Below, one piece after another: positions 1 through 64,000 of a stretch of 64,000 nt of DNA (position 1 is its first letter; every line of letters starts with the position of its first letter). Location of the stretch: contig CAVVZB010000001.1 in assembly GCA_963752695.1 (NCBI GenBank), positions 430,989 through 494,988 of the forward strand, in the 5' to 3' direction. This DNA is from Bryobacterales bacterium. GTDB taxonomy: Bacteria > Acidobacteriota > Terriglobia > Bryobacterales > Bryobacteraceae. The notes under the pieces are model-generated. The model was not told the origin of the DNA, made no database searches, and was given only the letters and a program-made list of their open reading frames with translations. A program made the translations under genes and the position numbers.

Positions 1-1757
1 TTTTGGATAGCAACCGTGTCATCGTGCCAGTTCGCTACTGGGGTCGAACTGGTGATGTTGCAGACCGCTCCGAAGTCCCGCACATCGATGACGTCGGAAG
101 CTTTTGCGTTTGCGTTGCGGGGCGTCGCGCCGGTTGGAAGCATCCCGAGGTTGGCGTGATCGTTATTGAGCTGGAATTGACTGCTGGTCAGTGGCACGTT
201 GGTTGGAATTTCTGCCACCTGGAGCTTAGCGTTGCCGTCGAGCGCGGCGTATCCATTGGCAGTGCCCTTATTCAGTTGCGATTCAGGGTTTGACCAAGCG
301 TACCCGGAACCAGTGTTGACGCATGTCAATAGCGCGTTCGGGGTGGTACCGGTGTTCATCCATAATCGCCCGATATGGCTCGCCGTTGTACATCCGGGGC
401 TGGAGGTTTGGCTGGTGAGCTGCACACCGGACGGATTAATCACCAGCCGAGCAGTTGGCGAATAAGCCTGCCCAGCTGTTAGTCCGCTGTCTGCCAGGAA
501 GCTGAATACGCCATTTTGAAATAACAACGAGTTTGCGGCGGGAGCGTTTGCTGTAAAGCTTCCCATATCCGTGGTGACGCCAGCCGATAGCGCCGCCCAC
601 GAGGGGTCGTTCTGATAGCCGTTCCCTATCATGTGAAGACCGCCGGCCGCGAAACCCTGGTTTGTAAGGCCCTGTTTCTGAATGATAAGGCCGTTAACGG
701 ATGTCTCGAAGAGTGCGCCGCCACCGGCGTCCGTTGTTTGAAGCAGGTTTCCAATCGTCAGAGTGGACGTCCCGATGTTTGTGGGAAGGTTCCCGGATGG
801 CAGTCGCCCGGTTGCATCCAGTGGTGCATAGCCGCTCGGCGCGCCCTTGTTGGTGTTGGCTTCGCACGTGGCGCAGGTAACGTCTACCCGGCTCTGCCCG
901 GCATTGGTGGTCGCGGCCAGTGGCCCGGCGAAGTTCAAAGAGTTTTGCGGCGCGACTACTGTTCCGCCGCTTTGAATCCCGATCGTGGAGACTGCCCCCA
1001 TGACATTCCATTTCGTGCTATCGGTACCAGGAATCACGTTTGTGTTGCTGATCACCGCCACATATGTAGATCCGTTGTAAGAAACAGAGTCCAATGCAGA
1101 ATAGGCTGTGGAACCGGACCATGTCCCGCGCGCTTTCAACGCCGGGCCAGTCGCACCTGTGGGTCCCGTGGGGCCTGTCGGTCCCGTAGGCCCGGTAAGT
1201 CCGGCCGGGCCCATCGGTCCGCTCGATCCGTTTGCACCATTAGGGCCCTGCGGTCCAGCCGGGCCTATCGAACCATTTAAACCTGCAGGTCCCGCAGGTC
1301 CAGTGGATCCAGCCGGGCCTTGTGCGCCTGCCGGTCCGGGCGATCCCGCGGCGGCGATTTGCGTCCACTTAGTGCCGTCTGATCCTGGCGTCACTCCAGT
1401 GTTCACGGCGGTTGCCCACCAGGATGATCCTTGGTACGTCACGACATCCAGCGGACTATAAGCTTGCGAAATGTTCCATGGCCCTCGTAAGGTTGGCGAC
1501 TGTCCGCCCGCCCCGCTACCTTGTTTCCAAATCCCAGAGAGGCAGGTAAAAATGTTCCCTGAAGCGAGCGAAAGAACCAAGTTGGTTTTTCCCGGCGACG
1601 GGTTGGTGCAAACTCCCGACGGATCGCTGCTCACCGCGGGCGGAATAAACGCGGCCGCGCTACTAAGATCGAGTTTGCCAAGAATCGTTCGATCGCCGTT
1701 AATCGTGGTCTGTCCCCATGCGGAAGCCGCAATTAGAAACAGCGCTAGTGTCTTCAT
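1..1757 (-). CDS. Secreted collagen-like/tail-fibre-like protein, 3' end outside the window; ends here at the start of a probable right-handed beta-helix (pectate-lyase-3/tailspike-like) domain
   Basis: Translated by hand from ATG 1757 with no stop to position 1. Signal peptide [16 protein letters not shown]; 23 Gly-X-Y triplets (1140-1346); two CBM5/12-like WxxxxxYxxxDxVxYxGSxW/Y repeats flanking the collagen; two NKGxxxGYAxLD repeats; ends [12 protein letters not shown]...DDTVAIQ. Missing from the ORF track because no stop is in the window. Confidence 0.85.
1140..1346 (-). repeat. Collagen triple-helix repeat, 23 uninterrupted G-X-Y triplets
   Basis: [69 protein letters not shown]. Confidence 0.95.
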
Positions 1758-1969
1758 TCGGAAGAGTCCTTTAGTGTCGAAATATCGGGGAGAGTAGGGC
1801 GTGAAAGCGTGCGCAGACTTCAGCCTGGCCCTCTTGAGCACTAGTATGCGGATTCAGGCCAAATCCGGGACAGTCAGGCGCGCCTCTTAGCCGGCCTAAC
1901 TTACTGAAATGTGGAGAGTTCTAACAACGTTGAAACACGCGTGACCCGACTACCATGCACATGTCGCAA

Positions 1970-1986
1970 ACCCGCTTTCGGCAGGT
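1970..1986 (-). terminator. Possible weak terminator hairpin right after the GT-C gene stop
   Basis: Minus strand ACCTGC-CGAAA-GCGGGT followed by only a short T run. Confidence 0.3.
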
Positions 1987-3605
1987 TATTTCGGTAAGTT
2001 CGAGGACACAACGATTTCCGGAGGTAAGCTACCTTGAAACAACGAGATATTTCTTTCGAGCATGGGCTCCACTTCCGGCTCCACGGCCAGGATCTTCACC
2101 GCGTCACCAGCCAGAACGAAGTTGTCGGACAGAGACCAAGTGGCAACCGGCACCCAGGCGAGCGGTATGGCAAATGACTCACCGGCCCACCCGGTGGGAT
2201 ACAAGATCGCCACGCGCGCATGCTCGCGCATAGCCCACTCTCGCAGCCATTCCGTGTTGTATCCGTTCCTCAGCTTTGCGCGCGCCGGCTCCATGCTGCC
2301 CAGCCCGTATACATCCAAAGCGCGTGCGTCCGTGAAGAAACAAACGGCGCCGATGTCGTTCAGCACAATCGTCTCTGTCGGGTAGTACTTCCCTACGAAG
2401 CGCGCCATTTGAAACTGCTGCTCATAAATGTTGTGAAACGCCCGCGGACCGAATGCCATGCTTCGATAACTCTTAAACCCGAGGGTAAGGATGGCAAGCA
2501 CGCCGGCGGCATAACCAACCCCGAACGCCCAGGAACGTGGGCCTAGGGAGAGCGGCTGCAATTGTAAGTCCTGGCTGCCGATGGCGCAGGTGAAGATACC
2601 GGTTGCCACCAAATAGGCTTCATAGCGGTAAAACCATCCTGTGCGCGCCAGTTCCAGATGCAAGAAGCCGATCACAAGGAATTGAATTAGAGCCAGAGAG
2701 GGATAGTTCCAGATCGTCCGGTCTTGCCTCCACCGTAGGTAGAGCAACACAAGCGCCGTCAATAGCAGAAACGCAATATGCGGCGCTTTTACCCCGGCGA
2801 GAGCCCAATTCCATAAAAACCGGAACGCCGGCATCGATACCGAACCGTGCGGAACGTTGGCCTTCAGCAAAATCGAATTGGGCAGCGGCAACCATCCCTC
2901 GCGAACGGATAGCCCGCCGTAGATCGCCAATGGAAGGAACGCGGCCGCTCCTAGCAGCACGGTCGCAAGCCATCGTCGTTGGGCCATTAACATCACACCG
3001 GCGGCAAAGACAAGAAATAGACCTTCGTATCGGGTCATCACAAGAACAGGAGCTAGAACGAACAGCCACTTCATGAAGCCATTAGACGCCCGGTTCATGA
3101 GCGCAAGACACGTCAAATGCACGAATGCAAGAGTGAGAATCGCGTGGAGTACGTGTTCCATCCCGCCTTCTACCACGGCCGGAAGCGGCATAAGAAGAAC
3201 GACCGCAGCGAGAGTGACAAAGATCCTGAAATTGCTCAAACCTGCTTCCTGAAGCAGGCGCTGGGTTAGAGCCAGCAAAGCAATACCCGCACCCAAATTC
3301 AGCAACAGGGGAATGACCTCGTGCACCCCGCTGACCCAGTAGACCCCGGCCAGCAATAGCGTGTAAAGCGGCGACGATGTGGAGGACGAGAAGGCGTAGC
3401 GCGTCACGCCCCAGACTCCATGAAGAGCGAAATTCTTGGCAATCGCCATATGGATATAGGTGTCATCCATCGGATACCCGAAATGGCCGTGACAAAGCTG
3501 CATCGCACGCGCAAACACGGCCGCCACAATCGCCAAAAACAGGGCAACCGAACCGGCCAAACTCGTTACAGCATGAACTCCAGGGGCACGCCCAGGGCGA
3601 GTCAT
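1986..3605 (-). CDS. Polytopic GT-C-fold glycosyltransferase (PMT/arabinofuranosyltransferase-like)
   Basis: 539 aa, many TM helices, acidic MDDTYIH motif in the first loop followed by SSTSSPLY, TRYEG motif, soluble C-terminal domain. Confidence 0.7.
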   Translation of the reverse strand: MTRPGRAPGVHAVTSLAGSVALFLAIVAAVFARAMQLCHGHFGYPMDDTYIHMAIAKNFALHGVWGVTRYAFSSSTSSPLYTLLLAGVYWVSGVHEVIPLLLNLGAGIALLALTQRLLQEAGLSNFRIFVTLAAVVLLMPLPAVVEGGMEHVLHAILTLAFVHLTCLALMNRASNGFMKWLFVLAPVLVMTRYEGLFLVFAAGVMLMAQRRWLATVLLGAAAFLPLAIYGGLSVREGWLPLPNSILLKANVPHGSVSMPAFRFLWNWALAGVKAPHIAFLLLTALVLLYLRWRQDRTIWNYPSLALIQFLVIGFLHLELARTGWFYRYEAYLVATGIFTCAIGSQDLQLQPLSLGPRSWAFGVGYAAGVLAILTLGFKSYRSMAFGPRAFHNIYEQQFQMARFVGKYYPTETIVLNDIGAVCFFTDARALDVYGLGSMEPARAKLRNGYNTEWLREWAMREHARVAILYPTGWAGESFAIPLAWVPVATWSLSDNFVLAGDAVKILAVEPEVEPMLERNISLFQGSLPPEIVVSSNLPK

Positions 3606-3718
3606 AATGTGGTCATTTTGGCACCACCCGCTGAGGAAGCCGCCGCACCTGTACCCCCGATTGCGAGCTTTTTGCCCCTATCGTTGTTAAACTGAAACTT
3701 GTAAGCCAGCCTTCTCTC

Positions 3719-5249
3719 ATGCTCACCGGCGCTGTGCAACGCCACAGCTGGGTTCTTAAAATCATTCAACCGATCCTGATCGGCTTTCTCGCGCTCGCGA
3801 CAGCGCTCGTTGTCTCGGTAAGAACCGAACTGTCGTTTCTGCTCGTTGAAGTCCTTCTTCTGGTGATCGTCATGGTGGTCTCCAAGGCAGAAGTCCCGAA
3901 GCCCATTGTCGCCTACATCGTCGCCGACCACCTTTGTCAGTTTTTTTAAGCGGTTTATCTTTCTTTGGGCGCCGCAGCCGCTCACGGTCTATTACGCCGT
4001 CCAACTATTGCCTTCTGTCTTCTTGGCTGCAGCGATGCTGGTCATTGTTCGCGCCCTTACCCAAAGCCGAATTACTCTGAGTTCGAAAATGTTCATGGGC
4101 TATGCGGGAGTGGCAATCCTTGCATCGTTGTTGAATGCGAAGGCAGTACCTCTTCAGGCTGGGGTGGGCGGTGCCTATCAAGATTTGATTCTGGTGTGCG
4201 CCATTTTTGCCGGAATGATGGTTCCGCTCAGTATATTCACCAGCTTGGGCCGCGTGTTTGCTGCATTGATTCTCATTTCCGTGCCCTATGGTGTTTATCA
4301 GTTCGCCACCGGACCGACATTCATGGATCGCACATGGGCAGAGGCTCTCCATGACACTTCAATGGAGGCAGCCAAAGTCTACCTGGCAATGACTGTCACC
4401 GGCAGCGAATTCCGCGCCTACTCGTATTACGCGGATCATACAACCTGGGGCCTCTTCCTCGCCTTGGCCGTAATCGCGGTGATCATCTCAGCCACGCTTG
4501 GCATGTTTCCGCGAAGATGGCTCTGGGTAGTGGTTCCGATGGGTATGCTCGGTCTTGTGATTTGCCAGACCCGCACGGCCTGGCTTGGTTTGTTAGGTAC
4601 CTTTGTCGTTTATCGAATCATCACCACGCGCCTGCTGCGACGTCCCATGCTGCTCATCATTGGAGTGCTCTCTTCGTTCGCAGTGGTGGTGACATTAGGA
4701 GACTACGTCACCCGCAACGTCAACGTGGGAGTTTTCTCTAGCGCCCTTCTGACCCGCTACGCCACGGTTGGGACCATGGCGGCTCGGACGTCCGCCTGGA
4801 AGCTCTTCGCCCGAAATCTTCCCGCGCATTGGCTGCTAGGGACTGGTTTCGGATTCGCCACCGCCGAGCGGAACGTCTCCCTGAGCGACGAGGTTTTCTC
4901 TCATAACATGTACGTGGAAATTCTGGTCACTGCCGGCTTGCCTGGACTCCTTCTATTTCTCGGCTTTTTCTATTACTGGATTAAGGAGGCATTCTGGGTC
5001 GCAAGGGTGGGGAGCAGGAACGTCTCGCGCGTGGCTTTGTGGTCGATTTCCTTAGCTGTCGGGATGCTGCTCACAGGAAGCGTGCAAGGCACTAATTTCA
5101 TGAACATCTACCTGTGTCTAATGCTGGGAATCACCAGTGGAGAATGGAGACGGCTGAAGAGCGTGGGCCGGGTTTACGCGCCGCGCCCCGCCAGTCAGTT
5201 CGGGCCCCTGCTTACCCGACCCGCTGCAATCGCGCTCCAAAAAGGTTAG
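3719..5249 (+). pseudogene. O-antigen ligase/Wzy-like membrane protein split by a +1 frameshift in a T7 run (phase-variable, pseudogene or sequencing error)
   Basis: ORF 3719-3949 (hydrophobic N-terminus) stops at TAA just after T7 (3941-3947). Removing one T joins it in frame to ORF 3906-5249 (...ADHLCQFFKRFIFLW...), about 509 aa. C-terminal part has QTRTAW, GTGFG and SHNMYVEILVTAGLPG (Wzy_C-like). Confidence 0.75.
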
Positions 5250-5320
5250 CGGTTGTGAGGCATTTCGGCTCTCTACTTGCATAGCCACCTGCGGGTGCAT
5301 GTCACCTTCGGAGGGTGTCC

Positions 5321-5491
5321 GTGAGTTTCGCTATTTACCTGATTGGTTACGCTTTGTTCATCATTGGCATCTGCTATGCTGCCGTTCTGCTCCACGTTCC
5401 CAGCCAGTGGGTTGCCGTGGGAGCCATCATTCTGATCGGCTTAGGTATATTCACTGGGGTGAAGTCCACGCGCACCAAGGACTCAAACTAG
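5321..5491 (+). CDS. Small two-TM membrane protein, 56 aa
   Basis: GGAGG SD then GTG; MSFAIYLIGYALFIIGICYAAVLLHVPSQWVAVGAIILIGLGIFTGVKSTRTKDSN*; below the ORF-track cutoff. Confidence 0.7.
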   Translation: MSFAIYLIGYALFIIGICYAAVLLHVPSQWVAVGAIILIGLGIFTGVKSTRTKDSN

Positions 5492-5554
5492 ACACGCTGT
5501 TCGAATCGCCTGTACACTGAGACAGACGCAGGTTTCAAAAACGCCAATTTATTC

Positions 5555-6154
5555 ATGATTCCAGGAAGAAATTTCCCGCCCCGCCGACAAAACCGTCGTG
5601 AAAATGTAAATGAATCGATTCGTGCCCGCGAAGTCCGGGCGGTATTTCCGGATGGTACAGCGGAAGTAATGCCTACTGCCGCAGCGGTAAGGAAGGCCCA
5701 GGACATGGGCCTCGATCTTGTCATCGTCTCCCCGACGGCCGTTCCACCGGTCGCTAAAGCTGTCGATTTTGGGCATTATCAGTACGAGCAAAAAAAGAAA
5801 CAGCACGACGCTAAGAAGAAGCAGCACGTTGTCCAGGTCAAGGAATTGAAGTTCCGGCCCAACACCGACGATCACGATTACGATTTCAAGAAGAATCACG
5901 CGATTCGGTTTCTGCAGGAAGGCAATCGAGTGAAAGCCGTGGTTCAGTTCCGTGGTCGCGAAATTGCCCACACGGACCTAGGCAAGCGTTTATTGACCCG
6001 GTTTTCGGAAGACTTATCGGCTTTCGGAACTGTGGAAGGCATTCCACGTATGGAAGGCCGGAACGCCCATATTTTGATCAGCCCGAGCAAGGCTCTGCAA
6101 AAGGCCGCAGAGACCGCCAAAGCCGACCAACCTAAGAAGGAAGCAACGACGTAA
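5555..6154 (+). CDS. infC: Translation initiation factor IF-3 (possibly a paralog)
   Basis: NESIRAREVR..LDLV..PPVAK, KELKFRP...HDYDFK, VKAVVQFRGRE, PRMEGR motifs. Confidence 0.93.
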   Translation: MIPGRNFPPRRQNRRENVNESIRAREVRAVFPDGTAEVMPTAAAVRKAQDMGLDLVIVSPTAVPPVAKAVDFGHYQYEQKKKQHDAKKKQHVVQVKELKFRPNTDDHDYDFKKNHAIRFLQEGNRVKAVVQFRGREIAHTDLGKRLLTRFSEDLSAFGTVEGIPRMEGRNAHILISPSKALQKAAETAKADQPKKEATT

Positions 6155-6177
6155 GTGACAGGTAGGTTACTACTGAT

Positions 6178-6300
6178 TCACGGGCGGGGGATAGGTACCG
6201 GCGTTAAAAAACGCCTCGGAGTGCCTGGGCCGCCTGGAAAAGTCAGCGCGGCCACGAGCACGAAAAACAGCACAGCAAGGGTAAGCAAATCCTGATTCAT
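6178..6300 (-). CDS. Small 40-aa single-TM protein with Pro/Gly-rich tail, last gene of the ligase operon
   Basis: MNQDLLTLAVLFFVLVAALTFPGGPGTPRRFLTPVPIPRP*; ATG 38 bp after the stop of 6339-7538. Confidence 0.5.
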   Translation of the reverse strand: MNQDLLTLAVLFFVLVAALTFPGGPGTPRRFLTPVPIPRP

Positions 6301-6338
6301 GGTTCGCCTGAAGCTAAATTGTCTTGGACGCTTTCAGG

Positions 6339-7538
6339 TTACCATGTTTCCGGCGGGTAAAACCCCGCCGACGCGCCGACCCAATCCAAATTTCGGTTCT
6401 GGTCGACGCCCATCATCTTTCCGCGGCCTGTACGGATGATCGTGTTCACAGGCTTCAGGCCTCCAGCCGCGCTAAGATACATGACGCGAACTTCGGCTTT
6501 CGCCCACCCCGGCGGAGTATCTATTGTCGCCGCGAAATCAACACGCTCCTGCAAAATATAGTCCCGGCGGCTCGCCTCTGCAATCCGTCCGATGTCTTCC
6601 CGGGTCGGCCCAATTTGAACCCCCAATCCCGCAAATGAGAACAGCGGCTTCAGCACCAACTGCTCCGGCGGTAGTGGCAAGTCCCGCACTTGGTCCAGGA
6701 ACCAAGTTCCAGGCACCGTCTCATGCCGGAACCAGGGTAGTGAAAACTTACTCAGCCGGAAAAACCAGTTCGGATGCCCCGCCCACTCGACATCCAAATC
6801 GTCGCGGAAATCAAAGTTTAGTTGAATGTCCCGCCGGATCAGCTCATCCGCAATCGCCCGATTGTAAATGCGCCGGATCGGCATTCGCTTTCCTTCCATC
6901 AGGTGGAACAGCCGGTTGCCATCTTTACGGACATTTCGGATGTCCACGGTCCGAATGCCGCAAATCCGTTCCGTAATCAGGAAGTCCGCAAGCGTCTTTT
7001 GCTCTTGCGGATCAACTTCAAGCAACACAACTTCATCCGGATCGTGCGCGCCTACAACAACGCTGCGTAATAGTGCTTCGTACCCCGATTCGTCCAGCCC
7101 CCCGAGTAACGTCTCAAGGGTGGAATCCAACTCGTACACCTCGCGATAGGCGTTCGCCAGCATCACCTGAAATCCGTAGAGCGAAGGGAAGCCCTGAATC
7201 TCTACAAGACGCGGCGCCCAATCACCGTTTGCATCCCGGATGATCCCGAAATCAGCTTGCACGAATAACGGCTGCTCGGGACAATTCGGGACATTGAACG
7301 CCGGCGGTATTACCTTTTCGGCCGCTTTCAGATACTCGGCGTTACCTACCAGTTGCGCCACCAATTCTTGTCCGGCCTCGACCATCTTGCGAATCAGATC
7401 GCCGGGGAAAAAGCACGCTGTCTCACTGCACCGGAACTTCACATGCGCGCCACTGCGAATGTCAATCTCTCGAAGAAAACGCGCGTACTTCTCTGGCGTG
7501 AAGCGCGCGTTGAAATCGCGGCGGAGGTCTGCAATCAT
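6339..7538 (-). CDS. Circularly permuted ATP-grasp / glutathionylspermidine-synthase-like amide ligase
   Basis: ADFG...RLVEIQGFPS, LVLKPLFSFAGLGV, YILQERV, EVRVMY motifs; ATG 7538 overlaps upstream TGA (ATGA). Confidence 0.65.
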   Translation of the reverse strand: MIADLRRDFNARFTPEKYARFLREIDIRSGAHVKFRCSETACFFPGDLIRKMVEAGQELVAQLVGNAEYLKAAEKVIPPAFNVPNCPEQPLFVQADFGIIRDANGDWAPRLVEIQGFPSLYGFQVMLANAYREVYELDSTLETLLGGLDESGYEALLRSVVVGAHDPDEVVLLEVDPQEQKTLADFLITERICGIRTVDIRNVRKDGNRLFHLMEGKRMPIRRIYNRAIADELIRRDIQLNFDFRDDLDVEWAGHPNWFFRLSKFSLPWFRHETVPGTWFLDQVRDLPLPPEQLVLKPLFSFAGLGVQIGPTREDIGRIAEASRRDYILQERVDFAATIDTPPGWAKAEVRVMYLSAAGGLKPVNTIIRTGRGKMMGVDQNRNLDWVGASAGFYPPETW

Positions 7539-8563
7539 GCGCCGTCGAACACGAACCGGCCGTGATCCATAATTTGCCGATCGTCCAGCCAAATGCTGAA
7601 TTCCTTGCCCACCACGTCGATGTGCGTCGCCGAATACCAGTCCGCGCCAGTATGAAATCCGTAAGGATTGCCAAACGCGATGTGGACACCCGGGATCTTC
7701 TCGTCTTGCAGAATGTTTCCGATTACACCGGTCAAGCCAACGTTTGTGCCGATGGCAAACTCTCCCACTCGATCGCTATTTTCGTCCGTGTGCGTGTAAT
7801 CCCAGAACTCCTTTTCGAGCTCCCGGTTTGCACTATGGGCTTCCACAAGGCGGTTCTTCTCGATCCGAACTGTCAGAGGCTCCGCTTGTAAATTCCCGTA
7901 CTTGGCGCAGAGGTAATCGCCGACCACTCCGTCAATGACAAAGGTCCCGTTGACTTCTCCTGGCGTCGTAAACGTCTCTCCGCCAGGGAGATTACCCCAC
8001 TTTTGCGGAGAGATGATCCCGCTGGTCTTCACCCAACGATATTCCGGATTCATGTCCGCCACGATATCCGTTCCCGCTGGTGTTGTCGCGCGGATCTTTC
8101 GGGCTGCGCCCGCGTTCTTGCAGATGATTGAACTGATCCGATCCACCTCGAGATAGTCGGCGCGCATTCCTTCCAACATAATCTGCTTGGTGATGTTGAC
8201 CATGTGGGCGTGCCGGATCCCACGCCGATTCACCACATCGGTCATCTGCATGCGCGTCTTCAACTCCCCAAGCTGGGCTTGTACCGCGAAAACGCTCACC
8301 TGGCTCGATTCCATGTCATCCAGAATCACCTGGGGCATGTTATTCAACGGCCGATCGGCATAATCCTCAAGGACAAATGCCTGGTGCCGCGAGCCCAATC
8401 GCTCGAGTTGATTCACAATCGATGCCGCGACTTCCACGGTCGCTCGATCTGTGATCACCGTGGTCTTCTCCGTTTTCTGCACCCTCAGACAAACATTTAC
8501 CGCGTTGTAAGCCCCTGGGGAAAGTTCCGGATCGAAGTGCATGCTACTAAGCGCCCCTTGCAT
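7535..8563 (-). CDS. Aminopeptidase, M29 / leucyl aminopeptidase-like
   Basis: NLPGGETFT, GEFAIGTN, DEKIPGVHIAFG, THID motifs; alternative start ATG 8542. Confidence 0.8.
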   Translation of the reverse strand: MQGALSSMHFDPELSPGAYNAVNVCLRVQKTEKTTVITDRATVEVAASIVNQLERLGSRHQAFVLEDYADRPLNNMPQVILDDMESSQVSVFAVQAQLGELKTRMQMTDVVNRRGIRHAHMVNITKQIMLEGMRADYLEVDRISSIICKNAGAARKIRATTPAGTDIVADMNPEYRWVKTSGIISPQKWGNLPGGETFTTPGEVNGTFVIDGVVGDYLCAKYGNLQAEPLTVRIEKNRLVEAHSANRELEKEFWDYTHTDENSDRVGEFAIGTNVGLTGVIGNILQDEKIPGVHIAFGNPYGFHTGADWYSATHIDVVGKEFSIWLDDRQIMDHGRFVFDGA

Positions 8564-9694
8564 CTAGCTCGCGCCGAGGGCCGCGGCATCGTAAACCCCC
8601 ACCTCAGTTTCCGAAATGATGTAATCCACCACGCGATGGAAGTCGCCGGTCTCCCGGTATACACGCAATTGACGGTCGGCGCCACTGCCGTTTCTCAGAA
8701 TCTGATGGATGTACTCGAGTTCCTTGCGCGAGCCGAGATCGTCCACAACATCATCAACAAACTCCAGGTACTCGTCCATCAATACACGAAGCGGAACTTC
8801 GGACTTCTTACCGAAGTCGATGAGACTTCCATCTAATCCGTAGCGCAGTGCTCGCCATTTATTCTCCATAATGAGTGCGCGCCGGTAGAGCCGAAAGCCT
8901 TGGTTTGCCGAATACAACTTATATAGCTTCGCCACTGTCGCCTGGATCAGAGCCGCGATCGCGATTGTCTCGTCCACCCGCATTGGCACATCGCAGCAGC
9001 GGAATTCCAGCGTGGGGAAGTTGGGGTGGGGCCGAATGTCCCACCAGATCTTCTTCGCGTTATCAATGCAGTTCGTTTTCACCAACAGGCTGACGAAGCT
9101 CTCATACTCGCCGTAGCTCGGAAAATAGTCGGGGATGTTGGTGCGCGGAAACTTGTCAAACACTTTGCACCGATACGATTTCAGCCCCGTATCCATTCCC
9201 AGCCAGAACGGTGAGTTCGTGGATAGCGCCAGAATGTGCGGCACAAAGTAGCGCGCCGCGTTCATGATTTGAATCGCAGTTTCCCGGTCTTCCACACCCA
9301 CGTGAACATGCAATCCAAAAATCAGGTTTGCGCGCGCCACCATCTTTAGATCTTGCACAATGGTGTGATAGCGCTCGTCCGGATAGATCTCCTGATTGCG
9401 CCAGTCCGCGAAGGGGTGGGTTCCCGCCGCCGCCAGCCGCAAGCCATTCTTGCGCGCCAGCTGAATAATTCCATGCCGAAGCTCGGTTACGTCGCTCCGC
9501 GCTTCCTGGATATCACGGCAGATCCCCGTACCCACTTCGACTACCGACTGATGCATCTCCGCCTTCACGCGCTCTTTGAGTAGCAGCTTCCCCTTTTCGA
9601 GAATTTCTGCTTCTAAGTGCGACCGTAGATCGCGCGTGACCGGGTCAATCGTCTGATACTCTTCTTCAATTCCGATTGTGAAGCTGGGTTGCAT
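8564..9694 (-). CDS. ybdK: Carboxylate-amine ligase, GCS2/YbdK family
   Basis: TIGIEEEYQ, VEVGT, FGLHVHVG, WWDIRP, TLEFR, ENKWRA.RYG motifs. Confidence 0.9.
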   Translation of the reverse strand: MQPSFTIGIEEEYQTIDPVTRDLRSHLEAEILEKGKLLLKERVKAEMHQSVVEVGTGICRDIQEARSDVTELRHGIIQLARKNGLRLAAAGTHPFADWRNQEIYPDERYHTIVQDLKMVARANLIFGLHVHVGVEDRETAIQIMNAARYFVPHILALSTNSPFWLGMDTGLKSYRCKVFDKFPRTNIPDYFPSYGEYESFVSLLVKTNCIDNAKKIWWDIRPHPNFPTLEFRCCDVPMRVDETIAIAALIQATVAKLYKLYSANQGFRLYRRALIMENKWRALRYGLDGSLIDFGKKSEVPLRVLMDEYLEFVDDVVDDLGSRKELEYIHQILRNGSGADRQLRVYRETGDFHRVVDYIISETEVGVYDAAALGAS

Positions 9695-9697
9695 GGT

Positions 9698-10630
9698 TCA
9701 CCCCCGTAGAAAAGATGCCCACCGGAGTTCTTTGGCAGGTTCATCGTCGCTGAGTGCCTTCTCAATCGCGAACTTGGCGACTTCCGTTACGATCCACTCG
9801 AAATTTGCCGGCCCAACCGAGTGAATGTCAGCATCCGGCGCCGGGTTCAGGAAATCGATGGCGTACGGCACCCCATCCTGCACGGCGAACTCGACGGTAT
9901 TTAGATCGTAACCGAGCGCCCGGCACAATGTTAGGCTGTCGTCATGCACCCGTTGGAGCAATCGGGGATTCACTGGGGGGCCGTCCAACACGTAGCGTTC
10001 CGCGTGGGGATTCCGCGGATCGTATTGCATGATGTGCACGGCCCGCTGTCCGACCACGTAACACCGGAAGTACTCCTGAAACTCGATTCCCTGCTGAAGC
10101 GTCATGCAGAGATCGCCCGTTTCGTCGTAAGCCGCAAACAGTTCCTGAGGATTGTGAACCTTATAAACGCTCTTCCAACCGCCGCCGCTGTACGGCTTCA
10201 GGAACGCCGGGAATCCAATATATTCGAACACCTCCTCCCAATTCAAAGGGTAGATGAGGTTCCGCATCGATTTGCCGGTGGTCCCCGGCGGGTTAACCTT
10301 GTGAGGCAAAATTACCGTTCGTGGAACCGCCACTCCGATCTTCGACGCTAACGCGTAGTTGAAGAACTTGTCGTCCGCGCCCCACCAGAACGGGTTGTTG
10401 ATAACGAAGGTCCCACTTAACACCGCATTCTTCAGATAAGCCCGGTAAAACGGGATATCGTGCGAAATTCGGTCCACAATTACGCTATACCCCGACGGTT
10501 CGGCCATCCTCACCGCGCCGATATGAATGTGCTCCGCCACCACGTCTTCAATGTTCCATTCATTGATCCGGTCGACCAACGCCCATGGAAACGTGCTCTC
10601 CATCCCGTAGATGATTCCGATTTTTCGCAT
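9698..10630 (-). CDS. RimK-like ATP-grasp protein
   Basis: DRISH, VINNPF..ADDKF, FLKPYSGGGWK, LQQGIEF..YFRCY, EFAVQDGVPYAIDF.NP. Confidence 0.8.
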   Translation of the reverse strand: MRKIGIIYGMESTFPWALVDRINEWNIEDVVAEHIHIGAVRMAEPSGYSVIVDRISHDIPFYRAYLKNAVLSGTFVINNPFWWGADDKFFNYALASKIGVAVPRTVILPHKVNPPGTTGKSMRNLIYPLNWEEVFEYIGFPAFLKPYSGGGWKSVYKVHNPQELFAAYDETGDLCMTLQQGIEFQEYFRCYVVGQRAVHIMQYDPRNPHAERYVLDGPPVNPRLLQRVHDDSLTLCRALGYDLNTVEFAVQDGVPYAIDFLNPAPDADIHSVGPANFEWIVTEVAKFAIEKALSDDEPAKELRWASFLRG

Positions 10631-10637
10631 GCCGACC

Positions 10638-11354
10638 TCAGCCGAAGTACTTCACCGCCATCTGTTGCCAGAACGGCCAATCATGTTTGATACCCGCACC
10701 CCAAACGTCCATCCAGTGCGGGATACTCTTGTTGCCCAATGTGCGCGCCATCCGCCAGTTCTCATCCAAACAAGGGTCCCATTCGGACGTGGCCAGAACG
10801 ATCCGGCTATTCTGCCGGTAACGCTCCAACGTGTGGTGATCGGTCATCCCTTGCACATAATCCGGGGGACAGTTGAAATAACAATTGTCGTCGTAATAAT
10901 GCCCAAGGAACTGGTGAATGTCAAAGGCGCCGCTCATACTCACGCAGTCGCTGAAAACCCACGGTTGTTTGAGCGCGAAGTTCATCGAGAAATATCCACC
11001 GAAGCTGCATCCCGTGGTCCCGAGCCTTGGGTTCTGGTTCTTCGTCCGAATAAGTGGCACCACTTCATTCAGAATGTAGCTCTCATATTGCATGTGGCGC
11101 TGCACACGCTGGGCCGGATGCACATGCCGGTTATACCAGCTTTCGGTATCCACGCTGTCCACGCAAAACGCCTGCATGTGCCCTTGTTCGTATTGCCAGT
11201 GCACGGCGCCGATCATTCCGTTATTCTCATAATCGTAATAACGGCCCCGCGACGATGGGAAGGCGATCAGCGGAAATCCGCCATGCCCGTAAATCATCAG
11301 TTCCATCTCCCGTCCGAGCGACGGGCTCCACCACTTGTGATATTCGCGATGCAT
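10638..11354 (-). CDS. Alpha/beta-hydrolase esterase family protein
   Basis: MHREYHKWWSPSLGREM start, GCSFGG nucleophile elbow, HDWPFW; start moved to ATG 11354, 4 bp after the upstream stop. Confidence 0.85.
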   Translation of the reverse strand: MHREYHKWWSPSLGREMELMIYGHGGFPLIAFPSSRGRYYDYENNGMIGAVHWQYEQGHMQAFCVDSVDTESWYNRHVHPAQRVQRHMQYESYILNEVVPLIRTKNQNPRLGTTGCSFGGYFSMNFALKQPWVFSDCVSMSGAFDIHQFLGHYYDDNCYFNCPPDYVQGMTDHHTLERYRQNSRIVLATSEWDPCLDENWRMARTLGNKSIPHWMDVWGAGIKHDWPFWQQMAVKYFG

Positions 11355-11358
11355 TCGG

Positions 11359-12597
11359 TCAGGGTTGAGAATCGATTTCGAATTTATGTGGCGCAGGCTG
11401 CGCGGCGGCATGCTGCTGCTGCACCAATTCAGCTTCTAACTCGTCCATCGCCTTCATTGCCGTTTCCTTACTGGATGCGCTCACGGCAGCTAGTGGAACC
11501 TGAATTTCACGCCATCGCGCATTATGCGTTTGGGCGTGTTTGCGCGTTAAATCGAGCACTGCGGCCGCCTGCTGCATCATCGGGGTATCCAGCTTCGCAA
11601 GGTTAATTCCGGCGCTCCACTCCTCGCCACTGAAGCTGCCCACGGCGCGCCCATCGATCTTCAACTGCCACTTGCCCGCGTGCAACCCGTCGATCTTCAA
11701 GATTTCCTGGTCCAGAGCCTGTAGAAAATCAGAAGAATTGACCGCCAGCGTCACCAGTGGGTCTTTCCAGTCAATCGGCATTGGCAGCGCCTTCTCCGTT
11801 ACCGTCCAGCTGCCGCCGTTCCAATCCGTGACTTCGGCATTCGTAGACCGATCGATATGATGCGTCCGCATATTCAGCGCCACATCGCTGACCACAGAAG
11901 GTGCGCGCCAGGCTTTCAAAAGCGACTCCGCCATCAGAAGATGACCGGCGGGGCCGGGGTGAATACGGTCGGGAATCAGCTTCTTGGCGGCCGCCGCGTC
12001 GGTCTCACTGGCCTTTTTCAAATCCGCGACTACCGGCGTATTCAGGTCGGCTGTGTCGATCTTGTCCGCTACCGCCAAATCGTGAATGAACTTGGAATAC
12101 CGCTGGAGCACGGCGTTATAACCGCCTTCAAATCGCGGGGGCTGCGTGACGTCATCAAATGGAGAGGGCTGAATGGCCGTGATCCGCGCTTTTGGCAGCG
12201 CGTTCTGAATCACCTCCACAATATGCTGATATCCTTTCTGAAACGTCTCGAAAGTCGCCGGGTCGAAGGCTTTGTATCCACCGTCGTTCATGCCAAGCAT
12301 GATGGTGACAACAGTCGGCTTATAAGCTAAGACATCGCGTTCCAACCGAAGGTCCACCGGTCCGCCCCCGCCGCCGCTCACCCGATCGCCGCCCCACCCC
12401 GAGTGCACGAAAGTGACGTTCTGAGCCGGGAACCGCGTAATGGCAAATGTTTCCGTGAATATCGTGTAGAGACGCTGATCGGTGATGCTATCTCCGTAAA
12501 ACACCACGCGATCGCCATCGCGCAGGTAGAATCCGGACTGTCCCCAGAGTCCGAACGCCGCCAAAAGGAGCAGGGTCAAAGTCTTCGGGAAAACCAT
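11359..12597 (-). CDS. Exported SGNH/GDSL hydrolase
   Basis: Signal peptide; GDSIT, GWGG, GMNDG, DRIHP blocks. Confidence 0.85.
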   Translation of the reverse strand: MVFPKTLTLLLLAAFGLWGQSGFYLRDGDRVVFYGDSITDQRLYTIFTETFAITRFPAQNVTFVHSGWGGDRVSGGGGGPVDLRLERDVLAYKPTVVTIMLGMNDGGYKAFDPATFETFQKGYQHIVEVIQNALPKARITAIQPSPFDDVTQPPRFEGGYNAVLQRYSKFIHDLAVADKIDTADLNTPVVADLKKASETDAAAAKKLIPDRIHPGPAGHLLMAESLLKAWRAPSVVSDVALNMRTHHIDRSTNAEVTDWNGGSWTVTEKALPMPIDWKDPLVTLAVNSSDFLQALDQEILKIDGLHAGKWQLKIDGRAVGSFSGEEWSAGINLAKLDTPMMQQAAAVLDLTRKHAQTHNARWREIQVPLAAVSASSKETAMKAMDELEAELVQQQHAAAQPAPHKFEIDSQP

Positions 12598-12662
12598 TCG
12601 AATGAGTGTATCGCATGGAGCTCACTGACACCGTTGTGCAGTTGATAGTGCTCCGCCGATCG

Positions 12663-13174
12663 TCAATCGTTCGAGTGGTAGGCCGATACGACTGAGCAGT
12701 TCCTGCAAGAATGATTTACCATTTCCTTCCGGCGTTGTCGGTGAAGGTGTCATGCGGTGCCGCGTCATCGCTGCTTGGCGCCTTTTCAGAGGCCGAATCG
12801 CAGATGTTGGCGAAGAAAGGGGAACCCTGGGCGCATATCGGGCATGTCATTTCCTGCGGGTTTAAGATCACGGGAAACCCGCCAATTTGATGCTGCTGCG
12901 TCGTCCACAAGTCCAAAGGAACCTTCAGCAGCTCAACACCGGCGTCCTCCATGATGCGGTAACTGAACACGCCAAACGGAATACTTCACGCCAAAACAGT
13001 ACAGGAGACGAATGGCAGGCGTTACAAAGGCGTCCAGGTTGAGTCGCGCTTCAGCAGCATCCAGCGAGAGCGCCCGGAGTAGTGGCTCGAACAGTTCGGA
13101 CAGATTGCGCCCTTGATCTCGGGCGCTCCGCAAAACTCATGCGCAATCTCAGACCTCTGCGGATTGAAGTTCAT
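12663..13174 (-). pseudogene. Relic of a CxxC-rich protein (YwqG/DUF1963-like, tentative) broken by about 3 frameshifts
   Basis: Three track ORFs in different frames join into one plausible protein: HEFCG..CPNC / EPLLRALSLD..LLYC / FSYRI..HQIGG..CPIC..DNAG / EMVNHSCRNCSVVSAYHSND*. Confidence 0.55.
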
Positions 13175-13307
13175 TCTATAGCCATTTTGGGGATTGCTCG
13201 TCCGTGGCGTCTCCATAGGTAGGGAGGAGAACAGGGCGACGGCAGCATCCGCCAGGCTCCAAACACATTCAATCGCGCCGAACGCTCACGAGATACACTC
13301 ACGAAAC

Positions 13308-15467
13308 ATGTCTAAGTTCTTGCTGCCGCTCTTCGCTGTACTCGCCCTTTCCGCCCAGGTAACTCCGGTGCCCGATCGCAAGCTTTGGTATTTGAATACC
13401 GCGACATCCAGCTACGTCGTGGGTATCAATGAGCGCGATCAACTGCAGAACCTTTATTGGGGCGGCCCTTTATCGGGCCAGACGGATTTCGCGACCGCCC
13501 ATTCCACCCCCGAGCGCTCCAGCTTTGACCCTTCCGAAACCCGCACGCGCGAAGAGTATCCCGCGTGGGGCGGAACGCGTTTTAATGAACCCGCTCTGAA
13601 GATCACGCGGGCCGATGGCGACCGGGACCTCGTGCTCATCTACCGGAGTTCCCGGAACACTCCCAACACGCTCGAGATCGAAATGCGCGACAGCCAGGAC
13701 CCCATCTTCGTGACGCTCTTCTATCGCGTCTATCCCGCTCTCGGGATCCTTGAGAAACACGCCCGGATTCGCAACGGCACGCGGGGAGTCTTGCACCTGG
13801 AGAGCGCGCAGTCGAGCGTGTGGTCCATGCCGCCGGGCGATAACTACAACGTCACCTACGTCTCTGGCCGCTGGGCCGCTGAAGACCAACTCACGCGCAC
13901 ACCCATCCATGCTGGCACGAAAGTTATCGAGAGCCGCCGCGGTAACACCAGCCACAATGCCAACCCTTGGTTCATGATCGATGAAAATAACGCCACTGAA
14001 GAAAATGGACGGGTCTGGTTTGGCGCGCTCGGATGGTCGGGCAATTGGAGACTGGCCATTGAACAGACGCCCTACAATCAGGTGCGCGTTACCGGTGGCT
14101 ACAACACCTTCGACTTCGATTACCCGCTCAAACCAGGCGAATCCCTCGACACGCCACCCTTTTACGGAGGCTTTTCCGCCCATGGATTTGGCGGGGCGTC
14201 TCGTACCCTGCATCGCTTTGAACGCGAGGCCATCCTCCCGGGCGGCGTCCAATCCCGCGTGCGCCCCGTGCTGTACAACTCCTGGGAGGCGACCACCTTC
14301 AACGTCGATGAGCCTGGGCAAAAGGCTCTCGCCGCTAAAGCCGCATCCATCGGCGTCGAGCTTTTCGTGATGGACGATGGCTGGTTCGGCAAACGCAATG
14401 ACGACCATGCCGGCCTAGGTGACTGGACCGTAAACAAGCAGAAATTCCCGAATGATCTCCAGCCTCTGATCGCCGAAGTCAATCGCCTAAGAATGGATTT
14501 CGGGCTGTGGGTGGAACCGGAAATGGTCAATCCAAATAGCGAACTCTACCGCGCTCATCCCGATTGGGTGCTGAATTTCCCTGGCCGCCCCAGAAGCGAA
14601 CTCCGCAACCAGCTCGTGCTTAACCTTGCGCGCCCTGACGTGAAAGAGTACATCTTCGGATTTCTCGACCGGCTCGCCACTTCTTACAACATTCGCTATT
14701 TCAAGTGGGATATGAACCGGTCCATGTCGGAGCCGGGTTGGCCGGCTGTCGCCGCAGCAGACCAGAAAAAAGTATGGGTTGAATATGTCCGCAACTACTA
14801 CGAAATCCTGGACCGCATCCGCGCCAAGCACCCAAAGTTGGAGATCGAGTCTTGCTCCGGCGGCGGCGCCCGGATCGACCTAGGCGTGCTTCAACGCGTC
14901 GATGAGGTCTGGGTTTCCGATAACACCGAAGCCTTCGACCGCCTGCATATCCAGGAAGGTTTTAGCTACGCGTATAGCCCCAAGATCATGTCCGCCTGGG
15001 TGACCGACGTGCCTAATATGAACGGCCGCAGCACGCCCCTCCAATACCGGTTCTTAGTGGCAATGCAGGGCGCGCTCGGCATCGGATCGAATCTAAATAA
15101 GTGGGCGGCCGAAGATTTTGAGCTCGCCCGAAAAATGATCGCGCTCGACAAACAAATTCGCTCGACCGTGCAAACTGGCTCGCTCTATCGCCTGCTCTCC
15201 CCTCGCGATCACGACGTTGCCTCGAACGAGTATGTTTCCCAGGACGGCCGACAAGCTGTTGTTTTCGCCTTCCGTCACTCGCAGGAGTTCGACTTGCCCG
15301 CTCCAGCGATCCGGCTACAAGGACTAGACGCCGGCGCGGCGTACAAGATCACCGACCTGCGCGGCCGGGCAAGCGAACACACTGGGGCTTTTCTGATGCA
15401 GCAGGGCTTGGAAGTCAGGCTTGCCGGCGACTACGATAGCGCGCTTCTGACTATCGAACGCCAGTAA
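13308..15467 (+). CDS. Alpha-galactosidase, GH36, with signal peptide
   Basis: YNSWEA, FVMDDGWFG, FGLWVEPE, YFKWDMNR, ESCSGGG motifs; start ATG 13308 (MSKFLLPLFAVLALSAQ). Confidence 0.93.
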   Translation: MSKFLLPLFAVLALSAQVTPVPDRKLWYLNTATSSYVVGINERDQLQNLYWGGPLSGQTDFATAHSTPERSSFDPSETRTREEYPAWGGTRFNEPALKITRADGDRDLVLIYRSSRNTPNTLEIEMRDSQDPIFVTLFYRVYPALGILEKHARIRNGTRGVLHLESAQSSVWSMPPGDNYNVTYVSGRWAAEDQLTRTPIHAGTKVIESRRGNTSHNANPWFMIDENNATEENGRVWFGALGWSGNWRLAIEQTPYNQVRVTGGYNTFDFDYPLKPGESLDTPPFYGGFSAHGFGGASRTLHRFEREAILPGGVQSRVRPVLYNSWEATTFNVDEPGQKALAAKAASIGVELFVMDDGWFGKRNDDHAGLGDWTVNKQKFPNDLQPLIAEVNRLRMDFGLWVEPEMVNPNSELYRAHPDWVLNFPGRPRSELRNQLVLNLARPDVKEYIFGFLDRLATSYNIRYFKWDMNRSMSEPGWPAVAAADQKKVWVEYVRNYYEILDRIRAKHPKLEIESCSGGGARIDLGVLQRVDEVWVSDNTEAFDRLHIQEGFSYAYSPKIMSAWVTDVPNMNGRSTPLQYRFLVAMQGALGIGSNLNKWAAEDFELARKMIALDKQIRSTVQTGSLYRLLSPRDHDVASNEYVSQDGRQAVVFAFRHSQEFDLPAPAIRLQGLDAGAAYKITDLRGRASEHTGAFLMQQGLEVRLAGDYDSALLTIERQ

Positions 15468-17150
15468 CTATGCTTCTTTGAGAGCTATGTATCGGTCGAG
15501 CGGCGGGTTTTCGATTCTTTGCACTCTGCCGCTCGGCTTCGGCCAGGTAATCTCCACCCAGTCGATCTTCTCGGCCTTACCTACGCCCAGAACCTCGCGC
15601 GGATCGTGCGAGGAAAGATAGCTTCCACCGCTATTTTTCATTCGCGATCGGACGACGCCGCCCGCCGACCATCGGATACGCGCCCCGATCCCGTCGCGAT
15701 TGCAGCTCACGCCCTCCAACTTGATCCCCACCCAGTGATTCCCGGCGCCTGCTCGGTTCTTGAGCAATACCGGCGCGCCGCCGTTAGTGGCAATTAGTAT
15801 GTCGACCAGACCATCGTTGTTGAAATCGCCTACGGCCAAACCGCGCGCTGGGTAAGACTTAGTAAAAGCCGGTCCAGCTTGACCGCTTACGTTTCGGAGC
15901 TTGCCCTCCTCCTGGTGAAACAGGAGGATCGGCTCCTTATACTTCACCTGCTGCGAATAATTCTCCACCATGTCGTCCGGATGACCGTTGGCGAGCATCA
16001 GGTCCATATTCCCGTCGTTATCGTAGTCAAAGAACTTCAGGCCCCACCCGCTAAGCAGCCGCGTCGCCTGCGCCACGCTATTGGCCCGCGCCACGTCATG
16101 GAACGTTTCATTCTTGTTGTTTCGATACAGCGAGAACATCTCCTGATCGACATTGGCGACGAACAGATCTTGATAGCCGCTGTTGAAGACATCCCCGGCG
16201 TCTACGCCCATGCCGGAACGCGCCTGTCCGTTCTCGCTATATCCAACTTCCGCCGCCAGCGCTACCTCTTCGAACTGCCACTTGCCTTTCTTGTCCGGCC
16301 CACGGTTCACAAAAAGGAAATTCTGGACAGTATCGTTGGCGACGAACAAGTCCATCCGGCCGTCGTTATTGATGTCCGTGGCGACCACGCCGAGTCCCTT
16401 ACCCAATGCGCGCTCGATGTCAGTTCCTTTCTGCGTTTGTGTGAAAGTTCCGTCACCGTTGTTGTGATAGAGAAAGCTGGACGTTGGCTTGAACACCCGC
16501 GGAATGCAGTAGTATTCCCTGCCAAGCTTGTTATCTCCGCAAGAAAGATGGTTGTTCTTCCCGTAATCGACAAAGCTGCAAATGAACAGGTCGAGCCGGC
16601 CGTCGTTGTCATAGTCGAACCACACCGCGCTCGTTGTCCAACCAGGTGTTTCCAGGCCCGCCGCTTTCGTGACATCGGTGAATGTCCCGTTGTGATTGTT
16701 CTTGTAGAGAATGCAGTTCCCATAGGCCGTCACCAGAATGTCCGGCCATCCATCGTTGTCGAAATCGCCGACGGCAACACCCATCCCAAAAGTCCCGCCC
16801 GCTACGCCTGCCTGCATAGTGACATCCGTGAAGGTGCCGTCCCGATTGTTTTTGTACAACGCGTTTCGAATAGGCTTGGAGGGCTGGTAGAAGTCGGAAG
16901 CTCCGCTGTTGACCAGGTAAATGTCCATCCAACCGTCGTTGTCGTAATCCAGAAATGCGCACCCGGGGCCGAGCGTCTCGGGCAAATACCGTTTGGCGGA
17001 CATCGCGTTATCGTGCACCCAAGTAAGACCGCTTGCTGAAGGCGAAACCTCCTCGAACAGCGGCGCCCCCTCGCTCGATATGGCTCCTAACAGGTGGGCC
17101 GCTCCGAATCCAGCGGTAAGCGACAACAATTGGCGGCGGGAAAAAAACAT
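15468..17150 (-). CDS. CRTAC1-family protein (FG-GAP repeats plus ASPIC/UnbV C-terminus)
   Basis: Repeated DYDNDG/DFDNDG calcium-blade motifs; [11 protein letters not shown] in the C-terminal domain. Confidence 0.9.
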
Positions 17151-17156
17151 TGCAGG

Positions 17157-18434
17157 CTACTGCTTTAAATGATACCGTTGCGCCTCGAGCAGGCCCGGCG
17201 CGCGCGCCAGCTTCTTAGACAATCGAGCTTGCCGCGCCCGCAGCTCAGGCGTGTTTTCAATCCGTAGCGCCTCGCTAGTCATGTCGAGCGCCATAGCCCA
17301 ATTGCGCTCGCGATGTTCATAGTACTTCGCCAACTCTTCCAGGGCTCGCACGCGAAACTCGTTTCGGCAACCTGCAACTTCGCTAAACATCGCGATCGCC
17401 CCTGCTTCGTTCTTCTTTTTCTTTTCGATTGACCCCATGTCGAACAGGGTCCGGAACAGCAGGTGGTCCGGCAAGCCAATCTCCACAGCGCGGCGCATCA
17501 AGCTCAGGCCCTCATCTTCGCGGCCCTGCTCGACGAGCCAGCGACTCAAGCCAAGCAGATCCGCCCCGTGCCGTGCATGCACCCGCGCCGGATCGCGAAA
17601 CGTTTGCGGAACCAGCGCCGTCAGGCATGCCAGCGTCACGATGTCCAACACGTTGTGATGGAAAACCGGGGCAAGATTCAGCGCTCGCCGGTACCGAACG
17701 TATTCAAAGTAAAAGTTTGGGATCAGACTTCCCGGTACGTCGCCCTCGCGCTCAAAGCCCAGGATTTGCTGTTCCAAATAGCCCAGCCTGCAGTTTTCCA
17801 GACGCAGCTTCCAAAGACGGCGCGCCCCAAACAATAGATCCAGGTGCTCCATCCGGGCGAACGGGTGCCGCATCCGCGTCATCGTGTAGCGCGTTTCCAA
17901 CAAAGGCTGATCGAAAGTTTTCCCGTTGTAGGTGATCAGTACGTCGAACTGGCTCAAATATTCGGCGACTGCCTGCAATTGGGAACGCTCTTCATTGTGA
18001 TCGCGCATGAAGAATTGCCTCACGCGAAAACCGCCCAACTCAATGCTTCCGATTCCGATTAGGAATGCGTAAGTTCCGCTGCCTCCGGCCAGTCCAGTAG
18101 TCTCTGTATCGAGAAATGCCCATCGTCCGGCGGGGCAATCCCGAATCGTTCCCCCGGAGAGCGCCTCCAGCAAGTCCCCCGGGAGTTCCGCCAAATCGGA
18201 GATGTCGATGCTTCCGTGACGGCGGTGCCGCGCATACATCTGCTCACATTGGAAGTGCTGGCCGTGGGTGGTTTCCACCACTACGCCAGGCACCACCGAT
18301 TCCAGCGGCGCCTCCGGCTCCCGTTCCGTCGGGGGTTCTAAAGCCTGGGGAGTGGAGTATTTCTTGGCGCAACGCTCCTCGACATGCGCAATCTTGCGCC
18401 GAAGCACCGCGAGCTGTTCCGCCAGATCTGCCAT
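17157..18434 (-). CDS. RNase H-like (YprB/MrfB-type) exonuclease with TPR C-terminus
   Basis: FLDTETTG, TYNGKTFD, HLDLL, HNVLD; helical C-terminus with ELAKYYEH. Confidence 0.8.
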   Translation of the reverse strand: MADLAEQLAVLRRKIAHVEERCAKKYSTPQALEPPTEREPEAPLESVVPGVVVETTHGQHFQCEQMYARHRRHGSIDISDLAELPGDLLEALSGGTIRDCPAGRWAFLDTETTGLAGGSGTYAFLIGIGSIELGGFRVRQFFMRDHNEERSQLQAVAEYLSQFDVLITYNGKTFDQPLLETRYTMTRMRHPFARMEHLDLLFGARRLWKLRLENCRLGYLEQQILGFEREGDVPGSLIPNFYFEYVRYRRALNLAPVFHHNVLDIVTLACLTALVPQTFRDPARVHARHGADLLGLSRWLVEQGREDEGLSLMRRAVEIGLPDHLLFRTLFDMGSIEKKKKNEAGAIAMFSEVAGCRNEFRVRALEELAKYYEHRERNWAMALDMTSEALRIENTPELRARQARLSKKLARAPGLLEAQRYHLKQ

Positions 18435-18497
18435 CTTCGCTTTTTGTTTGCCTTCCTTATTATGCCCGGTTTAACTCCACTCTTATAGAATCAGGGA

Positions 18498-19505
18498 GTG
18501 AATACATCGGCGAACGGCAAGCGCATCGTGGTAACAGGTGGAGCCGGTTACATCGGGAGCCATACCGTTCTGCAACTCATCGAGCACGGCTACGACGTCG
18601 TTATAATCGACGATCTCTCCCATGGCTATCGCCACAACGTGGAACCGGGCAGGCTGCGCGAAATTCATTTACGCGATACTTCCGCCGTCGCAAGCGTGCT
18701 TGCTGAGAGCCCGTGTGAAGCGGTCATTCACTTTGCGGCTTTTATCTCGGTTGGCGAGTCGATGAAAGACCCTGGTATGTACTTCGAAAATAATGTGGGC
18801 GGTTCGCTCTCGCTCCTGCAGGCCATGATCAAGTCCGGCGTGCGGCGCCTGGTGTTCTCGTCCACCGCCGCCGTCTACGGCATGCCCCAGTCCAACCCAA
18901 TCAGCGAAAAGTCCCCCTATGCGCCCGTTAACGTCTACGGCCAGTCAAAAGTGATGGTGGAAGAGATTTTGGGTTGGTACGACTCCATTCATCAGCTGAA
19001 GAGCGTCTGCCTCCGATACTTCAATGCTTCCGGTGCCGATCCGGAGGGGCGTCGCGGCGAAGAGCATCAGCCCGAGTCCCACCTGATCCCGCTGCTATTC
19101 CGCGCCATCGAATCCGGAAAGCCGGTCACCCTTTTCGGCGATGACTACCCAACGCCGGATGGGACTTGTATTCGTGACTATATCCATGTGAGCGATCTCG
19201 CAACAGCTCACCTTCTCGCGCTCGATCACCTGACTAAAAGTGGCGATTCCGATAGGTTCAACGTTGGTGTTGGTAAAGGATTTTCCGTGAGACAGGTAGT
19301 AGATTCGGTGGAACGGGTCACCGGACGTAAAGTCCCGTACAATTTCGGGCCGCGCCGGGACGGCGACCCAGCCGAGTTGGTAGCCGATTCAAGTCGCTTG
19401 CAACAAACTTTCGGATGGAAACCGCGGTTTGCCGAGCTAGACTCGATCGTCAAGACGGCCTGGGATTTTGAGCAAGCGCGTATTTCCAGGAATTTAACCG
19501 CGTGA
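18498..19505 (+). CDS. galE: UDP-glucose 4-epimerase
   Basis: TGGAGYIGSH, FSSTAAVYG, YGQSK, LRYFNASG, GTCIRDYIHV. Confidence 0.95.
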   Translation: MNTSANGKRIVVTGGAGYIGSHTVLQLIEHGYDVVIIDDLSHGYRHNVEPGRLREIHLRDTSAVASVLAESPCEAVIHFAAFISVGESMKDPGMYFENNVGGSLSLLQAMIKSGVRRLVFSSTAAVYGMPQSNPISEKSPYAPVNVYGQSKVMVEEILGWYDSIHQLKSVCLRYFNASGADPEGRRGEEHQPESHLIPLLFRAIESGKPVTLFGDDYPTPDGTCIRDYIHVSDLATAHLLALDHLTKSGDSDRFNVGVGKGFSVRQVVDSVERVTGRKVPYNFGPRRDGDPAELVADSSRLQQTFGWKPRFAELDSIVKTAWDFEQARISRNLTA

Positions 19506-20006
19506 TTACTTGCGTTCCCAGATCAGCGTTGCTACGTTGCTCCCGTTCGGGCTTTTCAATTTGATGTTTTCCGTCGCCACTTTCCTATCCCCGGAGATCT
19601 TCACGTTGAGAAGCTCATCGTAAGCTCCGTCTTTGGATTTCCGCTCGCTTTCCAAGATATTGCCGTTCCATCGGCTGGTCGCGACGATTTTGCCATCCGA
19701 GCCTTGCGACCGCTCTTTTCCGTCCAAATACCAATCGCCTTCCACGGCGTCCGGACCACCCGACTGATCGTAAGTAGTCTGAACAGAGTGCAGCGTCGAT
19801 CCGCGCCGGCTCACCTGCAACGTCATTCGAGTCGGAACTGGCATCTTCCCGAAGCGCGATTTCTCGAGATTAACCTCCCAATTCCCAGTGAGGTCCGGAT
19901 GGCCATCTTTACCGTTCCCACCATCTCGCCCAGTCGCTAACAAGCCGAGAGCGATCACAACCGTAAGAACAATCAGAATAGGCGCATCTCGCTTCATACC
20001 CGGCAT
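19506..20006 (-). CDS. Exported hypothetical protein (small beta-barrel-like)
   Basis: N-terminal TM/signal; DLTGNWEVNLEKS start of a beta-rich domain. Confidence 0.65.
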   Translation of the reverse strand: MPGMKRDAPILIVLTVVIALGLLATGRDGGNGKDGHPDLTGNWEVNLEKSRFGKMPVPTRMTLQVSRRGSTLHSVQTTYDQSGGPDAVEGDWYLDGKERSQGSDGKIVATSRWNGNILESERKSKDGAYDELLNVKISGDRKVATENIKLKSPNGSNVATLIWERK

Positions 20007-20057
20007 TTTGCATTTCTCTGGCCTAACCGCACGCGCGTGGCAAACAGAGTATTATGT

Positions 20058-20259
20058 GGAAGGCGTCTGTCGAGCTTCTGCTGGCTCCTCATTTTTGATC
20101 CGATACTCAAAAATGCAGGGGGCTGACTCAAGTAGCGCTGGTGTGCTAGTCCCATCCGGGTAAAACCGGAGGGTGACTCCTAAAGGCGTTCGGTTGGCTT
20201 CCGCCCTTTTCAAAAAGGGGTCAAAACCGGGAGCTGGCACAGTTCGACAGACTCCTTCC
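20058..20259 (+). ncRNA. ssrS: 6S RNA
   Basis: About 200-nt intergenic rod. 20058-20076 pairs with 20241-20259 (17 Watson-Crick, 1 G-U, 1 mismatch); inner stems TGCTGGCTCC/GGAGCTGGCA and TTTTGATCC/GGGTCAAAA; A-rich central bubble with a 3' mini-hairpin; terminal TCCGG/CCGGA loop; TATTAT -10 box at 20050-20055. G-U pairs favour the + strand. Confidence 0.8.
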
Positions 20260-20274
20260 TCTTGCTCGAAGTCA

Positions 20275-23034
20275 TCAATTCAGCGTTCGGGTTGCTCCCG
20301 GGCTGCTGGAATTCTCTTTTAAAACTCGGTAGTAAAGCGGCCCGAGTTGCGGGTCTCGGAACACCTTGCAAGTCTTGGTACAAGCCACGGTAGCGCCGCT
20401 GTCCACGTTTTCCTGGTAAAGATAGCCGTATCGGATTCCGGCGACTTGGCCGTCCGACGGTTGAAGAGGAATATTCACTGTTTGGAGCGGCATCGCACTG
20501 GCTTGGTTCGGGATTATATAAACCACCGACTCGCCGGCCTCTAGGTCAATTTTGTCGATCGTCTGAGCGCGCGGGAGTAGATCCGTCCCGATCGATGAAG
20601 CTCGCAACCGATAGCGGGCCACGCTGCCGGCGCCGCCGAACGGTCGCAAATCGACTGGGATGGAACGCGTCCAATCATTTCCGTTCACCACCAAAAGCAT
20701 CAATCCGGCCGCGCTCTGCCGTACCGCCGTGACGATATTCCGGCCGTACGCCGGGGAACTCCGCGCCGCGCCGAGTAGATACGGTTCTAGTACGTGTGTC
20801 AGCAGATTCGCCGAAGACCCCATGGCTTTCCACGAGTCTGATTGCAAATTGGACGGATTCGACCCGGTTTGCATATAAGTTCCGGGCGCGGCTTGAGCTC
20901 GAAAAGCCAGGTCGGACGGCGGCTCGAAGTAGTAAAGCCGGATGCCAGCGCCCCCGAGGGCCGCAGACGTCATCATTAAGGCGCTGACATGCGAGGGATT
21001 GACTCCCGGTTGGTCCAAGGAATCGACACCGGGCTCGTACGTCGAGCCTGTCCGATTCTGCTTGGTATACGACGGACCGGATAGACTCACCAGCATCAAT
21101 TGCGGTCGATCGAGCATGAGGTACGGTTCCCGGCTGTTGAACTCGGATTCAACTGAAGACACCATTTCCTGAATTCCCTCGGACCATGGATAAGTTGCCC
21201 TCGTCTTCAGTGATGTGAAGTACTGCGACGCGTAGTCGCTCACGCTACCCGGGCCCATCCACGCTCCATGCACGGTGGCAGGACTGGTAGCAAGCGGTGG
21301 AAATGCAATCGGGGTACTCGAAGGCGTCGCCGTCATCCAGCTGCGCATGACCGCAAGCGCGTTATTCGGGACGACTGGGTTACAGGGCGAGCCTTTGCAG
21401 TAATTGCCTGCAAACCAGAGATACTCTATCCCCGGATCGGTCGCGGCGGAGAACGATCCAGAGACGGGGCCGGAGGCGGAGAACTGAAATCCGTCACCTG
21501 TGCCGCCCGTGGCCGTGAACAACGAACCGGCTCTGCTGTTTAAGGCTGCGGTACTGGAGCCGCGCAATGCAAAGGGCCATCCATTTGGCAATGGGTTCTG
21601 GAGCCATTCGACCGCGCACGAGCCTGCGGTGCACTCAATCTTGTTAAACAAGTAATCGGCTTGCCCGATGTTTCCCTTCGGCACTGGCCGGTCGCCCCAG
21701 ATTGAACTCGCCTCGTCAATGGCTTCGATCCCGATCCCCACTCCCGTGGAGGCCAGCGCACCCACGGCGTACTTCACGGCCTGCTTTCCGTTAGGCCAGT
21801 TGAGTGTATACCAGGCATCCGTGCCGATGTTTCGGAAGATATCGTCACCGGTGAGGAGCAGATGAAAGCCGTTCTGCTTCGCCCACGTCATTCGCGGGAC
21901 GACGTTCTGATCGAATCCAGCTTTCCAGTCCGTAAACGCCGTCGCCGTGTTTCGCGGATTGGAATACACGCCAAAACTCAATGTGTTCACACCCGCTAGG
22001 GTGGCGCTCTCCAGAAGCCCGGAGTTTTGAGCTATGCTTGGCGGGTCAAGAAAGAACGGCGCAATCACGAACAGGCTTTTCCCCGCCTGGTAAGCCCGCG
22101 TCATCGTTCCGTCCCCCAGGAAATGAGGCACTCCCGCAACGTTATCAACTTGTACCCGGGACGTGCAGCTCCGTGACCCATCGGTCACCGTGACTAAGGC
22201 GAAACCCTTCTGCCCGGCCGTGACAATTCCGTTCGCGTCCACCGACGCAACTACCGGATCACTAGTCTGGTAGGAGACGTGACCGCACGCGCTGCTTACC
22301 CCGTCGGTATAAAGCTGGGTACATCCCACTGGCGCCTCCTGCCCCGGACTTAAGTAGAGGCTCTGCATTCCGGTGATGACATCCATCACCGCGTGACCAT
22401 TGTTGAAAGAGACCAGACGGTTCACCATGCCACGCCAATTTACCCATTGAGGCTGTGCCGGACCCGTGCGCGAATTCATCGAAATGTGCAATTCGTGCGG
22501 GCCATTGGAGAACCGCGTGGTATCCAGCGAAAACGTCACGTTTAAGGGACTCTTCCAGGTGTTGTCTGTCCAGACTGTCGATTGTTCTTCCCCGTCGATG
22601 TTCAACATCCAAACGGCAGGAAATGCAAGCGCGTCAGCCCCCGTCACCATCACCGAGACTGTGCCAGACAAGGGCTGATTCAGATCCGGGGCCGTCACCT
22701 TCAGATATGCTTGCCGATTTGAGATAGTCACCTCGCACGCCGCCGCTTCAACCTGATTCCCGAGAGCATCGAACCCGCGCGCCTGGATGTCCGAAACTCC
22801 GTCCATCGCTTCCGCCGTATTCCAATTCGCCGTAAATGGAGGGCGGGAAGCAACGCCTATTCGATTAGAACCAATCGCAAATTCCACCCGCGCAAGTGAT
22901 CCGGAGTTGGCCATCACCGTTAGTGCGGCCGTTCCCGAAATCTGCCCACCGCAAGCCGGGGCACTAAAGCTCATCGAGGCCCATAAGGATGCCCCTGCCA
23001 GACTCAGGAGCAGACCCGCACGCATAATCCACAT
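20275..23034 (-). CDS. Secreted multi-Ig-domain protein with a putative glycoside-hydrolase-like barrel
   Basis: Signal peptide; two bacterial Ig-like domains and a Big_2-like segment (VSYQTSDPVVASVDANGIVTA); central domain with GIEAIDEA; C-terminal beta-sandwich. Confidence 0.65.
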   Translation of the reverse strand: MWIMRAGLLLSLAGASLWASMSFSAPACGGQISGTAALTVMANSGSLARVEFAIGSNRIGVASRPPFTANWNTAEAMDGVSDIQARGFDALGNQVEAAACEVTISNRQAYLKVTAPDLNQPLSGTVSVMVTGADALAFPAVWMLNIDGEEQSTVWTDNTWKSPLNVTFSLDTTRFSNGPHELHISMNSRTGPAQPQWVNWRGMVNRLVSFNNGHAVMDVITGMQSLYLSPGQEAPVGCTQLYTDGVSSACGHVSYQTSDPVVASVDANGIVTAGQKGFALVTVTDGSRSCTSRVQVDNVAGVPHFLGDGTMTRAYQAGKSLFVIAPFFLDPPSIAQNSGLLESATLAGVNTLSFGVYSNPRNTATAFTDWKAGFDQNVVPRMTWAKQNGFHLLLTGDDIFRNIGTDAWYTLNWPNGKQAVKYAVGALASTGVGIGIEAIDEASSIWGDRPVPKGNIGQADYLFNKIECTAGSCAVEWLQNPLPNGWPFALRGSSTAALNSRAGSLFTATGGTGDGFQFSASGPVSGSFSAATDPGIEYLWFAGNYCKGSPCNPVVPNNALAVMRSWMTATPSSTPIAFPPLATSPATVHGAWMGPGSVSDYASQYFTSLKTRATYPWSEGIQEMVSSVESEFNSREPYLMLDRPQLMLVSLSGPSYTKQNRTGSTYEPGVDSLDQPGVNPSHVSALMMTSAALGGAGIRLYYFEPPSDLAFRAQAAPGTYMQTGSNPSNLQSDSWKAMGSSANLLTHVLEPYLLGAARSSPAYGRNIVTAVRQSAAGLMLLVVNGNDWTRSIPVDLRPFGGAGSVARYRLRASSIGTDLLPRAQTIDKIDLEAGESVVYIIPNQASAMPLQTVNIPLQPSDGQVAGIRYGYLYQENVDSGATVACTKTCKVFRDPQLGPLYYRVLKENSSSPGATRTLN

Positions 23035-23083
23035 CTGGGTGGCTTTCGGCAGATTTCCGGAACTTCTTTAGATCGCACTCCGC

Positions 23084-25183
23084 TTATTGCAAAATCTTCC
23101 AGAGATTGCTGAAATCGTCAGTCCAGGGCCGTAATCCGGGCCGGTCATCAATAGGCGACTCAGCCTCGGCCATCCACGGAAATCGCTTCAGTTCGTCGGC
23201 GCCCACCAGCACCCAATCAGAAGCGAAAGTTCGCGTCGGATCCTCACGCAGACTTTCGATCAAATGCGCTTCCCGTCCGGCCTCGACCGCCAACAGCTGC
23301 ACAGGAGTGGAAAGATCCAAATACTTGTTCGACGTGTGAATTGCCAAAATGCCGCCGGGGCGCAACTGCCGGAAATACACGCGGAACGCCTCACGAGTCA
23401 AAAGGTGAATCGGGATCGAGTCCCCCGAAAAAGCATCAACCGCGATAACGTTAAATTGCTGATTTTGCTCCCGTTCCATGGCCAGGCGTGCATCCCCTAA
23501 AGCGACCTCGACGTGGCCCGGACAATCTCGTAAATAGGTGAATTCCGATTGGGCCAGCCGCAAGACCAGCGGGTTAATTTCATAGAAGCGGATCGAGTCT
23601 CCCAGCCGCGCCCAGGTCGCCATCGTCCCCGTTCCGAGCCCAACCACGCCGATACTTACAGGCCCGCGTTTTTGTAGATCCTGCATTAGAAGACCGATCC
23701 CGGTTTTCGGCGCGTAGTACGTGATCGGTAATCGCCGTCGCACAGGATCCAGATACTGTTCGCCATGGTTGATCGTGCCGTGAGCTAGTTCTTTCAGGCC
23801 GAGGTCGTCATCCACGGTGACCCGCAAAGCGCCATAGAAATTGCGCACCAACAAGTCCGCGTCGCTCAGGAACTCCGCTTGCTGCTTGCCCAGGCAAATA
23901 GCCATCCCGAGAGTCGCGACAATCCCCAGCGCCCACGCAGCCCAAGTCATTTTGCCCGCCCCCCTGGCCTGCTTCACTAAAATCGACAGCACTGTTAAGG
24001 GGGTCAGAACCAGTAGAATCGGAAACTCCAGAAGTGCTGGAAAAACGGTCGGCGCAAACGCGGCGACGAAGAGCCCTCCGCATGCTCCGCCTAGCGCAAC
24101 CATCAAGTAGAAGCCGGTCAAGAATTCCTTCGCCGGCCGTCTTTTCACCAGCTCACCGTGACAGACCATGCAGCACGTGAACAGACCTAAGGTGAACAGC
24201 GGAATCAACAGCCGAATCTCGCGAATCTGCACCTGGCGAGCTAACGCGTATGCCATCGCCCCAATCGCAATCGTAAACAGTGGGAGCCAAATTCTTCGGC
24301 GATACCACCGCGAACTCTCGAAGGTGAGTATGAAACTCAGCAGATACAGACTTAATGGCAGTACCCAGAGAAAAGGAATCGCGGCGATATTTTGAGTAAT
24401 GTGGTTGCTGATCGCGAGCAGCAGCCCCGACGCGCACCCGGAAAGAATCAGCCATGCCAGCCGCGTTCCCCAGTCCGGCGCTATCGCCGGTTCTCGGGTG
24501 TTTTCCAGGTCTGGCGCAGCCGGCCAATCCGCGTCGCGCGCGAGCCACATACATAGGCCGGCGAAGATTGCATAACCCGCCGACCACATCCAAGCTTGGT
24601 TCCGCAGTGAAAGCGCCGGTTCAATCACGAAGGGATAGCTGAGCAGCGCCAGCATCGACCCTAAGTTCGACAGGGCGAAAAACCGGTACGGCAGTCCCGT
24701 GGTGCGCGTCCGCCCGTACCAGGTCTGCAGCAACGGACTTGTCGCCGCCATGAGGAAGTAAGGTGCTCCCGCGACGACCGTCAGAAGCTCGAGAATTCGA
24801 ATCAGTGGCAGTGATCCATCGAGCGGCTTCCACCTGACCGAGGGAATGATCGGCAAAGCGAGTAAGCTCACCAGAAGCAACGCGCGATGCACCCATTTCG
24901 CCCGCGCGCCACTCTGTCCGCCGCCCAGCCAGTGCGCGTAGCCGTAACCCGCCAGCAGAGCCAGTTGGAAAAAGAGCATGCAGGAGGTCCAGACCGCGGC
25001 AGACCCACCGAACCAAGGCAAAATCTCTTTGGCAACCAGCGGTTGCATCTGGAACAACAAGAACGCGCTTAGAAATATTGTTAACGCATAAACCGCTGCA
25101 GGAGCGCCCGCCCTAGTTGTAGGCGGCGACGCCCGTGACGCGTTCCCCGATAACCAGGGCGTGGATGTGGTCGGTTCCCTCAT
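23084..25183 (-). CDS. Fused membrane domain / spermidine-synthase-like SAM-dependent protein
   Basis: TIFLSAFLLFQMQP start of a multi-TM region; GTINHGEQ, VVGLGTGT, GDAR, VDAFSGDSIP; start uncertain. Confidence 0.85.
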   Translation of the reverse strand: MREPTTSTPWLSGNASRASPPTTRAGAPAAVYALTIFLSAFLLFQMQPLVAKEILPWFGGSAAVWTSCMLFFQLALLAGYGYAHWLGGGQSGARAKWVHRALLLVSLLALPIIPSVRWKPLDGSLPLIRILELLTVVAGAPYFLMAATSPLLQTWYGRTRTTGLPYRFFALSNLGSMLALLSYPFVIEPALSLRNQAWMWSAGYAIFAGLCMWLARDADWPAAPDLENTREPAIAPDWGTRLAWLILSGCASGLLLAISNHITQNIAAIPFLWVLPLSLYLLSFILTFESSRWYRRRIWLPLFTIAIGAMAYALARQVQIREIRLLIPLFTLGLFTCCMVCHGELVKRRPAKEFLTGFYLMVALGGACGGLFVAAFAPTVFPALLEFPILLVLTPLTVLSILVKQARGAGKMTWAAWALGIVATLGMAICLGKQQAEFLSDADLLVRNFYGALRVTVDDDLGLKELAHGTINHGEQYLDPVRRRLPITYYAPKTGIGLLMQDLQKRGPVSIGVVGLGTGTMATWARLGDSIRFYEINPLVLRLAQSEFTYLRDCPGHVEVALGDARLAMEREQNQQFNVIAVDAFSGDSIPIHLLTREAFRVYFRQLRPGGILAIHTSNKYLDLSTPVQLLAVEAGREAHLIESLREDPTRTFASDWVLVGADELKRFPWMAEAESPIDDRPGLRPWTDDFSNLWKILQ

Positions 25184-26282
25184 ACGTCTTTACGGTTTCG
25201 AGGTTGCATAGATGGCGCATAACAGGATACTCCTCGGTGATCCCGTTGGCGCCGAGCAAATCGCGCGCGTCGCGGGCCGCGTCTAGTGCGATTGCAACGT
25301 TATTGCGCTTCAGCATGGAAATGTGTGCCGGTTCCAGCAAACCTTGATCCTTCAACCGCCCGCAATGCAGCGCCAGCAGTTGCGCCTTTGTAATCTCTGT
25401 AATCATGCGCGCCAGCTTCTCTTGCACCAGTTGATGGGACGCTAACGGCTTATCTGCGAACTGCTTTCGCGTGACTACGTATTCACGGGCCGTCTCAAAG
25501 CAGTCCATGGCGGCACCCAGCACGCCCCACCCAATTCCATACCGCGCTTGCGACAGGCACGAAAGCGGACCCTTCAATCCCCGAACCTCAGGAAGCATAT
25601 TGCAGCACGGGACGCGGCAATCGGAAAATGCGAGGCTGGAAGTCACCGAGGCCCGCATCGACCACTTTCCGTGTATGTCGGAGGTCGAATAACCGCGAGT
25701 TCCTTTCTCCACCAGAAACCCGCGCACGCCATCGTGGGTTTTCGCCCAGACTATGGCCACATTCGCCAGACTCCCGTTTGTGATCCAGGTCTTTTCTCCA
25801 TTGAGTACCCAATCCTGTCCGTCACGGACCGCGTTTGTGCGCATCCCGCCGGGGTTTGACCCGAAGTCCGGCTCGGTCAGCCCGAAGCACCCAATAGCCT
25901 CGCCCGATTGCATTTGCGGAAGCCATCTGTGTTTTTGCTCGTCGGAGCCGAACTTCCAGATCGGATACATGCAAAGCGCGCCCTGCACCGAAACGAAACT
26001 GCGTAGGCCCGAATCGCCGCGCTCGATTTCCTGCATGACTAGCCCGTACTCCACGTTGCTCATCTCCGCGCAGTTGTATCCGGTCAAATTTGCGCCAAAA
26101 AATCCAAGGCGCCCCATTTCCCGGATCAGAGATGTCGGAAAGGTAGCATTCCGGTAAGAATCGTTGATCAGAGGCATTACCGCTGAATCGACGAAGTCCC
26201 GCGTAGTCTGGCGTACCATCTTCTCCTGTTCATCAAATTGCGAATCGATTCGAAGATAGTCCGTAAACCCTTTTGTCATCAT
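25113..26282 (-). CDS. Acyl-CoA dehydrogenase, glutaryl-CoA dehydrogenase-like
   Basis: CFGLTEPDFGSNP, LNGEKTWITNG, RKQF, YEGTDHIH. Confidence 0.9.
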   Translation of the reverse strand: MMTKGFTDYLRIDSQFDEQEKMVRQTTRDFVDSAVMPLINDSYRNATFPTSLIREMGRLGFFGANLTGYNCAEMSNVEYGLVMQEIERGDSGLRSFVSVQGALCMYPIWKFGSDEQKHRWLPQMQSGEAIGCFGLTEPDFGSNPGGMRTNAVRDGQDWVLNGEKTWITNGSLANVAIVWAKTHDGVRGFLVEKGTRGYSTSDIHGKWSMRASVTSSLAFSDCRVPCCNMLPEVRGLKGPLSCLSQARYGIGWGVLGAAMDCFETAREYVVTRKQFADKPLASHQLVQEKLARMITEITKAQLLALHCGRLKDQGLLEPAHISMLKRNNVAIALDAARDARDLLGANGITEEYPVMRHLCNLETVKTYEGTDHIHALVIGERVTGVAAYN

Positions 26283-26433
26283 GCAAATACTCTCGGTTCA
26301 TCGTATCAGCCAGTGGGATGGGGGCATGTGGCTAAAGCTACGGAACCTGGCGTGCATAATTTCTTAAAAAGGCCAAACTCCGCCTATACTTGAAAGAAGA
26401 ACCTGCCGATACTGGCTTTAGGTTGAAACGAAG

Positions 26434-27945
26434 GTGCCCGTGATGGACATGAAAGCTATAGCTAGTTCCCTGCTTTGGTTGGGCGGGATTGCTTTTGTCC
26501 TATCGGTCATTCTTACGCCAATCATGCGCGATATCTTCCGCTCCTATGGCGTGGTGGATTTGCCTGATCAGGGCCGTAAAGCTCATAAATACCCTATCCC
26601 GCGAGTGGGTGGCATCGCCATAGCGATTGCTTACACTCTGGCCTTTGTGTTTGCGCCAGCGCCCGAAGGCTCGCTGCTTCACGAAAATTTATACCTTGTC
26701 TGGCGATTGCTGCCGGCGGCTGGGGTGATCTTTGCTACAGGTATCATTGATGACCTATTCGGACTAAAGCCGTGGCAAAAGCTCATCGGCCAGTTCGGCG
26801 GTGCGACCTTGGCCTACTTCGCCGGTATCCGGGTCTTGATCGTAGTGGGCGTGGCGACCGAAGATTGGTGGAGCTATCCGGCAACTATCCTCTGGTTACT
26901 GGTTTGCACAAATGCTTTTAACCTGGTTGACGGAATGGACGGACTAGCTGGTGGGATCGGGCTTTTCTCGACGCTGACGATTTTCGTTGCGAGCCTGGTG
27001 CACCAGAGTCCCGCTCTGGCGCTTGCGACTGTTCCCCTGGCCGGCTGCTTACTAGGTTTCCTTTGTTATAACTTCAATCCGGCGACCATCTTTTTAGGTG
27101 ATTCGGGCAGTTTGTCCATTGGGTTTCTGCTTGGGTGCTTTGGCATCATATGGACACAAAAATCAGCGACTCTACTCGGAATGACGGCGCCTCTAATGGC
27201 GCTTTCCATCCCCTTGCTCGATACGTGTCTTTGCATCGTCCGCCGCGCGCTCAAGCGCCAGCCGATTTTCAGCCCTGACCGCGGACATATTCATCACAAG
27301 CTACTCGACCGCGGCCTCACGCCCCGGCGGGCAGTGCTAGTTGTCTACGCGGTTTGTAGCCTGGTCGCTTGCTTCTCGATTCTCCAAAGCACCGTTCGCA
27401 GCAATCGGATTAGCGGCGTAATCACCATCGTTTTCTGTGCAGTGGCGTGGCTCGGAATTCAATATCTTGGGTATGCAGAATTTTCGGTAGCCGGAAAGAT
27501 GCTCTTTAGCGGTGATTTCCAAAAGAGTCTGAAGGTCCAATTGGAACTGCATGCCTTCGAGCGCGAAATCGTTAAGGCCGAGACGTTGGAAGATTGTTGG
27601 CGCATTCTTCAGAGCACTGCCAAGAATTGCGGATTTCGATGTGAGCGCTTGCGCGTGGGAGATAGTAGTGTTTTTGAGTCATGCCTCGATTCACGATTGA
27701 CCGAAATGTCAGATCCGCCCGCGGAGTGGCGGTTACGAATTCCGATGCTCGATGGGGGTTACGTCGATCTCACCCGCCCTTTTAACACCGTGATCTCCGC
27801 GTCCGTCGTAGGCCCGTTTGTAGACGTCATCCGCGGAACGCTTGCGCCTACGTTAAAACGTGTGGCGGCAGAGGACCAGAAGCGCGTGGGACTAGGCTCG
27901 ATGGTTCCGGTTGCTGCGACAGGAAATCTTAAGGGCGCGTACTAA
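26434..27945 (+). CDS. wecA: Undecaprenyl-phosphate GlcNAc-1-phosphate transferase (MraY/WecA family) with C-terminal soluble extension
   Basis: PRVGG, GIIDD, NAFNLVDGMDGL, FLGDSGS, DRGHIHHKL. Confidence 0.85.
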   Translation: MPVMDMKAIASSLLWLGGIAFVLSVILTPIMRDIFRSYGVVDLPDQGRKAHKYPIPRVGGIAIAIAYTLAFVFAPAPEGSLLHENLYLVWRLLPAAGVIFATGIIDDLFGLKPWQKLIGQFGGATLAYFAGIRVLIVVGVATEDWWSYPATILWLLVCTNAFNLVDGMDGLAGGIGLFSTLTIFVASLVHQSPALALATVPLAGCLLGFLCYNFNPATIFLGDSGSLSIGFLLGCFGIIWTQKSATLLGMTAPLMALSIPLLDTCLCIVRRALKRQPIFSPDRGHIHHKLLDRGLTPRRAVLVVYAVCSLVACFSILQSTVRSNRISGVITIVFCAVAWLGIQYLGYAEFSVAGKMLFSGDFQKSLKVQLELHAFEREIVKAETLEDCWRILQSTAKNCGFRCERLRVGDSSVFESCLDSRLTEMSDPPAEWRLRIPMLDGGYVDLTRPFNTVISASVVGPFVDVIRGTLAPTLKRVAAEDQKRVGLGSMVPVAATGNLKGAY

Positions 27946-27963
27946 CTAAGAGACGGGCTAGCG

Positions 27964-29310
27964 ATGCGGGCCTTCTCTTTATTTCCAACTCAAACACTGA
28001 TCGTTCTCGTCGGCGATCTCCTGCTTTCCGCTCTTATCTATAGCGTCTCTGCGGCCTATTTGATCCAAGATCCGCTATTAGGCTTCCTTGCGGACTCAAA
28101 TGGATGGCTTCGGTTGCTGCTCGCCGTCATTAGCATCGTCGGGGGCATCTATTTCAACGAGCTATACTCCGCCGTTCGCGTGCGCTCCCGCATCTCACTC
28201 ATTCTTCAGCTATCGCACGTCTTCGGGCTTTCCCTTGTTATCCAGACGCTGCTCGTGTATCTGAATGCGAACTGGGCTCTACCCCGCCGGGTCGTGCTCG
28301 CGGCAACGCTGATCGGACTGCCGGCGTTTTTTCTTTGGCGACTCGCCTATAGCGCCTTTTTATGGAAGCTGTTCGGCACCCAATCGGTCTTGCTTGTGGG
28401 TAATGGCCCGCTCGCACAGGAGTTGGCCCGCTTGATTGCATCGAACCCCGATCGCGCCATGAGCCTCGCCGGCTATGTCGGTGACGCAGTTCCCATCGAT
28501 GCGATTCCAGGCATTTATCTTGGCCGCTTTGAGGAGTTACCGGCAATTACCGACGAAGTGCGGCCGCATCGCGTCGTCGTTGCTTGTTCTGACCGCCGCG
28601 ACGGAGGTATGCCGATTGCAGAGCTTCTAACCGTCCGGCATCGAGGCGTTCCGATCGAAGAAGGTGCCCGGCTGTATGAACTCCTGTGCAATCGTATATG
28701 CGCCAGCGAGTTCAGTCCTTCGCAGTTCATTTTCGATCAGACTCTTAAGCATCGGCCCGGCAGCGTGGCGCTGCAGTCGATCTACATCAATCTGATGGCC
28801 CTCGTCGGGATCGCCGTACTCTCGCCCTTATTGATCGTGTTAAGCATCCTCGTGAAGCTCTCGACACGCGGGCCTATTCTGAATCCGGTTCCATGCGTCG
28901 GCTACCGCCAAATTCCTTTCTCTTTTCTTCGGTTCCGAACCACTCGCCGGGCTCCTGGATCAAACCGTGAAAGCGTGACGCGCCTCGGCGCTTTTTTGCG
29001 AAAGACCAGACTGGAAGTGTTGCCGGCGCTGTTTAACTTGCTGCGTGGCGAAATGGCGATCGTGGGGCCGCGGCTTGATCGACAGGAGATTGGTGAGGAG
29101 CTGGCTAACCGCATTCCGTTTTATGAGCAGCGATATGCACTGCGGCCAGGTCTAACGGGCTGGAGCCAAATCAATATGGACCGTCAACCGGAAGCCCCGG
29201 ATGCGCTGATTTCGCTTGAGTACGACCTCTACTACCTCAAGAATATGTCCCTCTCCCTGGATGCCTACGTCTTGCTGCATCGTTTGCGGCACATGTTTAC
29301 GATCGCTTAG
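27964..29310 (+). CDS. WcaJ/WbaP-type sugar transferase homolog with degenerate catalytic motifs
   Basis: 4 TM + Rossmann-like + Bac_transf domain (LRKTRL, GEMAIVGPR, RPGLTGWSQIN, YDLYYLKN); DELPQ replaced by EVLPA. Confidence 0.85.
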   Translation: MRAFSLFPTQTLIVLVGDLLLSALIYSVSAAYLIQDPLLGFLADSNGWLRLLLAVISIVGGIYFNELYSAVRVRSRISLILQLSHVFGLSLVIQTLLVYLNANWALPRRVVLAATLIGLPAFFLWRLAYSAFLWKLFGTQSVLLVGNGPLAQELARLIASNPDRAMSLAGYVGDAVPIDAIPGIYLGRFEELPAITDEVRPHRVVVACSDRRDGGMPIAELLTVRHRGVPIEEGARLYELLCNRICASEFSPSQFIFDQTLKHRPGSVALQSIYINLMALVGIAVLSPLLIVLSILVKLSTRGPILNPVPCVGYRQIPFSFLRFRTTRRAPGSNRESVTRLGAFLRKTRLEVLPALFNLLRGEMAIVGPRLDRQEIGEELANRIPFYEQRYALRPGLTGWSQINMDRQPEAPDALISLEYDLYYLKNMSLSLDAYVLLHRLRHMFTIA

Positions 29311-29357
29311 ATTCCGGCATCATAAAGTTTTTGGGAAGCTCCACCGATAGGGTTCTC

Positions 29358-29714
29358 ATGACTCCGAACCTGATCCTGCTCAACATTTGCTCAATAGCAT
29401 TGATTGGCCTGCTTGGCCTATTTGCACTGCATAATCGAAAGTCGGGGTGGGTGAAGCACCGGACGACGGTCGTGGAAGATCTGCTCAGCCTTCAGAGAAT
29501 TTGGGATGAGGAAGAAACACGACTAGACGAGTCAGCTCAACCAACCACGGGGCATGCTGCGATATCGCATCAACCGGAACCCACAAAGGCAATGGGTGTC
29601 CAGCTATCTTCGTTGAACTCCGCGCTAAAAAGCTCTGTCTCGAGAAACTCTGAGGCACCCTTAGAACAGGTAAATGCCGACGAACCCCAGACCATGGCCA
29701 TTGAAGCTGCCTAA
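29358..29714 (+). CDS. Hypothetical protein, N-terminal TM and low-complexity tail
   Basis: ATG 29358, hydrophobic first ~25 aa; co-directional with the upstream sugar transferase. Confidence 0.55.
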   Translation: MTPNLILLNICSIALIGLLGLFALHNRKSGWVKHRTTVVEDLLSLQRIWDEEETRLDESAQPTTGHAAISHQPEPTKAMGVQLSSLNSALKSSVSRNSEAPLEQVNADEPQTMAIEAA

Positions 29715-30844
29715 GGCGACAGCTTTGGGATTTTAACCTGGGTAGTCTTCCATAAGCTTGCAGAAGGCACGAAAAATATCGAGACCGCAAATAGCGAAGC
29801 CGCCATCAGCATACAAAAAGTGTGAGCCGGCGCGGTAATCCGCTTCCAAAAAGCCCCTTCTGCGAGCAGATCATCCATTGCCGCCGAACCGTAGAAAAGT
29901 ATCTGCGGTGCAACTGCGATCCAAACCAGTGGCGATGGGAGAAACACGCTTGTCAGAGCAATTACCAGCAGCATGTACGGCAGTATCAGCCGCGTGATCT
30001 TATATGAGAAGAAATGAAACCACTTGGGGCCCAACCCATGGTGCCAGACGTATTGATACAGGCCAGCAAGGGTGCGGACCTTGCGTTGAAATTCCATGCC
30101 ACGGGCGGTAGGGTAGTCGTACGCGCGCGCAGCTGGCTCGAAGATCACCCGGAATCCCCGCCGCAGCACCAGCTGAGGCATAAAGATGTCGTCACCCAGC
30201 GCATCTGAGGGAAGGGGTTCAATAAGCGCGCGGCGCACCGCATAGAGACACCCGGTGACTACGAGTAACGTCCCCATGGCGCTCAGCTTGTGGCGGATCC
30301 ATTTTTCAACTTTCCAGTACAGGCCCACGGACGCTTCTTCGAGCGTATCGCCCCTCGGAATCATCAACTCGCCGCAGACCGCTCCGACGCGAGGATCCGC
30401 AAAGCATGCGACCATCTCGCGCAAGCAGTTCTTCTCCAGTTGTTGGCGCGCATCGGTGAAAAATACGATTTCACCCCGTGCCACCGACAGTCCGTGATTA
30501 ACAGCCGCGGCTTTTCCGCTCTTCGAAATGCAAATTACTTCAACACTCGCGAAGTTTCTCGCGAGTCGTTCCGTGCCATCGTCAGACCCGTCCGACACGA
30601 CGACAACTTGCAGGCATTCGCGGGGATAAACAAGCCTCTGGATCGACTCAAGCTTGCGCACAATCCATTCGGCGCCGTTGTAAACCGGGAGGATGATAGT
30701 CACCGTCAACGGCTCAAACTGCTTGTGTACCGGCCGGGCCCGCAGGCGCGCCAAAATAGCCAGTAGCAGCGGATAGACGAACAGCGCGTACACCACGAAA
30801 CCGGACGCGAATGAAAACAGAAATGCATTCATCCCAACGGCCAT
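29711..30844 (-). CDS. GT2 glycosyltransferase (CesA/IcaA-like)
   Basis: PVYNG, SDGSDD, GKAAA, FTDAR, LGDD, QRKVRT (QxxRW-like). Confidence 0.88.
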   Translation of the reverse strand: MAVGMNAFLFSFASGFVVYALFVYPLLLAILARLRARPVHKQFEPLTVTIILPVYNGAEWIVRKLESIQRLVYPRECLQVVVVSDGSDDGTERLARNFASVEVICISKSGKAAAVNHGLSVARGEIVFFTDARQQLEKNCLREMVACFADPRVGAVCGELMIPRGDTLEEASVGLYWKVEKWIRHKLSAMGTLLVVTGCLYAVRRALIEPLPSDALGDDIFMPQLVLRRGFRVIFEPAARAYDYPTARGMEFQRKVRTLAGLYQYVWHHGLGPKWFHFFSYKITRLILPYMLLVIALTSVFLPSPLVWIAVAPQILFYGSAAMDDLLAEGAFWKRITAPAHTFCMLMAASLFAVSIFFVPSASLWKTTQVKIPKLSP

Positions 30845-30847
30845 ACT

Positions 30848-32146
30848 CTATCGCACCGTTGCATTCACAGGTCTTGGGCTGTTCATCAGCTTGCGAACAT
30901 TGTTTAGCTGGGCGGCGGGCTTAGGGACCGCGACCTCGGCGTTCACGGCGGCCCAAATCGCTACGATCAACCCGGAAATCGCTGGCAGGTAGAAACGGTA
31001 CGCAAAGCTGACGAACACCGTAGCTGTCGTATAGGCCACCATCCCGATCAGGAGACAGAAAGCTGCCGTGGCGATCTCTTCGTTTCCAGCCGCCGCCGCC
31101 GCTTTCCGAGTCTTGACAAGCAGCCCGAAGCTGGAGAATAGAGCCCCCAAGTAGAAGAACAGAGCCGGCAGACCGCACTCCGAAGAGACTTGGGTATAAG
31201 TGTTGTGGGTCTCGTGCCAATTACCGCGCATTCCTTGACTGGTCATCGTACCCCCCTCGTAGCTGGAGAACTGACCCGGTCCGACGCCGAAAACTGGGTG
31301 ATGGAGCGTATAGATTAGACTCTGGCGGAAAAGATATTGCCGCGCAGCGCTCGATTCCAATGCTTCGTCGCTGGCGCTCTCATTCTCGGAAAACGAAGTC
31401 AGGCGTTTCCATGTGCTGCTAGGAATCAAGACCACCAGCGCGATCAGCGCTACCGGCGCGCCAACTACCACCGCCACCCGCTGGCGGGCGCTCCCCGTGA
31501 TCAGCACGAAAACGGCGGTGACTGCCAACGCCACAAGTGCGCCCCGCGATCCCGTATGCAAGATTTGATAGAGCCCTAAGCCCACCGCCACCACACCCAA
31601 GATCCGGACAACGGGAGCGCTCTTCGGTTTGATTACATAGAAAAGAACAAATGGAACCGCCAGCAAAAGATGAGCGGCTAAATCATTGGAGTTGGCAATG
31701 GTGCCGCCCCAGCTCAGCGCCAATCGATCGCTGCTCGTAGTCTGCATGAAGAAATGCGCGGTGCCCAGATTTACGATTGTTGCGAGAGCGATTACGCCAA
31801 TCATCTGCCTGCAGTCCTTCCATGTGCGTGCAAGGCCCGCGGTGATCAGAAACATGCAAACGTCGGTCCTCAGATAAGAGAAGAAATCGCTGGCGGAACC
31901 TCCCGGCCACGAGCTGAATACAATGTCGATCGCCATCCAGGCGAGAAATGCCAACCAGTATTTCCCGATCCGTTCACGAAGGCTTCGCTCCACCCCTCCG
32001 GAAACTGCGATTCCGAAAAAAGCGATCGGACCGAAGATATAGAGAACGTAAGTGTTGATGCCGGTTAAAAAAGTGATCGTCTCGTGCAGGTAGCTGAATC
32101 GCAGGAATAAGAGTGCAAGCGCGCACTTGAACGCCAGCCGGTCCAT
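30848..32146 (-). CDS. O-antigen ligase/polymerase (Wzy_C) family protein
   Basis: NSNDLA, TGSRGA, FGVGPGQF, THNTYTQVSSECG. Confidence 0.88.
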   Translation of the reverse strand: MDRLAFKCALALLFLRFSYLHETITFLTGINTYVLYIFGPIAFFGIAVSGGVERSLRERIGKYWLAFLAWMAIDIVFSSWPGGSASDFFSYLRTDVCMFLITAGLARTWKDCRQMIGVIALATIVNLGTAHFFMQTTSSDRLALSWGGTIANSNDLAAHLLLAVPFVLFYVIKPKSAPVVRILGVVAVGLGLYQILHTGSRGALVALAVTAVFVLITGSARQRVAVVVGAPVALIALVVLIPSSTWKRLTSFSENESASDEALESSAARQYLFRQSLIYTLHHPVFGVGPGQFSSYEGGTMTSQGMRGNWHETHNTYTQVSSECGLPALFFYLGALFSSFGLLVKTRKAAAAAGNEEIATAAFCLLIGMVAYTTATVFVSFAYRFYLPAISGLIVAIWAAVNAEVAVPKPAAQLNNVRKLMNSPRPVNATVR

Positions 32147-32575
32147 TTAGCTGGCGTTCCGTTCCAACAGCTCAATTAGAAGCTTCTCGGCGGTGAGGAC
32201 CCAAGCGATTCGCCGGCCCGCAAAGGCCACAGCCGGTTTTGGGCGCTTGGCAATGACTGCTCGCCGGCTGCGAAATGCAGCCAACTCCGAATCCAAATGG
32301 TCCACCTCGTAGCACAGGTGGTGTAAACCACCGCCCTTTTGCAGAAACTCGCGTACTGGGGACATCCCTTCCGCAGGCTCCACCAGTTCAATTTGGGCAT
32401 CCCGATCACGCACGGTAAGAAACGCTACTTTTACTCTCTGATTTGGGTCTTCAGAGATGACGCCGTCCCACCGGGCGCCCACCGAATGCGCGAAATTGTC
32501 GATTGAACCCGCAATGTCGGCGACTACATAACCGACGTGGTGAAGCGACCTTTCGGCGCTTAGCGGCTCCGGCAC
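32147..32575 (-). CDS. VOC-family protein (methylmalonyl-CoA epimerase-like)
   Basis: LHHVGYVV, IELVEP, GGGLHHLCYEV, IELLE metal-ligand pattern. Confidence 0.88.
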   Translation of the reverse strand: MPEPLSAERSLHHVGYVVADIAGSIDNFAHSVGARWDGVISEDPNQRVKVAFLTVRDRDAQIELVEPAEGMSPVREFLQKGGGLHHLCYEVDHLDSELAAFRSRRAVIAKRPKPAVAFAGRRIAWVLTAEKLLIELLERNAS

Positions 32576-32818
32576 TCAGGCGACCTGCAGCACGGAGTGA
32601 AGGTATTGCAGAATGCGCTCGAACGAATCGAGTTCAGCCAGCTCGTCCAAATCCATCTGGATCTGGAACTCGTCTTCGATGACGTTCACCAGGGTAATCG
32701 CGGCAATGGAGTCCCAGGCGGCTATCGACTCCTGGGTTGCACTGGGAATTTCAGAAACCGGCAACTCCGGGAAAACTGTTTCGAAGCAGCGTTCCAAGCG
32801 CGCCTTCGTATTATCCAT
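32576..32818 (-). CDS. Acyl carrier protein
   Basis: 80 aa, acidic, WDS phosphopantetheine site, IEDEFQI. Confidence 0.9.
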   Translation of the reverse strand: MDNTKARLERCFETVFPELPVSEIPSATQESIAAWDSIAAITLVNVIEDEFQIQMDLDELAELDSFERILQYLHSVLQVA

Positions 32819-34553
32819 TTGTCTCTACTCTCTCCGTCTCAGCAACATGGTGGTACAACGCCGGGCATTTCTCTTCAAACGCCAGGCGGCTTAACGCGAA
32901 ACTACCCGAAGGCTCCTGGCCTGTCAATGCGGCAAATAGATTTCGAGCCGGACCGTTCTTTGCCGTAGGCACGAATTCGATCTGCAATTTCTGCGCCGCA
33001 AACCTCTCGAACATCAGCTTTAGACACTGGAATTCAATACGGCGCGCGAAAGCGCGGCAACTCAACACCCAGGTTTCGATGACCACCGCGTCGCGCTCGC
33101 GCCGCCCCTGGATTACTCCAATTTTACCTAGCGGCCCAAACCGGTCGGCATAGCTGATCACCAGGAGAAATGCGCCGGGCCGGGTGAGCGCCTTTTTCCA
33201 TTCCGCCTCGGTATAGCGGGCCCCGTTGATGTTGAACTGATTTGTCTTATTTACCAGCTCGAGTGCGCGCGCGTCTTCCGTCCCTGCTCCGTAGTCAATG
33301 GTGAGCGTGGCTTCCGCTTGTTGAAGAAACGTCTCCGGAGTGGCGGCGGACGACTCGTGATGGAAATCCGCACCCCGGCGGATGCTCTCCAGCCGGATCG
33401 CGTCATCGCCCGAGACTTGCTCCTTCCCGCAGAGATCGCGCAAATTGCGCAACATTTCCAAAGCTGCCTGAGGCTTTTGCGTGGGGAACGGGACGGTTCG
33501 AATTCCGGGGTGCACGGCGGCAACTTCGGCCAGTTCCATCGGGCTATCGTCGACAAACACGACCGCATCAGCACCGATGTTCCAGGTCTGTAAAATTCGC
33601 TGGACGGAGCCAGACTTAGCTTCCCAGTGCACCTCCATCGGGAAAACCTGATCCGGCCGAAGCAGCAGATCTTCGCGCTGCAGGGCTTTTTGAACCACGG
33701 CTGGATCGTTCTTGCTCGCGATAGCGATCAGCACTCCGGCTTCAGCGAGACTGGCAAGTAGCTGCTGATACAGGCCGTGGACGCGATGATGGCTGGCCAG
33801 ATCCCAGGAGACATTTTCTGGGCCTACGTCGCCCACAATTCCTCGCCACAACGTGTCGTCCAAATCGGTAATGATCCCTTTTATGGGGCTTGCCGGGAGC
33901 AGCAGCCGCGCAAGTGTTGCGGCTAGAACATCGGCGTGCGCAAGCGTATATGGCAAGCCAGTCGCAAGGTCTGATTTCAGGTCGAGGCGTCCGCTCGCGG
34001 GCGAGTTCTCCTGAAGCCTGCGGGCATTGACCACGATCGTGCCCCGCCGTTCCGCGGCGCTGGCCGCGAACTGCGACAAGCTTTCTTCCAAAGCAAGCTC
34101 GGCCCGGCTGGCCTGCCATCCCACCGTGTGAAACGCCGGCGGAATTGGCAGCGTCGGCGTGCAAAGCGCAACCCGGATTCCGGTAGGCAAGCGATCAAGC
34201 GCCGAGCGCAACCGGTCCAACATCGCCCGCGCGCCATTCGCAATGTCCGTCACTGCGGACAGCCCCCAGTTGGCGGACTCGCGATAGCCAAGACGTGGAT
34301 CCAAGTCTGGCCATTCGATCGCGCACCCCACTGCGTCGACATCGGAAACCGCCGCGCCTTCCAAGCTGCCCGCAAGATCGCCGTACAAACCGGTGCTCAC
34401 CTGAACCAGCCGCGCGGGAAGCCGCTCCTGCAAACGCGCATTCAGAAACAACTGCAGATGCAGCGGCGTGAATCCACACGCTAGCAGCGCCGTAAACCGC
34501 GGTTGCTCCTTCGGCGCTAGCTGTAATATTTTGAGAGCTTCTGTGACTGTCAC
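32811..34553 (-). CDS. FkbH-like HAD-IIIC glyceryl transferase/phosphatase
   Basis: DLDDTLW.G, SKND, FVDD...E, LVNKTNQFN, DRFG..G, VLSCR. Confidence 0.92.
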   Translation of the reverse strand: MTVTEALKILQLAPKEQPRFTALLACGFTPLHLQLFLNARLQERLPARLVQVSTGLYGDLAGSLEGAAVSDVDAVGCAIEWPDLDPRLGYRESANWGLSAVTDIANGARAMLDRLRSALDRLPTGIRVALCTPTLPIPPAFHTVGWQASRAELALEESLSQFAASAAERRGTIVVNARRLQENSPASGRLDLKSDLATGLPYTLAHADVLAATLARLLLPASPIKGIITDLDDTLWRGIVGDVGPENVSWDLASHHRVHGLYQQLLASLAEAGVLIAIASKNDPAVVQKALQREDLLLRPDQVFPMEVHWEAKSGSVQRILQTWNIGADAVVFVDDSPMELAEVAAVHPGIRTVPFPTQKPQAALEMLRNLRDLCGKEQVSGDDAIRLESIRRGADFHHESSAATPETFLQQAEATLTIDYGAGTEDARALELVNKTNQFNINGARYTEAEWKKALTRPGAFLLVISYADRFGPLGKIGVIQGRRERDAVVIETWVLSCRAFARRIEFQCLKLMFERFAAQKLQIEFVPTAKNGPARNLFAALTGQEPSGSFALSRLAFEEKCPALYHHVAETERVETNG

Positions 34554-34619
34554 GCCCCCTCTACTTTAACGGTTTTCCCGGTTGGTACCATCAACGTGCT
34601 GAAAGCTTGAGAGTATCGA

Positions 34620-35357
34620 GTGATCGAGAGCATTCTTTTAAAAATCAAGCGCGGAGATTCGGCTTTCTACCGCAGGCTGGGGAGCATGGCTCGCTCCGTC
34701 TCGTCGAGCAACCTGCCCGTCCCTGGTTTTCTCTACCCCGTTCTCCGATTTCTTTTCAATCTCCATACGGAAGTGGCCGCAGGTCTTCGCTGGCTCATCA
34801 GTTATCTCTACTACGAGCCGCTATTTCGCAGCCGCTGCGCTTCCGTGGGCCGCCACTTTCGTCTATCCCGGCTCCCGTTTGTCGTGGGTCACACTCAAAT
34901 ACATATCGGCAACAATGTGAATTTTTTCGGAAAAGTCGATATTTTTAGCGGCCGCATGTATGACCGGCCGACCCTCATTCTGAAAGACCGCGTCGATATC
35001 GGCCACAATGTCGTGTTCGTAGTGAACCAGGAGATCGTTATCGAAGAGGATGTGAATGTGGCTTCGGGCGTGCGCTTCATGGATTCCGACGCACATCCTC
35101 GCGACACGGCGGAGCGGATTGCTGACCTGCCCCCACGGCTCGAAGAAATCAAGCCGGTGCGTATCGGGCGCTATGCGTGGATTGGCCAGAACTCCTTCAT
35201 TCTGAAAGGGGTTACCATCGGCGAAGGCGCGGTCATTGGAGTCAATAGCGTGGTCGTGACCGACATTCCGGCCTATTCGGTGGCGATGGGCAACCCCGCG
35301 CGGGTCGTAGTGAAGAATGCTGGCAAGCCGGTCGCCAGCGCTGATCCCCAGCCGTAA
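34620..35357 (+). CDS. Hexapeptide-repeat (left-handed beta-helix) acyltransferase
   Basis: IGRYAWIGQNSFILKGVTIGEGAVIGVNSVV..DIP....MGNPAR. Confidence 0.88.
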   Translation: MIESILLKIKRGDSAFYRRLGSMARSVSSSNLPVPGFLYPVLRFLFNLHTEVAAGLRWLISYLYYEPLFRSRCASVGRHFRLSRLPFVVGHTQIHIGNNVNFFGKVDIFSGRMYDRPTLILKDRVDIGHNVVFVVNQEIVIEEDVNVASGVRFMDSDAHPRDTAERIADLPPRLEEIKPVRIGRYAWIGQNSFILKGVTIGEGAVIGVNSVVVTDIPAYSVAMGNPARVVVKNAGKPVASADPQP

Positions 35358-35369
35358 ATGCAATAGAGA

Positions 35370-37202
35370 ATGTGCGGCATCGCGGGGTTCATCGAGGCAG
35401 GTCAGGCGGAATGGGCAGGAAATGCCGTGCGCGCAATGGTATCGGCCCTTCAGCGGCGCGGCCCCGATAGCGAAGGCATCCACGCGTGGGCCGATGCGAC
35501 GCTGGGACACCGGCGTCTTGCGATTCTCGATTTGAGCCCAGCCGGCGCGCAGCCCATGCTCTCCGCGGACGGAACGGTAGGACTGGTCTTCAACGGGTGT
35601 ATCTACAATTTCCGGGAGTTGCGGCGGGAACTCGAGTTATTGGGAATTGCTTTCCACTCGCATTGCGATACCGAGGTGCTTCTCGAAGGCTACCGCGCGT
35701 GGGGCATTCGTGAGCTCACACGCAAGATTCAGGGCATGTTCGCCTTCGCCATCTGGGATGCCCCTCAGGAAAAGCTTTTTCTGGTGCGTGACCGGCTTGG
35801 GGTCAAGCCGCTGGTCTACGCGGCAGCTGGCAACCGCATCGCCTTTGCATCCACCATCGATGCTCTCCGCGCAGCCAAGTTGACCGGCGCGGTCGATGCC
35901 GATGCCGTCTTGCAGTTTCTGGAATTCGGCTTCGTTCTGGATACCTCCAGCATTTTCGAAGGCGTCCAAAAGCTGCCCCCAGCGACCGTTCTGGAGTGGC
36001 AGGGCGGCCGCTTTGAGACGTATACCTATTGGGAACTGCCGGAGCCTTCTGCTGAGGCGGGGAACTTCGAAGACGCGGTGGATCGGACCGAGAGCCTTCT
36101 TGTGGAAGCGGTCCGGATGAGGCTGGTTGCCGATGTGCCGGTTGGGGCGCTATTGAGCGGCGGCATCGATTCCACCTTGATTTGCTGGGCGATGGCGAAG
36201 CTGAACGCGAACATCACGGCATTCACAGTCGCGGCCCCGGGAGACGCCGACGACGAGGCGGGCGCGGCGGCGATGACGGCCCGCGCTTTAGGAATCGATC
36301 ACTGTGTGGTTCCTCTGCCGGAAGCCGCCCCGGTCGTGATCGACAACTTGATTGCGGCCTTTAGCGAGCCGTTCGCCGTACATTCGGCGCTCGGTATGCT
36401 GCTGGTGTCGCAGGCAGTTCGGCCGAGGGCGAAAGTCCTGCTGACCGGCGATGGCGGTGATGACGTTTTCTTAGGCTATCCGTTCCTGCATAACGCGTGG
36501 CGCGCTCAGCGCGTAGCTGGATTGCTCCCGCCAGGTGCGGGAAGCCTCTGGGGAGCCATGCGAGGTTTGGTCCCCTGGCGGCGCGCGCGCAATTTCCTGG
36601 ATTACAGCACCGCCGGTTTGGCGGGACACGCTCAAGCCCACGACGGCCTTCCCTGGTTCGAGGCGCGCGGTCTACTGGGGCCGCAATTGCAGGGCCGGGC
36701 CTTAGCGGCGCGGTCCATGCAGGCGAGTTCCGAATCAGCCAGGAGCCTGCTCTCCGAGGTGCTGCGCTATCACCAGAACACGCATTTCACCAGCGAATTC
36801 CTGCCGAAGGTGGATGGTGGAACCATGTACCACGGGATCGAGGCGCGTTCGCCGTTGCTCGATCAGGCGCTCTGGGAACTGGCGGCTTCGCTTCCGTACA
36901 GCTTGCGCATGCGAGGCGGAGAGTTGAAGGCTGTTTTGCGCGCCATTGTCCGAAAGCGGGTAGGGCCGCAGATCGCCAGCCGCAGGAAACAAGGGTTCTC
37001 CATTCCGCTAGAACGGCGGCTGGCCGGAGCTTGGAAACAGGAACTGAAGTCGCTCACCGGCGTCACACTACTTGAAGAACAAGGATGGCTCTCCGCCGGT
37101 CAACTTCGCAGGGTCGTGGACGAGGCGCAACAGGCGAGCGCGGTGCCCGTTCAGATCTGGCGTCTCCTGGTGCTGGAACGCTGGCTTTGCAGCCGGACTT
37201 AA
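35370..37202 (+). CDS. asnB: Asparagine synthase (glutamine-hydrolysing)-type amidotransferase, probably amidating polysaccharide uronates
   Basis: MCGIAG N-terminal nucleophile, HRRLAILDL, RDRLGVKPL, LSGGIDS, TGDGGDD, RRKQGF. Confidence 0.92.
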   Translation: MCGIAGFIEAGQAEWAGNAVRAMVSALQRRGPDSEGIHAWADATLGHRRLAILDLSPAGAQPMLSADGTVGLVFNGCIYNFRELRRELELLGIAFHSHCDTEVLLEGYRAWGIRELTRKIQGMFAFAIWDAPQEKLFLVRDRLGVKPLVYAAAGNRIAFASTIDALRAAKLTGAVDADAVLQFLEFGFVLDTSSIFEGVQKLPPATVLEWQGGRFETYTYWELPEPSAEAGNFEDAVDRTESLLVEAVRMRLVADVPVGALLSGGIDSTLICWAMAKLNANITAFTVAAPGDADDEAGAAAMTARALGIDHCVVPLPEAAPVVIDNLIAAFSEPFAVHSALGMLLVSQAVRPRAKVLLTGDGGDDVFLGYPFLHNAWRAQRVAGLLPPGAGSLWGAMRGLVPWRRARNFLDYSTAGLAGHAQAHDGLPWFEARGLLGPQLQGRALAARSMQASSESARSLLSEVLRYHQNTHFTSEFLPKVDGGTMYHGIEARSPLLDQALWELAASLPYSLRMRGGELKAVLRAIVRKRVGPQIASRRKQGFSIPLERRLAGAWKQELKSLTGVTLLEEQGWLSAGQLRRVVDEAQQASAVPVQIWRLLVLERWLCSRT

Positions 37203-38473
37203 AACGGTCGTACGATCGTGGCCCCGTAAGTCAGCGTAGGTAGAGCGACGTTGCCGCCGCTGAAATTGCAAACGCGAATTGCGACTACGCCCGCAGCACT
37301 TACCCGCGCCATGCCGAAGAATCCCGCTGGCAAAGCAGGCCATCCTGGTACCACGCTGTCAGTCACTTGCGCGCCCGGCAGGGGAACGGTAAGTTCCCCG
37401 CTGCAAGCAGCCGTGTTCACGGTAGGAAACGTTAGCGGGGCTGAGCCTGCGATGGCCGTTGCTCCCATTCCAACCCCGCCCGAGCCGTTAACCGAACATC
37501 TTCCACTTTGCGGCGTGGCGAATTTGACCGTGACGTTGTACGTGGCCGGATCAATCGTAATCTGGCCCGGTTCAATCAGATTCGCTGGCGCGGCGTTATC
37601 ATAGCAACTCACCAGCAGGTTCGCAGTATTCAGATTGTGCTGGGTGCCCGCAATGGACAGCAAAGTGGTTCCCGTGAATGCCACGCTGTAATTAGGCGGC
37701 ACCTGCAGGGTTGTGGGCGTCCACGTACTATTCGTATTACTCCAACTCAAAAGCTGACCGCTAATCGGCGCGGCGCTGGAAACCGTTCGACCTTGTAAGC
37801 CCGCAACCGTAAGCGCGGCTGGCGCGCCGTTCACGTCGCCTCCAATCGCCACAGGCTCCCAGAAACCGGTCATGCCATTGAACTTGAGGAGTTGCCCATC
37901 GGTGGGGGCGAGCGATGAAACACCGCGGCCCTGCAGACCATTGACAGTCAGAGTCGACGGGTTGCCGTGGACATCGCCCGCCAGTGCGGCCGGCTCCCAA
38001 ACATTGCTGCCCGCGTTGAAGCGAAGCAGCTGGCCGTCTGTGGGTGTCGCCGTCGAAAGAGTTTTCCCGCGAAGCCCGCCGACCGTAAGAGCCGAGGGCG
38101 CGCCGCTCACGTCGCCGCCGATGGCTTGCCACACCGGATTACTCCCGTCCGTGCTCAGCAACTTGCCTGCGTTATTCAGTTCTGTGGGTACGAGACTGGA
38201 CTGCGGCACAGCTCCACCTTGAAGCGCCCAAGTGTTGGCAGCAGCGCAGACATAAAGGTTTTGTCCGGCGGGCGCCGAGCTCAGGAAGAAAAACTCTCCT
38301 TGGCCGCAGCTCGCGGGAAGTGTCGAGCCCATTCGGGCCGGTTTAGTTGCCGTGGCAGCGCTGAAGTCGACGCTCCTGGTCTGATTGCGCAGATCGAGCT
38401 TACTCTGACTGCCAAGCGGCGCCGCGCCTAAAATCAATATTGCGGAGCAACTCCGCATCACTCTTAAGTTCAT
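37199..38473 (-). CDS. Secreted fibre-like protein with three 46-aa repeats, 424 aa
   Basis: Start ATG 38473 (SD-like AGGTAGGG), signal peptide, Cys-pair module, three tandem GDVxG..TVxGLxG..PxxGQLLx(F/W)..WxP repeats, beta-rich C-terminal domains with Cys pairs. Confidence 0.8.
   Translation of the reverse strand: MNLRVMRSCSAILILGAAPLGSQSKLDLRNQTRSVDFSAATATKPARMGSTLPASCGQGEFFFLSSAPAGQNLYVCAAANTWALQGGAVPQSSLVPTELNNAGKLLSTDGSNPVWQAIGGDVSGAPSALTVGGLRGKTLSTATPTDGQLLRFNAGSNVWEPAALAGDVHGNPSTLTVNGLQGRGVSSLAPTDGQLLKFNGMTGFWEPVAIGGDVNGAPAALTVAGLQGRTVSSAAPISGQLLSWSNTNSTWTPTTLQVPPNYSVAFTGTTLLSIAGTQHNLNTANLLVSCYDNAAPANLIEPGQITIDPATYNVTVKFATPQSGRCSVNGSGGVGMGATAIAGSAPLTFPTVNTAACSGELTVPLPGAQVTDSVVPGWPALPAGFFGMARVSAAGVVAIRVCNFSGGNVALPTLTYGATIVRPF
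37706..38119 (-). repeat. Three tandem 138-bp (46-aa) repeats
   Basis: GGDVSGAPSALTVGGLRG... / AGDVHGNPSTLTVNGLQG... / GGDVNGAPAALTVAGLQG... Confidence 0.9.
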
Positions 38474-38604
38474 CGAATCCCTACCTGCCTTTACGAAAGC
38501 AGATAGCGGTGCTCCGCGAGCCCGCCAGGGCACGCAAGTCACTGTAGGAATTCGACAGAAAAAGTTTGCGCCGGGGTGAACGGCCAGACGTCCTAACCCC
38601 GCCT

Positions 38605-41034
38605 TCACCCTGCCGCCACAAACTCCTGAGCCGGAAAGATCATCTCAAAGTCAGTTCCGGAATGGTTGCAAAATTGGAACGTCCCGGCCAGTTGATGGGA
38701 AAGTATCTGCACGATTTTCAAGCCTAGGGTGTCCGACTTGGTCCAATCTAAAGCCGCGGGGATGCCGACCCCATCGTCTTTGACAGTGAGATGGAAGTTC
38801 CCGACGTCGTCCCGGGCGAAACCTACCCGGATCGTGCCAGGGCGGCCTTGCGGAAATGCATACTTAAACGCGTTCGAGAGAAGCTCGTTCAGAATCAGGC
38901 CGCACGGGATAGCTGTGTCGATCGGAAGCTCAATCGGGTCGGCCTCGATTTTTACGGCGATTCGCTCGGGTGACGCAAACGCCGTATAAAGTTCGTTCGC
39001 CAGCGTTTCAGCGTACTCGTCAAAGCACACCCGGCTGAGGTTCTTGGTTCCGTAGAGATGCTCGTGAATCAGCGCCATGGAGTAGACGCGCCGCTGACTT
39101 TCGAGCAACGGCTTCAGAGCGTCTTCGTTCTGCACAACGTCGGCTTGCATCTCCAGCAGGCTGGCCACTACGGTGAGATTGTTCTTCACCCGATGATGCA
39201 CCTCTTTCAGCAGAACCGTCTTTTCGGCCAGCGCGCTTTCCAGCCTTTCGGAGCGCTCCGCCAAGCCGATCTCCAGCCGCTTCCGCGCCGTAATATCCGT
39301 GGCCACTTTAAGGAAGCCGACCACATTTCCACTGCCATCGCGGATCGCGCTGGTGGAAAGACTAACAAATAGAGTGCTGCCGTCTTTCCGTACATAAGTC
39401 CATTCGCGCTCGCCAGTTCGCCCCGCGATCACTGGCGCCGAGAAGACCTCAAAGCCCTCGATATTACGCCCTAACTGCTTACCGACAATAATGGCTTGCT
39501 CGCGGCGCTCTTCGACGGTATGGAACTGGACAGGCGTGTAGATCCCGATCACTTCGTCCGCCCTGTATTGCAGCATCCGCTCCGCGCCAGGGTTGAATAT
39601 CGAAATGATCCCCTTGGGATCTGTGACAATAATCGCCACCTCCGTTGCACTCCTCACGATGGCGGAAAGATAGGTTTGACTTTCCGCGAGAGAGTGATTC
39701 AGCAGCACCAAACTAGCTTCGGCCTCTTTGCGGTTCGTAATGTCGAGAACGAACGCGATGCCCCCGCTGGAATCAACGTTTGTAACGGCGGCTCCTAACT
39801 CAACGGAGACGCGGCTTCCATCTTTCCGAAAGAACTCTTTTTCGACAGGCTTGGCGGCGCCAACACGCTGTAACTGTTCGAGCACGTCTTGATCCTGCGC
39901 CAAGTACTCGGCGGGCGTGAGTGCAACCCAATCTAACGTGCCAGCCTGCAAATCCTGTTTGTCATAACCGATAATCTCCAGGAACTTTCCGTTGCAATCG
40001 AAGATGGCGCCGTCGGGCTTCCAGTGAAAAACGCCCATCAGATCGGACTCATAAAGAGCCCGTTGCCGCTCCTGGCTTCGGCGTTGGTCCTCCACGTCCG
40101 TGTTCGTCCCTACCCACCGGACCACGCGCCCCTCACGGTTTTTCACTGGCGCCGCGCGCGTGGTAAACATGCGAAAATTGCCGTCCGCGCCTCGCAGCGG
40201 GAACTCCATCACCCATTGCGCATCGGATTCCAAGGCCCGTTTCCACTGGTCCAACACGATATCCAGGTACTTGGGGTCGTGCACCGCCTTCCAGCCCCAA
40301 CCTTGCATTTGTTCCGGCGTCGTCCCGGTGTACTCGTACCAGCGTTGGTTATACCAGTAGATCCAGCCATCAGCGTCCCCAACCCAGGCAAGCTGTTGGA
40401 TCGAATTGGCGATCAACTGGAAGTCACTCTCGCCCAAGTGGTTATAGCGGGCGTTGGTTCGCTCAAGTTGTTCTATGGTGGAGGCGAGCTGGGAGTCGAC
40501 GCGGGCCAGTTCCCCAGTCTGCGTATGCAGCAGGCCTTGCAACTCTTCGTTCAGACGCCGGATTTCCTGTTCGGAAAGAGAGCGCTCCGCGGCTTGCCTG
40601 AGCAGACTCACATTGGCTGCTTCCAGCCGCGTCTGACGGTCGGTTGAGACTTGAGCCTCGACGATCATCTGCATCACTTTTGGAATAGCTCTCGGCAGCA
40701 TGAAGGCAGTAGTCACCGAAGCGGCGGCCGTGACCATCTTGACCGCGCCGGAAAGCCAATACAGGGGAGTCCAGACCGTCCACACCTCCATCAGGTGGGT
40801 GCCGCCGCAAGCGATGATAAAGGTTCCAAAAGCCAAAAAGAGCCAGTGGAAGGGTATGTCACGCTGTGCCCGGCGAACCAGCATCCATAGCGTTACGGAA
40901 ATTGCTATGTACGAGAGGCCGATGAGCAGGTCGCTAGTTACGTGAATCCCCACCAAAGCTGGGTTCCACATATAACAGTGCCCATGCGAGAGGAATGCAT
41001 GGGCGTCAAAGAATCGGTGGATGAACTTAGGCAT
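38605..41034 (-). CDS. Sensor histidine kinase: ethylene-receptor-like 3-TM domain + 3 PAS + HisKA_2 + HATPase
   Basis: SDLLIGLSY, FGTFIIACGGTH, KMVTAAAS; PAS/PAC repeats; EVHHRVKNN; ELLSNAFKYAF, DDGVG, LGL. Confidence 0.9.
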   Translation of the reverse strand: MPKFIHRFFDAHAFLSHGHCYMWNPALVGIHVTSDLLIGLSYIAISVTLWMLVRRAQRDIPFHWLFLAFGTFIIACGGTHLMEVWTVWTPLYWLSGAVKMVTAAASVTTAFMLPRAIPKVMQMIVEAQVSTDRQTRLEAANVSLLRQAAERSLSEQEIRRLNEELQGLLHTQTGELARVDSQLASTIEQLERTNARYNHLGESDFQLIANSIQQLAWVGDADGWIYWYNQRWYEYTGTTPEQMQGWGWKAVHDPKYLDIVLDQWKRALESDAQWVMEFPLRGADGNFRMFTTRAAPVKNREGRVVRWVGTNTDVEDQRRSQERQRALYESDLMGVFHWKPDGAIFDCNGKFLEIIGYDKQDLQAGTLDWVALTPAEYLAQDQDVLEQLQRVGAAKPVEKEFFRKDGSRVSVELGAAVTNVDSSGGIAFVLDITNRKEAEASLVLLNHSLAESQTYLSAIVRSATEVAIIVTDPKGIISIFNPGAERMLQYRADEVIGIYTPVQFHTVEERREQAIIVGKQLGRNIEGFEVFSAPVIAGRTGEREWTYVRKDGSTLFVSLSTSAIRDGSGNVVGFLKVATDITARKRLEIGLAERSERLESALAEKTVLLKEVHHRVKNNLTVVASLLEMQADVVQNEDALKPLLESQRRVYSMALIHEHLYGTKNLSRVCFDEYAETLANELYTAFASPERIAVKIEADPIELPIDTAIPCGLILNELLSNAFKYAFPQGRPGTIRVGFARDDVGNFHLTVKDDGVGIPAALDWTKSDTLGLKIVQILSHQLAGTFQFCNHSGTDFEMIFPAQEFVAAG

Positions 41035-41068
41035 CGGCGAAGGTCTCCTCGCGGTTTAATCGCCCCGC

Positions 41069-43021
41069 TTACGGGTGGTTGCCAATACGTTGGACCTTAT
41101 TCAGCAAGAGGCTGACCTGCTCCAGCAGTTGATTCTGGCGAAATGGTTTGCGGAGCAGCGTGACTTGGTCGGGATCAAGGTCGTGATCCCGCAGCAGATC
41201 CCCGGAAAAGCCCGTAACGAAGATCGTCTTCATCGCCGGACTAACCATGCGCAGACGCTTGCTGAGCTCCGGACCGGTCATCTTAGGCATCATCACGTCG
41301 GTGATCAGTAGATCCACCGCGTGCTTTCCCGCCGCTGCTACTTCAAGCGCCTGCACGCCCGATTCCGCTGTCAGCAGCTGATACCCGCTTGCTTCGAGAC
41401 TCGACACTAAAACCCGAAGTACGGCTGGATCGTCATCCACCACCAGAAGCGTTCGGTCATCCGCCTCCACAGACAATTGTTTCTCCGGCGCGGGTACGGC
41501 CTTTGCGTCTCCATTGGCGCGCGGCAGGTAGATTGTGAAGGTGCTTCCCAGGCCAGGCTCGCTGTCGACGTCGACGCTTCCGCCCAAGTCGCGAACGATT
41601 CCATCGACAATGGAAAGCCCCAGCCCGGTTCCCTTGCCCGCGAACTTGGTCGTGAAAAATGGCTCGAACAGATGTTCGGCCGTTTTGGCGTCCATCCCCT
41701 TACCGGTGTCTTCCACAATCAGAGCCACGTAGCGGGTGACCTGACTGATCGAAGCTCCCTGGCTTTCCAGATCCACGTTGCGCGTTTGGATCGTCAAGTG
41801 ACCGCCGTCCGGCATCGCGTCGCGCGCATTGGTGATCAGATTCATCAGGACTTCGGTCAGGGCCGTCGGATCGGCGCGAACCAATCCGAGGTTCGGCGCC
41901 AGCGAACAACTGAAGCTGATATCGGGTCCTAGCAGGTGAAGGCTGAGATCCTCCAGATTGCGGACCACGTCATTCATGTTGACCACGCTCGCTTCCATGC
42001 TCTTCTTGCTGCTGAAAGTCAGCAGCTTGCGCGTGATATCAGCCGCCATTTCGCCCGCTTGAATGATCTGGTTGAGCGATTTAGTCAGCGCGGGATTGGC
42101 TGGAAAATTGGCCAGCGTCACCTCCGCTGTTCCTAGAATCACGGTCAGAAGATTGTTGAAGTCATGCGCCACGCCAGCGGCCAGACGTCCCACCGCCAAA
42201 ATCTTGTGATCGTGCCGGACCTCTTGCTCTTCCATCAAACGCTCGCTCGCGTTGCGGAACGTGATGACCGCGCCGGCCGTGCCGCGATCGTCTAGGCTCG
42301 GAGCGATCTCGCAATCGATGGGGAAGGTGGCCCCGCTTACATGCCGGGCTTCCACGTTTCGTGGGAGCGCGCTCGGGCTATTCTGCATGATGGCTTTCAG
42401 CAGCTGCTTGTTCATGGAGAGCTCAAGGCTTGGGTTAACCAGCGGCAATACGCGCGCGATGGGCTGTCCGGCTGCCTCGCTCGATTGCCAACCCGTTAAC
42501 TGCTCGGCGTGCGCATTGAGGAATTGGACCATCCCCAGCGCGTCGCTCACAATCACGCCATCTTCCATGCTCGCCAGGACCGTGTTCAGCCATGCCCGCT
42601 GTTGACGAAGCTCGGTTTCCACCCGGTGGCGGAATAGCGCGATCTCAATCGCCGTGAACAGATTAGCCTGTTGCACCGGCTTCGGTAAATAAGCGAATGG
42701 CTCCGTGATCTTCGCCCGGTTCAGCGTCTCCACGTCGGAGTGCGCCGTGAGATACACCACCGGTATCTCGTACAGTTCCTTTACCCGCTCGGCTACTTCG
42801 ATCCCGTTCATTCGCCCGCTCAGATGAATGTCCATCAGGATAAGCTGCGGGCGCAGATCGGAAACCTTCTCTAGAGCCTCTTCTCCGGAACCGGCAATAC
42901 CGGCAACTTGGTACCCGGCCCGGCGTAAGCTCGTTGCGATGCTATGGGCAATCAGCCCCTCATCTTCAACGACGAACACTCGGGCTTGAGTATTCTCCAT
43001 CTGGGTCATCGGTTGCGCCAA
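41069..43021 (-). CDS. Hybrid sensor kinase REC-PAS-HisKA-HATPase-REC
   Basis: VVEDE..LMDI..KP; AHDFNNLL; EPFFTTK..GKGTGLGL; VDDD..LITDV.MP..KP. Confidence 0.92.
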   Translation of the reverse strand: MAQPMTQMENTQARVFVVEDEGLIAHSIATSLRRAGYQVAGIAGSGEEALEKVSDLRPQLILMDIHLSGRMNGIEVAERVKELYEIPVVYLTAHSDVETLNRAKITEPFAYLPKPVQQANLFTAIEIALFRHRVETELRQQRAWLNTVLASMEDGVIVSDALGMVQFLNAHAEQLTGWQSSEAAGQPIARVLPLVNPSLELSMNKQLLKAIMQNSPSALPRNVEARHVSGATFPIDCEIAPSLDDRGTAGAVITFRNASERLMEEQEVRHDHKILAVGRLAAGVAHDFNNLLTVILGTAEVTLANFPANPALTKSLNQIIQAGEMAADITRKLLTFSSKKSMEASVVNMNDVVRNLEDLSLHLLGPDISFSCSLAPNLGLVRADPTALTEVLMNLITNARDAMPDGGHLTIQTRNVDLESQGASISQVTRYVALIVEDTGKGMDAKTAEHLFEPFFTTKFAGKGTGLGLSIVDGIVRDLGGSVDVDSEPGLGSTFTIYLPRANGDAKAVPAPEKQLSVEADDRTLLVVDDDPAVLRVLVSSLEASGYQLLTAESGVQALEVAAAGKHAVDLLITDVMMPKMTGPELSKRLRMVSPAMKTIFVTGFSGDLLRDHDLDPDQVTLLRKPFRQNQLLEQVSLLLNKVQRIGNHP

Positions 43022-43179
43022 TTCTCTAGTCCTCTCTTTGTAACCTCGGGGGCGCTGAACATAACGGGAATTATCCCCGCCATGGAACTACCATCCAGCG
43101 CCACTGGTTTCAACTCCAGTAAGACGTATCTCCAAAGCTGTCGAAATCTCACCAGACAAAACATTTTTAAGTGATACTT

Positions 43180-43192
43180 TTGACTTACAAGT
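43180..43192. repeat. 13-bp direct repeat TTGACTTACAAGT, copy 1
   Basis: Exact match to 44008-44020. Confidence 0.85.
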
Positions 43193-43917
43193 TAGCTTGA
43201 TCCGGCGACCAGACGCTTCAGTTCCGCCGTCTTGTCCGGGTCAAGCAGATTGTTCGACTCGGCAAGCTCCAGGATCTCCGCTGCAGCCATTCGAACCTGC
43301 GCCTTCGATAGAGGCGCCTTCTCGATTAGCTTGGACTCATTGTGCTTAGCCGTCGCGAGTTCCGCGCGCCGAAGCTGTTCCGTGTACCAGCGCAGCGAAG
43401 CGCAAATGGCGGCTGAAAATTCAGCGGCGCCATGGCTGGTACGTTCACTCTGCTCGAGCCGCAATTCCCGCCGTATCTCAAGCAGAACCTGCGTGGCCCT
43501 GGCTGCGCACCGGCTGAGTGTTTCGAACACGTTGGACTTCGCGCATTCGTCCCGGTAAGCGTAAGCCTGTGAGACAATCGTCTCGGTTACGGCGTCAGTT
43601 TGGCGATCGCTCTTGGCGCTGTTGTCCAAGCGGTCCGCATTCAGGAGGTTACACTCCAGCGCGCTCGCCCGATTGAGCCACCAGTTCGCGTCAATCACCT
43701 TCTGCGCCAGCTGCTCCTCGTGATAACCCACGGGCTGCAGAACCTTCAGATATGCAATTGCGCTACGAAGGTACGCGATTACCTCGCCCGCCGGCATGAA
43801 CTGCTTTTGGCCGGAGATGGCATTCTCAAAACCTTGCATCTCGATTTTCTGTTTGCCACTGGGCTTTTGTCCCGAAAGCGCGGCAACCTGTTGTAATAAA
43901 TCGGAAGAGCTGTTCAT
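43192..43917 (-). CDS. Hypothetical helical protein, 241 aa
   Basis: AAAGGGG SD before ATG 43917; LQPVGYHEEQLA..WWLNRA..LE motif; lies between the two 13-bp repeats. Confidence 0.7.
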   Translation of the reverse strand: MNSSSDLLQQVAALSGQKPSGKQKIEMQGFENAISGQKQFMPAGEVIAYLRSAIAYLKVLQPVGYHEEQLAQKVIDANWWLNRASALECNLLNADRLDNSAKSDRQTDAVTETIVSQAYAYRDECAKSNVFETLSRCAARATQVLLEIRRELRLEQSERTSHGAAEFSAAICASLRWYTEQLRRAELATAKHNESKLIEKAPLSKAQVRMAAAEILELAESNNLLDPDKTAELKRLVAGSS

Positions 43918-44007
43918 GACAACCCCCTTTCTGATCCGACGGTACATGGACAGACAGGAGCGCGGGCTTACTTCACCCGTAAGTGACTGGATTCGCTAAG
44001 AAGATAG

Positions 44008-44020
44008 TTGACTTACAAGT
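44008..44020. repeat. 13-bp direct repeat TTGACTTACAAGT, copy 2
   Basis: Exact match to 43180-43192, 828 bp apart. Confidence 0.85.
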
Positions 44021-44031
44021 GTGAATGCAGC

Positions 44032-45948
<1,917 letters not shown>

Positions 45949-45965
45949 GCCGAAATCTTATCAAC

Positions 45966-46394
45966 TCAGTCGCGCGAATCAGCTCCGCGCCGCAGCCCCG
46001 TGCGCAATACCAAATAAATCAACATCCCCACCGGACCCATCAGGAACGTGAGCAGCAAACACGGAATCACGGCCAGGTGCAGAATCTTCAAGCGCCGCGA
46101 ATCGCGAACCATCCACGCCCCGACAAACAAATCGAAAGCCAGAAAGTGTACCCAGCCCGAAAGCACGAGTCCCGGATTCTGAAACAGATACTCGACCGCC
46201 GCTAGCGATTTGAAATTCAGGTGCAGCCCGTTGAAGTTGACGATAAACAGAGCAATGTAAGCCACCGCCAGCAGCATCGGGAGCGTGAACATCGCAATGC
46301 GTTGCGTCCACCTCCACTTCGGCGCGAGCAACAACAACGCCCATCCCGGCAGGACGGCGATGTTAACCAGCAGGAAAATCGTTTCATTCCGCAT
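45966..46394 (-). CDS. ABA4-like (DUF4281) membrane protein
   Basis: PGWALLLLAPKW, GWVHFLAFDLFVG, LLTFLMGPVG. Confidence 0.82.
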   Translation of the reverse strand: MRNETIFLLVNIAVLPGWALLLLAPKWRWTQRIAMFTLPMLLAVAYIALFIVNFNGLHLNFKSLAAVEYLFQNPGLVLSGWVHFLAFDLFVGAWMVRDSRRLKILHLAVIPCLLLTFLMGPVGMLIYLVLRTGLRRGADSRD

Positions 46395-46414
46395 GCGCGC
46401 TTAGAACGCCCGCC

Positions 46415-47515
46415 TCAAGCGCCAGCCGCCTTGGCGAGCACCGCCGCTACCGCTCTCATATCTTCTTCCTCGCCTAGCAACACGCGGTGCGGAAGCCAGA
46501 AGGCGTCTTTCACACGGGCTTCGGCCACCGGACACGGCATCACGCGGCAGCCGCCGCGCTCATACACCGGATTGCGGTAAAGCGGATGCGGATAGAAGGC
46601 CGTGCACGGCACGCCCGCCGCGGTCACCTCTTTCTGGAATCGGTCACGGTTTGCGACCGTGCCCAAGAACAAATAGTTCGTATGCACCCGCGAACCGTCA
46701 AGCACGCGCGGAAACCTCATGCCCGGCACATCGCGCAATGCGTCCCGCAATGCCCGCGCATTCCGCTCCCGTGTACGGTTCTGCTCAGGCAGCCGCTCCA
46801 GCTGGGCAATCAGCACGGCCGCCTGCAACGCAGTTAAGCGATAGTTGGTGCCCACCTCGTAATGAAAAAACCAGCCGCCATCCGGCTTGCGGCCCTGGTC
46901 GGTGATCGACCGGACTCGCGCCGCAAACCCGTCGTCGTTCGACGTCAGGGCGCCGCCTTCACCGGCCGTCATCACCTTCGAATTCTGAAAGCTGAACGAA
47001 CCCGCCAGTCCGATGCTGCCCGAGCGCCGGCCTTCCCACTCCGAGCCGTGGGCATGTGCCGCGTCCTCGATCAAACAAGCGCCTGCGCCGCGGCTAATCT
47101 CGAGCAGCCGGCGCATGTCCGCCATCGGCCCGCCGAAATGCACCGCCAGAATCGCCGCCGTCTTATTCGTGATCGCCTGTTCCACGCAATCCGAATTCAT
47201 GTTAAACGTGTCGTCGATATCCACGAAAACCGGCGTCGCACCCCGCCGCGAGACCGCGCTTGCCGTGGCCACGAAGCTGATTGCTGGAACAATCACTTCG
47301 TCCCCCGGTCCAATCCCCGCTGCTTCCAGCGCCATCTCCAGCGTCACCGTCCCATTCGCCGCGGCAATCCCATGCCGGCATTGCTGAAACTCAGCGAAAC
47401 GCGCTTCGAACTCCGCAACGAACGGGTGAAACCCGCCCCAGCGATCGCTCTCTAACACCTGCCGCACCAGTTCGCGGTCGCGTTCGGTCGCTATCGGCCA
47501 CGAAGGAACGTTCAT
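46415..47515 (-). CDS. DegT/DnrJ/EryC1/StrS PLP-dependent aminotransferase
   Basis: NGTVTL, EDAAHAHG, SFQNSK..TAGEGG, GTNYR. Confidence 0.92.
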   Translation of the reverse strand: MNVPSWPIATERDRELVRQVLESDRWGGFHPFVAEFEARFAEFQQCRHGIAAANGTVTLEMALEAAGIGPGDEVIVPAISFVATASAVSRRGATPVFVDIDDTFNMNSDCVEQAITNKTAAILAVHFGGPMADMRRLLEISRGAGACLIEDAAHAHGSEWEGRRSGSIGLAGSFSFQNSKVMTAGEGGALTSNDDGFAARVRSITDQGRKPDGGWFFHYEVGTNYRLTALQAAVLIAQLERLPEQNRTRERNARALRDALRDVPGMRFPRVLDGSRVHTNYLFLGTVANRDRFQKEVTAAGVPCTAFYPHPLYRNPVYERGGCRVMPCPVAEARVKDAFWLPHRVLLGEEEDMRAVAAVLAKAAGA

Positions 47516-47537
47516 ACTGTCAAGGATAGAGGAGCCG

Positions 47538-47798
47538 ATGAGCGTCTACGACGAAATGCGCGACGAACTCGACAAACACGAGTTCATGTTCGGCGTCCCC
47601 CGCGGCCGTCTTGCCGTTGCTCTCGACCGCTTGACAGACGCATTGGTCCTGGTCGGCCAGCACGGCATCTATTGTCAGAGCGCCCGCCAGCCCGGCCGTC
47701 CCGCAATGGATATCCAGCTGATTTCGAAAGCCCTCGCCGACGCGAAAGAACTGGTCGGCAGCGCCCTTACGGAGCTGAAACACCCACGAACGGATTGA
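47538..47798 (+). CDS. Hypothetical protein, 86 aa
   Basis: GAGGAG SD before ATG; helical composition. Confidence 0.65.
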   Translation: MSVYDEMRDELDKHEFMFGVPRGRLAVALDRLTDALVLVGQHGIYCQSARQPGRPAMDIQLISKALADAKELVGSALTELKHPRTD

Positions 47799-48405
47799 AT
47801 CGTTTCTCCCGCTCAATCGTCGTGTTGCGCCCATGCCCCGGAATCACCACCGTGGGGTCGGGCAGGCGGAACAACTTCTCCCGGATCGATTCCACAATCT
47901 TCTTGCTGTTTCCTCCCGGCAAATCCGTTCGTCCGACCGTGTCGAAGAACAGCGTATCCCCCGCAATCAGCTTCCCTTCCATCGGAACGAACAAGCTGAT
48001 ACTCCCCGGTGTGTGGCCGGGCGTATGGATCACGTGAAATCCAGTCTCACCTACCGTCAGCGTTTCCCCTTCCTTGGCGTCCCGGTCCACGTGCGGGTTC
48101 TTAGCAAACGGCATCCCCACCCACGCCGCCTGCAAGGGCAGGCTCATCGCCGTTATTTCGTCCGCCGCGTTCATCCAAATCGGCGCGCCGGTCAGCTTCC
48201 GCAGCTTATCGGCCCCGCCAATGTGATCGATATGTGCGTGCGTCACCACAATCGCTTTCACTTTCAACTGGTCCCGATCCAGGATCTCCAGGACCTTCTC
48301 GATCTCCGCGCCTGGATCGATCACAATCGCCTCGCGCGTTGTCTCGTCCCCAAACACCGAGCAGTTGCACTGCAGCACGCCGACCGGAAACACCTCGTGG
48401 ATCAT
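47767..48405 (-). CDS. MBL-fold metallo-hydrolase (glyoxalase II/YcbL-like)
   Basis: THAHIDH, HTPGHTPG, GDTLF, PGHG. Confidence 0.92.
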   Translation of the reverse strand: MIHEVFPVGVLQCNCSVFGDETTREAIVIDPGAEIEKVLEILDRDQLKVKAIVVTHAHIDHIGGADKLRKLTGAPIWMNAADEITAMSLPLQAAWVGMPFAKNPHVDRDAKEGETLTVGETGFHVIHTPGHTPGSISLFVPMEGKLIAGDTLFFDTVGRTDLPGGNSKKIVESIREKLFRLPDPTVVIPGHGRNTTIEREKRFNPFVGVSAP

Positions 48406-48431
48406 TCGTCGCTATCATACGATCAGACCCC

Positions 48432-48881
48432 ATGGACATCGTCATCCCGTACCTGGCCCGCTGGCTCCACATCGCTTCCGCCATCACCCTGATGGGAGGC
48501 ATGATCTTCGCCCTCGTCGCGTGGCTCCCGGCCTTGAACACGGTGGACGGCACGGAACGGCAATCCATCAGCGACGCCATCGCGGCGCGCTTTCGGCCCT
48601 GGCTGCTGCTTTCCATTGGCGGGCTACTGCTGTCCGGCTTCTACAACTACATGCGCCACGCCACGGCCAAAGATGTTCCCACGATGTACCACATGCTGTT
48701 TGGAATGAAGTTCTTGCTTGCCCTGCACGTGTTTGCAGTTGGTTGGATCGCGCTCAACCGCGGCAACAATAAGCGCACGCGCCAGATTACCGGCGTCGTC
48801 ATCTCCGGAGTGGTCATCATTGCGCTCTCGGCGGGAATGCGGTTTCTGGCGATGAATGCGCCTGCGTTGATGACGCGATGA
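48432..48881 (+). CDS. Four-TM membrane protein (CopD/DUF4149-like)
   Basis: RWLHIASAI, LLSGFYN, KFLLALHV; start ATG 48432; overlaps the ygfZ start (ATGA). Confidence 0.65.
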   Translation: MDIVIPYLARWLHIASAITLMGGMIFALVAWLPALNTVDGTERQSISDAIAARFRPWLLLSIGGLLLSGFYNYMRHATAKDVPTMYHMLFGMKFLLALHVFAVGWIALNRGNNKRTRQITGVVISGVVIIALSAGMRFLAMNAPALMTR

Positions 48882-49813
48882 CGGAAGGCTATAAAGCGCT
48901 GACGCGTGATGCAGCGGTCCTCGATGTCTCCGCCCGCACACGCATCCGGGTTACCGGAGACGATCGCGCCCGCCTGCTGCACGCCCTCAGCACCAATCAC
49001 GTCCAGCAGCTTCTGCCGGGCCATGGCTGCTATGCATTTTTCCTCAATGCCAACGGGCGCATCTTGGCCGACGCGAATCTCTTTGTGTTCGCCGAATACA
49101 TCCTCATTGATGCCGAACCGGAAGTGCGCGAACGCCTTTGGGCGCACCTCGATCACTACATAATCGCCGACGATGTCACCTTGCATGACGATGCGGAAAC
49201 TACGTTCTCCCTCGCGGTTGAAGGCCCCGGCGCAAACACTCGCCTGTGCGCGGTCGGCATGCCCGTGCCCGCAGACGCATTCGCGCACGAAGTTTGGCAA
49301 GACTGCGCCATCGCTCACGTGTCCCTCACCGGTGAACCCGGTTATCGCATCTTCGGCCCTCGCGAACGCAAGACCGCCGTGCTCGATCTTTTGTATCTCG
49401 CCGAAGCCTCCCCGCAAGATGCCGAAACCGTGCGGATTGAGAACGCCAAGCCCCGCTATGGCGTCGATATCACTGCCTCGAACATCGCCGCGGAGCTCGA
49501 CTTACCCGAAGCTTTGCACTTCCAGAAAGGCTGCTATCTCGGGCAGGAAATCGTCGAGCGCGTCCGCTCCCGCGGGCGTGTCAACAAGCATCTGGTGAGC
49601 ATCGAACTCACCGGAAACCACGTTCCCGAGGCCGGCGCTCGCCTGCTTGTTGAAGAGAAAGAAGTCGGCGAAATCACGTCCGTTGTGAAATCGCCCGGAT
49701 TGGGCCAGATCGTTGGATTAGCCTACGTGCGCGTGCCCCACGACGCCCCCGGTTCCACCATCCACGCCGGTACTATTCCTGGAAGCGTGCGGGCAACCCC
49801 CAAGAAATCCTAG
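48878..49813 (+). CDS. ygfZ: Folate-binding protein YgfZ
   Basis: KGCYLGQE signature, GcvT-like fold. Confidence 0.9.
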   Translation: MTEGYKALTRDAAVLDVSARTRIRVTGDDRARLLHALSTNHVQQLLPGHGCYAFFLNANGRILADANLFVFAEYILIDAEPEVRERLWAHLDHYIIADDVTLHDDAETTFSLAVEGPGANTRLCAVGMPVPADAFAHEVWQDCAIAHVSLTGEPGYRIFGPRERKTAVLDLLYLAEASPQDAETVRIENAKPRYGVDITASNIAAELDLPEALHFQKGCYLGQEIVERVRSRGRVNKHLVSIELTGNHVPEAGARLLVEEKEVGEITSVVKSPGLGQIVGLAYVRVPHDAPGSTIHAGTIPGSVRATPKKS

Positions 49814-50568
49814 AGCCCCGGATCGAAGCCTAGGTCGAAATCTTCCGCCGGGTCGATCAGATCGCGGAGTAGAACATCAACCGTCCGCTCCGCGCGTCCA
49901 TCTGGCGTGAAGTGGATTCCGCACTCCTTCTCGGCGTCCTGTTCCCACCACCAGCGACCGGCGCGTTCATCTTCGCCCGGCATCGGCGCCCGCGTGCACG
50001 GCCCACATCCGATGCTCGTATACCCCTGGTCATACAGCGGATGGACCGGCACACCATTCCGCGCGATATAGCTCTCGACGTCTTTCTTCGACCAGTCCAG
50101 CAGAGGGCTGATCTTAGCTAACGCCGAACTGGTGTCCACCAACGGCAGCGCCGCCCGCAGCGGGTTCTGCCCCCGCCGCAGTCCCACCATGTAAGCCCGG
50201 AACCCCTTCAGCTTGCGTCCCAGCGGCCGCACCTTCCGGATCTTACAGCACAGCATCCGCAACGGCACCTCGCGCCGAAATAGGTTCGGTCCATGCCGCG
50301 TCACCATCGCTTCCACTTCGTTAGTTTCCGGCGAGACCGTCTCTACCTGTACCCCGTAATGCTGGCGGATCATCTCCATCATTTCGTAGGTCTCTTCCGG
50401 TAGCCGCCCCGTGTCAAGGGTGAAAACGCGCACCCCGGGGTCGATCTTAATCGCCATGTCCAGAATCACCGCCCCGGCCTTCTGGAAGCTGGTGCAGACA
50501 GCCAAGTCGCGGCCATACTCCGCGATGGACCAGGCAACGATCTCTTCGGCCGTGCGGGTTGCGATCAC
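49810..50568 (-). CDS. cysH: (Phospho)adenylyl-sulfate reductase, 4Fe-4S APS-reductase type
   Basis: TLDTGRL, CC..RKV.PL, SIGCGPCT, ECGIH. Confidence 0.92.
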   Translation of the reverse strand: MIATRTAEEIVAWSIAEYGRDLAVCTSFQKAGAVILDMAIKIDPGVRVFTLDTGRLPEETYEMMEMIRQHYGVQVETVSPETNEVEAMVTRHGPNLFRREVPLRMLCCKIRKVRPLGRKLKGFRAYMVGLRRGQNPLRAALPLVDTSSALAKISPLLDWSKKDVESYIARNGVPVHPLYDQGYTSIGCGPCTRAPMPGEDERAGRWWWEQDAEKECGIHFTPDGRAERTVDVLLRDLIDPAEDFDLGFDPGL

Positions 50569-50761
50569 GTTAATTCCGATGTTGATTGGGGGGATTAGGA
50601 TTCAGGCATCCAAAACGTGCTCCTCTACGTTTTGGACCGAACACTAAGAGGGATATGCCTAAAGGTCGATGGTGCATACCACCGATACTGCTCTATAGCT
50701 CGGACTCTTAGAAGCGGCGGCGTCTTCTTCAGGCACTTCTTGTCCGGATATATTTGAGAGA

Positions 50762-50837
50762 TGGAGCGGGAGACGGGATTCGAACCCGCGACATCGACCT
50801 TGGCAAGGTCGCACTCTACCAGCTGAGTTACTCCCGC
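50762..50837 (-). tRNA. tRNA-Gly (GCC)
   Basis: GCGGGAG acceptor stem, anticodon loop TTGCCAA, GGTTCGAATCC T-arm, encoded CCA, 76 nt. Confidence 0.97.
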
Positions 50838-50852
50838 GAAGGCAGAATCCCC

Positions 50853-50881
50853 ATTCTCCCTATTTCCGCCGCATCTGTCAA
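50853..50881 (-). promoter_or_regulatory. Sigma70-type promoter for tRNA-Gly
   Basis: TTGACA-N17-GAGAAT on the minus strand, -10 ending 15 nt upstream of the tRNA. Confidence 0.65.
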
Positions 50882-51016
50882 ACAAGATACCCGTTTCCAC
50901 CCCACGCAGACCGCATTCGCAGCACCATTGCCCACCTCCCGCACACCCTGCTTCCGATCATTTTCCACGCCTTTTGTTTTATTCAAACCATTCAATCTAA
51001 AGAACTTAAATTTTCA

Positions 51017-51044
51017 TTTGCTTTCCGGACGGTTGTGTTAAAGT
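51017..51044 (+). promoter_or_regulatory. Candidate dnaA promoter (extended -10)
   Basis: TTGCTT ... TG-T-TAAAGT about 200 bp upstream of the dnaA ATG. Confidence 0.35.
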
Positions 51045-51241
51045 GAGTTCTGCTGTTCCGAACCCCATGGCAAATCTTCATGGACTCGACACCTTGACCG
51101 CTCCTTAAACCAGCGCGATCCAACCGTCTAGAGTTTCCATAATTGCTGTTCTCCTGCCTCCGCCAAAACTGAGGTACGGGGACCGCTGCGTCCTTTTGCA
51201 TTTCGGGCGTTCGGGCAGATGTTTTAGGAATTGAGTCGCGC

Positions 51242-52567
51242 ATGAACGCCTGGGACCACGTAAAGCAGCAGTTATCTACATCGCTCAGCTCCGAAAGTTT
51301 TGACAACTGGGTCAGTCGAACGACCCTCGACCGAGTCGAGGGCGAAACGATTCACGTCCGCGTTCCCGATCATGAGACTCGCGCCTGGCTGGAATCCGAG
51401 TATGGCGACCTGATCCAGACCTTGGTCCGCGATCTCAACGGAGCGGTCTATCGGCTGGTTACGTATCACGCCCCCGGTAACGGCTCTAGTAACGCGAAGT
51501 CCAATGGTTGGGCAACCGAGCTGCCTTCCGAGGAACCCTGTTCCCACCTGAGCGCGTTGAATCCCAAGTTCACCTTCGATAGCTTTGTAGTGGGCGCCAG
51601 CAACCAGTTCGCCCACGCGGCCGCTCGCTCGGTCGCCACCAACCCCTCTCGCAGCTACAATCCCCTGTTCATATACGGCGGGGTCGGAATGGGCAAGACG
51701 CATCTCATGCATGCCATCGGCCGCGCGCTGATCGGCACCAACAAGATGCGCGTGGTCTACACCTCGAGCGAACGGTTTATGAACGAAGTGATCGCCGGTA
51801 TTCGCTTCGACCATATGCCCGCTCTTCGCCAGCGCTACCGGTCCGCTGATGTACTGCTGATTGATGACATCCAACTCCTCGGAAACAAAGAGCGCACCCA
51901 GGACGAGTTCTTTCACACTTTTAACGAGCTGCACGACCACCAGAAGCAGATCGTCATCTCCAGTGACGCCCCGCCCAAAGACATCCCCGGCTTAGTGGAG
52001 CGGCTCCGTTCGCGGTTTGAATGGGGGCTCATGGCCGACATTCAAGCACCCGACCTGGAGACCAAAATGGCCATTCTCGATAAGAAAGCCGAGGCCGAGG
52101 GAGTCCTGCTTCCCGAGGATGTCCGCACCTTCGTCGCCTCCCGAACGAAATCGAACGTCCGTGAACTGGAAGGCTCTTTAGTAAAGCTCTTGGCCTACTC
52201 TTCCCTCACCGGCTCGCCGATCACCCTGCCTATGGCCCAGCAGTGCCTCAAGCACCTGGTGCATGCCCAGGACCGTCGCGTCACCATTGACGCTATCCAG
52301 AAAGCGGTCGCCGATAAGTTCGGCGTCAAGCAATCGCAGCTCCGGGAGAAAAGCAACACGCGCGCCATCGTTTACCCCCGCCAGATTGCCATGTACCTCG
52401 TTAAGGAACTGACTACGGCCTCGCTTCCCGAGATAGGTCGTGCGTTCGGCGGCAAGCACCACACCACCGTGATCCACTCCATCGCGGTTATCACAAAGAA
52501 ACGGGCCGAAGATCCGGAATTGAACAGAATGTTGCACAGTCTAATGGATTCATTACAAGGCAGTTAG
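51242..52567 (+). CDS. dnaA: Chromosomal replication initiator DnaA
   Basis: YNPLFIYGGVGMGKTH, LLIDDIQ, RLRSRFEWG, VRELEG, RQIAMYL, GGKHHTTV. Confidence 0.98.
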   Translation: MNAWDHVKQQLSTSLSSESFDNWVSRTTLDRVEGETIHVRVPDHETRAWLESEYGDLIQTLVRDLNGAVYRLVTYHAPGNGSSNAKSNGWATELPSEEPCSHLSALNPKFTFDSFVVGASNQFAHAAARSVATNPSRSYNPLFIYGGVGMGKTHLMHAIGRALIGTNKMRVVYTSSERFMNEVIAGIRFDHMPALRQRYRSADVLLIDDIQLLGNKERTQDEFFHTFNELHDHQKQIVISSDAPPKDIPGLVERLRSRFEWGLMADIQAPDLETKMAILDKKAEAEGVLLPEDVRTFVASRTKSNVRELEGSLVKLLAYSSLTGSPITLPMAQQCLKHLVHAQDRRVTIDAIQKAVADKFGVKQSQLREKSNTRAIVYPRQIAMYLVKELTTASLPEIGRAFGGKHHTTVIHSIAVITKKRAEDPELNRMLHSLMDSLQGS

Positions 52568-52790
52568 CCCAGCCTTTCACAGGGTTGGCTGCCCAAGCCC
52601 GAGGAATTCTGTATAAATCGCGTAACAAGCCAGTTTTTCCGATTGGTTTCGCGAGGTTTCCTCAGGCGGGTGAGACAAGAACTTGTTTAATTTTGTATAA
52701 TTTAGAGAGAAATCAACATTTCGACAGGCTCTACTGATACGGGTTATTTCCGTTATAGGTATTGAGAACGTCAGAAGGATTAGCAAGCCC
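52568..52790. promoter_or_regulatory. AT-rich dnaA-dnaN spacer with degenerate DnaA boxes (candidate oriC and/or dnaN promoter)
   Basis: 8/9 boxes on the minus strand at 52608-52616 (TTATACAGA) and 52692-52700 (TTATACAAA); TATAAT at 52696-52701; TTTCGACA-GGCT-CTACTGATAC at 52719-52740. Confidence 0.4.
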
Positions 52791-56357
<3,567 letters not shown>

Positions 56358-56358
<1 letters not shown>

Positions 56359-57065
56359 TGGCCGTCCGTAAGGCGGATTGGGATCCCGCGTGTTACGAGA
56401 GCAGTCACGCGTTTGTTTGGGAGTACGGCGAGGATCTAGTTTCCCTTCTCGCGCCACAGCCCGGCGAACGCATTCTCGACTTCGGCTGCGGAACCGGACA
56501 TCTAACTGCGAAGCTCGCCGAATCCGGCGCTGACGTCGTCGGTATCGACAGCAGCCCCGCCATGATCGCGCAAGCGCGCCGGAATTACCCGCGGCTGCGG
56601 TTCGAGCTCGCCGATGGGCAACGCTACCGCGCCGCGCAAGCCTTCGATGCTGTCTTCTCCAATGCCGCCCTCCACTGGATGCTCGACGCTGAAGCCGCCG
56701 CCGCTTCGATTAGCGCCTCACTTCGCCAGGGTGGCCGGCTGGTGCTGGAGATGGGAGCACGGGGTAACATCGCCCTACTCGATCGCGCAATCAGAAGCGA
56801 AGTTCGAAACTACTATCCGTCCATATCTGAGTACGCAGGGGTACTCGAGCGGCACTGCCTGGAAGTGGTGAACGCTATCCTCTTCGACCGCCCCACCATC
56901 CTCGAAGGCGGCGATCAAGGCTTACGCAACTGGATCGCGATGTTCCGTCCGGATAACACGAGACCCGCGAATGAGATCGAAGCGGAGTTGCGGCCTCTGC
57001 TCTTTCGCGATGGCCAGTGGACAGCCGATTACCGCAGGCTGCGGATGATAGCGCGCCGAGTCTAA
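56358..57065 (+). CDS. Class I SAM-dependent methyltransferase (trans-aconitate methyltransferase-like)
   Basis: ILDFGCGTG, FSNAALHW, ADYRRLR; TAATG overlap with the gyrB stop. Confidence 0.85.
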
Positions 57066-57074
57066 CGCGAGGCT

Positions 57075-57815
57075 CTAGTGCGCGATCGGTTCGTCCTTCT
57101 CCACCTTGCCATCGCGCACGTGGATGATGCGGTGCGCATGCATCGCGATATCAAGCTCGTGCGTCACCAGAATGATCGTATTGCCTTGGCGGTACAGTCT
57201 CTCGAATAGGGCCATGATCTCGATGCCGGTTTGTGAATCGAGGTTGCCCGTCGGTTCATCGGCCAGCAGGATCGACGGGTTATTCACCAGCGCCCGCGCA
57301 ATCGCCACGCGCTGCCGCTGACCGCCCGAGAGTTCGTTCGGCTTATGGTTCATGCGCTTTTCAAGATCCACTTGCGATAACGCGCGCTTGGCCCGCTCGA
57401 TTCGCTCTGCCGCTGGCGTCCCGTTATAGACCAGCGGCAGTTCCACATTATGCAGGGATGACGCGCGCGGCAGCAGGTTGAACGTCTGGAAGACGAAGCC
57501 GATCTCCTTATTCCGAATCCGCGCGAGTTCGTCGTCGCCCATGGCGCTAACCAGGCTGCCATTGATGTAGTAAGCGCCGCGGGTGGGCGAGTCCAGGCAA
57601 CCGATCAGATTCATCAAGGTCGATTTACCCGAACCCGAAGGTCCCATGATGGCTACATATTCACCGCGCCGGATCTCGATATCCACGCCCGAAACGGCGT
57701 TGATGATCTGATCGCCCATTTCGTACGTCTTCCAGAGATCGTACGTGCGGATAACGATGTTCTGCTCTTTCAAGCGCTGGCCGCGCTCTTCGGTGGCTTC
57801 CACGGTCGATGGCAT
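57075..57815 (-). CDS. ABC transporter ATP-binding protein (MacB/LolD-like)
   Basis: [35 protein letters not shown]. Confidence 0.95.
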
Positions 57816-57853
57816 GCTTGTTCTCGCTCAGCGTTAAGGGGTTCAGATTGCGC

Positions 57854-59278
57854 TTAGGTTGCCGGCTTGACGACAGGCGGCTTGTTGTCCACTTTCACCA
57901 TGGCGCCGTTGCGCACCGTGCGAATTACCTGGAAAACGCCAGTGATGATCTCGTCGCCTTCCTTCAGACCGCTGGTGACCTGGATATCGCTGGTTCCAGT
58001 GATCCCGGTCTCCACCTTCCGGAACTGCGCCTTACCTTTCTCCACGACGAAGACACCTTGCAATTCTTCCTTCTTCGCCTTTTCCGCTGCCGGGTCGACC
58101 TTGGCCGGCGCCGGAGCGGGAGTCCCGTTGGCGGGCGCGTCCAGGTCCCCGCGTGTCCGCGTGGTAAGTGCTTGCAGGGGTATCGCGATCACGTTCTTCG
58201 CTGTTGCAGTGGTAATTTTAGCCGTGCACGAAAGTCCCGGCCGCACCTCGGCGGGAGGATTATCGAGCGCGATCACCACCTTAAAGTCCTTGGCTTCGTT
58301 GGTGGATGTGGTGCTCTGCGAGGCGGCCACTCCGGTCGACCGCAAAATGGCCGTGTCGCCAATCTCGGTCACCCGGCCTTTATAGACCTTGTTCGGAAGT
58401 GCATCGATGACGATCTCCGCCACCTGACCCAGCTTCACGTTCACGATGTCGGTCTCGTCCACCCGGATCTCGGCGGTGATGACGCTCATATCGGCGATCG
58501 TCATGATCGTGCTCGCCGTCGAACTCTGGATACCCGGCACCACCGTCTCGCCGACTTTCATCGGGAGATTGGTGACCACGCCATCCAGCGGCGAATAGGA
58601 GTTGTACTTCCGCAGCACGTCGTTGATACGCGAAAGACTCGCACGCTGCTGAGCTATATGCCGCTGCGTGGAGGCGTTCTGCGCGGAGTATTGCGCCAGC
58701 TGTGACTTGGCTTGGATTAGCCGAGACTTCGCTTCAGCCAACGACGCGACAGCCGAATCCATCGCGGCCTTCTTGGTGTCGAAATCCTGCCGCGCAATCA
58801 GCTTCTGATCGAACAGCTGCTTGCTGCGATCGAACTCCGCCTTGGCCTTCTCTAAGTCGGACTGCGCACGATCGATACCGGCCTGCATGGTGGCGACATT
58901 GTCCTCGCCCGCTTTGTAGCCCGCCTCGCTTGCCGCCGCATCGGCTTCAGCCGAAGTCAGCGCGGCTTTTTGAGCTTCAACGTCCGCCCGCGGCTGCGTG
59001 TTCTCCACGCTTGCCAAGAGCTGATTCTTGCGGACCCGGTCGCCTTCCTTCACGTAGATGGAGGTCAACTCTCCCATCGCGTTCGCGCCGATACTGATGT
59101 AGTTCTTAGGTTTGATTTCGCCCGAGGCCGTCACGAGGCTCGTCAGATCATCGCGCGTCACTTTGCTGGTCTGCACGGTGACTACGCCGCGTTGGCTGAG
59201 CCGGACGCTCGCCAGGATACCGCCCCCTACCAACAGCAACACGGCGACAGCGATAACTATCTTCCACTTACTTTTCAC
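57854..59278 (-). CDS. Periplasmic adaptor / membrane fusion protein (MacA/HlyD-like)
   Basis: N-terminal TM, ASGEIKP, coiled-coil hairpin, SPLDGVV, VDETDI, RPGLS. Confidence 0.9.
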   Translation of the reverse strand: MKSKWKIVIAVAVLLLVGGGILASVRLSQRGVVTVQTSKVTRDDLTSLVTASGEIKPKNYISIGANAMGELTSIYVKEGDRVRKNQLLASVENTQPRADVEAQKAALTSAEADAAASEAGYKAGEDNVATMQAGIDRAQSDLEKAKAEFDRSKQLFDQKLIARQDFDTKKAAMDSAVASLAEAKSRLIQAKSQLAQYSAQNASTQRHIAQQRASLSRINDVLRKYNSYSPLDGVVTNLPMKVGETVVPGIQSSTASTIMTIADMSVITAEIRVDETDIVNVKLGQVAEIVIDALPNKVYKGRVTEIGDTAILRSTGVAASQSTTSTNEAKDFKVVIALDNPPAEVRPGLSCTAKITTATAKNVIAIPLQALTTRTRGDLDAPANGTPAPAPAKVDPAAEKAKKEELQGVFVVEKGKAQFRKVETGITGTSDIQVTSGLKEGDEIITGVFQVIRTVRNGAMVKVDNKPPVVKPAT

Positions 59279-59384
59279 GGTACGGGCGCTCCTTTGGACT
59301 TAAACGAACGAAACAGTATTTTGGTTCAGGGAATCTTCTATCTTTCCACAAAACCGGGCAGAACGTCAGGATGCACGCGCACGT

Positions 59385-59651
59385 TCAATTCATCCAGCGC
59401 ACGCTCACGGGTTGCCCCGACGTGCAAACCATAGTCGCGGTCACACCCGACGCAATCTGCGCGCACGCATTATCGGTAGCCGACCGGAGTGCCGATTCCT
59501 TCTCCGCCGCCGATGCGATCCGGCAAGACGTTCGGCCTTGGTACGCCATACAAACCTGACATCGAAACTTGCGGTTACCGAAGCTCGTGTAAATCAGAAC
59601 CGCAAGCACGATCGCGGCGAAGACGATCCCGAGCAGCACCGGCTTTCTCAT
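59385..59651 (-). CDS. Small membrane-anchored Cys-rich protein, 88 aa
   Basis: N-terminal TM; CQVC plus three further Cys. Confidence 0.65.
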   Translation of the reverse strand: MRKPVLLGIVFAAIVLAVLIYTSFGNRKFRCQVCMAYQGRTSCRIASAAEKESALRSATDNACAQIASGVTATMVCTSGQPVSVRWMN

Positions 59652-59674
59652 CGCGCGATCTCAAACCCGTTTAG

Positions 59675-60571
59675 CTAAACGAAGAAGTTGCCCATGCGGC
59701 GGAACTTGTCGTAGCGGTCCTGCACCAGTTGCTCGCGCGAGAGTGGCTTCAGGGCGGTGAGCGCCCCCCGGACCGTGTCCCGCAACGAAGCGGCGGCTGC
59801 CTCAACATCTTCGTGCGCGCCCGAGCCCGGCTCCGCAATCACGCCATCAATCAGACCGAACCCTAACAGGTCCTGCGACGTCATTCGCAGAGCGACCGCG
59901 GCCTCTTCGGCCTTCCCGGAATCCCGCCAAATGATCGCCGCGCAGCTCTCGGGCGAAATCACGCTATAGACCGAGTTCTCGAACATGTACACCCGGTTGG
60001 CCACGCCTACAGCTAACGCGCCACCACTGCCACCTTCGCCAATGCAGACCGCAATTACCGGCACCGGCAACCGGGCCATTTCCCGCAGATTGCGCGCGAT
60101 CGCTTCCGCTTGCCCACGCTCTTCCGCGTCGATTCCGGGATAGGCGCCCGGCGTATCCATCAAAGTCAAAATCGGACGGCCAAATTTCCCGGCCATTTCC
60201 ATCAGCCGGATCGCCTTGCGATAACCCTCTGGCTTCGGCATGCCGAAGTTGCGGAGCAGTTTCTGTTTGGTATCGCGCCCTTTCTGCTCGGCGATGATCA
60301 TGATCGGCTCGCCTTCGAAAAAGCCCATGCCGCCGATAATAGCCGCGTCGTCCCCGAAGAGACGATCCCCATGCAGCTCCTGAAACCCGGTAATGAGCCG
60401 CTCGATGTAATCGGAAGCGTGCGGCCGCTTGGGATGCCTCGCCTTGAGAACACGCTCCCAGGCCGGCGCGGGCGTACGCGCCGGCGCGGCCTGTTCGGCT
60501 GCAATCCCAGGTTCGAGAGAGGCTTCGGGAGACGTTTCGGCGGACGCTTCAGAAGACGCTTCAGAAGACAT
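59675..60571 (-). CDS. accA: Acetyl-CoA carboxylase carboxyltransferase alpha subunit
   Basis: ARHPKRP, ELHGDR, FGMPKPEGYRKA, DTPGAYPG, GEGGSGGA; start ATG 60571. Confidence 0.93.
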   Translation of the reverse strand: MSSEASSEASAETSPEASLEPGIAAEQAAPARTPAPAWERVLKARHPKRPHASDYIERLITGFQELHGDRLFGDDAAIIGGMGFFEGEPIMIIAEQKGRDTKQKLLRNFGMPKPEGYRKAIRLMEMAGKFGRPILTLMDTPGAYPGIDAEERGQAEAIARNLREMARLPVPVIAVCIGEGGSGGALAVGVANRVYMFENSVYSVISPESCAAIIWRDSGKAEEAAVALRMTSQDLLGFGLIDGVIAEPGSGAHEDVEAAAASLRDTVRGALTALKPLSREQLVQDRYDKFRRMGNFFV

Positions 60572-60602
60572 GGATATCAGGATACCTAAATCCAGGGCTC
60601 CA

Positions 60603-63600
60603 CTAGCTGGCCAGTGTCTCCATTGCGTCTGCCCCGCAAATGCGTTCGAGTTCGGCGCGGAACCCGCGATCCGGTCGGACCATCGCGGGAATGTCCAATA
60701 AGACGCTGAAGTCCCCCGGCGATTCCAACTTGAGCCGGACATGCGTTTCCCCAGGCTTTTCCGAAAACAGCCGCGATAGCTCAGAGGCGCGATCGATGCC
60801 GTTCTTTCCGAGCCGGACCTTCACCGCAACCAGCGAAGGCATGGGAACGCGTACCAAATCAAGCGGCACGATCTCCTGCACAGACACCTTGGTTGCCACG
60901 CCTTCCTCCGGCAGCGCCGTCGCCCGCACCAACACCGCCCGATCTTCTTCCAGCATCGACAGCAGCCGCTCGTACTGCGTCGTGAAGAGCAGCGCTTCGG
61001 TGGCGCCCTCGCGATCTTCCAATTGCATCACCGCCCACGGCTTGCCTTCGCGGTTGCGCTTCCTTACGATGCCCGTAAGCACGCCGCACAGCGCCACGTC
61101 CGCACCCTTAGCTAAGCCTTCGAGGCTGCCGCTGGTATGGGTGGCCACTTCGCAGATCTTGTCTTCGTATTGATCCAGCGGATGCCCGGTCACATAGAAC
61201 CCGAGCATGTCCTTTTCGGCCTGCAGCTTGTCTCGCGCCGTCCAATCCTGCGCTCGCGGCAAGGACGGCTCGGGCGTGTCCACGTCCGCCGCCAACATGC
61301 CGAACAAATCCTCCTGGCCCGACGCCCGATCGCGCAAACTGCGCATCCCGGTCTCCATCGCGCCTTCCACCGCCAGCATCAACTGCGCGCGCGTCCCGTT
61401 CAACCCATCCATGGCGCCCGCGCGAATCAGACTCTCCACCATTCGGCGATTGATCTGGCTGATGTCCACCTTTTCGCAAAAATGAAAGAGCGAGCGGAAC
61501 CGGCCAACTTCCTGCCGCGCCTTCACCACCGCATCCACAGCCGTCCCACCCACGTTCTTGATCGCTCCCAGGCCAAAGCGAATCGCATCCCCGTCCGGCG
61601 TGAAGTTGCAATCGCTCGCGTTCACGTCCGGCGGCAGCACGCGGATCTTCATCTCGCGGCATTCGTTGATGTACTTGACCACCTTGGGGACGTTCCCCGT
61701 TTCCGATGTCAGCAGCGCCGCCATGAAATCCACGCGATAGTGCGCCTTCAAGTACGCGGTCACAAATGCCAGGTACGCATACGCCGCCGAGTGCGACTTG
61801 TTGAACCCGTAGCCGGCGAACTGCTCCATCAGGTCGAAGATCTTCTCCACCTTCTTCGCCGGATGACCCTTGGCAGCCGCGCCGGTGATAAACCGCTCGC
61901 GTTGCTTGGCCATCTCCTCGGCCTTTTTCTTACCCATCGCGCGCCGCAACAGATCGGCTTCCCCGAGAGAGTATCCGGCGATCCTGCTCGAGATCTGCAT
62001 CACCTGTTCCTGATACAAAATCACGCCGTAAGTCTCTTCGAGCACGCCTTTCAAATCGGGCAGCTCATACACGATTGGTTTGCGGCCGTGCTTGCGCTCG
62101 ATGAAATCGTCCAGCATTCCGCCTTGCATCGGCCCAGGACGGTACAGCGCGTTTAACGCTGTTAAGTCCTCGATGCGCGATGGCTGATAGCGCCTCAGAA
62201 TGTCGCGCATGCCGGGCGATTCGAACTGAAACACGCCGCTGGTGAAGCCCTTGCAGAACAGCTCGTAGCTCTGCGGATCGTCCAGCGGCAGATCTTCCAT
62301 CACCAGCTTGACTTTATGCCGCTTCTCGATATTGCGCATCGCATCTTCGATCAGCGTCAGCGTCGTCAGGCCCAGAAAATCCATCTTGAGAAGCGCCAGC
62401 TTCTCCAGGCCGTTCATGTCGTACTGGGTGACAATTTCGTCGCGATTGGTGCGGTAGAGCGGCACCAGGTTCTTCAGCGGTTCGGGCGAAATCACAACGC
62501 CGGCCGCGTGCACCGACGAGTTCCGCGCCAGGCCTTCGAGCTTGAGGCTGGTATCCAGTACGTCCCGCATGCGCGAGTCTTTGCGCGCCGCCTCGTCAAA
62601 CCCGGGCTCGGCCTTCATCGCGTCTTTCAGCTTGATGTTGAGCGGCATGCCCGGCACCAGCTTGCTGAGCTTATCCACGTCCCCGTAGCTGATATCGAGC
62701 ACGCGCCCCACGTCTTTTATGGCCGCGCGCGTGCCCAACGTATTGAAGGTGATAATCTGCGCCACCTGCTCGCGCCCGTACTTCTCGGTCACGTACCGGA
62801 TCACCTCGCCACGCCGGTTCATGCAGAAATCGATATCGATATCCGGCATTGAAATGCGTTCCGGATTCAGAAAGCGCTCAAATAGCAGGCCATACTGCAA
62901 AGGATCGATATCGGTGATCTCCATTGCGTAGCTCACCAGGCTGCCCGCCGCCGAGCCGCGCCCGGGACCTACCGCAATTCCCGCGTCTTTGGCATAGCGG
63001 ATGAAGTCCCAAACGATCAGAAAATAGCCCGAGAACCGCATCTGCTGGATCATGCGGATCTCAAAATCCATCCGCTCCAGGTAATCCGGCAGCGCGCAGC
63101 GCAGCTTGCCCGCCGCCGCCAACGCTTCCAAACGCCCGCGCCGCTTCTCGAAGCCCTGACGCGCGACGAACTCGAAATACGTGTCGATGGAATGCGCTGG
63201 CGGAACGTCAAACTTCGGAAACGGTTCCTTAACCTTTTCGAGCTTCACCTGACAGCGTTGCGCGATCTCCCACGGGCGATCCACCGCGTCGGGCAATTCG
63301 CCAAACAACTGCAGCATTTCCTCTTTCGTCTTGAGGTAGAACTCGGGATGGTCGAACCGCATCCGGTTGGGATCGGACATGGTCTTGCCCGTCTGGATGC
63401 ACATCAGGATTTCGTGCGCCCGCGCATCATCCTTGCGCAAGTAGTGCGCGTCGTTGGTGGCAACCAGCGGAATGCCGGTTTCGCGCGACATGCGCACCAG
63501 CCCCGGCGTTACCACCTTATCGTGATCGATGCCGTGGTCCTGCACTTCGAGAAAGAAATTGTCTTTTCCGAACAGGTCCTGATACTCGTGCGCGAGGCGG

Positions 63601-64000
63601 CGAGCATCGCTATAACGATCCGCGATGATGGTCTCGTTGATGTCCCCGCGCAAGCACGCCGAAAGCGCAATCAGCCCCTTCGAATGGCGGTTTAGCAGGT
63701 CTTTGTCGATCCGCGGCTTATAGTAAAAGCCGTCCAGAAACCCCGTGCTGACCAGATTGATCAGGTTGCGATAACCCTCCTGGTTCTCGCACAGCAGTAC
63801 CAGATGGTTGTAGCGGTCGGTCTCCGAACGCGTCTTGTGACCGCGTTGCGAGACGTACACCTCGCAGCCGAGTACGGGGTGAATGCCGTTCTCCTTGGCG
63901 GTGTTATAGAACTGCACGGCGCCGAACATATTTCCGTGATCGGTCATCGCGATAGCCGGCATATTCTGCTCGGTCGCGACTTTCATCAATTGGCCGATCT
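60603..64000 (-). CDS. dnaE: DNA polymerase III alpha subunit (5' end outside the window)
   Basis: TDHGNMFG PHP motif, GPGRGSAAGS, MPDIDIDF, KMDFLGL, GYGFNKSHS; frame open to the window edge. Confidence 0.97.
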   Translation of the reverse strand, partial: IGQLMKVATEQNMPAIAMTDHGNMFGAVQFYNTAKENGIHPVLGCEVYVSQRGHKTRSETDRYNHLVLLCENQEGYRNLINLVSTGFLDGFYYKPRIDKDLLNRHSKGLIALSACLRGDINETIIADRYSDARRLAHEYQDLFGKDNFFLEVQDHGIDHDKVVTPGLVRMSRETGIPLVATNDAHYLRKDDARAHEILMCIQTGKTMSDPNRMRFDHPEFYLKTKEEMLQLFGELPDAVDRPWEIAQRCQVKLEKVKEPFPKFDVPPAHSIDTYFEFVARQGFEKRRGRLEALAAAGKLRCALPDYLERMDFEIRMIQQMRFSGYFLIVWDFIRYAKDAGIAVGPGRGSAAGSLVSYAMEITDIDPLQYGLLFERFLNPERISMPDIDIDFCMNRRGEVIRYVTEKYGREQVAQIITFNTLGTRAAIKDVGRVLDISYGDVDKLSKLVPGMPLNIKLKDAMKAEPGFDEAARKDSRMRDVLDTSLKLEGLARNSSVHAAGVVISPEPLKNLVPLYRTNRDEIVTQYDMNGLEKLALLKMDFLGLTTLTLIEDAMRNIEKRHKVKLVMEDLPLDDPQSYELFCKGFTSGVFQFESPGMRDILRRYQPSRIEDLTALNALYRPGPMQGGMLDDFIERKHGRKPIVYELPDLKGVLEETYGVILYQEQVMQISSRIAGYSLGEADLLRRAMGKKKAEEMAKQRERFITGAAAKGHPAKKVEKIFDLMEQFAGYGFNKSHSAAYAYLAFVTAYLKAHYRVDFMAALLTSETGNVPKVVKYINECREMKIRVLPPDVNASDCNFTPDGDAIRFGLGAIKNVGGTAVDAVVKARQEVGRFRSLFHFCEKVDISQINRRMVESLIRAGAMDGLNGTRAQLMLAVEGAMETGMRSLRDRASGQEDLFGMLAADVDTPEPSLPRAQDWTARDKLQAEKDMLGFYVTGHPLDQYEDKICEVATHTSGSLEGLAKGADVALCGVLTGIVRKRNREGKPWAVMQLEDREGATEALLFTTQYERLLSMLEEDRAVLVRATALPEEGVATKVSVQEIVPLDLVRVPMPSLVAVKVRLGKNGIDRASELSRLFSEKPGETHVRLKLESPGDFSVLLDIPAMVRPDRGFRAELERICGADAMETLAS

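Follow-up and report, generated by a model that had tools for sequence, protein, structure and literature searches.

The 64,000-nucleotide stretch of Bryobacterales DNA analyzed here (the window; contig CAVVZB010000001.1, positions 430,989 to 494,988) holds at its left edge the 5' part of a gene whose product is, on balance, probably an exported and domesticated phage receptor-binding protein, putatively trimeric, that would de-O-acetylate and probably cleave an extracellular glycan. The protein is most likely a fiber that binds and modifies a polysaccharide, and comparison across the genus suggests that its gene is a conserved host gene under selection. The evidence comes from the domain organization of the protein, the phage homology of its parts, and the distribution and genomic context of the gene.

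A Long Modular Gene Cut by the Window Edge

The open frame, on the minus strand, spans positions 3..1841 and is cut by the left window edge; the ORF track omits it because it runs past this edge, open-ended frames being listed on request only. Its start is an ATG at position 1757, at which the orthologs also begin (MKT/MKK...), with a Shine–Dalgarno-like AAGGA, read directly from the sequence, 9 nt further 5' (1767..1771, minus strand); neither a sigma-70-like promoter nor a terminator was detected 5' of the gene. From the ATG to the window end there are exactly 585 codons (3..1757, minus strand), the first of an 1807-codon gene (genome coordinates C1:427322-432745) whose remainder lies left of the window (C1:427322-430988, corresponding to L001 14577-18243). 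The product has 1807 aa and a mass of 183 kDa. The initial annotation had described an open frame of more than 585 codons with a leader, a Cys pair, two CBM5/12-like modules, collagen, repeats and a cap motif; all of these features were recovered, and the adjacent contig sequence, checked for an early stop, contains none, the frame going on for 1222 codons past the edge. The gene has a GC content of 56.4% (58.2% for the genome) and is single-copy, a search within the same genome having returned no paralog.

From its N-terminus, the protein comprises a Sec-type leader, a Cys-pair module, a CBM5/12-like module, 23 collagen triplets, a second CBM5/12-like module, fiber linkers and module 1, followed by a PF12708-type beta-helix, module 2, further linkers, a Laminin_G_3-like domain, an SGNH esterase and a small beta-sandwich.

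Leader, Cys-Pair Modules and Collagen-Like Segment

The leader (1710..1757, minus strand; aa 1–16, 15 residues ahead of a Q) has the sequence features of a Sec-type signal peptide, with K at position 2, a hydrophobic core of 11 residues and small residues at −3 and −1, and contains neither a twin-arginine motif nor a lipobox Cys. The AWGQ at its end is invariant across all full-length orthologs, and we infer Sec-type export with cleavage after AWG. This signal peptide had been read as the mark of a host protein; the leader is indeed present, but it proves nothing alone, because homologs inside phage structural modules carry similar Sec-like leaders and it cannot separate host use from phage use. 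Sec export in a diderm cell ends in the periplasm. Neither an anchor nor a route across the outer membrane was found for the protein, which could thus be periplasmic.

The N-terminal Cys-pair module (1518..1652, minus strand; aa 36–80, C50...C72...W76) is one of four in the protein, the others being at aa 441–492, 1004–1055 and 1231–1278. Its interpretation as an N-terminal docking module common to a second fiber was rejected, since internal modules also end with it, as do phage homologs at their C-termini, a placement that indicates a small structural unit of general use rather than a dedicated anchor.

Two CBM5/12-like modules, 52% identical to each other, flank the collagen-like segment: module a (1347..1493, minus strand; aa 89–137) and module b (996..1139, minus strand; aa 207–254). 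The aromatic signature W..Y..V.Y.G..W/Y.A...P...W is visible in both; against Pfam CBM_5_12, module b reaches 23 bits, under the cut-off of 26.2, and module a has no match, the related collagen/CBM arrays of P0015–P0019 scoring 57–145 bits. The collagen-like segment (1140..1346, minus strand; aa 138–206) consists of 23 uninterrupted G-X-Y triplets, matches Pfam Collagen (PF01391) with 45.7 bits for a cut-off of 27.2 and, if triple-helical, would be ~20 nm long. Its length among orthologs extends from a few triplets (4–5) to ~40. Phase or length variation by slippage was considered and dropped because no DNA repeat prone to slippage turned up in the segment.

The fiber-type linker that follows (762..995, minus strand; aa 255–332) has an internal repeat, matches the minor tail protein family phrog_13892 (E-value 1e-8) and contains a 13-residue element, a related unit occurring again at aa ~1113–1170. 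Module 1 (282..761, minus strand; aa 333–492) is 160 aa long, 52% identical to module 2, and found in only four of the eight genomes of the genus. It is separated from the beta-helix by another linker (93..281, minus strand; aa 493–555), which holds the second of two 12-residue NKGxxxGYAxLD repeats, located at aa 303 and 496.

A Tailspike-Type Beta-Helix in the Middle of the Protein

The right-handed parallel beta-helix (aa 556–890) begins in the window (3..92, minus strand; aa 556–585) with the cap motif DFGAVCN...DDTVAIQ, within DVRDFGAVC...DDTVAIQ at aa 557–585. That this cap opens a beta-helix, as had been predicted, was borne out by AlphaFold2 and Foldseek. In Pfam, the query reaches 26.7 bits (E-value 5.8e-6) for PF12708 (Pect-lyase_RHGA_epim, formerly Pectate_lyase_3), just under the cut-off of 27; precomputed matches to this family exist for the orthologs P0006 and P0008, and the relatives P0050–53, P0056 and P0057 score 33–54 bits. 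AlphaFold2, run on monomers, models aa 556–880 with a pLDDT of 80–94, values staying under 50 in module 2, the LamG-like region and the J linkers; the model combines the right-handed parallel fold with the N-terminal cap, whose general form in this class is DFGAxxDG...DD..AIQ. Foldseek searches with the helix returned GH55, AlgE4, the tailspikes of CBA120, HK620 and Sf6, and RbmB from the PDB, with a probability of 1.0 for beta-helix enzymes and tailspikes, and phage "pectate lyase superfamily" proteins from BFVD (best E-value 2e-11). Four residues of the helix, E704, H791, E793 and D855, are kept even in distant relatives; they are candidates for active-site roles. The helix and module 2 together occupy aa 556–1055. 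The suggestion that the beta-helix forms the head presented by the stalk has to be revised: it is not distal, as 917 residues come after it.

A Distal Laminin_G_3-Like, SGNH and Sandwich Cassette

The SGNH domain (aa 1501–1705) was identified by Pfam Lipase_GDSL_2 / SGNH (PF13472; 41.7 bits, cut-off 32.9), and its blocks GDS(1519)IT, G1548, GTN(1584)D and D1680-G-I-H1683 provide the complete Ser/Gly/Asn/Asp-x-x-His set, whose residues S1519, G1548, N1584, D1680 and H1683 do not vary among 14 sequences. For the SGNH fold, modeled with a pLDDT of only 60–79, Foldseek retrieved CE3 esterases, TesA and acetyl-xylan esterases, and the C-terminal sandwich structurally matches tailspike domains in 24qj and 7rfv. 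The preceding Laminin_G_3-like domain (Laminin_G_3 / ConA-like lectin, PF13385) has no Pfam match in the query, and five of eight orthologs match it, with a best E-value of 1.2e-4. A second homolog search, with a LamG-like profile, returned fragments of the same family only, and PDB sequence searches with this profile or with that of the family were unproductive. The LamG-like and SGNH domains are the most conserved parts of the protein among orthologs (67–91% identity), so that de-O-acetylation is at least as likely to be its core activity as depolymerization.

Phage Homology of the Parts

The claim that the protein is built from phage-fiber parts holds by homology, beyond fold alone, on three grounds: PHROG matches, relatives on phage contigs, and the tail protein gp342. 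The N-terminal part matches many tail-fiber PHROGs; in particular, module a and the collagen segment are covered by the tail-fiber family phrog_5073 (E-value 9e-37), and module b is 39–47% identical to phage tail-fiber and tail-assembly proteins. Outside the family, the best relatives of the beta-helix and module 2 are proteins of 541–670 aa. For one of them, the surrounding module includes tail genes and a gene for a major head protein; a second is encoded after a DNA-ejection gene and itself matches tailspike PHROGs. The "tail fiber protein" gp342 of phage Tunturi_5 contains two tandem LamG-SGNH-sandwich cassettes that align with our protein over ~500 aa at 27–29% identity (E-values 4e-29 and 5e-26). 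The functional cassettes are hence homologous in sequence to bona fide phage tail proteins. In PHROGs and NCBIfam, the beta-helix, module 2 and the linkers all went without a match; a tblastn search with the beta-helix and module 2 against 50,697 deposited phage genomes returned none either, and the IMG/VR matches were all short or weak, being confined to the helix cap and the J2 Cys-pair module.

Distribution and Genomic Context

The gene is intact in all eight genomes of its own Bryobacteraceae genus, with open frames of 1422–1839 aa (1754–1811 aa for the full-length orthologs, from independent MAGs), and was found in none of 53 genomes of other genera. It is this distribution that suggests a transfer from phage to host. 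Synteny with infC is kept in orthologous loci, and infC directly abuts the gene in four loci with an upstream flank (L003, L004, L005 and L007). The flanks contain a sensor kinase, a ComM-like ATPase, a glycosyltransferase, an RND efflux system, infC and metabolic genes. The description of the gene as host-encoded, with no phage genes nearby, stands: the phage genes looked for in the flanks, including prophage genes left of the window, were absent within 18 kb on the left and 15 kb on the right, no HK97-type capsid was found in the genome, and the nearest tyrosine recombinase is >337 kb away. These flanks and the conserved syntenic position indicate that the gene is not part of a phage structural module encoding a virion component.

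The location beside surface-glycan genes, to which importance had been given, was confirmed in part. In the present genome and in L002, but not in the four other loci, the gene is next to a Wzy_C-like gene and one for a membrane protein. Because this adjacency is not conserved (two of six loci), it supports a role on the cell's own EPS only weakly.

Proposed Function and Alternatives

We propose that the protein is exported by Sec and cleaved after AWG, and that three chains would join through the 23-triplet collagen segment between the CBM5/12-like modules, giving a stalk of ~20 nm. Along the putative fiber, two cassettes of phage origin, an origin shown by homology, would follow each other: a tailspike cassette, made of the predicted right-handed beta-helix and the 160-aa C-terminal module, and a distal cassette, made of the Laminin_G_3-like lectin domain, the predicted SGNH esterase with its intact Ser-Gly-Asn-Asp/His set and the small beta-sandwich. 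The protein may bind an O-acetylated extracellular polysaccharide, strip its acetyl groups and probably cut its backbone too. The most likely target would be a glycan of a bacterial surface or matrix, belonging to the cell itself or to a neighbor, because the phage homologs act on such glycans. After its acquisition, the gene would have become a core gene of one Bryobacteraceae genus.

A nutritional carbohydrate-active enzyme, displayed or secreted, which deacetylates and cleaves polymers that plants, mosses or fungi leave in peat, is an unlikely explanation, though one with several points in its favor. All source MAGs come from bog or soil, and acetylated pectin, sphagnan, xylan or chitin could be the substrates, with the CBM5/12-like and LamG domains as substrate anchors. 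PF12708 is a rhamnogalacturonase/epimerase-type helix, the Foldseek matches comprise GH55, GH28, CE3, acetyl-xylan esterases and a rhamnogalacturonan acetylesterase, the conserved neighborhood includes a GH36 gene and another SGNH gene, and the genus-wide conservation of the distal domains fits a constant substrate. However, both cassettes are by sequence most closely related to phage tail proteins and not to characterized CAZymes, collagen and phage-linker modules are unusual in CAZymes, and the gene lies outside any polysaccharide-utilization locus.

We give rather little credence to a variant of the domestication reading in which the host has turned a phage receptor-binding and receptor-destroying fiber against phages or competitors, as a genus-wide constitutive receptor-editing defense. 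The exported homolog of the deacetylase/depolymerase cassettes by which acidobacterial phages recognize their hosts would then constantly trim an acetylated surface glycan serving as a phage receptor; the same trimming could alternatively hit the capsules of neighbors. In a broader form of this idea, tailspike proteins bearing Sec leaders, in host and phage contexts, might constitute an undescribed class of exported enzymatic fibers in Acidobacteriota.

Slightly more doubtful still is a noncatalytic surface adhesin, whose beta-helix and lectin-like modules would only bind ligands, as in collagen-like adhesins or PfbA. The beta-helix adhesin PfbA ranks second among the Foldseek matches, the protein contains several putative carbohydrate-binding modules, and it partially matches the collagen-like adhesins Lcl and Scl in NCBIfam; these matches, however, span the collagen repeats only and are far under the cut-offs (37–46 bits vs. 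325–500), and both the complete, invariant SGNH catalytic set and the conservation of the helix Glu, His and Asp residues down to distant relatives speak against mere binding. Finally, a prophage tail gene or decaying remnant without host function, suggested by the phage relatives of every module, is largely refuted by flanks free of phage genes, intact frames in eight of eight genomes, conserved chromosomal synteny and invariant catalytic residues.

To our knowledge, very few host-encoded tailspike-fold enzymes have been described, WceF and RbmB among them. According to the domestication reading, a whole multi-cassette phage fiber, with collagen stalk, tailspike unit and lectin-esterase unit, has apparently been captured, equipped with a leader and fixed as a core gene in a genus of abundant, little-studied peat and soil Acidobacteriota. 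If active, the protein would be a compact example of receptor-binding proteins passing from phage to host and being domesticated there; it would also open a way to the surface glycans of a lineage not yet in culture and supply new glycan esterases and depolymerases. Through the common cassette, host genes are tied to Tunturi_5, an acidobacterial phage in culture, a link that could aid the identification of phage receptors in the phylum.

Comparison with Known Systems

The closest precedent is WceF of Pantoea stewartii, a host-encoded, exported, trimeric tailspike-like EPS hydrolase for which acquisition from a phage has been suggested (PMC7949094). Both proteins are host-encoded and combine an export signal, here a Sec-type leader, with a right-handed beta-helix of tailspike-like fold, predicted in our case, a likeness of architecture and fold and not of compared sequences; WceF acts on an extracellular polysaccharide, the same class of target as proposed here. 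In contrast, WceF has 736 aa, a Tat signal and a position inside an EPS synthesis cluster, and lacks collagen, CBM5/12, LamG and SGNH parts, whereas our 1807-aa protein, with its Sec-type leader, has collagen, CBM5/12-like, LamG-like and SGNH parts and in most genomes is encoded outside any glycan cluster.

Among phage proteins, gp342 of the Tunturiibacter phage Tunturi_5 (PP885688.1; PMC11924767), whose host is also an acidobacterium, has the homologous LamG-like/SGNH/small-sandwich cassette with its SGNH motifs kept. This gene of a jumbo myovirus adjoins another annotated tail fiber gene and lies near an annotated virion structural protein gene; when its product was compared with our protein, no match to the collagen or beta-helix part emerged. 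Among tailspike depolymerases with a pectate-lyase-3-type helix, HK620, Sf6, CBA120 TSP2 and the "pectate lyase superfamily" proteins of uncultured phages share the fold and the DFGA...DD..AIQ cap. Unlike phage tailspike depolymerases, the present protein is not virion-associated, and its N-terminus carries a leader and a collagen stalk instead of a particle-binding adaptor. A fiber or spike scaffold with an SGNH esterase or deacetylase acting on surface polysaccharide is also described for Acinetobacter phage Aristophanes (PMC8471582), Pectobacterium phage Possum (PMC9569702) and the epsilon15 tailspike (bioRxiv 10.64898/2026.07.31.742079), all phage structural proteins that are likened here by description only.

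The bacterial collagen-like surface proteins Scl1/2, Lcl and BclA resemble our protein in having a leader followed by a Gly-X-Y stalk, but differ by their LPXTG or other anchors and their nonenzymatic heads. The GPT-rich repeats of our collagen segment resemble those of BclA. Lastly, RbmB of Vibrio cholerae, which is among the Foldseek matches of the helix, is a secreted host-encoded beta-helix enzyme that cuts the matrix polysaccharide of its own producer (PMC11637428, PMC12993940); it is a single-domain lyase of ~360 aa without fiber modules. Set beside these systems, the protein is an unusual variation on a known theme and not a new kind of system.

Extent and Domain Architecture of the Fibre-Like Protein

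The initial annotation described an open frame of more than 585 codons encoding an exported, collagen-containing protein and missing from the ORF track. An ORF listing with open ends allowed places this frame on the minus strand at positions 3 to 1841 of the window, open at its 3′ end; it is absent from the track because it is listed only under that setting. The start is ATG 1757, as in the orthologues, with AAGGA 9 nt upstream, and 585 codons counted from this ATG lie within the window. There is no stop just past position 1: in the source assembly (3.7 Mb, four contigs), where the window spans C1:430989–494988, the frame extends left to C1:427322, for a total of 1807 aa and a mature protein of 183 kDa with a pI of 5.3 (both computed). 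Every feature listed in the annotation was found in its place and the observation is confirmed, while its interpretation proved largely right, with two reservations: the architecture was incomplete and the gene neighborhood was over-read.

The protein begins with a leader (aa 1–16, predicted cleavage before Q) and a Cys-pair module (aa 36–80; C50, C72). A collagen segment of exactly 23 unbroken G-X-Y triplets (aa 138–206; Pfam Collagen, 45.7 bits) is flanked by a pair of modules (aa 89–137 and aa 207–254) that show the CBM5/12 aromatic signature and share 52% identity; the second of them has a Pfam score of 23 bits, under the cut-off. A linker (aa 255–332; phrog_13892 minor tail protein, 1e-8), module 1 (aa 333–492), and a second linker (aa 493–555) follow, with the NKG...GYA.LD repeats at aa 303 and aa 496, and lead to a beta-helix (aa 556–890; PF12708, 26.7 bits vs. 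a cut-off of 27) in which DVRDFGAVC...DDTVAIQ occupies aa 557–585. Beyond it come module 2 (aa 891–1055), which shares 52% identity with module 1, two linker units whose terminal part is a fourth Cys-pair module (aa 1056–1278), a Cys-rich domain (aa 1279–1500; Laminin_G_3 match in five of eight orthologues, none in the query), a putative SGNH esterase (aa 1501–1705; Lipase_GDSL_2, 41.7 bits vs. 32.9), and a small beta domain (aa 1706–1807).

A second secreted fibre-like protein is encoded at window 37199–38608 (minus strand), with a close paralogue at C3:535054–536055 (plus strand), another contig of the genome. Both carry a Cys-pair module (P..C-x18-22-C..W) directly after the leader, and an HMM built from the Cys-pair copies matched, in the genome, only these two proteins and the large one (four copies).

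Structure Models and Candidate Active Sites

AlphaFold2, given an 18-row alignment, modeled aa 556–880 as a beta-helix (pLDDT 80–94); its models are unreliable for module 2, the linkers, and the LamG-like region. Foldseek matched the helix in the PDB (E from 6e-8 downwards in rank) to GH55 glucanases, the adhesin PfbA, and the AlgE4 epimerase, and further to the CBA120, HK620, and Sf6 tailspikes and the VPS lyase RbmB; the best BFVD matches were phage "pectate lyase superfamily" and tailspike proteins (top E 2e-11). The SGNH part (pLDDT 60–79) matched CE3 and acetyl-xylan esterases, TesA, PatB, and Ape1, and the last 85 residues (pLDDT 75–90) a domain of the Acinetobacter phage Solidus tailspike and the N-terminal region of CBA120 TSP4. 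S1519 (GDSIT), G1548, N1584 (GTND), and D1680 and H1683 (DGIHP) are invariant in 14 family members. In the helix, E704, G720, N730, H791, E793, and D855 persist even among relatives whose E values range from about 1e-10 to 1e-60, and we infer from this conservation that they are candidate active-site residues.

Phage Relatives of the Parts

The phage-type nature of the parts is supported by homology and not by fold alone. The CBM-collagen-CBM region matches many tail-fibre PHROGs (phrog_5073, E 9e-37) as well as tail-fibre and tail-assembly proteins of deposited phages. A profile of the helix and module 2 found only 294 matches among 1.84 billion representative proteins, and the best outside the family are proteins of 541–670 aa made up of the helix and module 2 behind an N-terminal adaptor. 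One of these homologues (P0054) closes a tightly packed module whose first gene encodes a Mu-gpT-like major head protein and which also encodes tail proteins; another (P0050) comes after a DNA-ejection gene and itself matches tailspike PHROGs. Residues 1283–1787 match gp342 of Tunturi_5 twice (27–29% identity over about 500 residues, E 4e-29 and 5e-26). This phage is a cultured jumbo myovirus of the acidobacterium Tunturiibacter (PMC11924767), and gp342 (L025, the phage locus, 4270–7830), annotated as "tail fiber protein", carries two tandem cassettes of LamG-like, SGNH, and small domains. The SGNH motifs are kept in gp342, whose esterase goes unmentioned in the paper describing the phage (PMC11924767). 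The last domain alone is 34–48% identical to minor tail, tail spike, and "T7 tail fiber" proteins of Gordonia, Arthrobacter, Thermocrinis, Halorubrum, and E. coli phages.

A Core Gene of a Bacterial Lineage

That the gene is host-encoded with no phage genes nearby was borne out: the flanks are cellular, no HK97-type capsid was found in the source genome, the locus is syntenic, and the closest tyrosine recombinase is more than 337 kb distant. To the left lie genes for a hybrid histidine kinase, a ComM/Mg-chelatase-like ATPase, a STELLO-like glycosyltransferase, a GSDH-like protein, a TIG-domain protein, and an RND efflux operon; to the right, genes for a 539-aa membrane protein and a Wzy_C-like protein, infC, a six-gene ligase/peptidase/esterase operon, and a GH36 gene. 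The gene is single-copy, with a GC content of 56.4% against 58.2% for the genome. Bog and soil MAGs assigned to Bryobacterales and Bryobacteraceae contain full-length orthologues (54–74% identity), and synteny with infC and the operon past it is kept at orthologous loci. With the helix and module 2 profile, all eight genomes of the GTDB genus to which the window belongs gave an intact gene, and 53 genomes drawn from 42 further genera within that family and order gave none. It is a lineage-specific core gene and not a prophage gene.

Virion proteins assemble in the cytoplasm, and a Sec-type leader is odd for them. A leader alone is no proof of host use, because homologues in phage structural modules have Sec-like leaders (P0050, P0051, P0055, a 646-aa protein of locus L009, and, when read from an upstream ATG, P0054). 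Host use is shown by chromosomal conservation. Sec-type leader-like N-termini (e.g., MRTLYSLLFICAGLAGL..ALAQ) were seen on tailspike-like homologues at three loci (L015 6828–8792, L016 4967–6979, and L009 4438–6378), which belong to phage structural modules or to contigs classed as viral.

The argument drawn from neighboring glycan genes is weak, as the Wzy_C-like and membrane-protein genes adjoin the gene only here and in a relative (L002), while infC directly abuts it in four other loci. The Wzy_C/O-antigen-ligase-like gene (window 3906–5249, plus strand; PF04932, 47.9 bits; TTG start), with a 76-aa ORF just upstream, is limited to these two genomes, as is that of the 539-aa multi-pass membrane protein (window 1986–3605, minus strand), co-oriented and 228 bp upstream of the fibre gene. 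The latter protein had no Pfam or NCBIfam match; its N-terminal "PMDDTYIH" loop is reminiscent of GT-C glycosyltransferases, and the protein could glycosylate the Thr-rich collagen stalk. The conserved operon at window 6339–12597 (minus strand) encodes an SGNH hydrolase, a RimK-like ATP-grasp protein, a GCS2 ligase, an M29-like peptidase, and unassigned products, and is syntenic with the fibre gene in every locus having upstream flank.

Conservation within the Family

Identity to orthologues is highest in the LamG-like and SGNH domains (67–91%) and lower in the helix and module 2 (35–78%). The N-terminal stalk shows many indels. Its collagen segment ranges from a few triplets (4–5) up to about 40, and only four of the eight genomes of the genus have module 1. 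Phage receptor-binding proteins usually vary most at their distal tips; here the pattern is reversed, the distal part being kept best. A conserved distal part combined with a variable stalk suggests that the substrate is constant and that the stalk serves as a spacer.

Two records carrying an orthologue are titled "Nevskia soli" (L006) and "uncultured Gammaproteobacteria" (L007). The neighbors in L007 are 64–89% identical to, and syntenic with, the source Bryobacteraceae genome, and both are probably mis-binned or mislabeled contigs. The L007 orthologue (P0009) is frameshifted close to its 3′ end (about 14470–14837), which garbles the last domain; either an assembly error or a genuine lesion could account for this. 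In one genome of the genus, an additional ORF of 463 aa (G003:C1:632800–633528) matches the profile over its beta-helix part alone (E 8e-16).

A Probable Domesticated Phage Receptor-Binding Protein

The most economical reading is that the protein would be a domesticated phage receptor-binding protein that would be exported and would probably form a trimer via its collagen segment and tailspike unit. Its ligand would be an O-acetylated polysaccharide, which the putative SGNH esterase would de-acetylate and which would probably also be cleaved. This substrate could be a glycan of the cell itself or of a neighbor, or a plant, moss, or fungal polymer from the environment. Sec export takes proteins only as far as the periplasm, and a search of the protein for an anchor or an outer-membrane route found none.

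Phage fibres and spikes with SGNH deacetylases are already known. The nearest precedent is Pantoea WceF, a host-encoded, Tat-exported, trimeric hydrolase of tailspike fold that acts on the cell's own EPS (PMC7949094). The two proteins share host encoding and the predicted tailspike fold (beta-helix) but differ in their leaders, Tat in WceF and Sec-type here.

Follow-up and report, generated by a model that had tools for sequence, protein, structure and literature searches.

A small two-cysteine module recurs on secreted fibre-like proteins of Bryobacteraceae encoded near polysaccharide loci

Bryobacteraceae are among the commonest bacteria of soil and peat; to our knowledge, hardly any work has been done on their extracellular matrix. 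The stretch of Bryobacterales DNA analysed here (the window, 64,000 nucleotides, whose positions are used below) encodes two distant secreted fibre-like proteins, A and B, and raises the question of whether the cysteine- and tryptophan-bearing segments near their N termini are related and what such segments might do. An earlier note on this DNA had taken them for a shared trimerisation, anchoring or export tag of a lineage-specific fibre family, possibly glycosylated by enzymes encoded nearby.

Protein A is encoded on the minus strand; its first 585 codons occupy positions 3-1757, and the full gene (1,807 amino acids, C1:427325-432745 in the genome) extends past the window's left end. Judged from sequence, its N terminus (1713-1757, minus) resembles a signal peptide, and the mature protein probably begins at Q16-T17, since about 105 of 117 N-terminal module copies have 'QT' in front of them. 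There follow within the window a divergent module copy with a type-2 leader (A1; 1512-1715, minus, residues 15-82), a CBM5/12-like unit, a collagen G-X-Y run, tail-fibre-like units and the start of a β-helix; beyond the window come an internal duplication, a canonical copy of the module (residues 1222-1271; 41.9 bits to the module profile, lacking the Trp) and an SGNH/GDSL esterase domain. The signature reported earlier, C50-x21-C72-x4-W77, is carried by residues 28-77 (1527-1676, minus). Pfam recognises Collagen (7e-11) and, in the full-length protein, GDSL_2 (2.3e-10); the sole CBM_5_12 match in A (2.4e-4, residues 212-240) is below the cut-off and outside the module. NCBIfam matches are limited to collagen-like adhesin models on the G-X-Y run, and the PHROG matches comprise the tail fibre phrog_5073 (4.6e-36) and many other tail-fibre families.

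Protein B (37202-38473, minus; 424 amino acids) consists of a signal-peptide-like N terminus (38411-38473, minus, residues 1-21), a canonical module with a type-1 leader (B1; 38210-38410, minus, residues 22-88, QSKLDLRNQTRSVDFSAATATKP...C-x19-C-x5-W), three exact 46-residue β repeats (37709-38116, minus, residues 120-257; GDVxGxPxxLTVxGLxGRxxSxxxPxxGQLLxxxxxxxxWxP) and two C-terminal β-sandwich domains. Its residues 25-82 (38228-38401, minus) read KLDL...VDFSAATATKP...C-x19-C-x5-W. A GTG start at 38608 was dropped for the ATG at 38473 because the homologues of B, and its paralogue on contig C3, begin at the equivalent Met. The number of 46-residue repeats varies, with one in the C3 paralogue and up to about nine in the protein P0008. 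The AF2 model of full-length B is all-β (pLDDT 71.8). It has no significant Foldseek match in the PDB, Fab-like matches reflecting merely the two C-terminal β-sandwiches, and B gives weak PHROG matches to tail proteins. The fibre nature proposed for these proteins agrees with their tail-fibre-like partner domains.

Pairwise similarity alone would have rejected homology between A1 and B1. The Smith-Waterman score of 36 is marginal (z 2.6, p 0.027 against shuffles), A1 scores 0.8 bits on the B-type module profile, and B1 reaches 102.6 bits against the module HMM; phmmer with A1 over the genome finds A1 itself alone, and a B1 query misses A1. The placement of A1 in the family comes instead from bridging sequences, a type-2 profile and hhalign. 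The leader of A, 'QT(T/V)INGGR..G.WDASGA..TKP', stands ahead of a canonical core in 12 other proteins, one of which has z 7.8 to A1 and z 18.6 to B1. A type-2 HMM built from 11 of these 12 proteins, with the A family left out, matches A over the whole of residues 15-82, with 26.8 bits and an i-E of 1.1e-5 when all 40,973 six-frame ORFs of the genome are searched. When the N termini of five A orthologues were aligned by hhalign with the 388-instance module profile, the probability was 92.6%, in the register of the earlier note; the maximum among 100 column-shuffled controls was 20.5%. On these sequence comparisons, A1 and B1 are copies of one homologous module, A1 being a divergent copy. The common signature of the two fibres is thereby upheld as a homologous module but not as an N-terminal tag, the domain being repeatable. 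An internal C-x22-C-x8-W stretch of A (276-434, minus, residues ~442-494; duplicated at residues ~1005-1057), which had been counted as a third module, finds no support as a member of the family: its pairwise z is at most 0.7 versus A1 and negative versus B1, the HMM score is -3.5 bits and the hhalign probability 9.4%.

The module spans about 40-64 residues, with two near-invariant cysteines, canonically spaced C-x19-C-x5-W; Pro, Gly, Phe/Tyr, Asn and Trp residues are conserved as well. Column conservation is 99-100% for C, 99% for W, 98% for P29, 94% for G35 and 93% for F/Y38; C-x19-C is found in 323 of 372 instances and C-x5-W in 365 of 372. The core is preceded by an arm, D-F-S-x-A-x-x-T-K-P-x-K-x-G (D12 91%, T19 82%, P21 93%), and modules that come first after the signal peptide bear one of two leaders, 'QTK(V/I)DLRTQTK' (the form in B) or 'QT(T/V)INGGR' (the form in A). 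AF2 models the core with four strands at pLDDT >90, both alone and within full-length B, and the leader at the mature N terminus at pLDDT 40-68. As modelled, the module is an independently folding unit with a four-stranded β core.

A search with the B-module profile among 1.84 billion representatives retrieved 3,753 protein clusters at E<=1e-3 and 2,065 at E<=1e-10, a large and coherent family such as the earlier note had supposed. Its presence in 8 of 8 genomes of the genus and in 11 of the family's 17 other genera, with none in 16 genomes from two sister families or in 200 other genomes sampled from the phylum, also bears out the proposed lineage specificity, centred on Bryobacteraceae; the locus titles are mostly Bryobacterales, Bryobacteraceae or Solibacteraceae. 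Neither Pfam nor NCBIfam contains anything covering the module, on B or on 89 members, and a PDB profile search gave nothing under E 0.08, nuclear-receptor zinc-finger matches (E >= 0.08) being set aside as chance. The module family is absent from the domain libraries searched (Pfam, NCBIfam, PDB), and the literature searches turned up no description of it. At a minimum, it deserves a new domain-family entry, and a model of it would re-annotate many 'hypothetical proteins' as secreted and polysaccharide-associated.

The position of the module within its proteins (388 instances in 160 proteins) bears directly on the tag idea, in which an N-terminal element would nucleate a fibre trimer or dock the fibre base on a cell-envelope partner, much as phage-fibre N termini sit on the baseplate. 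The first copy begins within 40 residues of the N terminus in 127 of 160 proteins, and the mature 'QT' end and both leader motifs are strongly conserved; these N-terminal traits favour a tag, as do the fibre-like partner domains, including the collagen run of A, and the poor modelling of the leader as a monomer. However, many module proteins have two to eight copies, some internal or in tandem (inter-copy gaps of 10 residues or fewer in 37 of 230 cases); 137 instances are internal and 79 are core-only, lacking a leader, and A has its canonical copy as far in as residue 1222. It is this internal and tandem recurrence that speaks against a tag for export, anchoring or trimerisation, and the core is, moreover, modelled confidently as a monomer. 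A possible docking partner, a secreted protein of about 1,250 amino acids encoded downstream on the same strand in 14 of 50 loci, has no homologue in this genome and is ruled out here as an obligate partner; the search for an outer-membrane partner found no dedicated or conserved one, nor any sorting machinery. We therefore regard a tag function as unlikely.

The genes around the modules point to polysaccharide. Both fibre genes have non-prophage neighbours (infC, ligase-operon, sensor-kinase and EPS genes), and a polysaccharide-synthesis locus ends beside B (26434-37202; Pfam matches to GT4, Bac_transf, GT2, Wzy_C, FkbH-like, hexapeptide acyltransferase and AsnB-like amidotransferase), its amidotransferase gene being convergent with B and its gene order also kept in a second locus (L002). 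The genome has five Wzy_C genes. Those near the fibres, an O-antigen ligase/polymerase-like gene 2.8 kb from A (3906-5249, plus; Pfam PF04932, 1.5e-12) and another 5.6 kb from B (30848-32146, minus; E 5.7e-19), score 47.9 and 68.8 bits, the gathering score of PF04932 being 31.7. The claim that an O-antigen-ligase-like gene lies beside each fibre is thus right as to the matches, but the neighbour of A is not a conserved one: it is missing from three of five orthologous loci and, from its reading frames, appears to carry a frameshift at a T7 run (~3935-3941), with its N-terminal part in another frame upstream of the run. Between this gene and A lies an ORF for a 539-residue polytopic membrane protein (1986-3605, minus) with no family match; its description as GT-C-like finds no counterpart in Pfam at E<=0.1. 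The contig C3 that carries the paralogue of B has no Wzy_C gene.

Across related loci the predicted co-occurrence was recovered. Genes from a set comprising GT1/GT4, AsnB-like, GT2, Wzy, heparinase II/III, UDP-glucose dehydrogenase, Wzx and FkbH lie within 8 kb in 31 of 50 module loci and in 21 of 25 full-size loci, compared with an own-genome background of 8.0% by the same criteria, and a strict neighbour set gives 17 of 50 compared with 1.8%; in these comparisons the loci are related and non-independent, the neighbour families were taken from the same flanks, and the background is one small genome. Enzymes of the PglL type are members of the Wzy_C superfamily with a preference for Ser in Ala/Pro-rich loops. 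The conserved arm, in the form DFSxAxSTKP, is rich in Ser, Thr, Ala and Pro, and could accordingly be read as an O-glycosylation acceptor for a nearby PglL/PilO-like Wzy_C oligosaccharyltransferase, the proteins being decorated with the repeat unit of the locus. Besides the arm, the Wzy_C genes near A and B and the Wzy-like genes in six or seven of the 50 related loci speak for such a role. Yet in most loci no Wzy_C homologue is encoded within 8 kb of the module, the neighbour of A is poorly conserved and looks frameshifted, and the Wzy_C genes stand among Wzx, glycosyltransferase and initiating-transferase genes, the usual setting of a Wzy polymerase. We know of no sequon that fits the arm, and consider glycosylation of the module very improbable.

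Comparison with known systems gives partial likenesses. The CBM5/12 domains (PF02839; Streptomyces griseus chitinase C, PDB 2d49; Serratia ChiB) are likewise small β units of about 40-60 residues with conserved, exposed aromatics, often in multiple copies on secreted carbohydrate-active proteins, as the module is multi-copy on secreted proteins, and protein A also bears CBM5/12-like units. However, the C-x19-C-x5-W signature and the DFSxAxxTKP arm are not CBM5/12 features; B1 has no match to PF02839 at E<=1, the 89 members searched have none either, and the other Pfam CBM models also fail to match the module. A Foldseek search of the PDB gave no significant match, its top hits (E >= 2.3) including 2d49 and ChiB (both E 3-7, TM 0.3-0.4). 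Elements that sort or anchor surface proteins (PEP-CTERM/exosortase, the T9SS C-terminal domain, LPXTG, SLH) resemble the module in being short conserved elements on many secreted proteins of one lineage with a link to polysaccharide loci. PEP-CTERM systems also occur in EPS loci with AsnB-like amidotransferases, and SLH domains attach proteins to a polymer of the cell wall. The module differs from such signals in being N-terminal or internal and repeated, without a transmembrane or basic tail; NCBIfam sorting-signal models do not match it, and no cognate sorting enzyme was identified.

Phage tail-fibre and tailspike depolymerases (PHROG families; Klebsiella KP32gp38, PDB 6tku) share more parts with the module proteins: collagen runs, NKGxxxGYAxLD motifs, β-helix, SGNH esterase and C-terminal β-sandwiches. 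The fold matches of the module in BFVD, though weak, are mostly phage tail-fibre or depolymerase proteins, which again lends something to a tag; an uncultured-phage protein (A0A6J5MDB4) matches at E 5.6e-4 with 33% identity, and phrog_30699, of unknown function, matches 9 of 89 members. Unlike phage fibres, the module proteins have Sec signal peptides and are encoded at chromosomal non-prophage sites beside polysaccharide loci. On the 13 IMG/VR contigs with the module, it is again part of signal-peptide proteins, and 10 neighbours checked on four of these contigs gave no PHROG structural match; for these reasons, and given the signal-peptide-like N termini of A, B and 137 of 160 family members, an identity as virion proteins was rejected.

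Such mosaic proteins might use the module merely as a neutral structural spacer or cap without binding function of its own, found near polysaccharide loci because the whole proteins, as depolymerases or matrix proteins, belong there. The highly mosaic make-up and variable repeat numbers of these proteins fit this, as does the lack of significant similarity to any characterised binding domain in the Foldseek PDB and PDB profile searches. A mere spacer is, on the other hand, hard to square with the very strong conservation of surface-type aromatic, Asn and Gly positions over thousands of clusters, or with small proteins (for example 133-202 residues) made of little more than one or two modules, and we think it improbable.

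The reading that we favour, with slightly less than an even chance, makes the module a small glycan-binding (CBM/lectin-like) or matrix-tethering unit, stabilised by a disulfide, on secreted proteins. The module would fasten these proteins to exopolysaccharide, capsule or O-antigen made by the cell itself, its cysteines forming a disulfide after export, the conserved aromatics F/Y38, F39, Y50 and W58 of the profile offering a sugar-stacking face and multiple copies adding avidity. Protein B would then be a structural matrix or fibre protein and protein A a probable polysaccharide depolymerase or deacetylase. This unannotated domain, found in thousands of clusters on proteins of fibre-like, collagen-like and depolymerase/esterase type and linked in the genome to polysaccharide loci, supplies a domain model and, for how the matrix is built and remodelled, a ligand-binding hypothesis that can be tested. 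A bolder extension, which we hold to be doubtful, is a class of surface proteins specific to Bryobacteraceae and anchored in exopolysaccharide. Its members would derive from phage-type fibre and depolymerase parts, domesticated for Sec export into the matrix, where a new disulfide-bonded lectin fold would bind them to the Wzx/Wzy polysaccharide that the cell itself makes; the leader ('QTK-DLRTQTK' or 'QT-INGGR') would act as a second recognition element for docking or processing.

Two further observations concern glycan binding. The partner domains are carbohydrate-related or tail-fibre-like and the genes lie beside Wzx/Wzy-type loci, as would suit a sugar-binding unit. Sugar binding on its own, by contrast, does not account for the strongly conserved leaders, whose low pLDDT is compatible with a role in protein-protein contact or sorting.

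The N-terminal two-cysteine modules of the two fibre-like proteins A (window 3-1757, minus strand, continuing beyond the window; genome C1:427325-432745; 1,807 aa) and B (37202-38473, minus strand; 424 aa) are homologous, as judged by profile and bridging evidence. Compared directly, module A1 of protein A and module B1 of protein B gave a marginal pairwise score (z 2.6, p 0.027), and phmmer found no connection between them. Three independent routes place A1 in the module family. By hhalign, the N-termini of five A orthologues matched a profile of 388 module instances with 92.6% probability, in the register of the earlier note, compared with a maximum of 20.5% among 100 column-shuffled controls. 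Twelve other proteins carry the leader of protein A, QT(T/V)INGGRx(I/V)xGxWDASGA..TKP, directly before a canonical core (C-x19-C-x5-W). An HMM of this second leader type, built from 11 of these 12 proteins with the A family excluded and searched against all 40,973 six-frame ORFs of the genome, aligned residues 15-82 of protein A end to end (26.8 bits, i-E 1.1e-5). In addition, a single bridging protein links the two modules, with matches to A1 at z 7.8 and to B1 at z 18.6.

The earlier note had extended this shared signature to a third module, the internal C-x22-C-x8-W stretch of protein A. That stretch is conserved and duplicated within the A family; pairwise, HMM and hhalign comparisons demonstrated no kinship with the module, and this part of the proposal is unsupported. 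Residues 1222-1271 of protein A, outside the window, are a better third copy, with strong resemblance to B1 (pairwise z 9.6; 41.9 bits). Two of the three modules first named are homologous, and the domain family they belong to is new but of a kind already familiar.

The HMM search proposed earlier retrieved a large, coherent family. A profile was built from 11 B-like N-termini and run against 1.84 billion representative proteins. Its yield was 3,753 clusters at E<=1e-3, falling to 2,065 at E<=1e-10 and to 97 at E<=1e-30. The best 160 proteins contain 388 instances, with one to eight copies per protein; 137 of the 160 have a signal-peptide-like N-terminus, and in 127 the first copy begins within 40 residues of the N-terminus. 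Spacing is C-x19-C in 323/372 instances and C-x5-W in 365/372, and several columns are near-invariant (C 99-100%, W 99%, P 98%, G 94%, F/Y 93%). The module consists of three layers, a leader, an arm (VDFSxAxxTKPxKxG) and a core of about 40 aa (LPxxCxxGExFFxTxAxAGxNLYxCxxxNTW). The core also occurs alone (79 core-only instances) and in tandem, with 37 of 230 inter-copy gaps being 10 aa or shorter. The leader, either type 1 (QTK(V/I)DLRTQTK) or type 2 (QT(T/V)INGGR), is confined to modules that open the mature protein; of 117 N-terminal copies, about 105 have QT directly in front. AlphaFold2, run on an alignment of 81 sequences, modelled the core as four short strands (pLDDT >90), which recur in the model of full-length protein B, and the leader and arm with lower confidence.

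No Pfam or NCBIfam model matches the module in B1 or in any of 89 family members, nine of which show the sole library match, phrog_30699, of unknown function. A profile search of PDB sequences gave nothing below E 0.08, and Foldseek matches to the PDB were non-significant, with CBM5/12 chitin-binding domains and cyanophage fibre/spike proteins among the top ones. In BFVD, one uncultured-phage protein matches the module (E 5.6e-4, 33% identity), followed by a long weak tail of mostly tail fibres and depolymerases. A full-text literature search found no description of the module, and the family is apparently undescribed so far.

Of 50 module loci taken from GTDB species genomes, nearly all bear the title Bryobacterales, Bryobacteraceae, Solibacteraceae or Terriglobia. 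All eight genomes of the window's genus carry one A-like and one B-like gene, which in two of them lie 40-46 kb apart on one contig, as in the window. The module is found in 11 of 17 other genera of the family; by a whole-genome search whose coarse first filter may miss divergent copies, it was found in 0/16 genomes of two sister families and in 0/200 others sampled across the phylum. It also occurs on 13 IMG/VR contigs, which are classed as viral. These genes are not regarded as virion genes because their products have signal peptides and no PHROG structural match was seen among 10 neighbours within 6 kb on four of these contigs; the stretches may be host flanks or misclassified.

A Wzy_C (O-antigen-ligase-like) gene does lie near each fibre gene. 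The gene for protein B borders a Wzx/Wzy-type polysaccharide locus (GT4, initiating transferase, GT2, Wzy_C, FkbH-like, acyltransferase, AsnB-like), downstream of two sensor kinases, an order kept in the related locus L002. Clustering the genes flanking the 50 module loci gave GT1/GT4 (14 loci), AsnB-like (10), GT2 (9), Wzy-like (6), heparinase II/III (6), UDP-glucose dehydrogenase (5) and Wzx (4) families as recurrent neighbours. Together with three smaller clusters (FkbH-like, a methyltransferase and another GT1 group), at least one such family lies within 8 kb in 31/50 loci and in 21/25 full-size loci, against 8.0% of the own genome by the same criteria, and a strict set gives 17/50 against 1.8%. 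The comparison involves related loci, neighbour families defined from these very flanks, and a single genome as background.

The polysaccharide link is weaker for protein A than for B. In three of five orthologous loci, protein A abuts infC or a kinase pair without a Wzy_C gene, and a Wzy_C/acyltransferase island is present at this place only in the closest relative. Window 1758-5554, which separates infC from protein A, is a variable island: nearly empty (at most one small ORF) in two orthologous loci, occupied by a KaiC-like ATPase and a histidine kinase in a third, and by Wzy_C, Acyl_transf_3 and three unannotated proteins of ~500 aa in the closest relative. In the window it holds a 539-aa membrane protein (1986-3605), for which no family match was found, and a Wzy-like gene whose reading frame is broken at a T7 run. 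The upstream frame (3720-3945), about 75 residues with transmembrane-like segments, ends just past the run (CAGTTTTTTTAAG), and the Wzy_C sequence continues in a different frame, which fits a one-base frameshift (pseudogene, phase variation or sequencing error).

Altogether, these results establish a genuine, large, lineage-centred domain family; its carriers are exported mosaic proteins of tail-fibre-like build, and their genes lie beside polysaccharide loci. We favour a putative role for the module as a small disulfide-stabilised glycan-binding unit that would tether its carriers to the cell's own polysaccharide, given its multiplicity and tandem arrangement, the conservation of aromatic, Asn and Gly residues, the carbohydrate-active domains that accompany it and the polysaccharide neighbourhood. 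Glycan binding leaves the conserved leaders at the mature N-terminus unaccounted for, and a docking or assembly role is therefore kept as the main rival. Of the earlier interpretation, the family and its link to polysaccharide genes are real, and the trimerisation, anchoring or export tag found no support; a PglL-like Wzy_C enzyme could glycosylate the arm, but this idea is likewise unsupported.

A gene for a secreted protein of ~1,250 aa comes after the module gene, on the same strand, in 14 of the 50 loci (L004:9406-13224, L009:9411-13214, L011:5714-9550, L036:9521-13210 and 10 more). The protein has no Pfam match and no homologue in the own genome; its N-terminus is conserved as AITN(V/I)R(I/V)xGVTxTQAV(L/I)xYTAPD.

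The signal-peptide-like N-terminus of protein A is followed in the translation by a stretch ending C50-x21-C72-x4-W77. After A1 come a unit resembling CBM5/12 domains, then a collagen G-X-Y run (Pfam 7e-11) and tail-fibre-like units (phrog_5073, 4.6e-36), the start of a beta-helix (DVRDFGA...DDT.AIQ), an internal duplication and an SGNH/GDSL esterase domain (2.3e-10). The large duplicated stretches (residues ~370-494, window 276-650, and ~935-1057, outside the window) flank the beta-helix region, and their ...PGC...C...W end is the third module of the earlier note; orthologues P0163-P0165 have a single copy.

In protein B, a signal peptide leads into QSKLDLRNQTRSVDFSAATATKPARMGSTLPASC-x19-C-x5-W; next come three exact 46-aa repeats (window 37709-38116, minus strand) and two beta-sandwich domains. 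A near-identical paralogue (C3:535054-536055) has one repeat, and the number ranges over 1, 3 and up to about 9 among otherwise near-identical paralogues and orthologues, which suggests a stalk of adjustable length. The longest ORF begins at GTG 38608, a codon overlapping the stop (38605) of the upstream sensor-kinase gene; homologues rule this start out and show ATG 38473 to be the real one. A 131-nt gap then separates protein B from the same-strand upstream pair of sensor kinases, an arrangement also kept in L002.

Follow-up and report, generated by a model that had tools for sequence, protein, structure and literature searches.

Five adjacent genes in a soil acidobacterium, here called g2 to g6, appear to be functionally linked as an NRPS-independent amidoligase module, in which three ATP-dependent ligases would work in sequence on a small substrate, while two hydrolases would trim, mature or recycle what they make. 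We put the probability of this reading at about 0.6, and the product is probably a small peptide or peptide-amide of gamma-glutamyl type. The genes lie in a window of 64,000 nt (the whole stretch of DNA that we analysed) from a Bryobacterales bacterium, in which six co-directional ORFs, g1 to g6, occupy positions 6339-12597 on the minus strand:

g1, 11359..12597, minus strand: 412-aa secreted SGNH/GDSL hydrolase with a signal peptide
g2, 10638..11354, minus strand: 238-aa alpha/beta-hydrolase (Esterase, PF00756)
g3, 9698..10630, minus strand: 310-aa classical ATP-grasp ligase, RimK/LysX-like
g4, 8564..9694, minus strand: 376-aa YbdK/GCS2-family carboxylate-amine ligase, glutamine-synthetase-like fold
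g5, 7535..8563, minus strand: 342-aa short M29-family metallopeptidase
g6, 6339..7538, minus strand: 399-aa ligase, predicted circularly permuted ATP-grasp fold

Read from the sequence, the spacings from g1 to g6 are 4, 7, 3, 0 and -4 bp, the last being an ATGA overlap, exactly as in the original prediction. Profile searches and structural models of g3 and g6 also bear out the predicted fold assignments for all six genes, including the permuted ATP-grasp of g6. However, the three ligases had been described as three unrelated folds, and g3 and g6 both have the ATP-grasp fold, in circularly permuted form in g6, which leaves two fold classes and three families. The term operon, as applied to g1 to g6, is drawn from gene spacing only, and matches to promoter and terminator consensus sequences in the window stood only at chance level. 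Across other genomes, the module does not form a single operon throughout, because many Terriglobia loci have intergenic gaps of hundreds of bp or carry inserted genes. None of the six proteins matched any PADLOC model of anti-phage defence.

The first gene is a lineage-specific neighbour that falls outside the conserved module. It matches GDSL_2 (E 1.8e-22, Pfam profile search), and only 4 bp separate its stop codon from the start of g2, which makes co-transcription of the two possible. Still, a g1 homologue occurs upstream of g2 in only 2 of 80 loci (L001 and L002, the closest relatives), and its hydrophobic N-terminus indicates a signal peptide, unlike the proteins of g2 to g6, which have none. 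The conserved unit is five genes, g2 to g6, rather than the six originally grouped together.

The order g2-g3-g4-g5-g6 was kept in 80/80 acidobacterial loci with enough flanking sequence, the set to which this count applies, with g2 present in all and unrelated insertions in many. The same order persists in distant classes of the acidobacteria, with g6 only 36-43% identical; there g2 is still next to g3 but frequently on the other strand, transcribed divergently. The order g3>g4>g6 recurs in Bacteroidota, in which 74/301 sampled species genomes (~25%) carry the g6 family. Among 301 genomes of the window's own phylum, Acidobacteriota, scored with orthologue thresholds of our choosing and with Fisher tests that ignore phylogeny, g6 is patchy (42 genomes, 14%) and the profiles are nested, with g3 found in 42/42 and g4 in 38/42 of the g6-bearing genomes. 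Co-occurrence of g3 and g4 in 71/301 genomes corresponds to an odds ratio of 30 (Fisher p 7e-31, kinship ignored), and of all the partners g3 is retained most consistently. The module is also combinatorial: genomes without g6 carry a CP_ATPgrasp_1/2 paralogue of ~450 aa (PF04174/PF14403) in the same cluster, and the M29 gene can be exchanged for a class-I GATase-like protein.

Another reading is that these are unrelated housekeeping enzymes that merely sit side by side. In its favour, every family here includes members with independent roles, and the SGNH gene is an unrelated gene only 4 bp from the cluster. Yet the genes stay together in the same order across classes and in a second phylum, g6 carriers are wholly nested within g3 carriers, and replacements inside the same cluster are like-for-like, all of which makes mere placement extremely improbable. 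The arrangement of g2 to g6 is far beyond chance, and the gene neighbourhood survey, which had been proposed as a check, indicates functional linkage through strong co-conservation, g1 excepted.

By family membership, the ligase g4 is a predicted YbdK/GCS2 carboxylate-amine ligase, with 223.9 bits to PF04107 (GCS2; cut-off 21), 557.6 bits to the NCBIfam carboxylate-amine ligase model NF010039 (cut-off 371) and a match to the E. coli YbdK structure 1r8g at E 4e-53. Glutamate-cysteine ligase equivalog models scored below cut-off (e.g., NF010043, 379.9 vs. 409). E10-E12, E53, H129, H131 and D235 are invariant in 97 homologues, and g4 is the sole GCS2 gene of the genome. Enzymes of the GCS2/YbdK and ATP-grasp types form amide bonds via acyl-phosphate intermediates.

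On a model with pLDDT 87.8, g3 shows the elements of an ATP-grasp fold: a putative ATP-binding Lys145, a Gly-rich loop at G149-151 (GGG) and candidate Mg ligands E247, D259 and N262, all invariant in 89 homologues. In sequence searches, it resembled biotin carboxylase and Ddl weakly, with the Ddl match and all Pfam ATP-grasp models below threshold. Membership of the RimK family proper (TIGR00768) was rejected at 29.7 bits (E 4e-7) against a cut-off of 143.4, so that g3 is RimK-like by fold only. Its best TM-scores in Foldseek were to LysX (TMq 0.70), ArgX and RimK (TMq 0.66-0.67), RiPP ATP-grasp ligases and PsnB were likewise among the high-ranking matches, and Ddl was matched at E 4e-15. LysX, ArgX, RimK and PsnB act on proteins or peptides. 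Because these are the nearest structural relatives of g3, it is possible by analogy that its substrate is tethered instead of free.

These resemblances raise the alternative that the ligases modify a macromolecule or carrier protein. They might, for example, build a RimK-like C-terminal tail, use LysW-like amino-group-carrier chemistry or attach a small peptide tag reversibly, and the hydrolases would then be the erasers. The pairing of ligase and peptidase would suit such a writer/eraser logic. However, no small ORF or carrier gene is conserved in or beside the module, whose genes in the window abut (-4 to 7 bp), and a 40-aa ORF 3' of g6 is conserved in the two closest relatives only. The ORFs inserted at other loci are heterogeneous, comprising small membrane proteins, an M48-like peptidase and one that we take from its sequence to be DUF1801-like. 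Moreover, GCS2 and glutathione-synthetase-type ligases are known on small-molecule substrates. We therefore regard modification of a macromolecule as rather unlikely, and favour a small substrate for the amidoligase module.

The third ligase, g6, had no Pfam match even at E <= 10, none in NCBIfam and no PDB match by sequence or profile. It belongs to none of the curated sequence families that we considered for it (PF04174, PF14403, GspS or glutathione synthetase), and its own family is large, with 1684 clusters at 50% identity and no Pfam or NCBIfam model. Its AlphaFold model (pLDDT 91.9, pTM 0.91) points clearly to a circularly permuted ATP-grasp fold. The top 23 Foldseek matches in the PDB are all ligases of that kind (E 5.5e-15 to 1.6e-8), among them 3n6x (5.5e-15), 2hgs (2e-14), 7uk8 (1.2e-13), 2io7 (1.1e-11), 1m0w, 7uk6 and 9cjn; the structural class is that of glutathione synthetases, eukaryotic ones being matched here, and GspS/YgiC/YjfC. 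Profile-profile alignment to the cluster-resident CP_ATPgrasp-type proteins gave a weak match (hhalign probability 66%, E 5.7e-5), in which RIYNR aligns with LVYRR and YILQERV with YLVQERV, along with a LVLKP..G.GV motif. Nine residues, E113, Q115, R223, R227, K297, E349, R351, R369 and G373, are invariant in 97 homologues.

The fold of g6 invites comparison with the GshA/GshB/GspS route to glutathionylspermidine and trypanothione. In that route, too, amide bonds are formed in three successive ATP-dependent steps; the enzymes are a GS-like/GCS ligase, a classical ATP-grasp enzyme and a ligase of the GspS fold, and a hydrolytic activity provides for turnover. By this parallel, g4, g3 and g6 would correspond to GshA, GshB and GspS without being their orthologues, the product would be a glutathione-like low-molecular-weight thiol or a glutathionyl-amine conjugate, and the hydrolases would recycle it. 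g6 does find its best structural matches among glutathione synthetases and GspS, YgiC and YjfC. A glutathione-like thiol was among the products first proposed for the locus, with gshA and gshB as genes to look for; profile searches of the genome (92.6% complete) found neither canonical gshA (PF04262) nor gshB (PF02955), and its only GCS2 gene is g4. A reference cited in PMC13674229 credits E. coli YbdK with weak gamma-Glu-Cys ligase activity in vitro.

By contrast, several findings weaken the thiol candidate. None of g3, g4 and g6 is orthologous to gshA, gshB or gspS; no Pfam or NCBIfam glutathione synthetase model matched g3, and g6 has no CHAP amidase domain. The genome encodes BshC (383 bits vs. 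a curated cut-off of 265.8), and the same genome searches found no glutathione transferase domain of the GST_N_3 type (PF13417). BshC, which marks bacillithiol synthesis, is enriched in module carriers (38/42 vs. 129/259, Fisher p 2e-7, kinship ignored), and the module therefore does not look like a stand-in for a missing thiol. The patchy distribution of g6 within the phylum also argues against this role, and the cysteine and polyamine substrates of the GshA/GshB/GspS route are not indicated for the module. Taken together, a thiol or its amine conjugate is an unlikely product.

The two hydrolases are less uniform across lineages. PF02073 (Peptidase_M29) matches g5 with 50.7 bits (cut-off 27), spanning only profile positions 204-353 of 406, so that g5 is not a full-length M29 enzyme (~400 aa); it also weakly resembles the M29-like dioxygenase NicX (7cn3, E 1.6e-4). 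Of 86 homologues, 85-86 keep each of the candidate metal ligands E196, E268, H294, H314 and D316, which we assign on the presumption that the AmpS/PepS structures apply. g5 is an accessory component of the module, lost or replaced in some lineages. It is missing at loci L083/G301 and L091, and in both phyla its slot can hold a homologue of the PF00117 class-I GATase with CHSF and HPE motifs. Gamma-glutamyl amides are substrates of free-standing class-I GATase-like hydrolases, of which PuuD (peptidase C26) is an example. The GATase-like partner could instead be a glutaminase that supplies the ligase with ammonia, in which case it would not be the hydrolytic counterpart of M29.

The other hydrolase, g2, matches PF00756 (41.9 bits vs. 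a cut-off of 22, E 1.3e-10), with Peptidase_S9 near threshold. Its proposed triad of Ser117, Asp193 and His224, with Ser117 within GCSFGG, is conserved in 80/80, 77/80 and 79/80 homologues, respectively. We rejected S-formylglutathione hydrolase or enterochelin esterase orthology for g2, as the sole NCBIfam match reached 22 bits against a cut-off of 222.

A hydrolase set of this kind, an M29 enzyme, an alpha/beta-hydrolase and a GATase-like protein of the PuuD enzyme class, could also serve catabolism or salvage, in which an environmental amine, amino acid or peptide is captured by ATP-dependent gamma-glutamylation, following the logic of the Puu pathway, and then processed. The patchy, accessory-like distribution agrees with such a role, and some g6 homologues adjoin MatE, MFS or SSF transporters, with g3 and g4 ~13-18 kb away in the MatE case. 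However, three successive ATP-consuming ligations fit catabolism poorly, and the cluster lacks the oxidoreductase, transaminase and uptake system that Puu-type pathways have. Nor is any exporter, regulator or binding protein conserved near the module in the acidobacterial loci, distant classes included. We consider catabolism or salvage quite improbable.

For the amidoligase module that we favour, we infer the following reaction order and chemistry. g4 would first convert a carboxylate, most likely the gamma-carboxyl of glutamate, into an acyl-phosphate and couple it to an amine or amino acid, after which g3 would lengthen this product at its carboxyl end. g6, with its glutathione/glutathionylspermidine synthetase fold, would then attach a last amine, amino acid or amide nitrogen. 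The M29 metallo-aminopeptidase g5 would remove an N-terminal residue, possibly gamma-glutamyl, its place in other lineages being occupied by the class-I amidotransferase-like Cys-His-Glu hydrolase, and the Ser-Asp-His hydrolase g2 would cut another amide or ester bond. Because none of g2 to g6 encodes a signal peptide and the surroundings contain no conserved exporter, the small peptide or peptide-amide is probably intracellular. The general idea of the original prediction, ribosome-independent synthesis of a small peptide with hydrolytic trimming or recycling, stands.

A close precedent may be the amidoligase neighbourhoods around CP_ATPgrasp type 2 (PF14403) reportedly predicted by Iyer, Abhiman, Burroughs and Aravind in Mol Biosyst in 2009, a paper that PMC4431377 cites as its reference 16. 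Those clusters are said to combine a permuted ATP-grasp with a GCS2-like COOH-NH2 ligase, an alpha/beta-hydrolase, an amidohydrolase of the GAT-II-like (Ntn) type and a metallopeptidase of family M20, with small peptides as predicted products. As there, a permuted ATP-grasp here clusters with a GCS2-like ligase and an alpha/beta-hydrolase, and sister clusters in the window's phylum carry a PF14403/PF04174 gene in place of g6. By contrast, g6 itself matches neither PF14403 nor PF04174 and is linked to them by fold and a weak profile match, the metallopeptidase is M29 rather than M20, the variant amidohydrolase is class-I GATase-like rather than GAT-II/Ntn, and the partner that varies least is g3, a classical ATP-grasp. 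To our knowledge, the system of Iyer et al. is a prediction only, with no known product. The original prediction knew of no defined product for the present arrangement; we agree, and our literature search found no experimental work on clusters of this kind.

Two other known systems offer parallels. In the NAGGN osmolyte cluster of Pseudomonas and Sinorhizobium (asnO-ngg plus an M42 peptidase), an ATP-grasp-type ligase and an amidotransferase make a cytoplasmic dipeptide-type solute, with an aminopeptidase in the operon. The module differs in having no GNAT or AsnB-type amidotransferase, in M29 instead of M42 and in three ligases vs. one. In mycobacterial ergothioneine synthesis, the GCS2-family ligase EgtA adds a gamma-glutamyl group that the amidotransferase-like hydrolase EgtC later removes, an earlier instance of a ligase that works together with a hydrolase that trims. 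Here, however, EgtB-, EgtD- and EgtE-type genes are missing, and EgtC itself is class-II (Ntn).

As a tentative possibility, then, what the g3/g4/g6 trio makes may be a small peptide or peptide-amide that stays inside the cell and has so far escaped discovery; it might serve, for instance, as an osmolyte of gamma-glutamyl type, as a reserve of nitrogen or as a stress metabolite. If this is true, identification of the product would provide the first physiological role for the long-orphan YbdK-type ligases and would define, in g6, a new family of glutathione-synthetase-fold enzymes.

Six minus-strand genes run in close succession between positions 12597 and 6339 of the window, and a plus-strand gene converges on the last of them.

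Genes of the block, in order along the minus strand, and the gene at its border
12597-11359, minus strand: g1, SGNH/GDSL hydrolase, 412 aa
11354-10638, minus strand: g2, alpha/beta-hydrolase, 238 aa
10630-9698, minus strand: g3, RimK/LysX-like ATP-grasp, 310 aa
9694-8564, minus strand: g4, YbdK/GCS2 ligase, 376 aa
8563-7535, minus strand: g5, M29 metallopeptidase, 342 aa
7538-6339, minus strand: g6, circularly permuted ATP-grasp ligase, 399 aa
5555-6154, plus strand: convergent gene, ending 185 bp from the g6 stop

The successive gaps in the window sequence are 4, 7, 3, 0, and -4 bp, the last being an ATGA overlap, and are identical to those first reported; it is from this spacing that we infer a putative operon. 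Because the convergent gene, which we take by eye from its C-terminal translation to resemble translation initiation factor IF-3, ends at 6154, g6 is the end of the block. A promoter and terminator consensus scan of the block gave chance-level counts only, an Rfam scan of positions 5500-13500 for leaders or riboswitches gave no match at E ≤ 0.1, and PADLOC gave no match for the six proteins.

Both flanks held further features. A 40-aa open reading frame (MNQDLLTLAVLFFVLVAALTFPGGPGTPRRFLTPVPIPRP; 6178-6300, minus strand) begins 38 bp past the g6 stop; its N-terminal half is hydrophobic and its tail Pro-rich. It recurs in the same place at 63-66% identity in L001 and L002, the closest two relatives, and not beyond. 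The frame may encode a small membrane peptide, or it may be mere conserved intergenic sequence. Upstream of the SGNH gene, positions 12598-13193 (minus strand) contain one reading frame in stop-interrupted fragments (e.g., ...HQIGGFPVILNPQEMTCPICAQGSPFFANICD...), which looks like a decayed-gene remnant rather than a clean promoter region.

When the six window proteins were compared by tblastn with 80 acidobacterial loci found through g6, the order g2-g3-g4-g5-g6 was the same at every locus with enough flanking sequence, and a g1 homologue was detected in the two closest Bryobacterales relatives only. The original prediction of a six-gene unit therefore stands for the five co-conserved genes g2-g6 (hereafter, the module) but not for g1. 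At many Terriglobia loci, the module genes lie hundreds of base pairs apart or are split by inserted genes. These inserts belong to several unrelated families, including small membrane proteins and an M48-like peptidase, indicating that the module order survives insertions. One insert, a ~120-aa protein that we presume by eye to be DUF1801-like, lies between g3 and g4 in 14 Terriglobia loci (L007, L021, L031, and L041 among them).

The arrangement g3-g4-(g5)-g6 persists even in acidobacterial classes so distant that g6 identity drops to 36-43%; g2 is there usually adjacent but transcribed divergently. A metagenome-assembled genome labelled Bacteroidetes has g3>g4>g6 with an esterase nearby and no g5 homologue anywhere. 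The g6 family was found in 74 of 301 genomes sampled from Bacteroidota, and the loci fetched from that phylum again showed g3>g4>g6. Long apparent open frames near some g6 homologues from high-GC genomes, considered as fusions, are ordinary overlapping spurious frames in the ORF lists. Of the seemingly solo g6 loci, at least one (L088, in genome G154) has g3 and g4 13-18 kb away.

The g1 product is a GDSL/SGNH hydrolase (PF13472, E 1.8e-22) that starts with a hydrophobic signal sequence and contains the blocks GDSITD, GWGG, GMND, and DRIHP, while g2 encodes an alpha/beta-hydrolase (PF00756, 41.9 bits) with a Peptidase_S9 match near threshold. By sequence, g4 clearly belongs to the YbdK/GCS2 carboxylate-amine ligases (PF04107, 223.9 bits; NF010039, 557.6 bits vs. 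a cut-off of 371; YbdK structures, E 4e-53). The g5 product passed the M29 threshold (50.7 vs. 27 bits) over the C-terminal catalytic half of the profile only, and weakly resembles the M29-like dioxygenase NicX.

For g3, matches to RimK-family proteins, LysX, and Ddl were all sub-threshold in sequence searches. Its AlphaFold model, made with 21 homologues as input (pLDDT 87.8), gave the top TM-scores to LysX, ArgX, and RimK (0.66-0.70) and the top E-values to Ddl, and on this model g3 is a predicted classical ATP-grasp. These structural neighbours are the one observation in favour of an alternative in which the ligases modify a protein or a carrier-tethered substrate. We found no carrier or precursor gene to go with it: the ORFs in gaps between Terriglobia module genes included no conserved extra component and no precursor-peptide gene. 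We therefore regard this alternative as doubtful.

The g6 product had no sequence match in Pfam, NCBIfam, or PDB as a single sequence, nor in PDB with a family profile. Its model (pLDDT 91.9, pTM 0.91) had only circularly permuted ATP-grasp ligases as top structural matches (E 5.5e-15 to 1e-11), namely 3n6x, human and yeast glutathione synthetase, YgiC/YjfC, the fungal E-64 ligase Cp1B, and E. coli GspS. This agrees with the permuted ATP-grasp call originally made for g6, but the "three unrelated folds" claimed for the ligases do not hold, since g3 and g6 have one fold, permuted in one of them, giving three ligase families in two fold classes. Across 80-97 homologues, with identities down to 33-47%, the candidate catalytic residues of g2-g6 are invariant or nearly so, and all five look like active enzymes.

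The g6 family comprises 1684 clusters at 50% identity and has no curated model. Four distant members of 549-586 aa (P0122, P0124, P0131, and P0134) carry an N-terminal signal peptide and an Ala-rich extension of ~160-190 aa without a Pfam match; export would be unusual for an ATP-dependent ligase. In the 870-aa protein P0128, a sodium:solute symporter domain is fused to a g6-family domain, and at L085 and L088 the g6 homologues directly follow MFS or MatE transporter genes, which hints that some family members act on a transported compound. A g6 homologue 70% identical to that of the window (P0016) is labelled Nevskia soli, a gammaproteobacterium, in NCBI and UniRef. Its contig measures 5.7 kb; together these points suggest acidobacterial contamination of that assembly, or recent transfer.

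Within the window's own phylum, we sampled 301 genomes, applying thresholds of our own choosing for orthologues of g4 (E < 1e-120) and g3 (E < 1e-75, plus one split copy). The g6 gene was present in 42 genomes, g4 in 93, and g3 in 91; all 42 g6 carriers had g3 and 38 had g4. Of the 301 genomes, 71 had both g3 and g4 (odds ratio 30, Fisher p 7e-31, uncorrected for phylogeny). These nested profiles suggest that g6 acts after g3 and that the g3-g4 pair is the more ancient core. In genome G178 (C18:339466-340381), a g3 homologue beside g4 is in two pieces (residues 3-117 and 123-307), possibly as a pseudogene with a frameshift or through misassembly.

The most informative result is a set of like-for-like swaps within the cluster. 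Genomes with g3 and g4 but without g6 have a ~450-aa gene in the same cluster, placed between g3 and g4, between g3 and the M29 gene, or in front of a gene resembling a class-I glutamine amidotransferase (GATase). Its products match Pfam CP_ATPgrasp_2 and CP_ATPgrasp_1 (E 1e-9 to 1e-4), with one of the two models reaching its gathering cut-off and which one varying by protein (e.g., PF14403, 37.5 vs. 32 bits, at L113; PF04174, 27.9 vs. 23.1 bits, at L106). At L111, a 469-aa ORF proved to be in the wrong frame, the CP_ATPgrasp-type gene being the 445-aa frame. A profile-profile comparison of the g6 family with this replacement gave E 5.7e-5 and a probability of 66%, aligning RIYNR with LVYRR, LVLKPLFSFAGLGV with LVLKPNDEYGGKGV, and YILQERV with YLVQERV. 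The shared position and the alignment indicate that either of two lineages of predicted permuted ATP-grasp ligase can occupy this slot.

A second swap affects the M29 gene, whose slot immediately before the permuted ligase sometimes holds a ~300-330-aa protein instead, at several acidobacterial loci (L093, L098, L099, and L111) and at two from Bacteroidota (L118 and L119). This substitute has full-length homology (E 1e-11) to a PF00117 class-I glutamine amidotransferase (28.9 vs. 22.8 bits) encoded by a gene that extends into the beginning of a distant g6 homologue, and their CHSF nucleophile elbow and HPE motif align. Stand-alone class-I GATase-like enzymes such as PuuD hydrolyse gamma-glutamyl amides. 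By analogy, the substitute is the best, if indirect, hint that the module handles a gamma-glutamyl-type bond, although it may instead be a glutaminase supplying ammonia to the ligase. Both swaps, of g6 type for PF14403 type and of M29 for class-I GATase-like protein, offer concrete hints on the bonds made and cut. We are highly confident that g2-g6 constitute one functional module. That the genes lie side by side by chance is exceedingly improbable, being contradicted by the conserved order, the nested phyletic pattern, and the swaps.

One candidate product named in the original prediction was a glutathione-like thiol, with gshA and gshB as the genes to look for. Neither was found (PF04262 and PF02955) in the window genome (3.7 Mb, 92.6% complete), and g4 is its sole GCS2 gene, which would leave room for a new glutathione-like route. 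Against this, a BshC gene of the same genome scores over its curated cut-off (383 vs. 265.8 bits), no GST_N_3 domain is present, and within the phylum BshC matches occur in 38 of 42 g6 carriers vs. 129 of 259 non-carriers. In published work (PMC6282198), the thiols of Acidobacteria are likewise proposed to be bacillithiol derivatives. We conclude that the module does not replace a missing thiol, although it might supply a second, specialised one; the same evidence weakens the original candidate and makes a glutathione-like or glutathionyl-amine thiol an improbable product.

Our best guess, held at a probability of roughly 0.6, is that stepwise ligation and hydrolysis yield a small peptide or peptide-amide. 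The product would be intracellular because g2-g6 all lack signal peptides and no exporter conserved with the module was found. In the reaction order and chemistry we infer, g4 would convert a carboxylate, probably the one at the gamma position of Glu, to an acyl-phosphate and couple it to an amine or amino acid; g3 would lengthen that product at a carboxyl end, and g6 would complete it with an amine, an amino acid, or an amide nitrogen. Next, g5 or its GATase-like substitute would take off an N-terminal or gamma-linked residue, either in maturation (a transient gamma-glutamyl handle, as in EgtA/EgtC chemistry) or in turnover, and g2 would cut a further amide or ester bond. That the module is instead a catabolic gamma-glutamylation pathway seems very unlikely, given three ATP-dependent ligations and no oxidoreductase or uptake genes.

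Systems of this widespread kind had already been predicted by comparative genomics. Iyer, Abhiman, Burroughs, and Aravind (Mol Biosyst 2009), as summarised in Pfam CP_ATPgrasp_2, are said to have predicted a small-peptide-making neighbourhood that reportedly combines a permuted ATP-grasp, a GCS2-like ligase, an alpha/beta-hydrolase peptidase, an amidohydrolase, and a metallopeptidase. We know of no closer described system, and the window cluster is apparently a variant of it. By contrast with that prediction, the window's permuted ligase belongs to a family without a curated model, its metallopeptidase is M29, and a classical ATP-grasp is the module's most constant partner. Among characterised pathways, the one closest in logic leads from glutathione to glutathionylspermidine, yet none of g3, g4, and g6 is orthologous to its enzymes. 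Our literature searches returned no characterised pathway and no experimental study of any module member; a thiohistidine-dipeptide paper merely mentions one YbdK-like enzyme. Overall, the original observation holds. Its interpretation holds in part: conservation trims the six genes to five, the models bring the three folds down to two, and gene content weakens the case for a thiol.

YbdK/GCS2-type ligases are widespread, and we know of no clear physiological role assigned to them in the time after the E. coli enzyme's structure was determined. The one studied here belongs to a conserved and modular set, alongside two further ligases and a pair of hydrolases, and occurs in soil phyla that are abundant but poorly represented in culture. 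The module's ligases could serve as biocatalysts for peptide-bond making. The module occurs in a sizeable share of both Acidobacteriota and Bacteroidota, and as a three-ligase pathway that needs no NRPS it would yield a new cofactor or primary-like metabolite.

What the first reader, a model, noticed from the sequence alone, without database searches (positions are those of the whole stretch)
32147..35357. PKS-free FkbH-ACP-VOC cassette plus acyltransferase inside an EPS locus
Seen: fkbH > acp > VOC > wzy-like > GT2 are tightly coupled; a hexapeptide acyltransferase and asnB diverge across a 66-bp spacer; no ketosynthase or MBOAT gene is in the window. Established: FkbH loads glycerate from 1,3-bisphosphoglycerate onto ACP, and VOC enzymes catalyse epimerisation/isomerisation via enolates. 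Inference: glyceryl-ACP is epimerised or converted to another C3 acyl group and put on a nucleotide sugar or the polymer, giving an unusual EPS substituent.
Basis: partly seen in the sequence, partly recalled or inferred. Interest (0 to 1): 0.6.

Follow-up and report, generated by a model that had tools for sequence, protein, structure and literature searches.

The report
Carrier-protein glyceryl cassette decorating a polysaccharide
A soil acidobacterium's polysaccharide locus carries a conserved four-gene set (FkbH loader, carrier protein, glyoxalase-fold enzyme, sugar O-acyltransferase) that most likely makes a three-carbon glycerate group from glycolysis and esterifies it onto the sugar polymer, a route that is widespread but has not been tested at the bench.

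Summary
FkbH, ACP, VOC, Wzy and GT2 are translationally coupled (-8, 0, 0 and 3 nt). A hexapeptide acyltransferase followed by asnB diverges across exactly 66 bp. The window holds no ketosynthase, and the genome holds no detectable MBOAT.

The FkbH passes its curated model and keeps the HAD motifs and the SCR cysteine found in PKS-linked FkbH enzymes. The ACP has the WDS serine. The VOC keeps its metal ligands. The acyltransferase is of the NeuO/LacA O-acyltransferase type, with the catalytic His.

In 85 related loci, mostly Acidobacteriota, the usual order is FkbH>ACP>VOC>acyltransferase, set among glycosyltransferase and UDP-sugar genes and never next to a PKS. The VOC position is sometimes filled by a dehydratase-ketoreductase fusion. 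This marks an on-carrier tailoring step before transfer.

Best reading (about 0.5): D-glyceryl-ACP is epimerised or rearranged by the VOC and O-esterified onto the repeat unit. The transfer step and the product are inferred, not shown.

AsnB is only loosely linked. Apart from a passing Campylobacter mention, I found no paper on FkbH in glycans. Gellan's L-glycerate ester is a chemical precedent. This scan has noted similar cassettes in many other genomes.

The parts
32811..34553 (-). FkbH-like glyceryl-ACP synthase, 580 aa. It has three domains: an N-terminal domain (1-220), a HAD phosphatase (225-370) and a C-terminal GNAT-like domain carrying Cys499.
   Evidence: TIGR01686 scores 211.6 bits, above the 146.65 cut-off. 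D230/D232/T234, S280, K313, D335/D336 and S498-C499-R500 are invariant, including in PKS-linked FkbH proteins. The AF2 model has pLDDT 78.7. Foldseek matches BF1531 (3slr), the MDP-1 HAD phosphatase and GNAT acetyltransferases.
32576..32818 (-). Dedicated acyl carrier protein, 80 aa, with the phosphopantetheine serine in the W35-D36-S37 motif.
   Evidence: PF00550 scores 28.2 bits, above the 20.8 cut-off. Sequence. WDS is invariant in 80 orthologues. The gene overlaps the FkbH stop by 8 nt. It is adjacent to FkbH in 80 of 85 loci.
32147..32575 (-). VOC (glyoxalase I / methylmalonyl-CoA-epimerase-like) metalloenzyme, 142 aa. Proposed to tailor the ACP-bound glyceryl group.
   Evidence: Glyoxalase_4 scores 72.6 bits. 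TIGR03081 scores 60.2 bits, below the 114.95 cut-off, so it is not a true MMCE. The closest solved proteins are Clostridium glyoxalase I (2qh0/3hdp) and MMCEs. H13, E63, H85/H86 and E134 are conserved in 55 orthologues. Its start codon abuts the ACP stop.
34620..35357 (+). Left-handed beta-helix O-acyltransferase of the NeuO/LacA/maltose-acetyltransferase/WbbJ type, 245 aa, with a family-specific N-terminal region of about 80 aa. Proposed transferase of the C3 acyl group.
   Evidence: Hexapep scores 36.7 bits. The best NCBIfam match is WbbJ at 85.8 bits, below its 243 cut-off. A profile of orthologues best matches NeuO (3jqy) and S. aureus GAT, with H159 in DSDAHP aligned to their SDGHP/TATHP His. 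Orthologues of 50-87% identity lie just after ACP/VOC in about 46 of 85 loci.
34554..34619 (.). 66-bp divergent intergenic spacer between the FkbH operon and the acyltransferase-asnB pair.
   Evidence: Coordinates. Start codons are supported by orthologue N-termini. The same divergent layout is seen in the closest relative, L007.
30848..32146 (-). Wzy_C-family membrane protein (polymerase or ligase type), start abutting the VOC stop.
   Evidence: PF04932 scores 68.8 bits. The junction was read. A Wzy-like gene is within 7 kb of the FkbH in 19 of 85 loci.
29711..30844 (-). Family 2 glycosyltransferase, last gene of the five-gene operon.
   Evidence: PF00535 scores 82.3 bits. It starts 3 nt after the Wzy stop.
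35370..37202 (+). AsnB-type glutamine amidotransferase, 12 nt downstream of the acyltransferase. It is context, probably separate polymer tailoring.
   Evidence: TIGR01536 scores 390 bits, above the 267 cut-off. TIGR03108 (XrtA/PEP-CTERM amidotransferase) scores 421 bits, below its 817 cut-off. It is near the FkbH in only 10 of 84 loci.
26434..29310 (+). WecA/MraY-type and Bac_transf-type initiating phosphoglycosyl transferases (26434-27945 and 27964-29310). They provide the context that makes this a lipid-linked glycan locus.
   Evidence: PF00953 scores 123.6 bits and PF02397 scores 125.3 bits.

Best explanation
This is a PKS-independent, carrier-protein-based acyl-decoration module for a surface polysaccharide.

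Proposed steps:
1. FkbH takes 1,3-bisphosphoglycerate from glycolysis. Its HAD domain removes the phosphate, the D-glyceryl group is held on Cys499, and it is then passed to the phosphopantetheine arm of the adjacent ACP. This is the established chemistry of the family; it is inferred for this protein.
2. The VOC metalloenzyme removes the C2 proton of the glyceryl thioester through a metal-bound enediolate. The most likely outcome is epimerisation of D- to L-glyceryl-ACP. A different rearrangement is possible. This step is inferred.
3. The NeuO/LacA-type beta-helix acyltransferase uses its conserved His159 to move the C3 acyl group from the ACP to a sugar hydroxyl. The acceptor would be the undecaprenyl-linked repeat unit or the nascent polymer at the cytoplasmic face. 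This step is inferred.
4. The coupled Wzy-family protein and GT2 then complete the polymer.

The product would be an alkali-labile glycerate ester on the polysaccharide, comparable to the L-glycerate ester of gellan.
For: Shown here:
- FkbH passes the curated family model.
- It shares every invariant catalytic residue with a Streptomyces FkbH that sits beside KAS III, an ACP and a PKS, and with a PKS-embedded FkbH domain.
- The three-domain fold is supported.
- The ACP serine motif is invariant.
- The VOC metal ligands are conserved, and its nearest solved relatives make or epimerise thioesters.
- The acyltransferase's catalytic His aligns with that of NeuO and GAT.

Genomic linkage:
- Relatives were found in 493 species genomes. 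In the 80 best loci plus five others, the usual order is FkbH>ACP>VOC>acyltransferase (ACP 80, VOC 55, acyltransferase orthologue about 46, all three in 35). The loci are embedded in GT4, GT2, UDP-sugar dehydrogenase/epimerase and Wzy genes.
- A MaoC-dehydratase::SDR fusion takes the VOC's place in 6 of the 7 loci that have it. An FkbM methyltransferase follows the acyltransferase in one locus. Both point to an on-ACP tailoring step before transfer.
- Distant relatives of the acyltransferase are fused to GT2 or GT4 glycosyltransferases.
- No other acyltransferase, KS or MBOAT is available in the locus.
- No aminosugar genes lie in the locus. The only DegT is 11 kb away among unrelated genes. 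This fits O- rather than N-acylation.

Literature:
- Gellan carries L-glycerate at O-2 of glucose (PMC9737242, citing Kuo et al. 1986).
- C. jejuni strains that lack the fkbH-domain gene cj1302 or the 'epimerase' cj1301 lack dimethylglyceric-acid sugars (PMC7099621).
Against: - Nothing biochemical is known for any member of this cassette.
- The acyltransferase belongs to a clade whose characterised members use acetyl-CoA, not acyl-ACP.
- 20 of 85 loci have FkbH-ACP-VOC with no such acyltransferase within 7 kb.
- In two of those genomes the orthologue sits alone among unrelated genes, and in two others it was not found.
- Two of six acyltransferase orthologues had no FkbH within about 5 kb.
- GT-fused distant relatives lie in loci without FkbH.
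- The VOC is absent from 15 loci that have the acyltransferase, so it is optional, and its exact reaction cannot be read from sequence.
- The only ACPS-type phosphopantetheinyl transferase domain found in the genome is part of a large KS-containing frame, so ACP activation is unconfirmed.
Confidence: 0.5

Rival explanations
1. FkbH-ACP(-VOC) does supply a glycerate-derived group to the glycan, but the hexapeptide protein is an ordinary acetyl-CoA-dependent O-acetyltransferase. The C3 group would be transferred by something else: the GNAT-like domain of FkbH itself, or an unlinked enzyme.
For: All solved or curated relatives are acetyl-CoA enzymes. Orthologues occur unlinked to FkbH. 20 of 85 loci lack the acyltransferase. 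Distant relatives fused to GTs lie in FkbH-free loci.
Against: The orthologue group (50-87% identity) sits directly after ACP or the tailoring gene, on the same strand, in about 45 loci. Many of those loci also carry a second, generic hexapeptide transferase of about 30% identity that could do the acetylation. No alternative transferase is present in this window. If FkbH transferred the group itself, the nearly universal ACP would have no role.
Confidence: 0.2
2. Glyceryl-ACP is not a donor but an acceptor or primer. Glycosyltransferases would build on the hydroxyls of the tethered glycerate, giving a glycosyl-glycerate end group or small glycoside, and the hexapeptide enzyme would acetylate it.
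For: The same genome has a second FkbH fused to its ACP, followed by a GT4 and a GT4::thioesterase fusion. That layout suggests glycosylation of a carrier-bound group and hydrolytic release. GT4 genes are the commonest neighbours of the cassette (38 loci).
Against: The window cassette has no thioesterase. GT genes are expected in any glycan locus. Alternation of VOC with a DH-KR fusion fits tailoring of an acyl donor better, because lactyl-ACP has only one hydroxyl. WecA- and Bac_transf-type initiating enzymes in the locus already provide a lipid primer.
Confidence: 0.1
3. The canonical role: glyceryl-ACP feeds a polyketide pathway (methoxymalonyl- or hydroxymalonyl-ACP extender, tetronate or butenolide), and it lies beside EPS genes only by chance.
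For: All literature on FkbH concerns PKS/NRPS products. The genome does contain large KS-bearing genes.
Against: No KS, KAS III, FkbI/FkbK-type dehydrogenase pair or O-methyltransferase is in the operon. The nearest KS is about 100 kb away. Across 85 loci the conserved neighbours are glycan genes only. FkbH through GT2 are translationally coupled.
Confidence: 0.03

Closest known systems
FkbH / OzmB / Mad7-Mad14-type glyceryl-ACP synthases with stand-alone ACPs (methoxymalonyl-ACP and tetronate pathways; PMC7489565)
   Same: Same curated family (TIGR01686), same HAD motifs and SCR cysteine, and a dedicated small ACP encoded immediately downstream.
   Different: There is no ketosynthase, FabH-like enzyme, dehydrogenase pair or PKS. 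The partners are a VOC enzyme and a sugar O-acyltransferase inside a Wzy-type polysaccharide operon. Identity to PKS-linked FkbH is only 27-30%.
NeuO / OatWY polysialic acid O-acetyltransferases and LacA / maltose O-acetyltransferases (PDB 3jqy, 2wlc, 3ftt, 1krr)
   Same: Left-handed beta-helix. The catalytic His lies in an S/T-x-x-H-P motif followed by the loop and the WIG repeat. These enzymes act on sugar hydroxyls.
   Different: The known enzymes use acetyl-CoA. This orthologue group has a unique, conserved N-terminal region of about 80 aa. It is genomically tied to an ACP-bound C3 acyl donor. It scores below the WbbJ and WcaF equivalog cut-offs.
Glyoxalase I (Clostridium acetobutylicum, PDB 2qh0/3hdp) and methylmalonyl-CoA epimerase
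   Same: Single-domain-pair VOC fold with His/Glu/His/Glu metal ligands. Both enzymes work through an enolate or enediolate next to a thioester.
   Different: It scores below the MMCE equivalog cut-off. Its presumed substrate is a protein-bound 2,3-dihydroxyacyl thioester rather than a CoA or glutathione thioester.
Campylobacter jejuni flagellin glycosylation island genes around cj1301 ('epimerase') and cj1302 (fkbH domain), and the dimethylglyceric-acid pseudaminic acid of strain 11168 (PMC7099621, PMC3068675)
   Same: A PKS-free FkbH-domain gene beside an 'epimerase' in a glycan locus. A glycerate-derived acyl group is found on the sugar. Strains lacking either gene lack that sugar.
   Different: The acyl group there is on a nonulosonic acid of a glycoprotein and is di-O-methylated. 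No experiment has tied cj1301 or cj1302 to it. I could not compare the sequences here.
Gellan (Sphingomonas elodea), with L-glycerate ester at O-2 of glucose (PMC9737242, citing Kuo, Mort and Dell 1986)
   Same: A glycerate O-ester on a Wzy-dependent exopolysaccharide. The L configuration would need inversion if the donor came from D-1,3-bisphosphoglycerate, which is what a VOC epimerase would supply.
   Different: The review gives no gene for the gellan glyceryl transferase. I could not search a Sphingomonas chromosome, so any genetic relation is untested.
Dlt D-alanylation and FkbH-ACP-MBOAT cassettes (for example Sinorhizobium meliloti pSymB next to rkp-3)
   Same: A small carrier protein delivers an acyl group to a cell-surface polymer.
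   Different: Those systems pass the group through a membrane MBOAT to the outside. This genome has no detectable MBOAT and uses a soluble beta-helix transferase, which implies acylation on the cytoplasmic side.

Membership tests
FkbH-type glyceryl-ACP synthase (TIGR01686) | Match to the curated FkbH-domain model above its cut-off | tested here: met
   211.6 bits against a cut-off of 146.65, covering residues 225-545.
FkbH-type glyceryl-ACP synthase (TIGR01686) | HAD-IIIC catalytic motifs (DxDxT nucleophile, Ser/Thr, Lys, DD) | tested here: met
   D230, D232, T234, S280, K313 and D335/D336 are invariant in 15 orthologues and in PKS-linked FkbH proteins.
FkbH-type glyceryl-ACP synthase (TIGR01686) | Conserved cysteine of the C-terminal acyl-transfer domain. 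Its role as the glyceryl-S-enzyme site is recalled from the OzmB work, not checked here. | tested here: met
   S498-C499-R500 is invariant across all six diverse FkbH sequences aligned. The C-terminal domain has a GNAT-like fold.
FkbH-type glyceryl-ACP synthase (TIGR01686) | Dedicated ACP with a phosphopantetheine serine encoded beside it | tested here: met
   80-aa ACP overlapping the FkbH stop, with WDS invariant. Adjacent in 80 of 85 loci.
FkbH-type glyceryl-ACP synthase (TIGR01686) | Uses 1,3-bisphosphoglycerate and forms glyceryl-S-ACP | not testable with these tools
   Needs an enzyme assay with intact-protein mass spectrometry.
Methoxymalonyl-ACP / tetronate pathway (as a pathway) | Ketosynthase or FabH-like condensing enzyme, FkbI/FkbK-type dehydrogenases or a PKS in the cluster | tested here: not met
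   No KS in the window and no KAS III domain in the genome. The operon genes are VOC, Wzy and GT2.
Methylmalonyl-CoA epimerase (TIGR03081) | Score above the equivalog cut-off | tested here: not met
   60.2 bits against a cut-off of 114.95. It is a VOC protein of the MMCE/glyoxalase I type, not an MMCE orthologue.
VOC metalloenzymes (glyoxalase I / MMCE type) | Four metal ligands from the paired beta-alpha-beta-beta-beta modules | tested here: met
   H13, E63, H85/H86 and E134 align with conserved positions of 2qh0/3hdp and are conserved in 55 orthologues. The ligand assignment rests on alignment, not on a structure.
NeuO / LacA / maltose O-acetyltransferase clade of hexapeptide transferases | Hexapeptide beta-helix with the catalytic His in the x-x-H-P motif before the extended loop | tested here: met
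   PF00132 scores 36.7 bits against 27. H159 (DSDAHP, invariant in 21 orthologues) aligns with SDGHP of NeuO and TATHP of S. aureus GAT.
NeuO / LacA / maltose O-acetyltransferase clade of hexapeptide transferases | Acetyl-CoA as acyl donor | not testable with these tools
   Donor choice (CoA or ACP thioester) cannot be read from the sequence. It scores below the WbbJ (85.8 against 243) and WcaF cut-offs.
LpxA / LpxD-type acyl-ACP-dependent hexapeptide transferases | Sequence membership in the LpxA/LpxD families | tested here: not met
   Neither family appears among the 25 NCBIfam matches shown (37 in all) or the PDB matches, which are headed by CoA-dependent O-acetyltransferases. Resemblance would be in mechanism only.
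Dlt-like carrier-protein / MBOAT relay | Membrane MBOAT acyltransferase partner | tested here: not met
   No PF03062 match in the genome, which is 92.55% complete.

The most novel reading that the evidence does not exclude
The cassette is a modular 'C3 acyl toolkit' for polysaccharides. FkbH-ACP would supply D-glyceryl. An exchangeable tailoring gene would set the product: none gives D-glyceryl, VOC gives L-glyceryl, and a dehydratase-ketoreductase gives lactyl. A NeuO-like beta-helix enzyme would be the first member of its clade to take an acyl-ACP instead of acetyl-CoA. This would give the missing genetic basis for glycerate and lactate esters on bacterial polysaccharides such as gellan, and a handle to engineer them.
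Probability: 0.35. Interest if true: 0.7.

Novelty: new variant of a known kind. Interest (0 to 1): 0.58.

Why it matters
Acyl decorations control the gelling, solubility, charge, and phage and immune recognition of bacterial polysaccharides. The genes for the less common ones (glycerate, lactate) are largely unassigned.

This cassette links a glycolytic intermediate to polymer decoration through a carrier protein, using parts known only from antibiotic pathways. It is common in soil Acidobacteriota: relatives were found in 493 species genomes, and the closest ones are nearly all Acidobacteriota. Their exopolysaccharides are thought to matter for soil aggregation.

If confirmed, it would name a new enzyme activity for a VOC protein and a new donor type for NeuO/LacA-type transferases. 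It would also give a testable candidate route for gellan-type L-glycerate esters and for the Campylobacter dimethylglyceric-acid sugars.

Tried and rejected
1. Complex prediction of an acyltransferase trimer with the ACP gave no verdict: scores 0.12 and 0.08, below the mark. It is not used as evidence either way.

2. The AF2 model of the acyltransferase monomer was poor (pLDDT 63.4), so I ran no fold search on it. Sequence profiles were used instead.

3. Sampling 300 genomes of the phylum around G000 for phyletic co-occurrence was uninformative. None of the sampled genomes held a close orthologue of this FkbH (best 34% identity), and only one held a moderate acyltransferase match.

4. A seeming VOC::acyltransferase fusion in L027 (407-aa ORF) was an out-of-frame upstream extension, not a fusion.

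5. A search for fused forms of the acyltransferase found no ACP or VOC fusion. It found only three single-member GT fusions of distant relatives.

6. I considered the acyl-CoA dehydrogenase at 25113-26282 as an FkbI-like partner and rejected it. It has no counterpart near the FkbH in any of the other loci.

7. I considered the DegT aminotransferase at 46415-47515 as a source of an N-acylation target and rejected it. It lies 11 kb away between acetyl-CoA synthetase and a metallo-beta-lactamase gene.

8. Literature searches combining FkbH with polysaccharide, O-antigen, exopolysaccharide, lipopolysaccharide, capsule or glycan returned nothing relevant except the passing Campylobacter mention. 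The library holds open-access papers only, so a paper in a subscription journal cannot be excluded.

9. I could not search a Sphingomonas (gellan producer) chromosome or fetch the C. jejuni cj1298-cj1303 sequences with the collections on hand.

Full report
**What is there**

The region holds seven genes in two divergent units.

On the minus strand:
- an FkbH-like protein (32811-34553, 580 aa)
- an 80-aa acyl carrier protein (32576-32818)
- a 142-aa VOC/glyoxalase-fold protein (32147-32575)
- a Wzy_C-family membrane protein (30848-32146)
- a family 2 glycosyltransferase (29711-30844)

On the plus strand:
- a 245-aa hexapeptide-repeat transferase (34620-35357)
- an AsnB-type amidotransferase (35370-37202)

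Read from the DNA, FkbH and ACP overlap by 8 nt. The VOC start abuts the ACP stop, and the Wzy start abuts the VOC stop. GT2 follows after 3 nt.

Upstream lie WecA-type and Bac_transf-type initiating transferases, so this is a lipid-linked glycan locus.

The window is G000:C1:430989-494988. The nearest ketosynthase domain is about 100 kb away. No KAS III domain and no MBOAT were found in the whole genome, which is 92.55% complete. No membrane Acyl_transf_3 gene lies in the window.

**The four core proteins**

*FkbH.* It scores 211.6 bits on TIGR01686 (cut-off 146.65). I aligned it with five other FkbH sequences:
- a Paludibaculum paralogue
- the genome's second FkbH
- a Streptomyces plasmid FkbH that sits between a KAS III and an ACP beside a type I PKS
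- an FkbH domain embedded in a Rhodococcus PKS
- an Erwinia fusion protein

The invariant residues are the HAD motifs (D230, D232, T234, S280, K313, D335, D336), a TNQ motif and S498-C499-R500. The AlphaFold model (pLDDT 78.7) has three domains. By Foldseek these resemble the N-terminal part plus HAD domain of BF1531 (3slr), the MDP-1 HAD phosphatase, and GNAT acetyltransferases for the C-terminal domain that carries Cys499.

*ACP.* It has the serine motif W35-D36-S37, which is invariant in 80 orthologues.

*VOC.* It passes Pfam Glyoxalase_4 but not the methylmalonyl-CoA epimerase equivalog (60.2 bits against 114.95). Its nearest solved relatives are Clostridium glyoxalase I (2qh0/3hdp) and methylmalonyl-CoA epimerases. 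The presumed ligands H13, E63, H85/H86 and E134 are conserved in 55 orthologues.

*Hexapeptide protein.* A profile of its orthologues matches best the polysialic acid O-acetyltransferase NeuO (3jqy) and the S. aureus galactoside acetyltransferase. The invariant His159 (DSDAHP) aligns with their SDGHP and TATHP motifs. N-acetyltransferase families score much lower. Its first 80 or so residues are conserved within the orthologue group and match nothing.

**Comparative evidence**

A scan of one genome per species found 493 genomes with a relative of this FkbH, and the best 80 loci were fetched. By record title nearly all are Acidobacteriota; one is from Binatia and one from Gemmatimonadales. The closest locus, a Bryobacterales MAG (L007), has the same layout as the window.

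I clustered all ORFs within 7 kb of the FkbH in 85 loci:
- ACP in 80 loci
- VOC in 55
- a hexapeptide transferase in 50
- all three in 35

The usual order is FkbH>ACP>VOC>transferase on one strand. About 46 of the transferases are true orthologues of the window's protein. They share 50-87% identity, as conserved as the FkbH itself, and start 130-2100 bp after the FkbH stop. Additional hexapeptide genes further away share only about 30% identity.

The other recurrent neighbours are GT4 and GT2 glycosyltransferases, an NAD-dependent sugar epimerase/dehydratase, a UDP-sugar dehydrogenase, UDP-GlcNAc 2-epimerase and Wzy. No PKS gene recurs. AsnB is near the FkbH in only 10 loci.

- three had FkbH-ACP immediately upstream
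- one had only the VOC beside it
- two sat with polysaccharide-type genes (glycosyltransferases, a deacetylase, an AsnB-type amidotransferase) and no FkbH within about 5 kb

Two genomes whose cassette lacks the transferase carry the orthologue elsewhere, among unrelated genes. Two others have none detectable. The link is therefore strong but not obligatory.

**An exchangeable tailoring step**

In seven loci a MaoC-type dehydratase fused to a short-chain dehydrogenase lies in the operon. It sits either between ACP and the transferase or just upstream of FkbH, and six of these seven loci have no VOC.

As I recall it (not checked here), a dehydratase-ketoreductase pair is what turns glyceryl-ACP into lactyl-ACP in the bryostatin loading module. 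One locus adds an FkbM-family methyltransferase after the transferase. Others go straight from ACP to the transferase.

This pattern (none, VOC, or DH-KR) is what one expects if the acyl group is modified while on the carrier and then handed to a common transferase.

**Proposed mechanism, and what is shown versus inferred**

Inferred here:
1. This FkbH does the same.
2. The VOC acts on the C2 proton of the glyceryl thioester. Both of its solved relatives work through an enolate or enediolate next to a thioester, so epimerisation of D- to L-glyceryl is the simplest outcome.
3. The NeuO/LacA-type transferase esterifies the group onto a sugar hydroxyl on the cytoplasmic side, before Wzy-type polymerisation.

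O-acylation is favoured over N-acylation for two reasons. It matches the transferase's family. The locus also has no aminotransferase or deacetylase: the only DegT in the window is 11 kb away among unrelated genes.

Distant relatives of the transferase are fused to GT2 or GT4 enzymes, which ties the clade to glycan assembly. Those loci lack FkbH, however, so the clade's original donor is probably acetyl-CoA.

**Rivals**

- *Main rival (0.2).* The transferase is just an O-acetyltransferase, and the C3 group is delivered by another enzyme.
- *Second rival (0.1).* Glyceryl-ACP is a glycosyl acceptor. This was prompted by the genome's other FkbH, which is fused to its ACP and followed by a GT4 and a GT4::thioesterase fusion.
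- *Canonical polyketide role (0.03).* It is very unlikely given the neighbours.

**Comparison with what is known**

The loader is a member of the FkbH family by every feature I could test. The pathway is not a member of the methoxymalonyl or tetronate pathways. The transferase is a member of the NeuO/LacA clade by sequence, but its donor is open. The VOC is not a methylmalonyl-CoA epimerase orthologue.

Ten literature searches found FkbH only in PKS/NRPS papers, with one exception. A paper on Campylobacter jejuni notes in passing an fkbH-domain gene (cj1302) and an 'epimerase' (cj1301) in the flagellin glycosylation island. The two strains that lack one or the other also lack the dimethylglyceric-acid pseudaminic acids of strain 11168. 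The only gene shown to be needed for that sugar is cj1295.

Gellan offers a chemical precedent: an L-glycerate ester at O-2 of glucose. The review I read names no gene for its 'glyceryltransferase'.

FkbH-ACP pairs with an MBOAT instead of a beta-helix transferase also exist, for example on S. meliloti pSymB beside rkp-3.

Earlier notes of this scan record FkbH-ACP cassettes in glycan loci of many other genomes, several with a VOC and a hexapeptide transferase. The theme is therefore recurrent in the scan, although none of those notes concerns a sequence relative of this locus.

**Verdict**

I class it as a new variant of known kinds: FkbH loading, carrier-fed surface acylation and beta-helix sugar O-acyltransferases. 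No biochemical evidence exists yet, but simple decisive assays are available.

Noticed in passing
G000:C4:107000-126999 (locus L087), outside the window: The genome has a second FkbH fused to its own ACP (683 aa, L087:9503-11554, minus strand). It is followed by a GT4, a GT4::thioesterase fusion, a PfkB kinase, a PMT_2 membrane glycosyltransferase, a DapF-like epimerase and a UDP-glucose dehydrogenase. This layout suggests glycosylation of a carrier-bound glycerate followed by hydrolytic release.
   Followed up: partly
L113:1613-5744; also L025, L045, L072, L082, L084, L085: A variant cassette in which a MaoC-dehydratase::SDR fusion replaces the VOC between or beside FkbH-ACP and the same transferase orthologue. 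It predicts lactyl rather than glyceryl groups.
   Followed up: partly
G000:C1:591894-596645, outside the window: The only ACPS-family phosphopantetheinyl transferase domain found in the genome lies in the same 1635-aa open frame as a ketosynthase domain. No stand-alone AcpS or Sfp was detected. The genome is 92.55% complete.
   Followed up: no
L109 (Sinorhizobium meliloti pSymB, CP140955.1 1048481-1053516): An MBOAT, a 409-aa protein annotated as 'TonB-dependent receptor', an ACP and an FkbH-like 'HAD family hydrolase' lie in a row next to the rkp-3 capsule export genes. FkbH matches occur in 40 Sinorhizobium plasmid records. This is a genetically tractable model for the MBOAT version of the system.
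   Followed up: no
L096 (Paludibaculum fermentans plasmid pPfer1, 29011-38205): A cultured member of the Bryobacteraceae carries a 46%-identical FkbH paralogue. No ACP is annotated next to it. It is flanked by a GNAT, a Wzy-type gene, GT2, a polysaccharide deacetylase and an MBOAT.
   Followed up: no
L097 (Erwinia rhapontici plasmid pERA53, 122533-132261): An 837-aa FkbH fusion protein sits in a non-glycan cluster with a PLP aminotransferase, a CDP-alcohol phosphatidyltransferase, an SDR, an ATP-grasp enzyme and an MFS exporter. This is probably a small-molecule pathway.
   Followed up: no
window 51242-56358: dnaA, dnaN and gyrB lie in a row, so the window probably includes the chromosomal replication origin region.
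   Followed up: no
window 46415-47515: A DegT-type sugar aminotransferase stands alone between an acetyl-CoA synthetase gene and a metallo-beta-lactamase-fold gene, away from any glycan locus.
   Followed up: no
L116:6001-7884 and L117:6001-7503: Distant relatives (37-42% identity) of the acyltransferase are fused to GT4 or GT2 glycosyltransferases in glycan loci that have no FkbH nearby. Each is a single-member cluster.
   Followed up: partly
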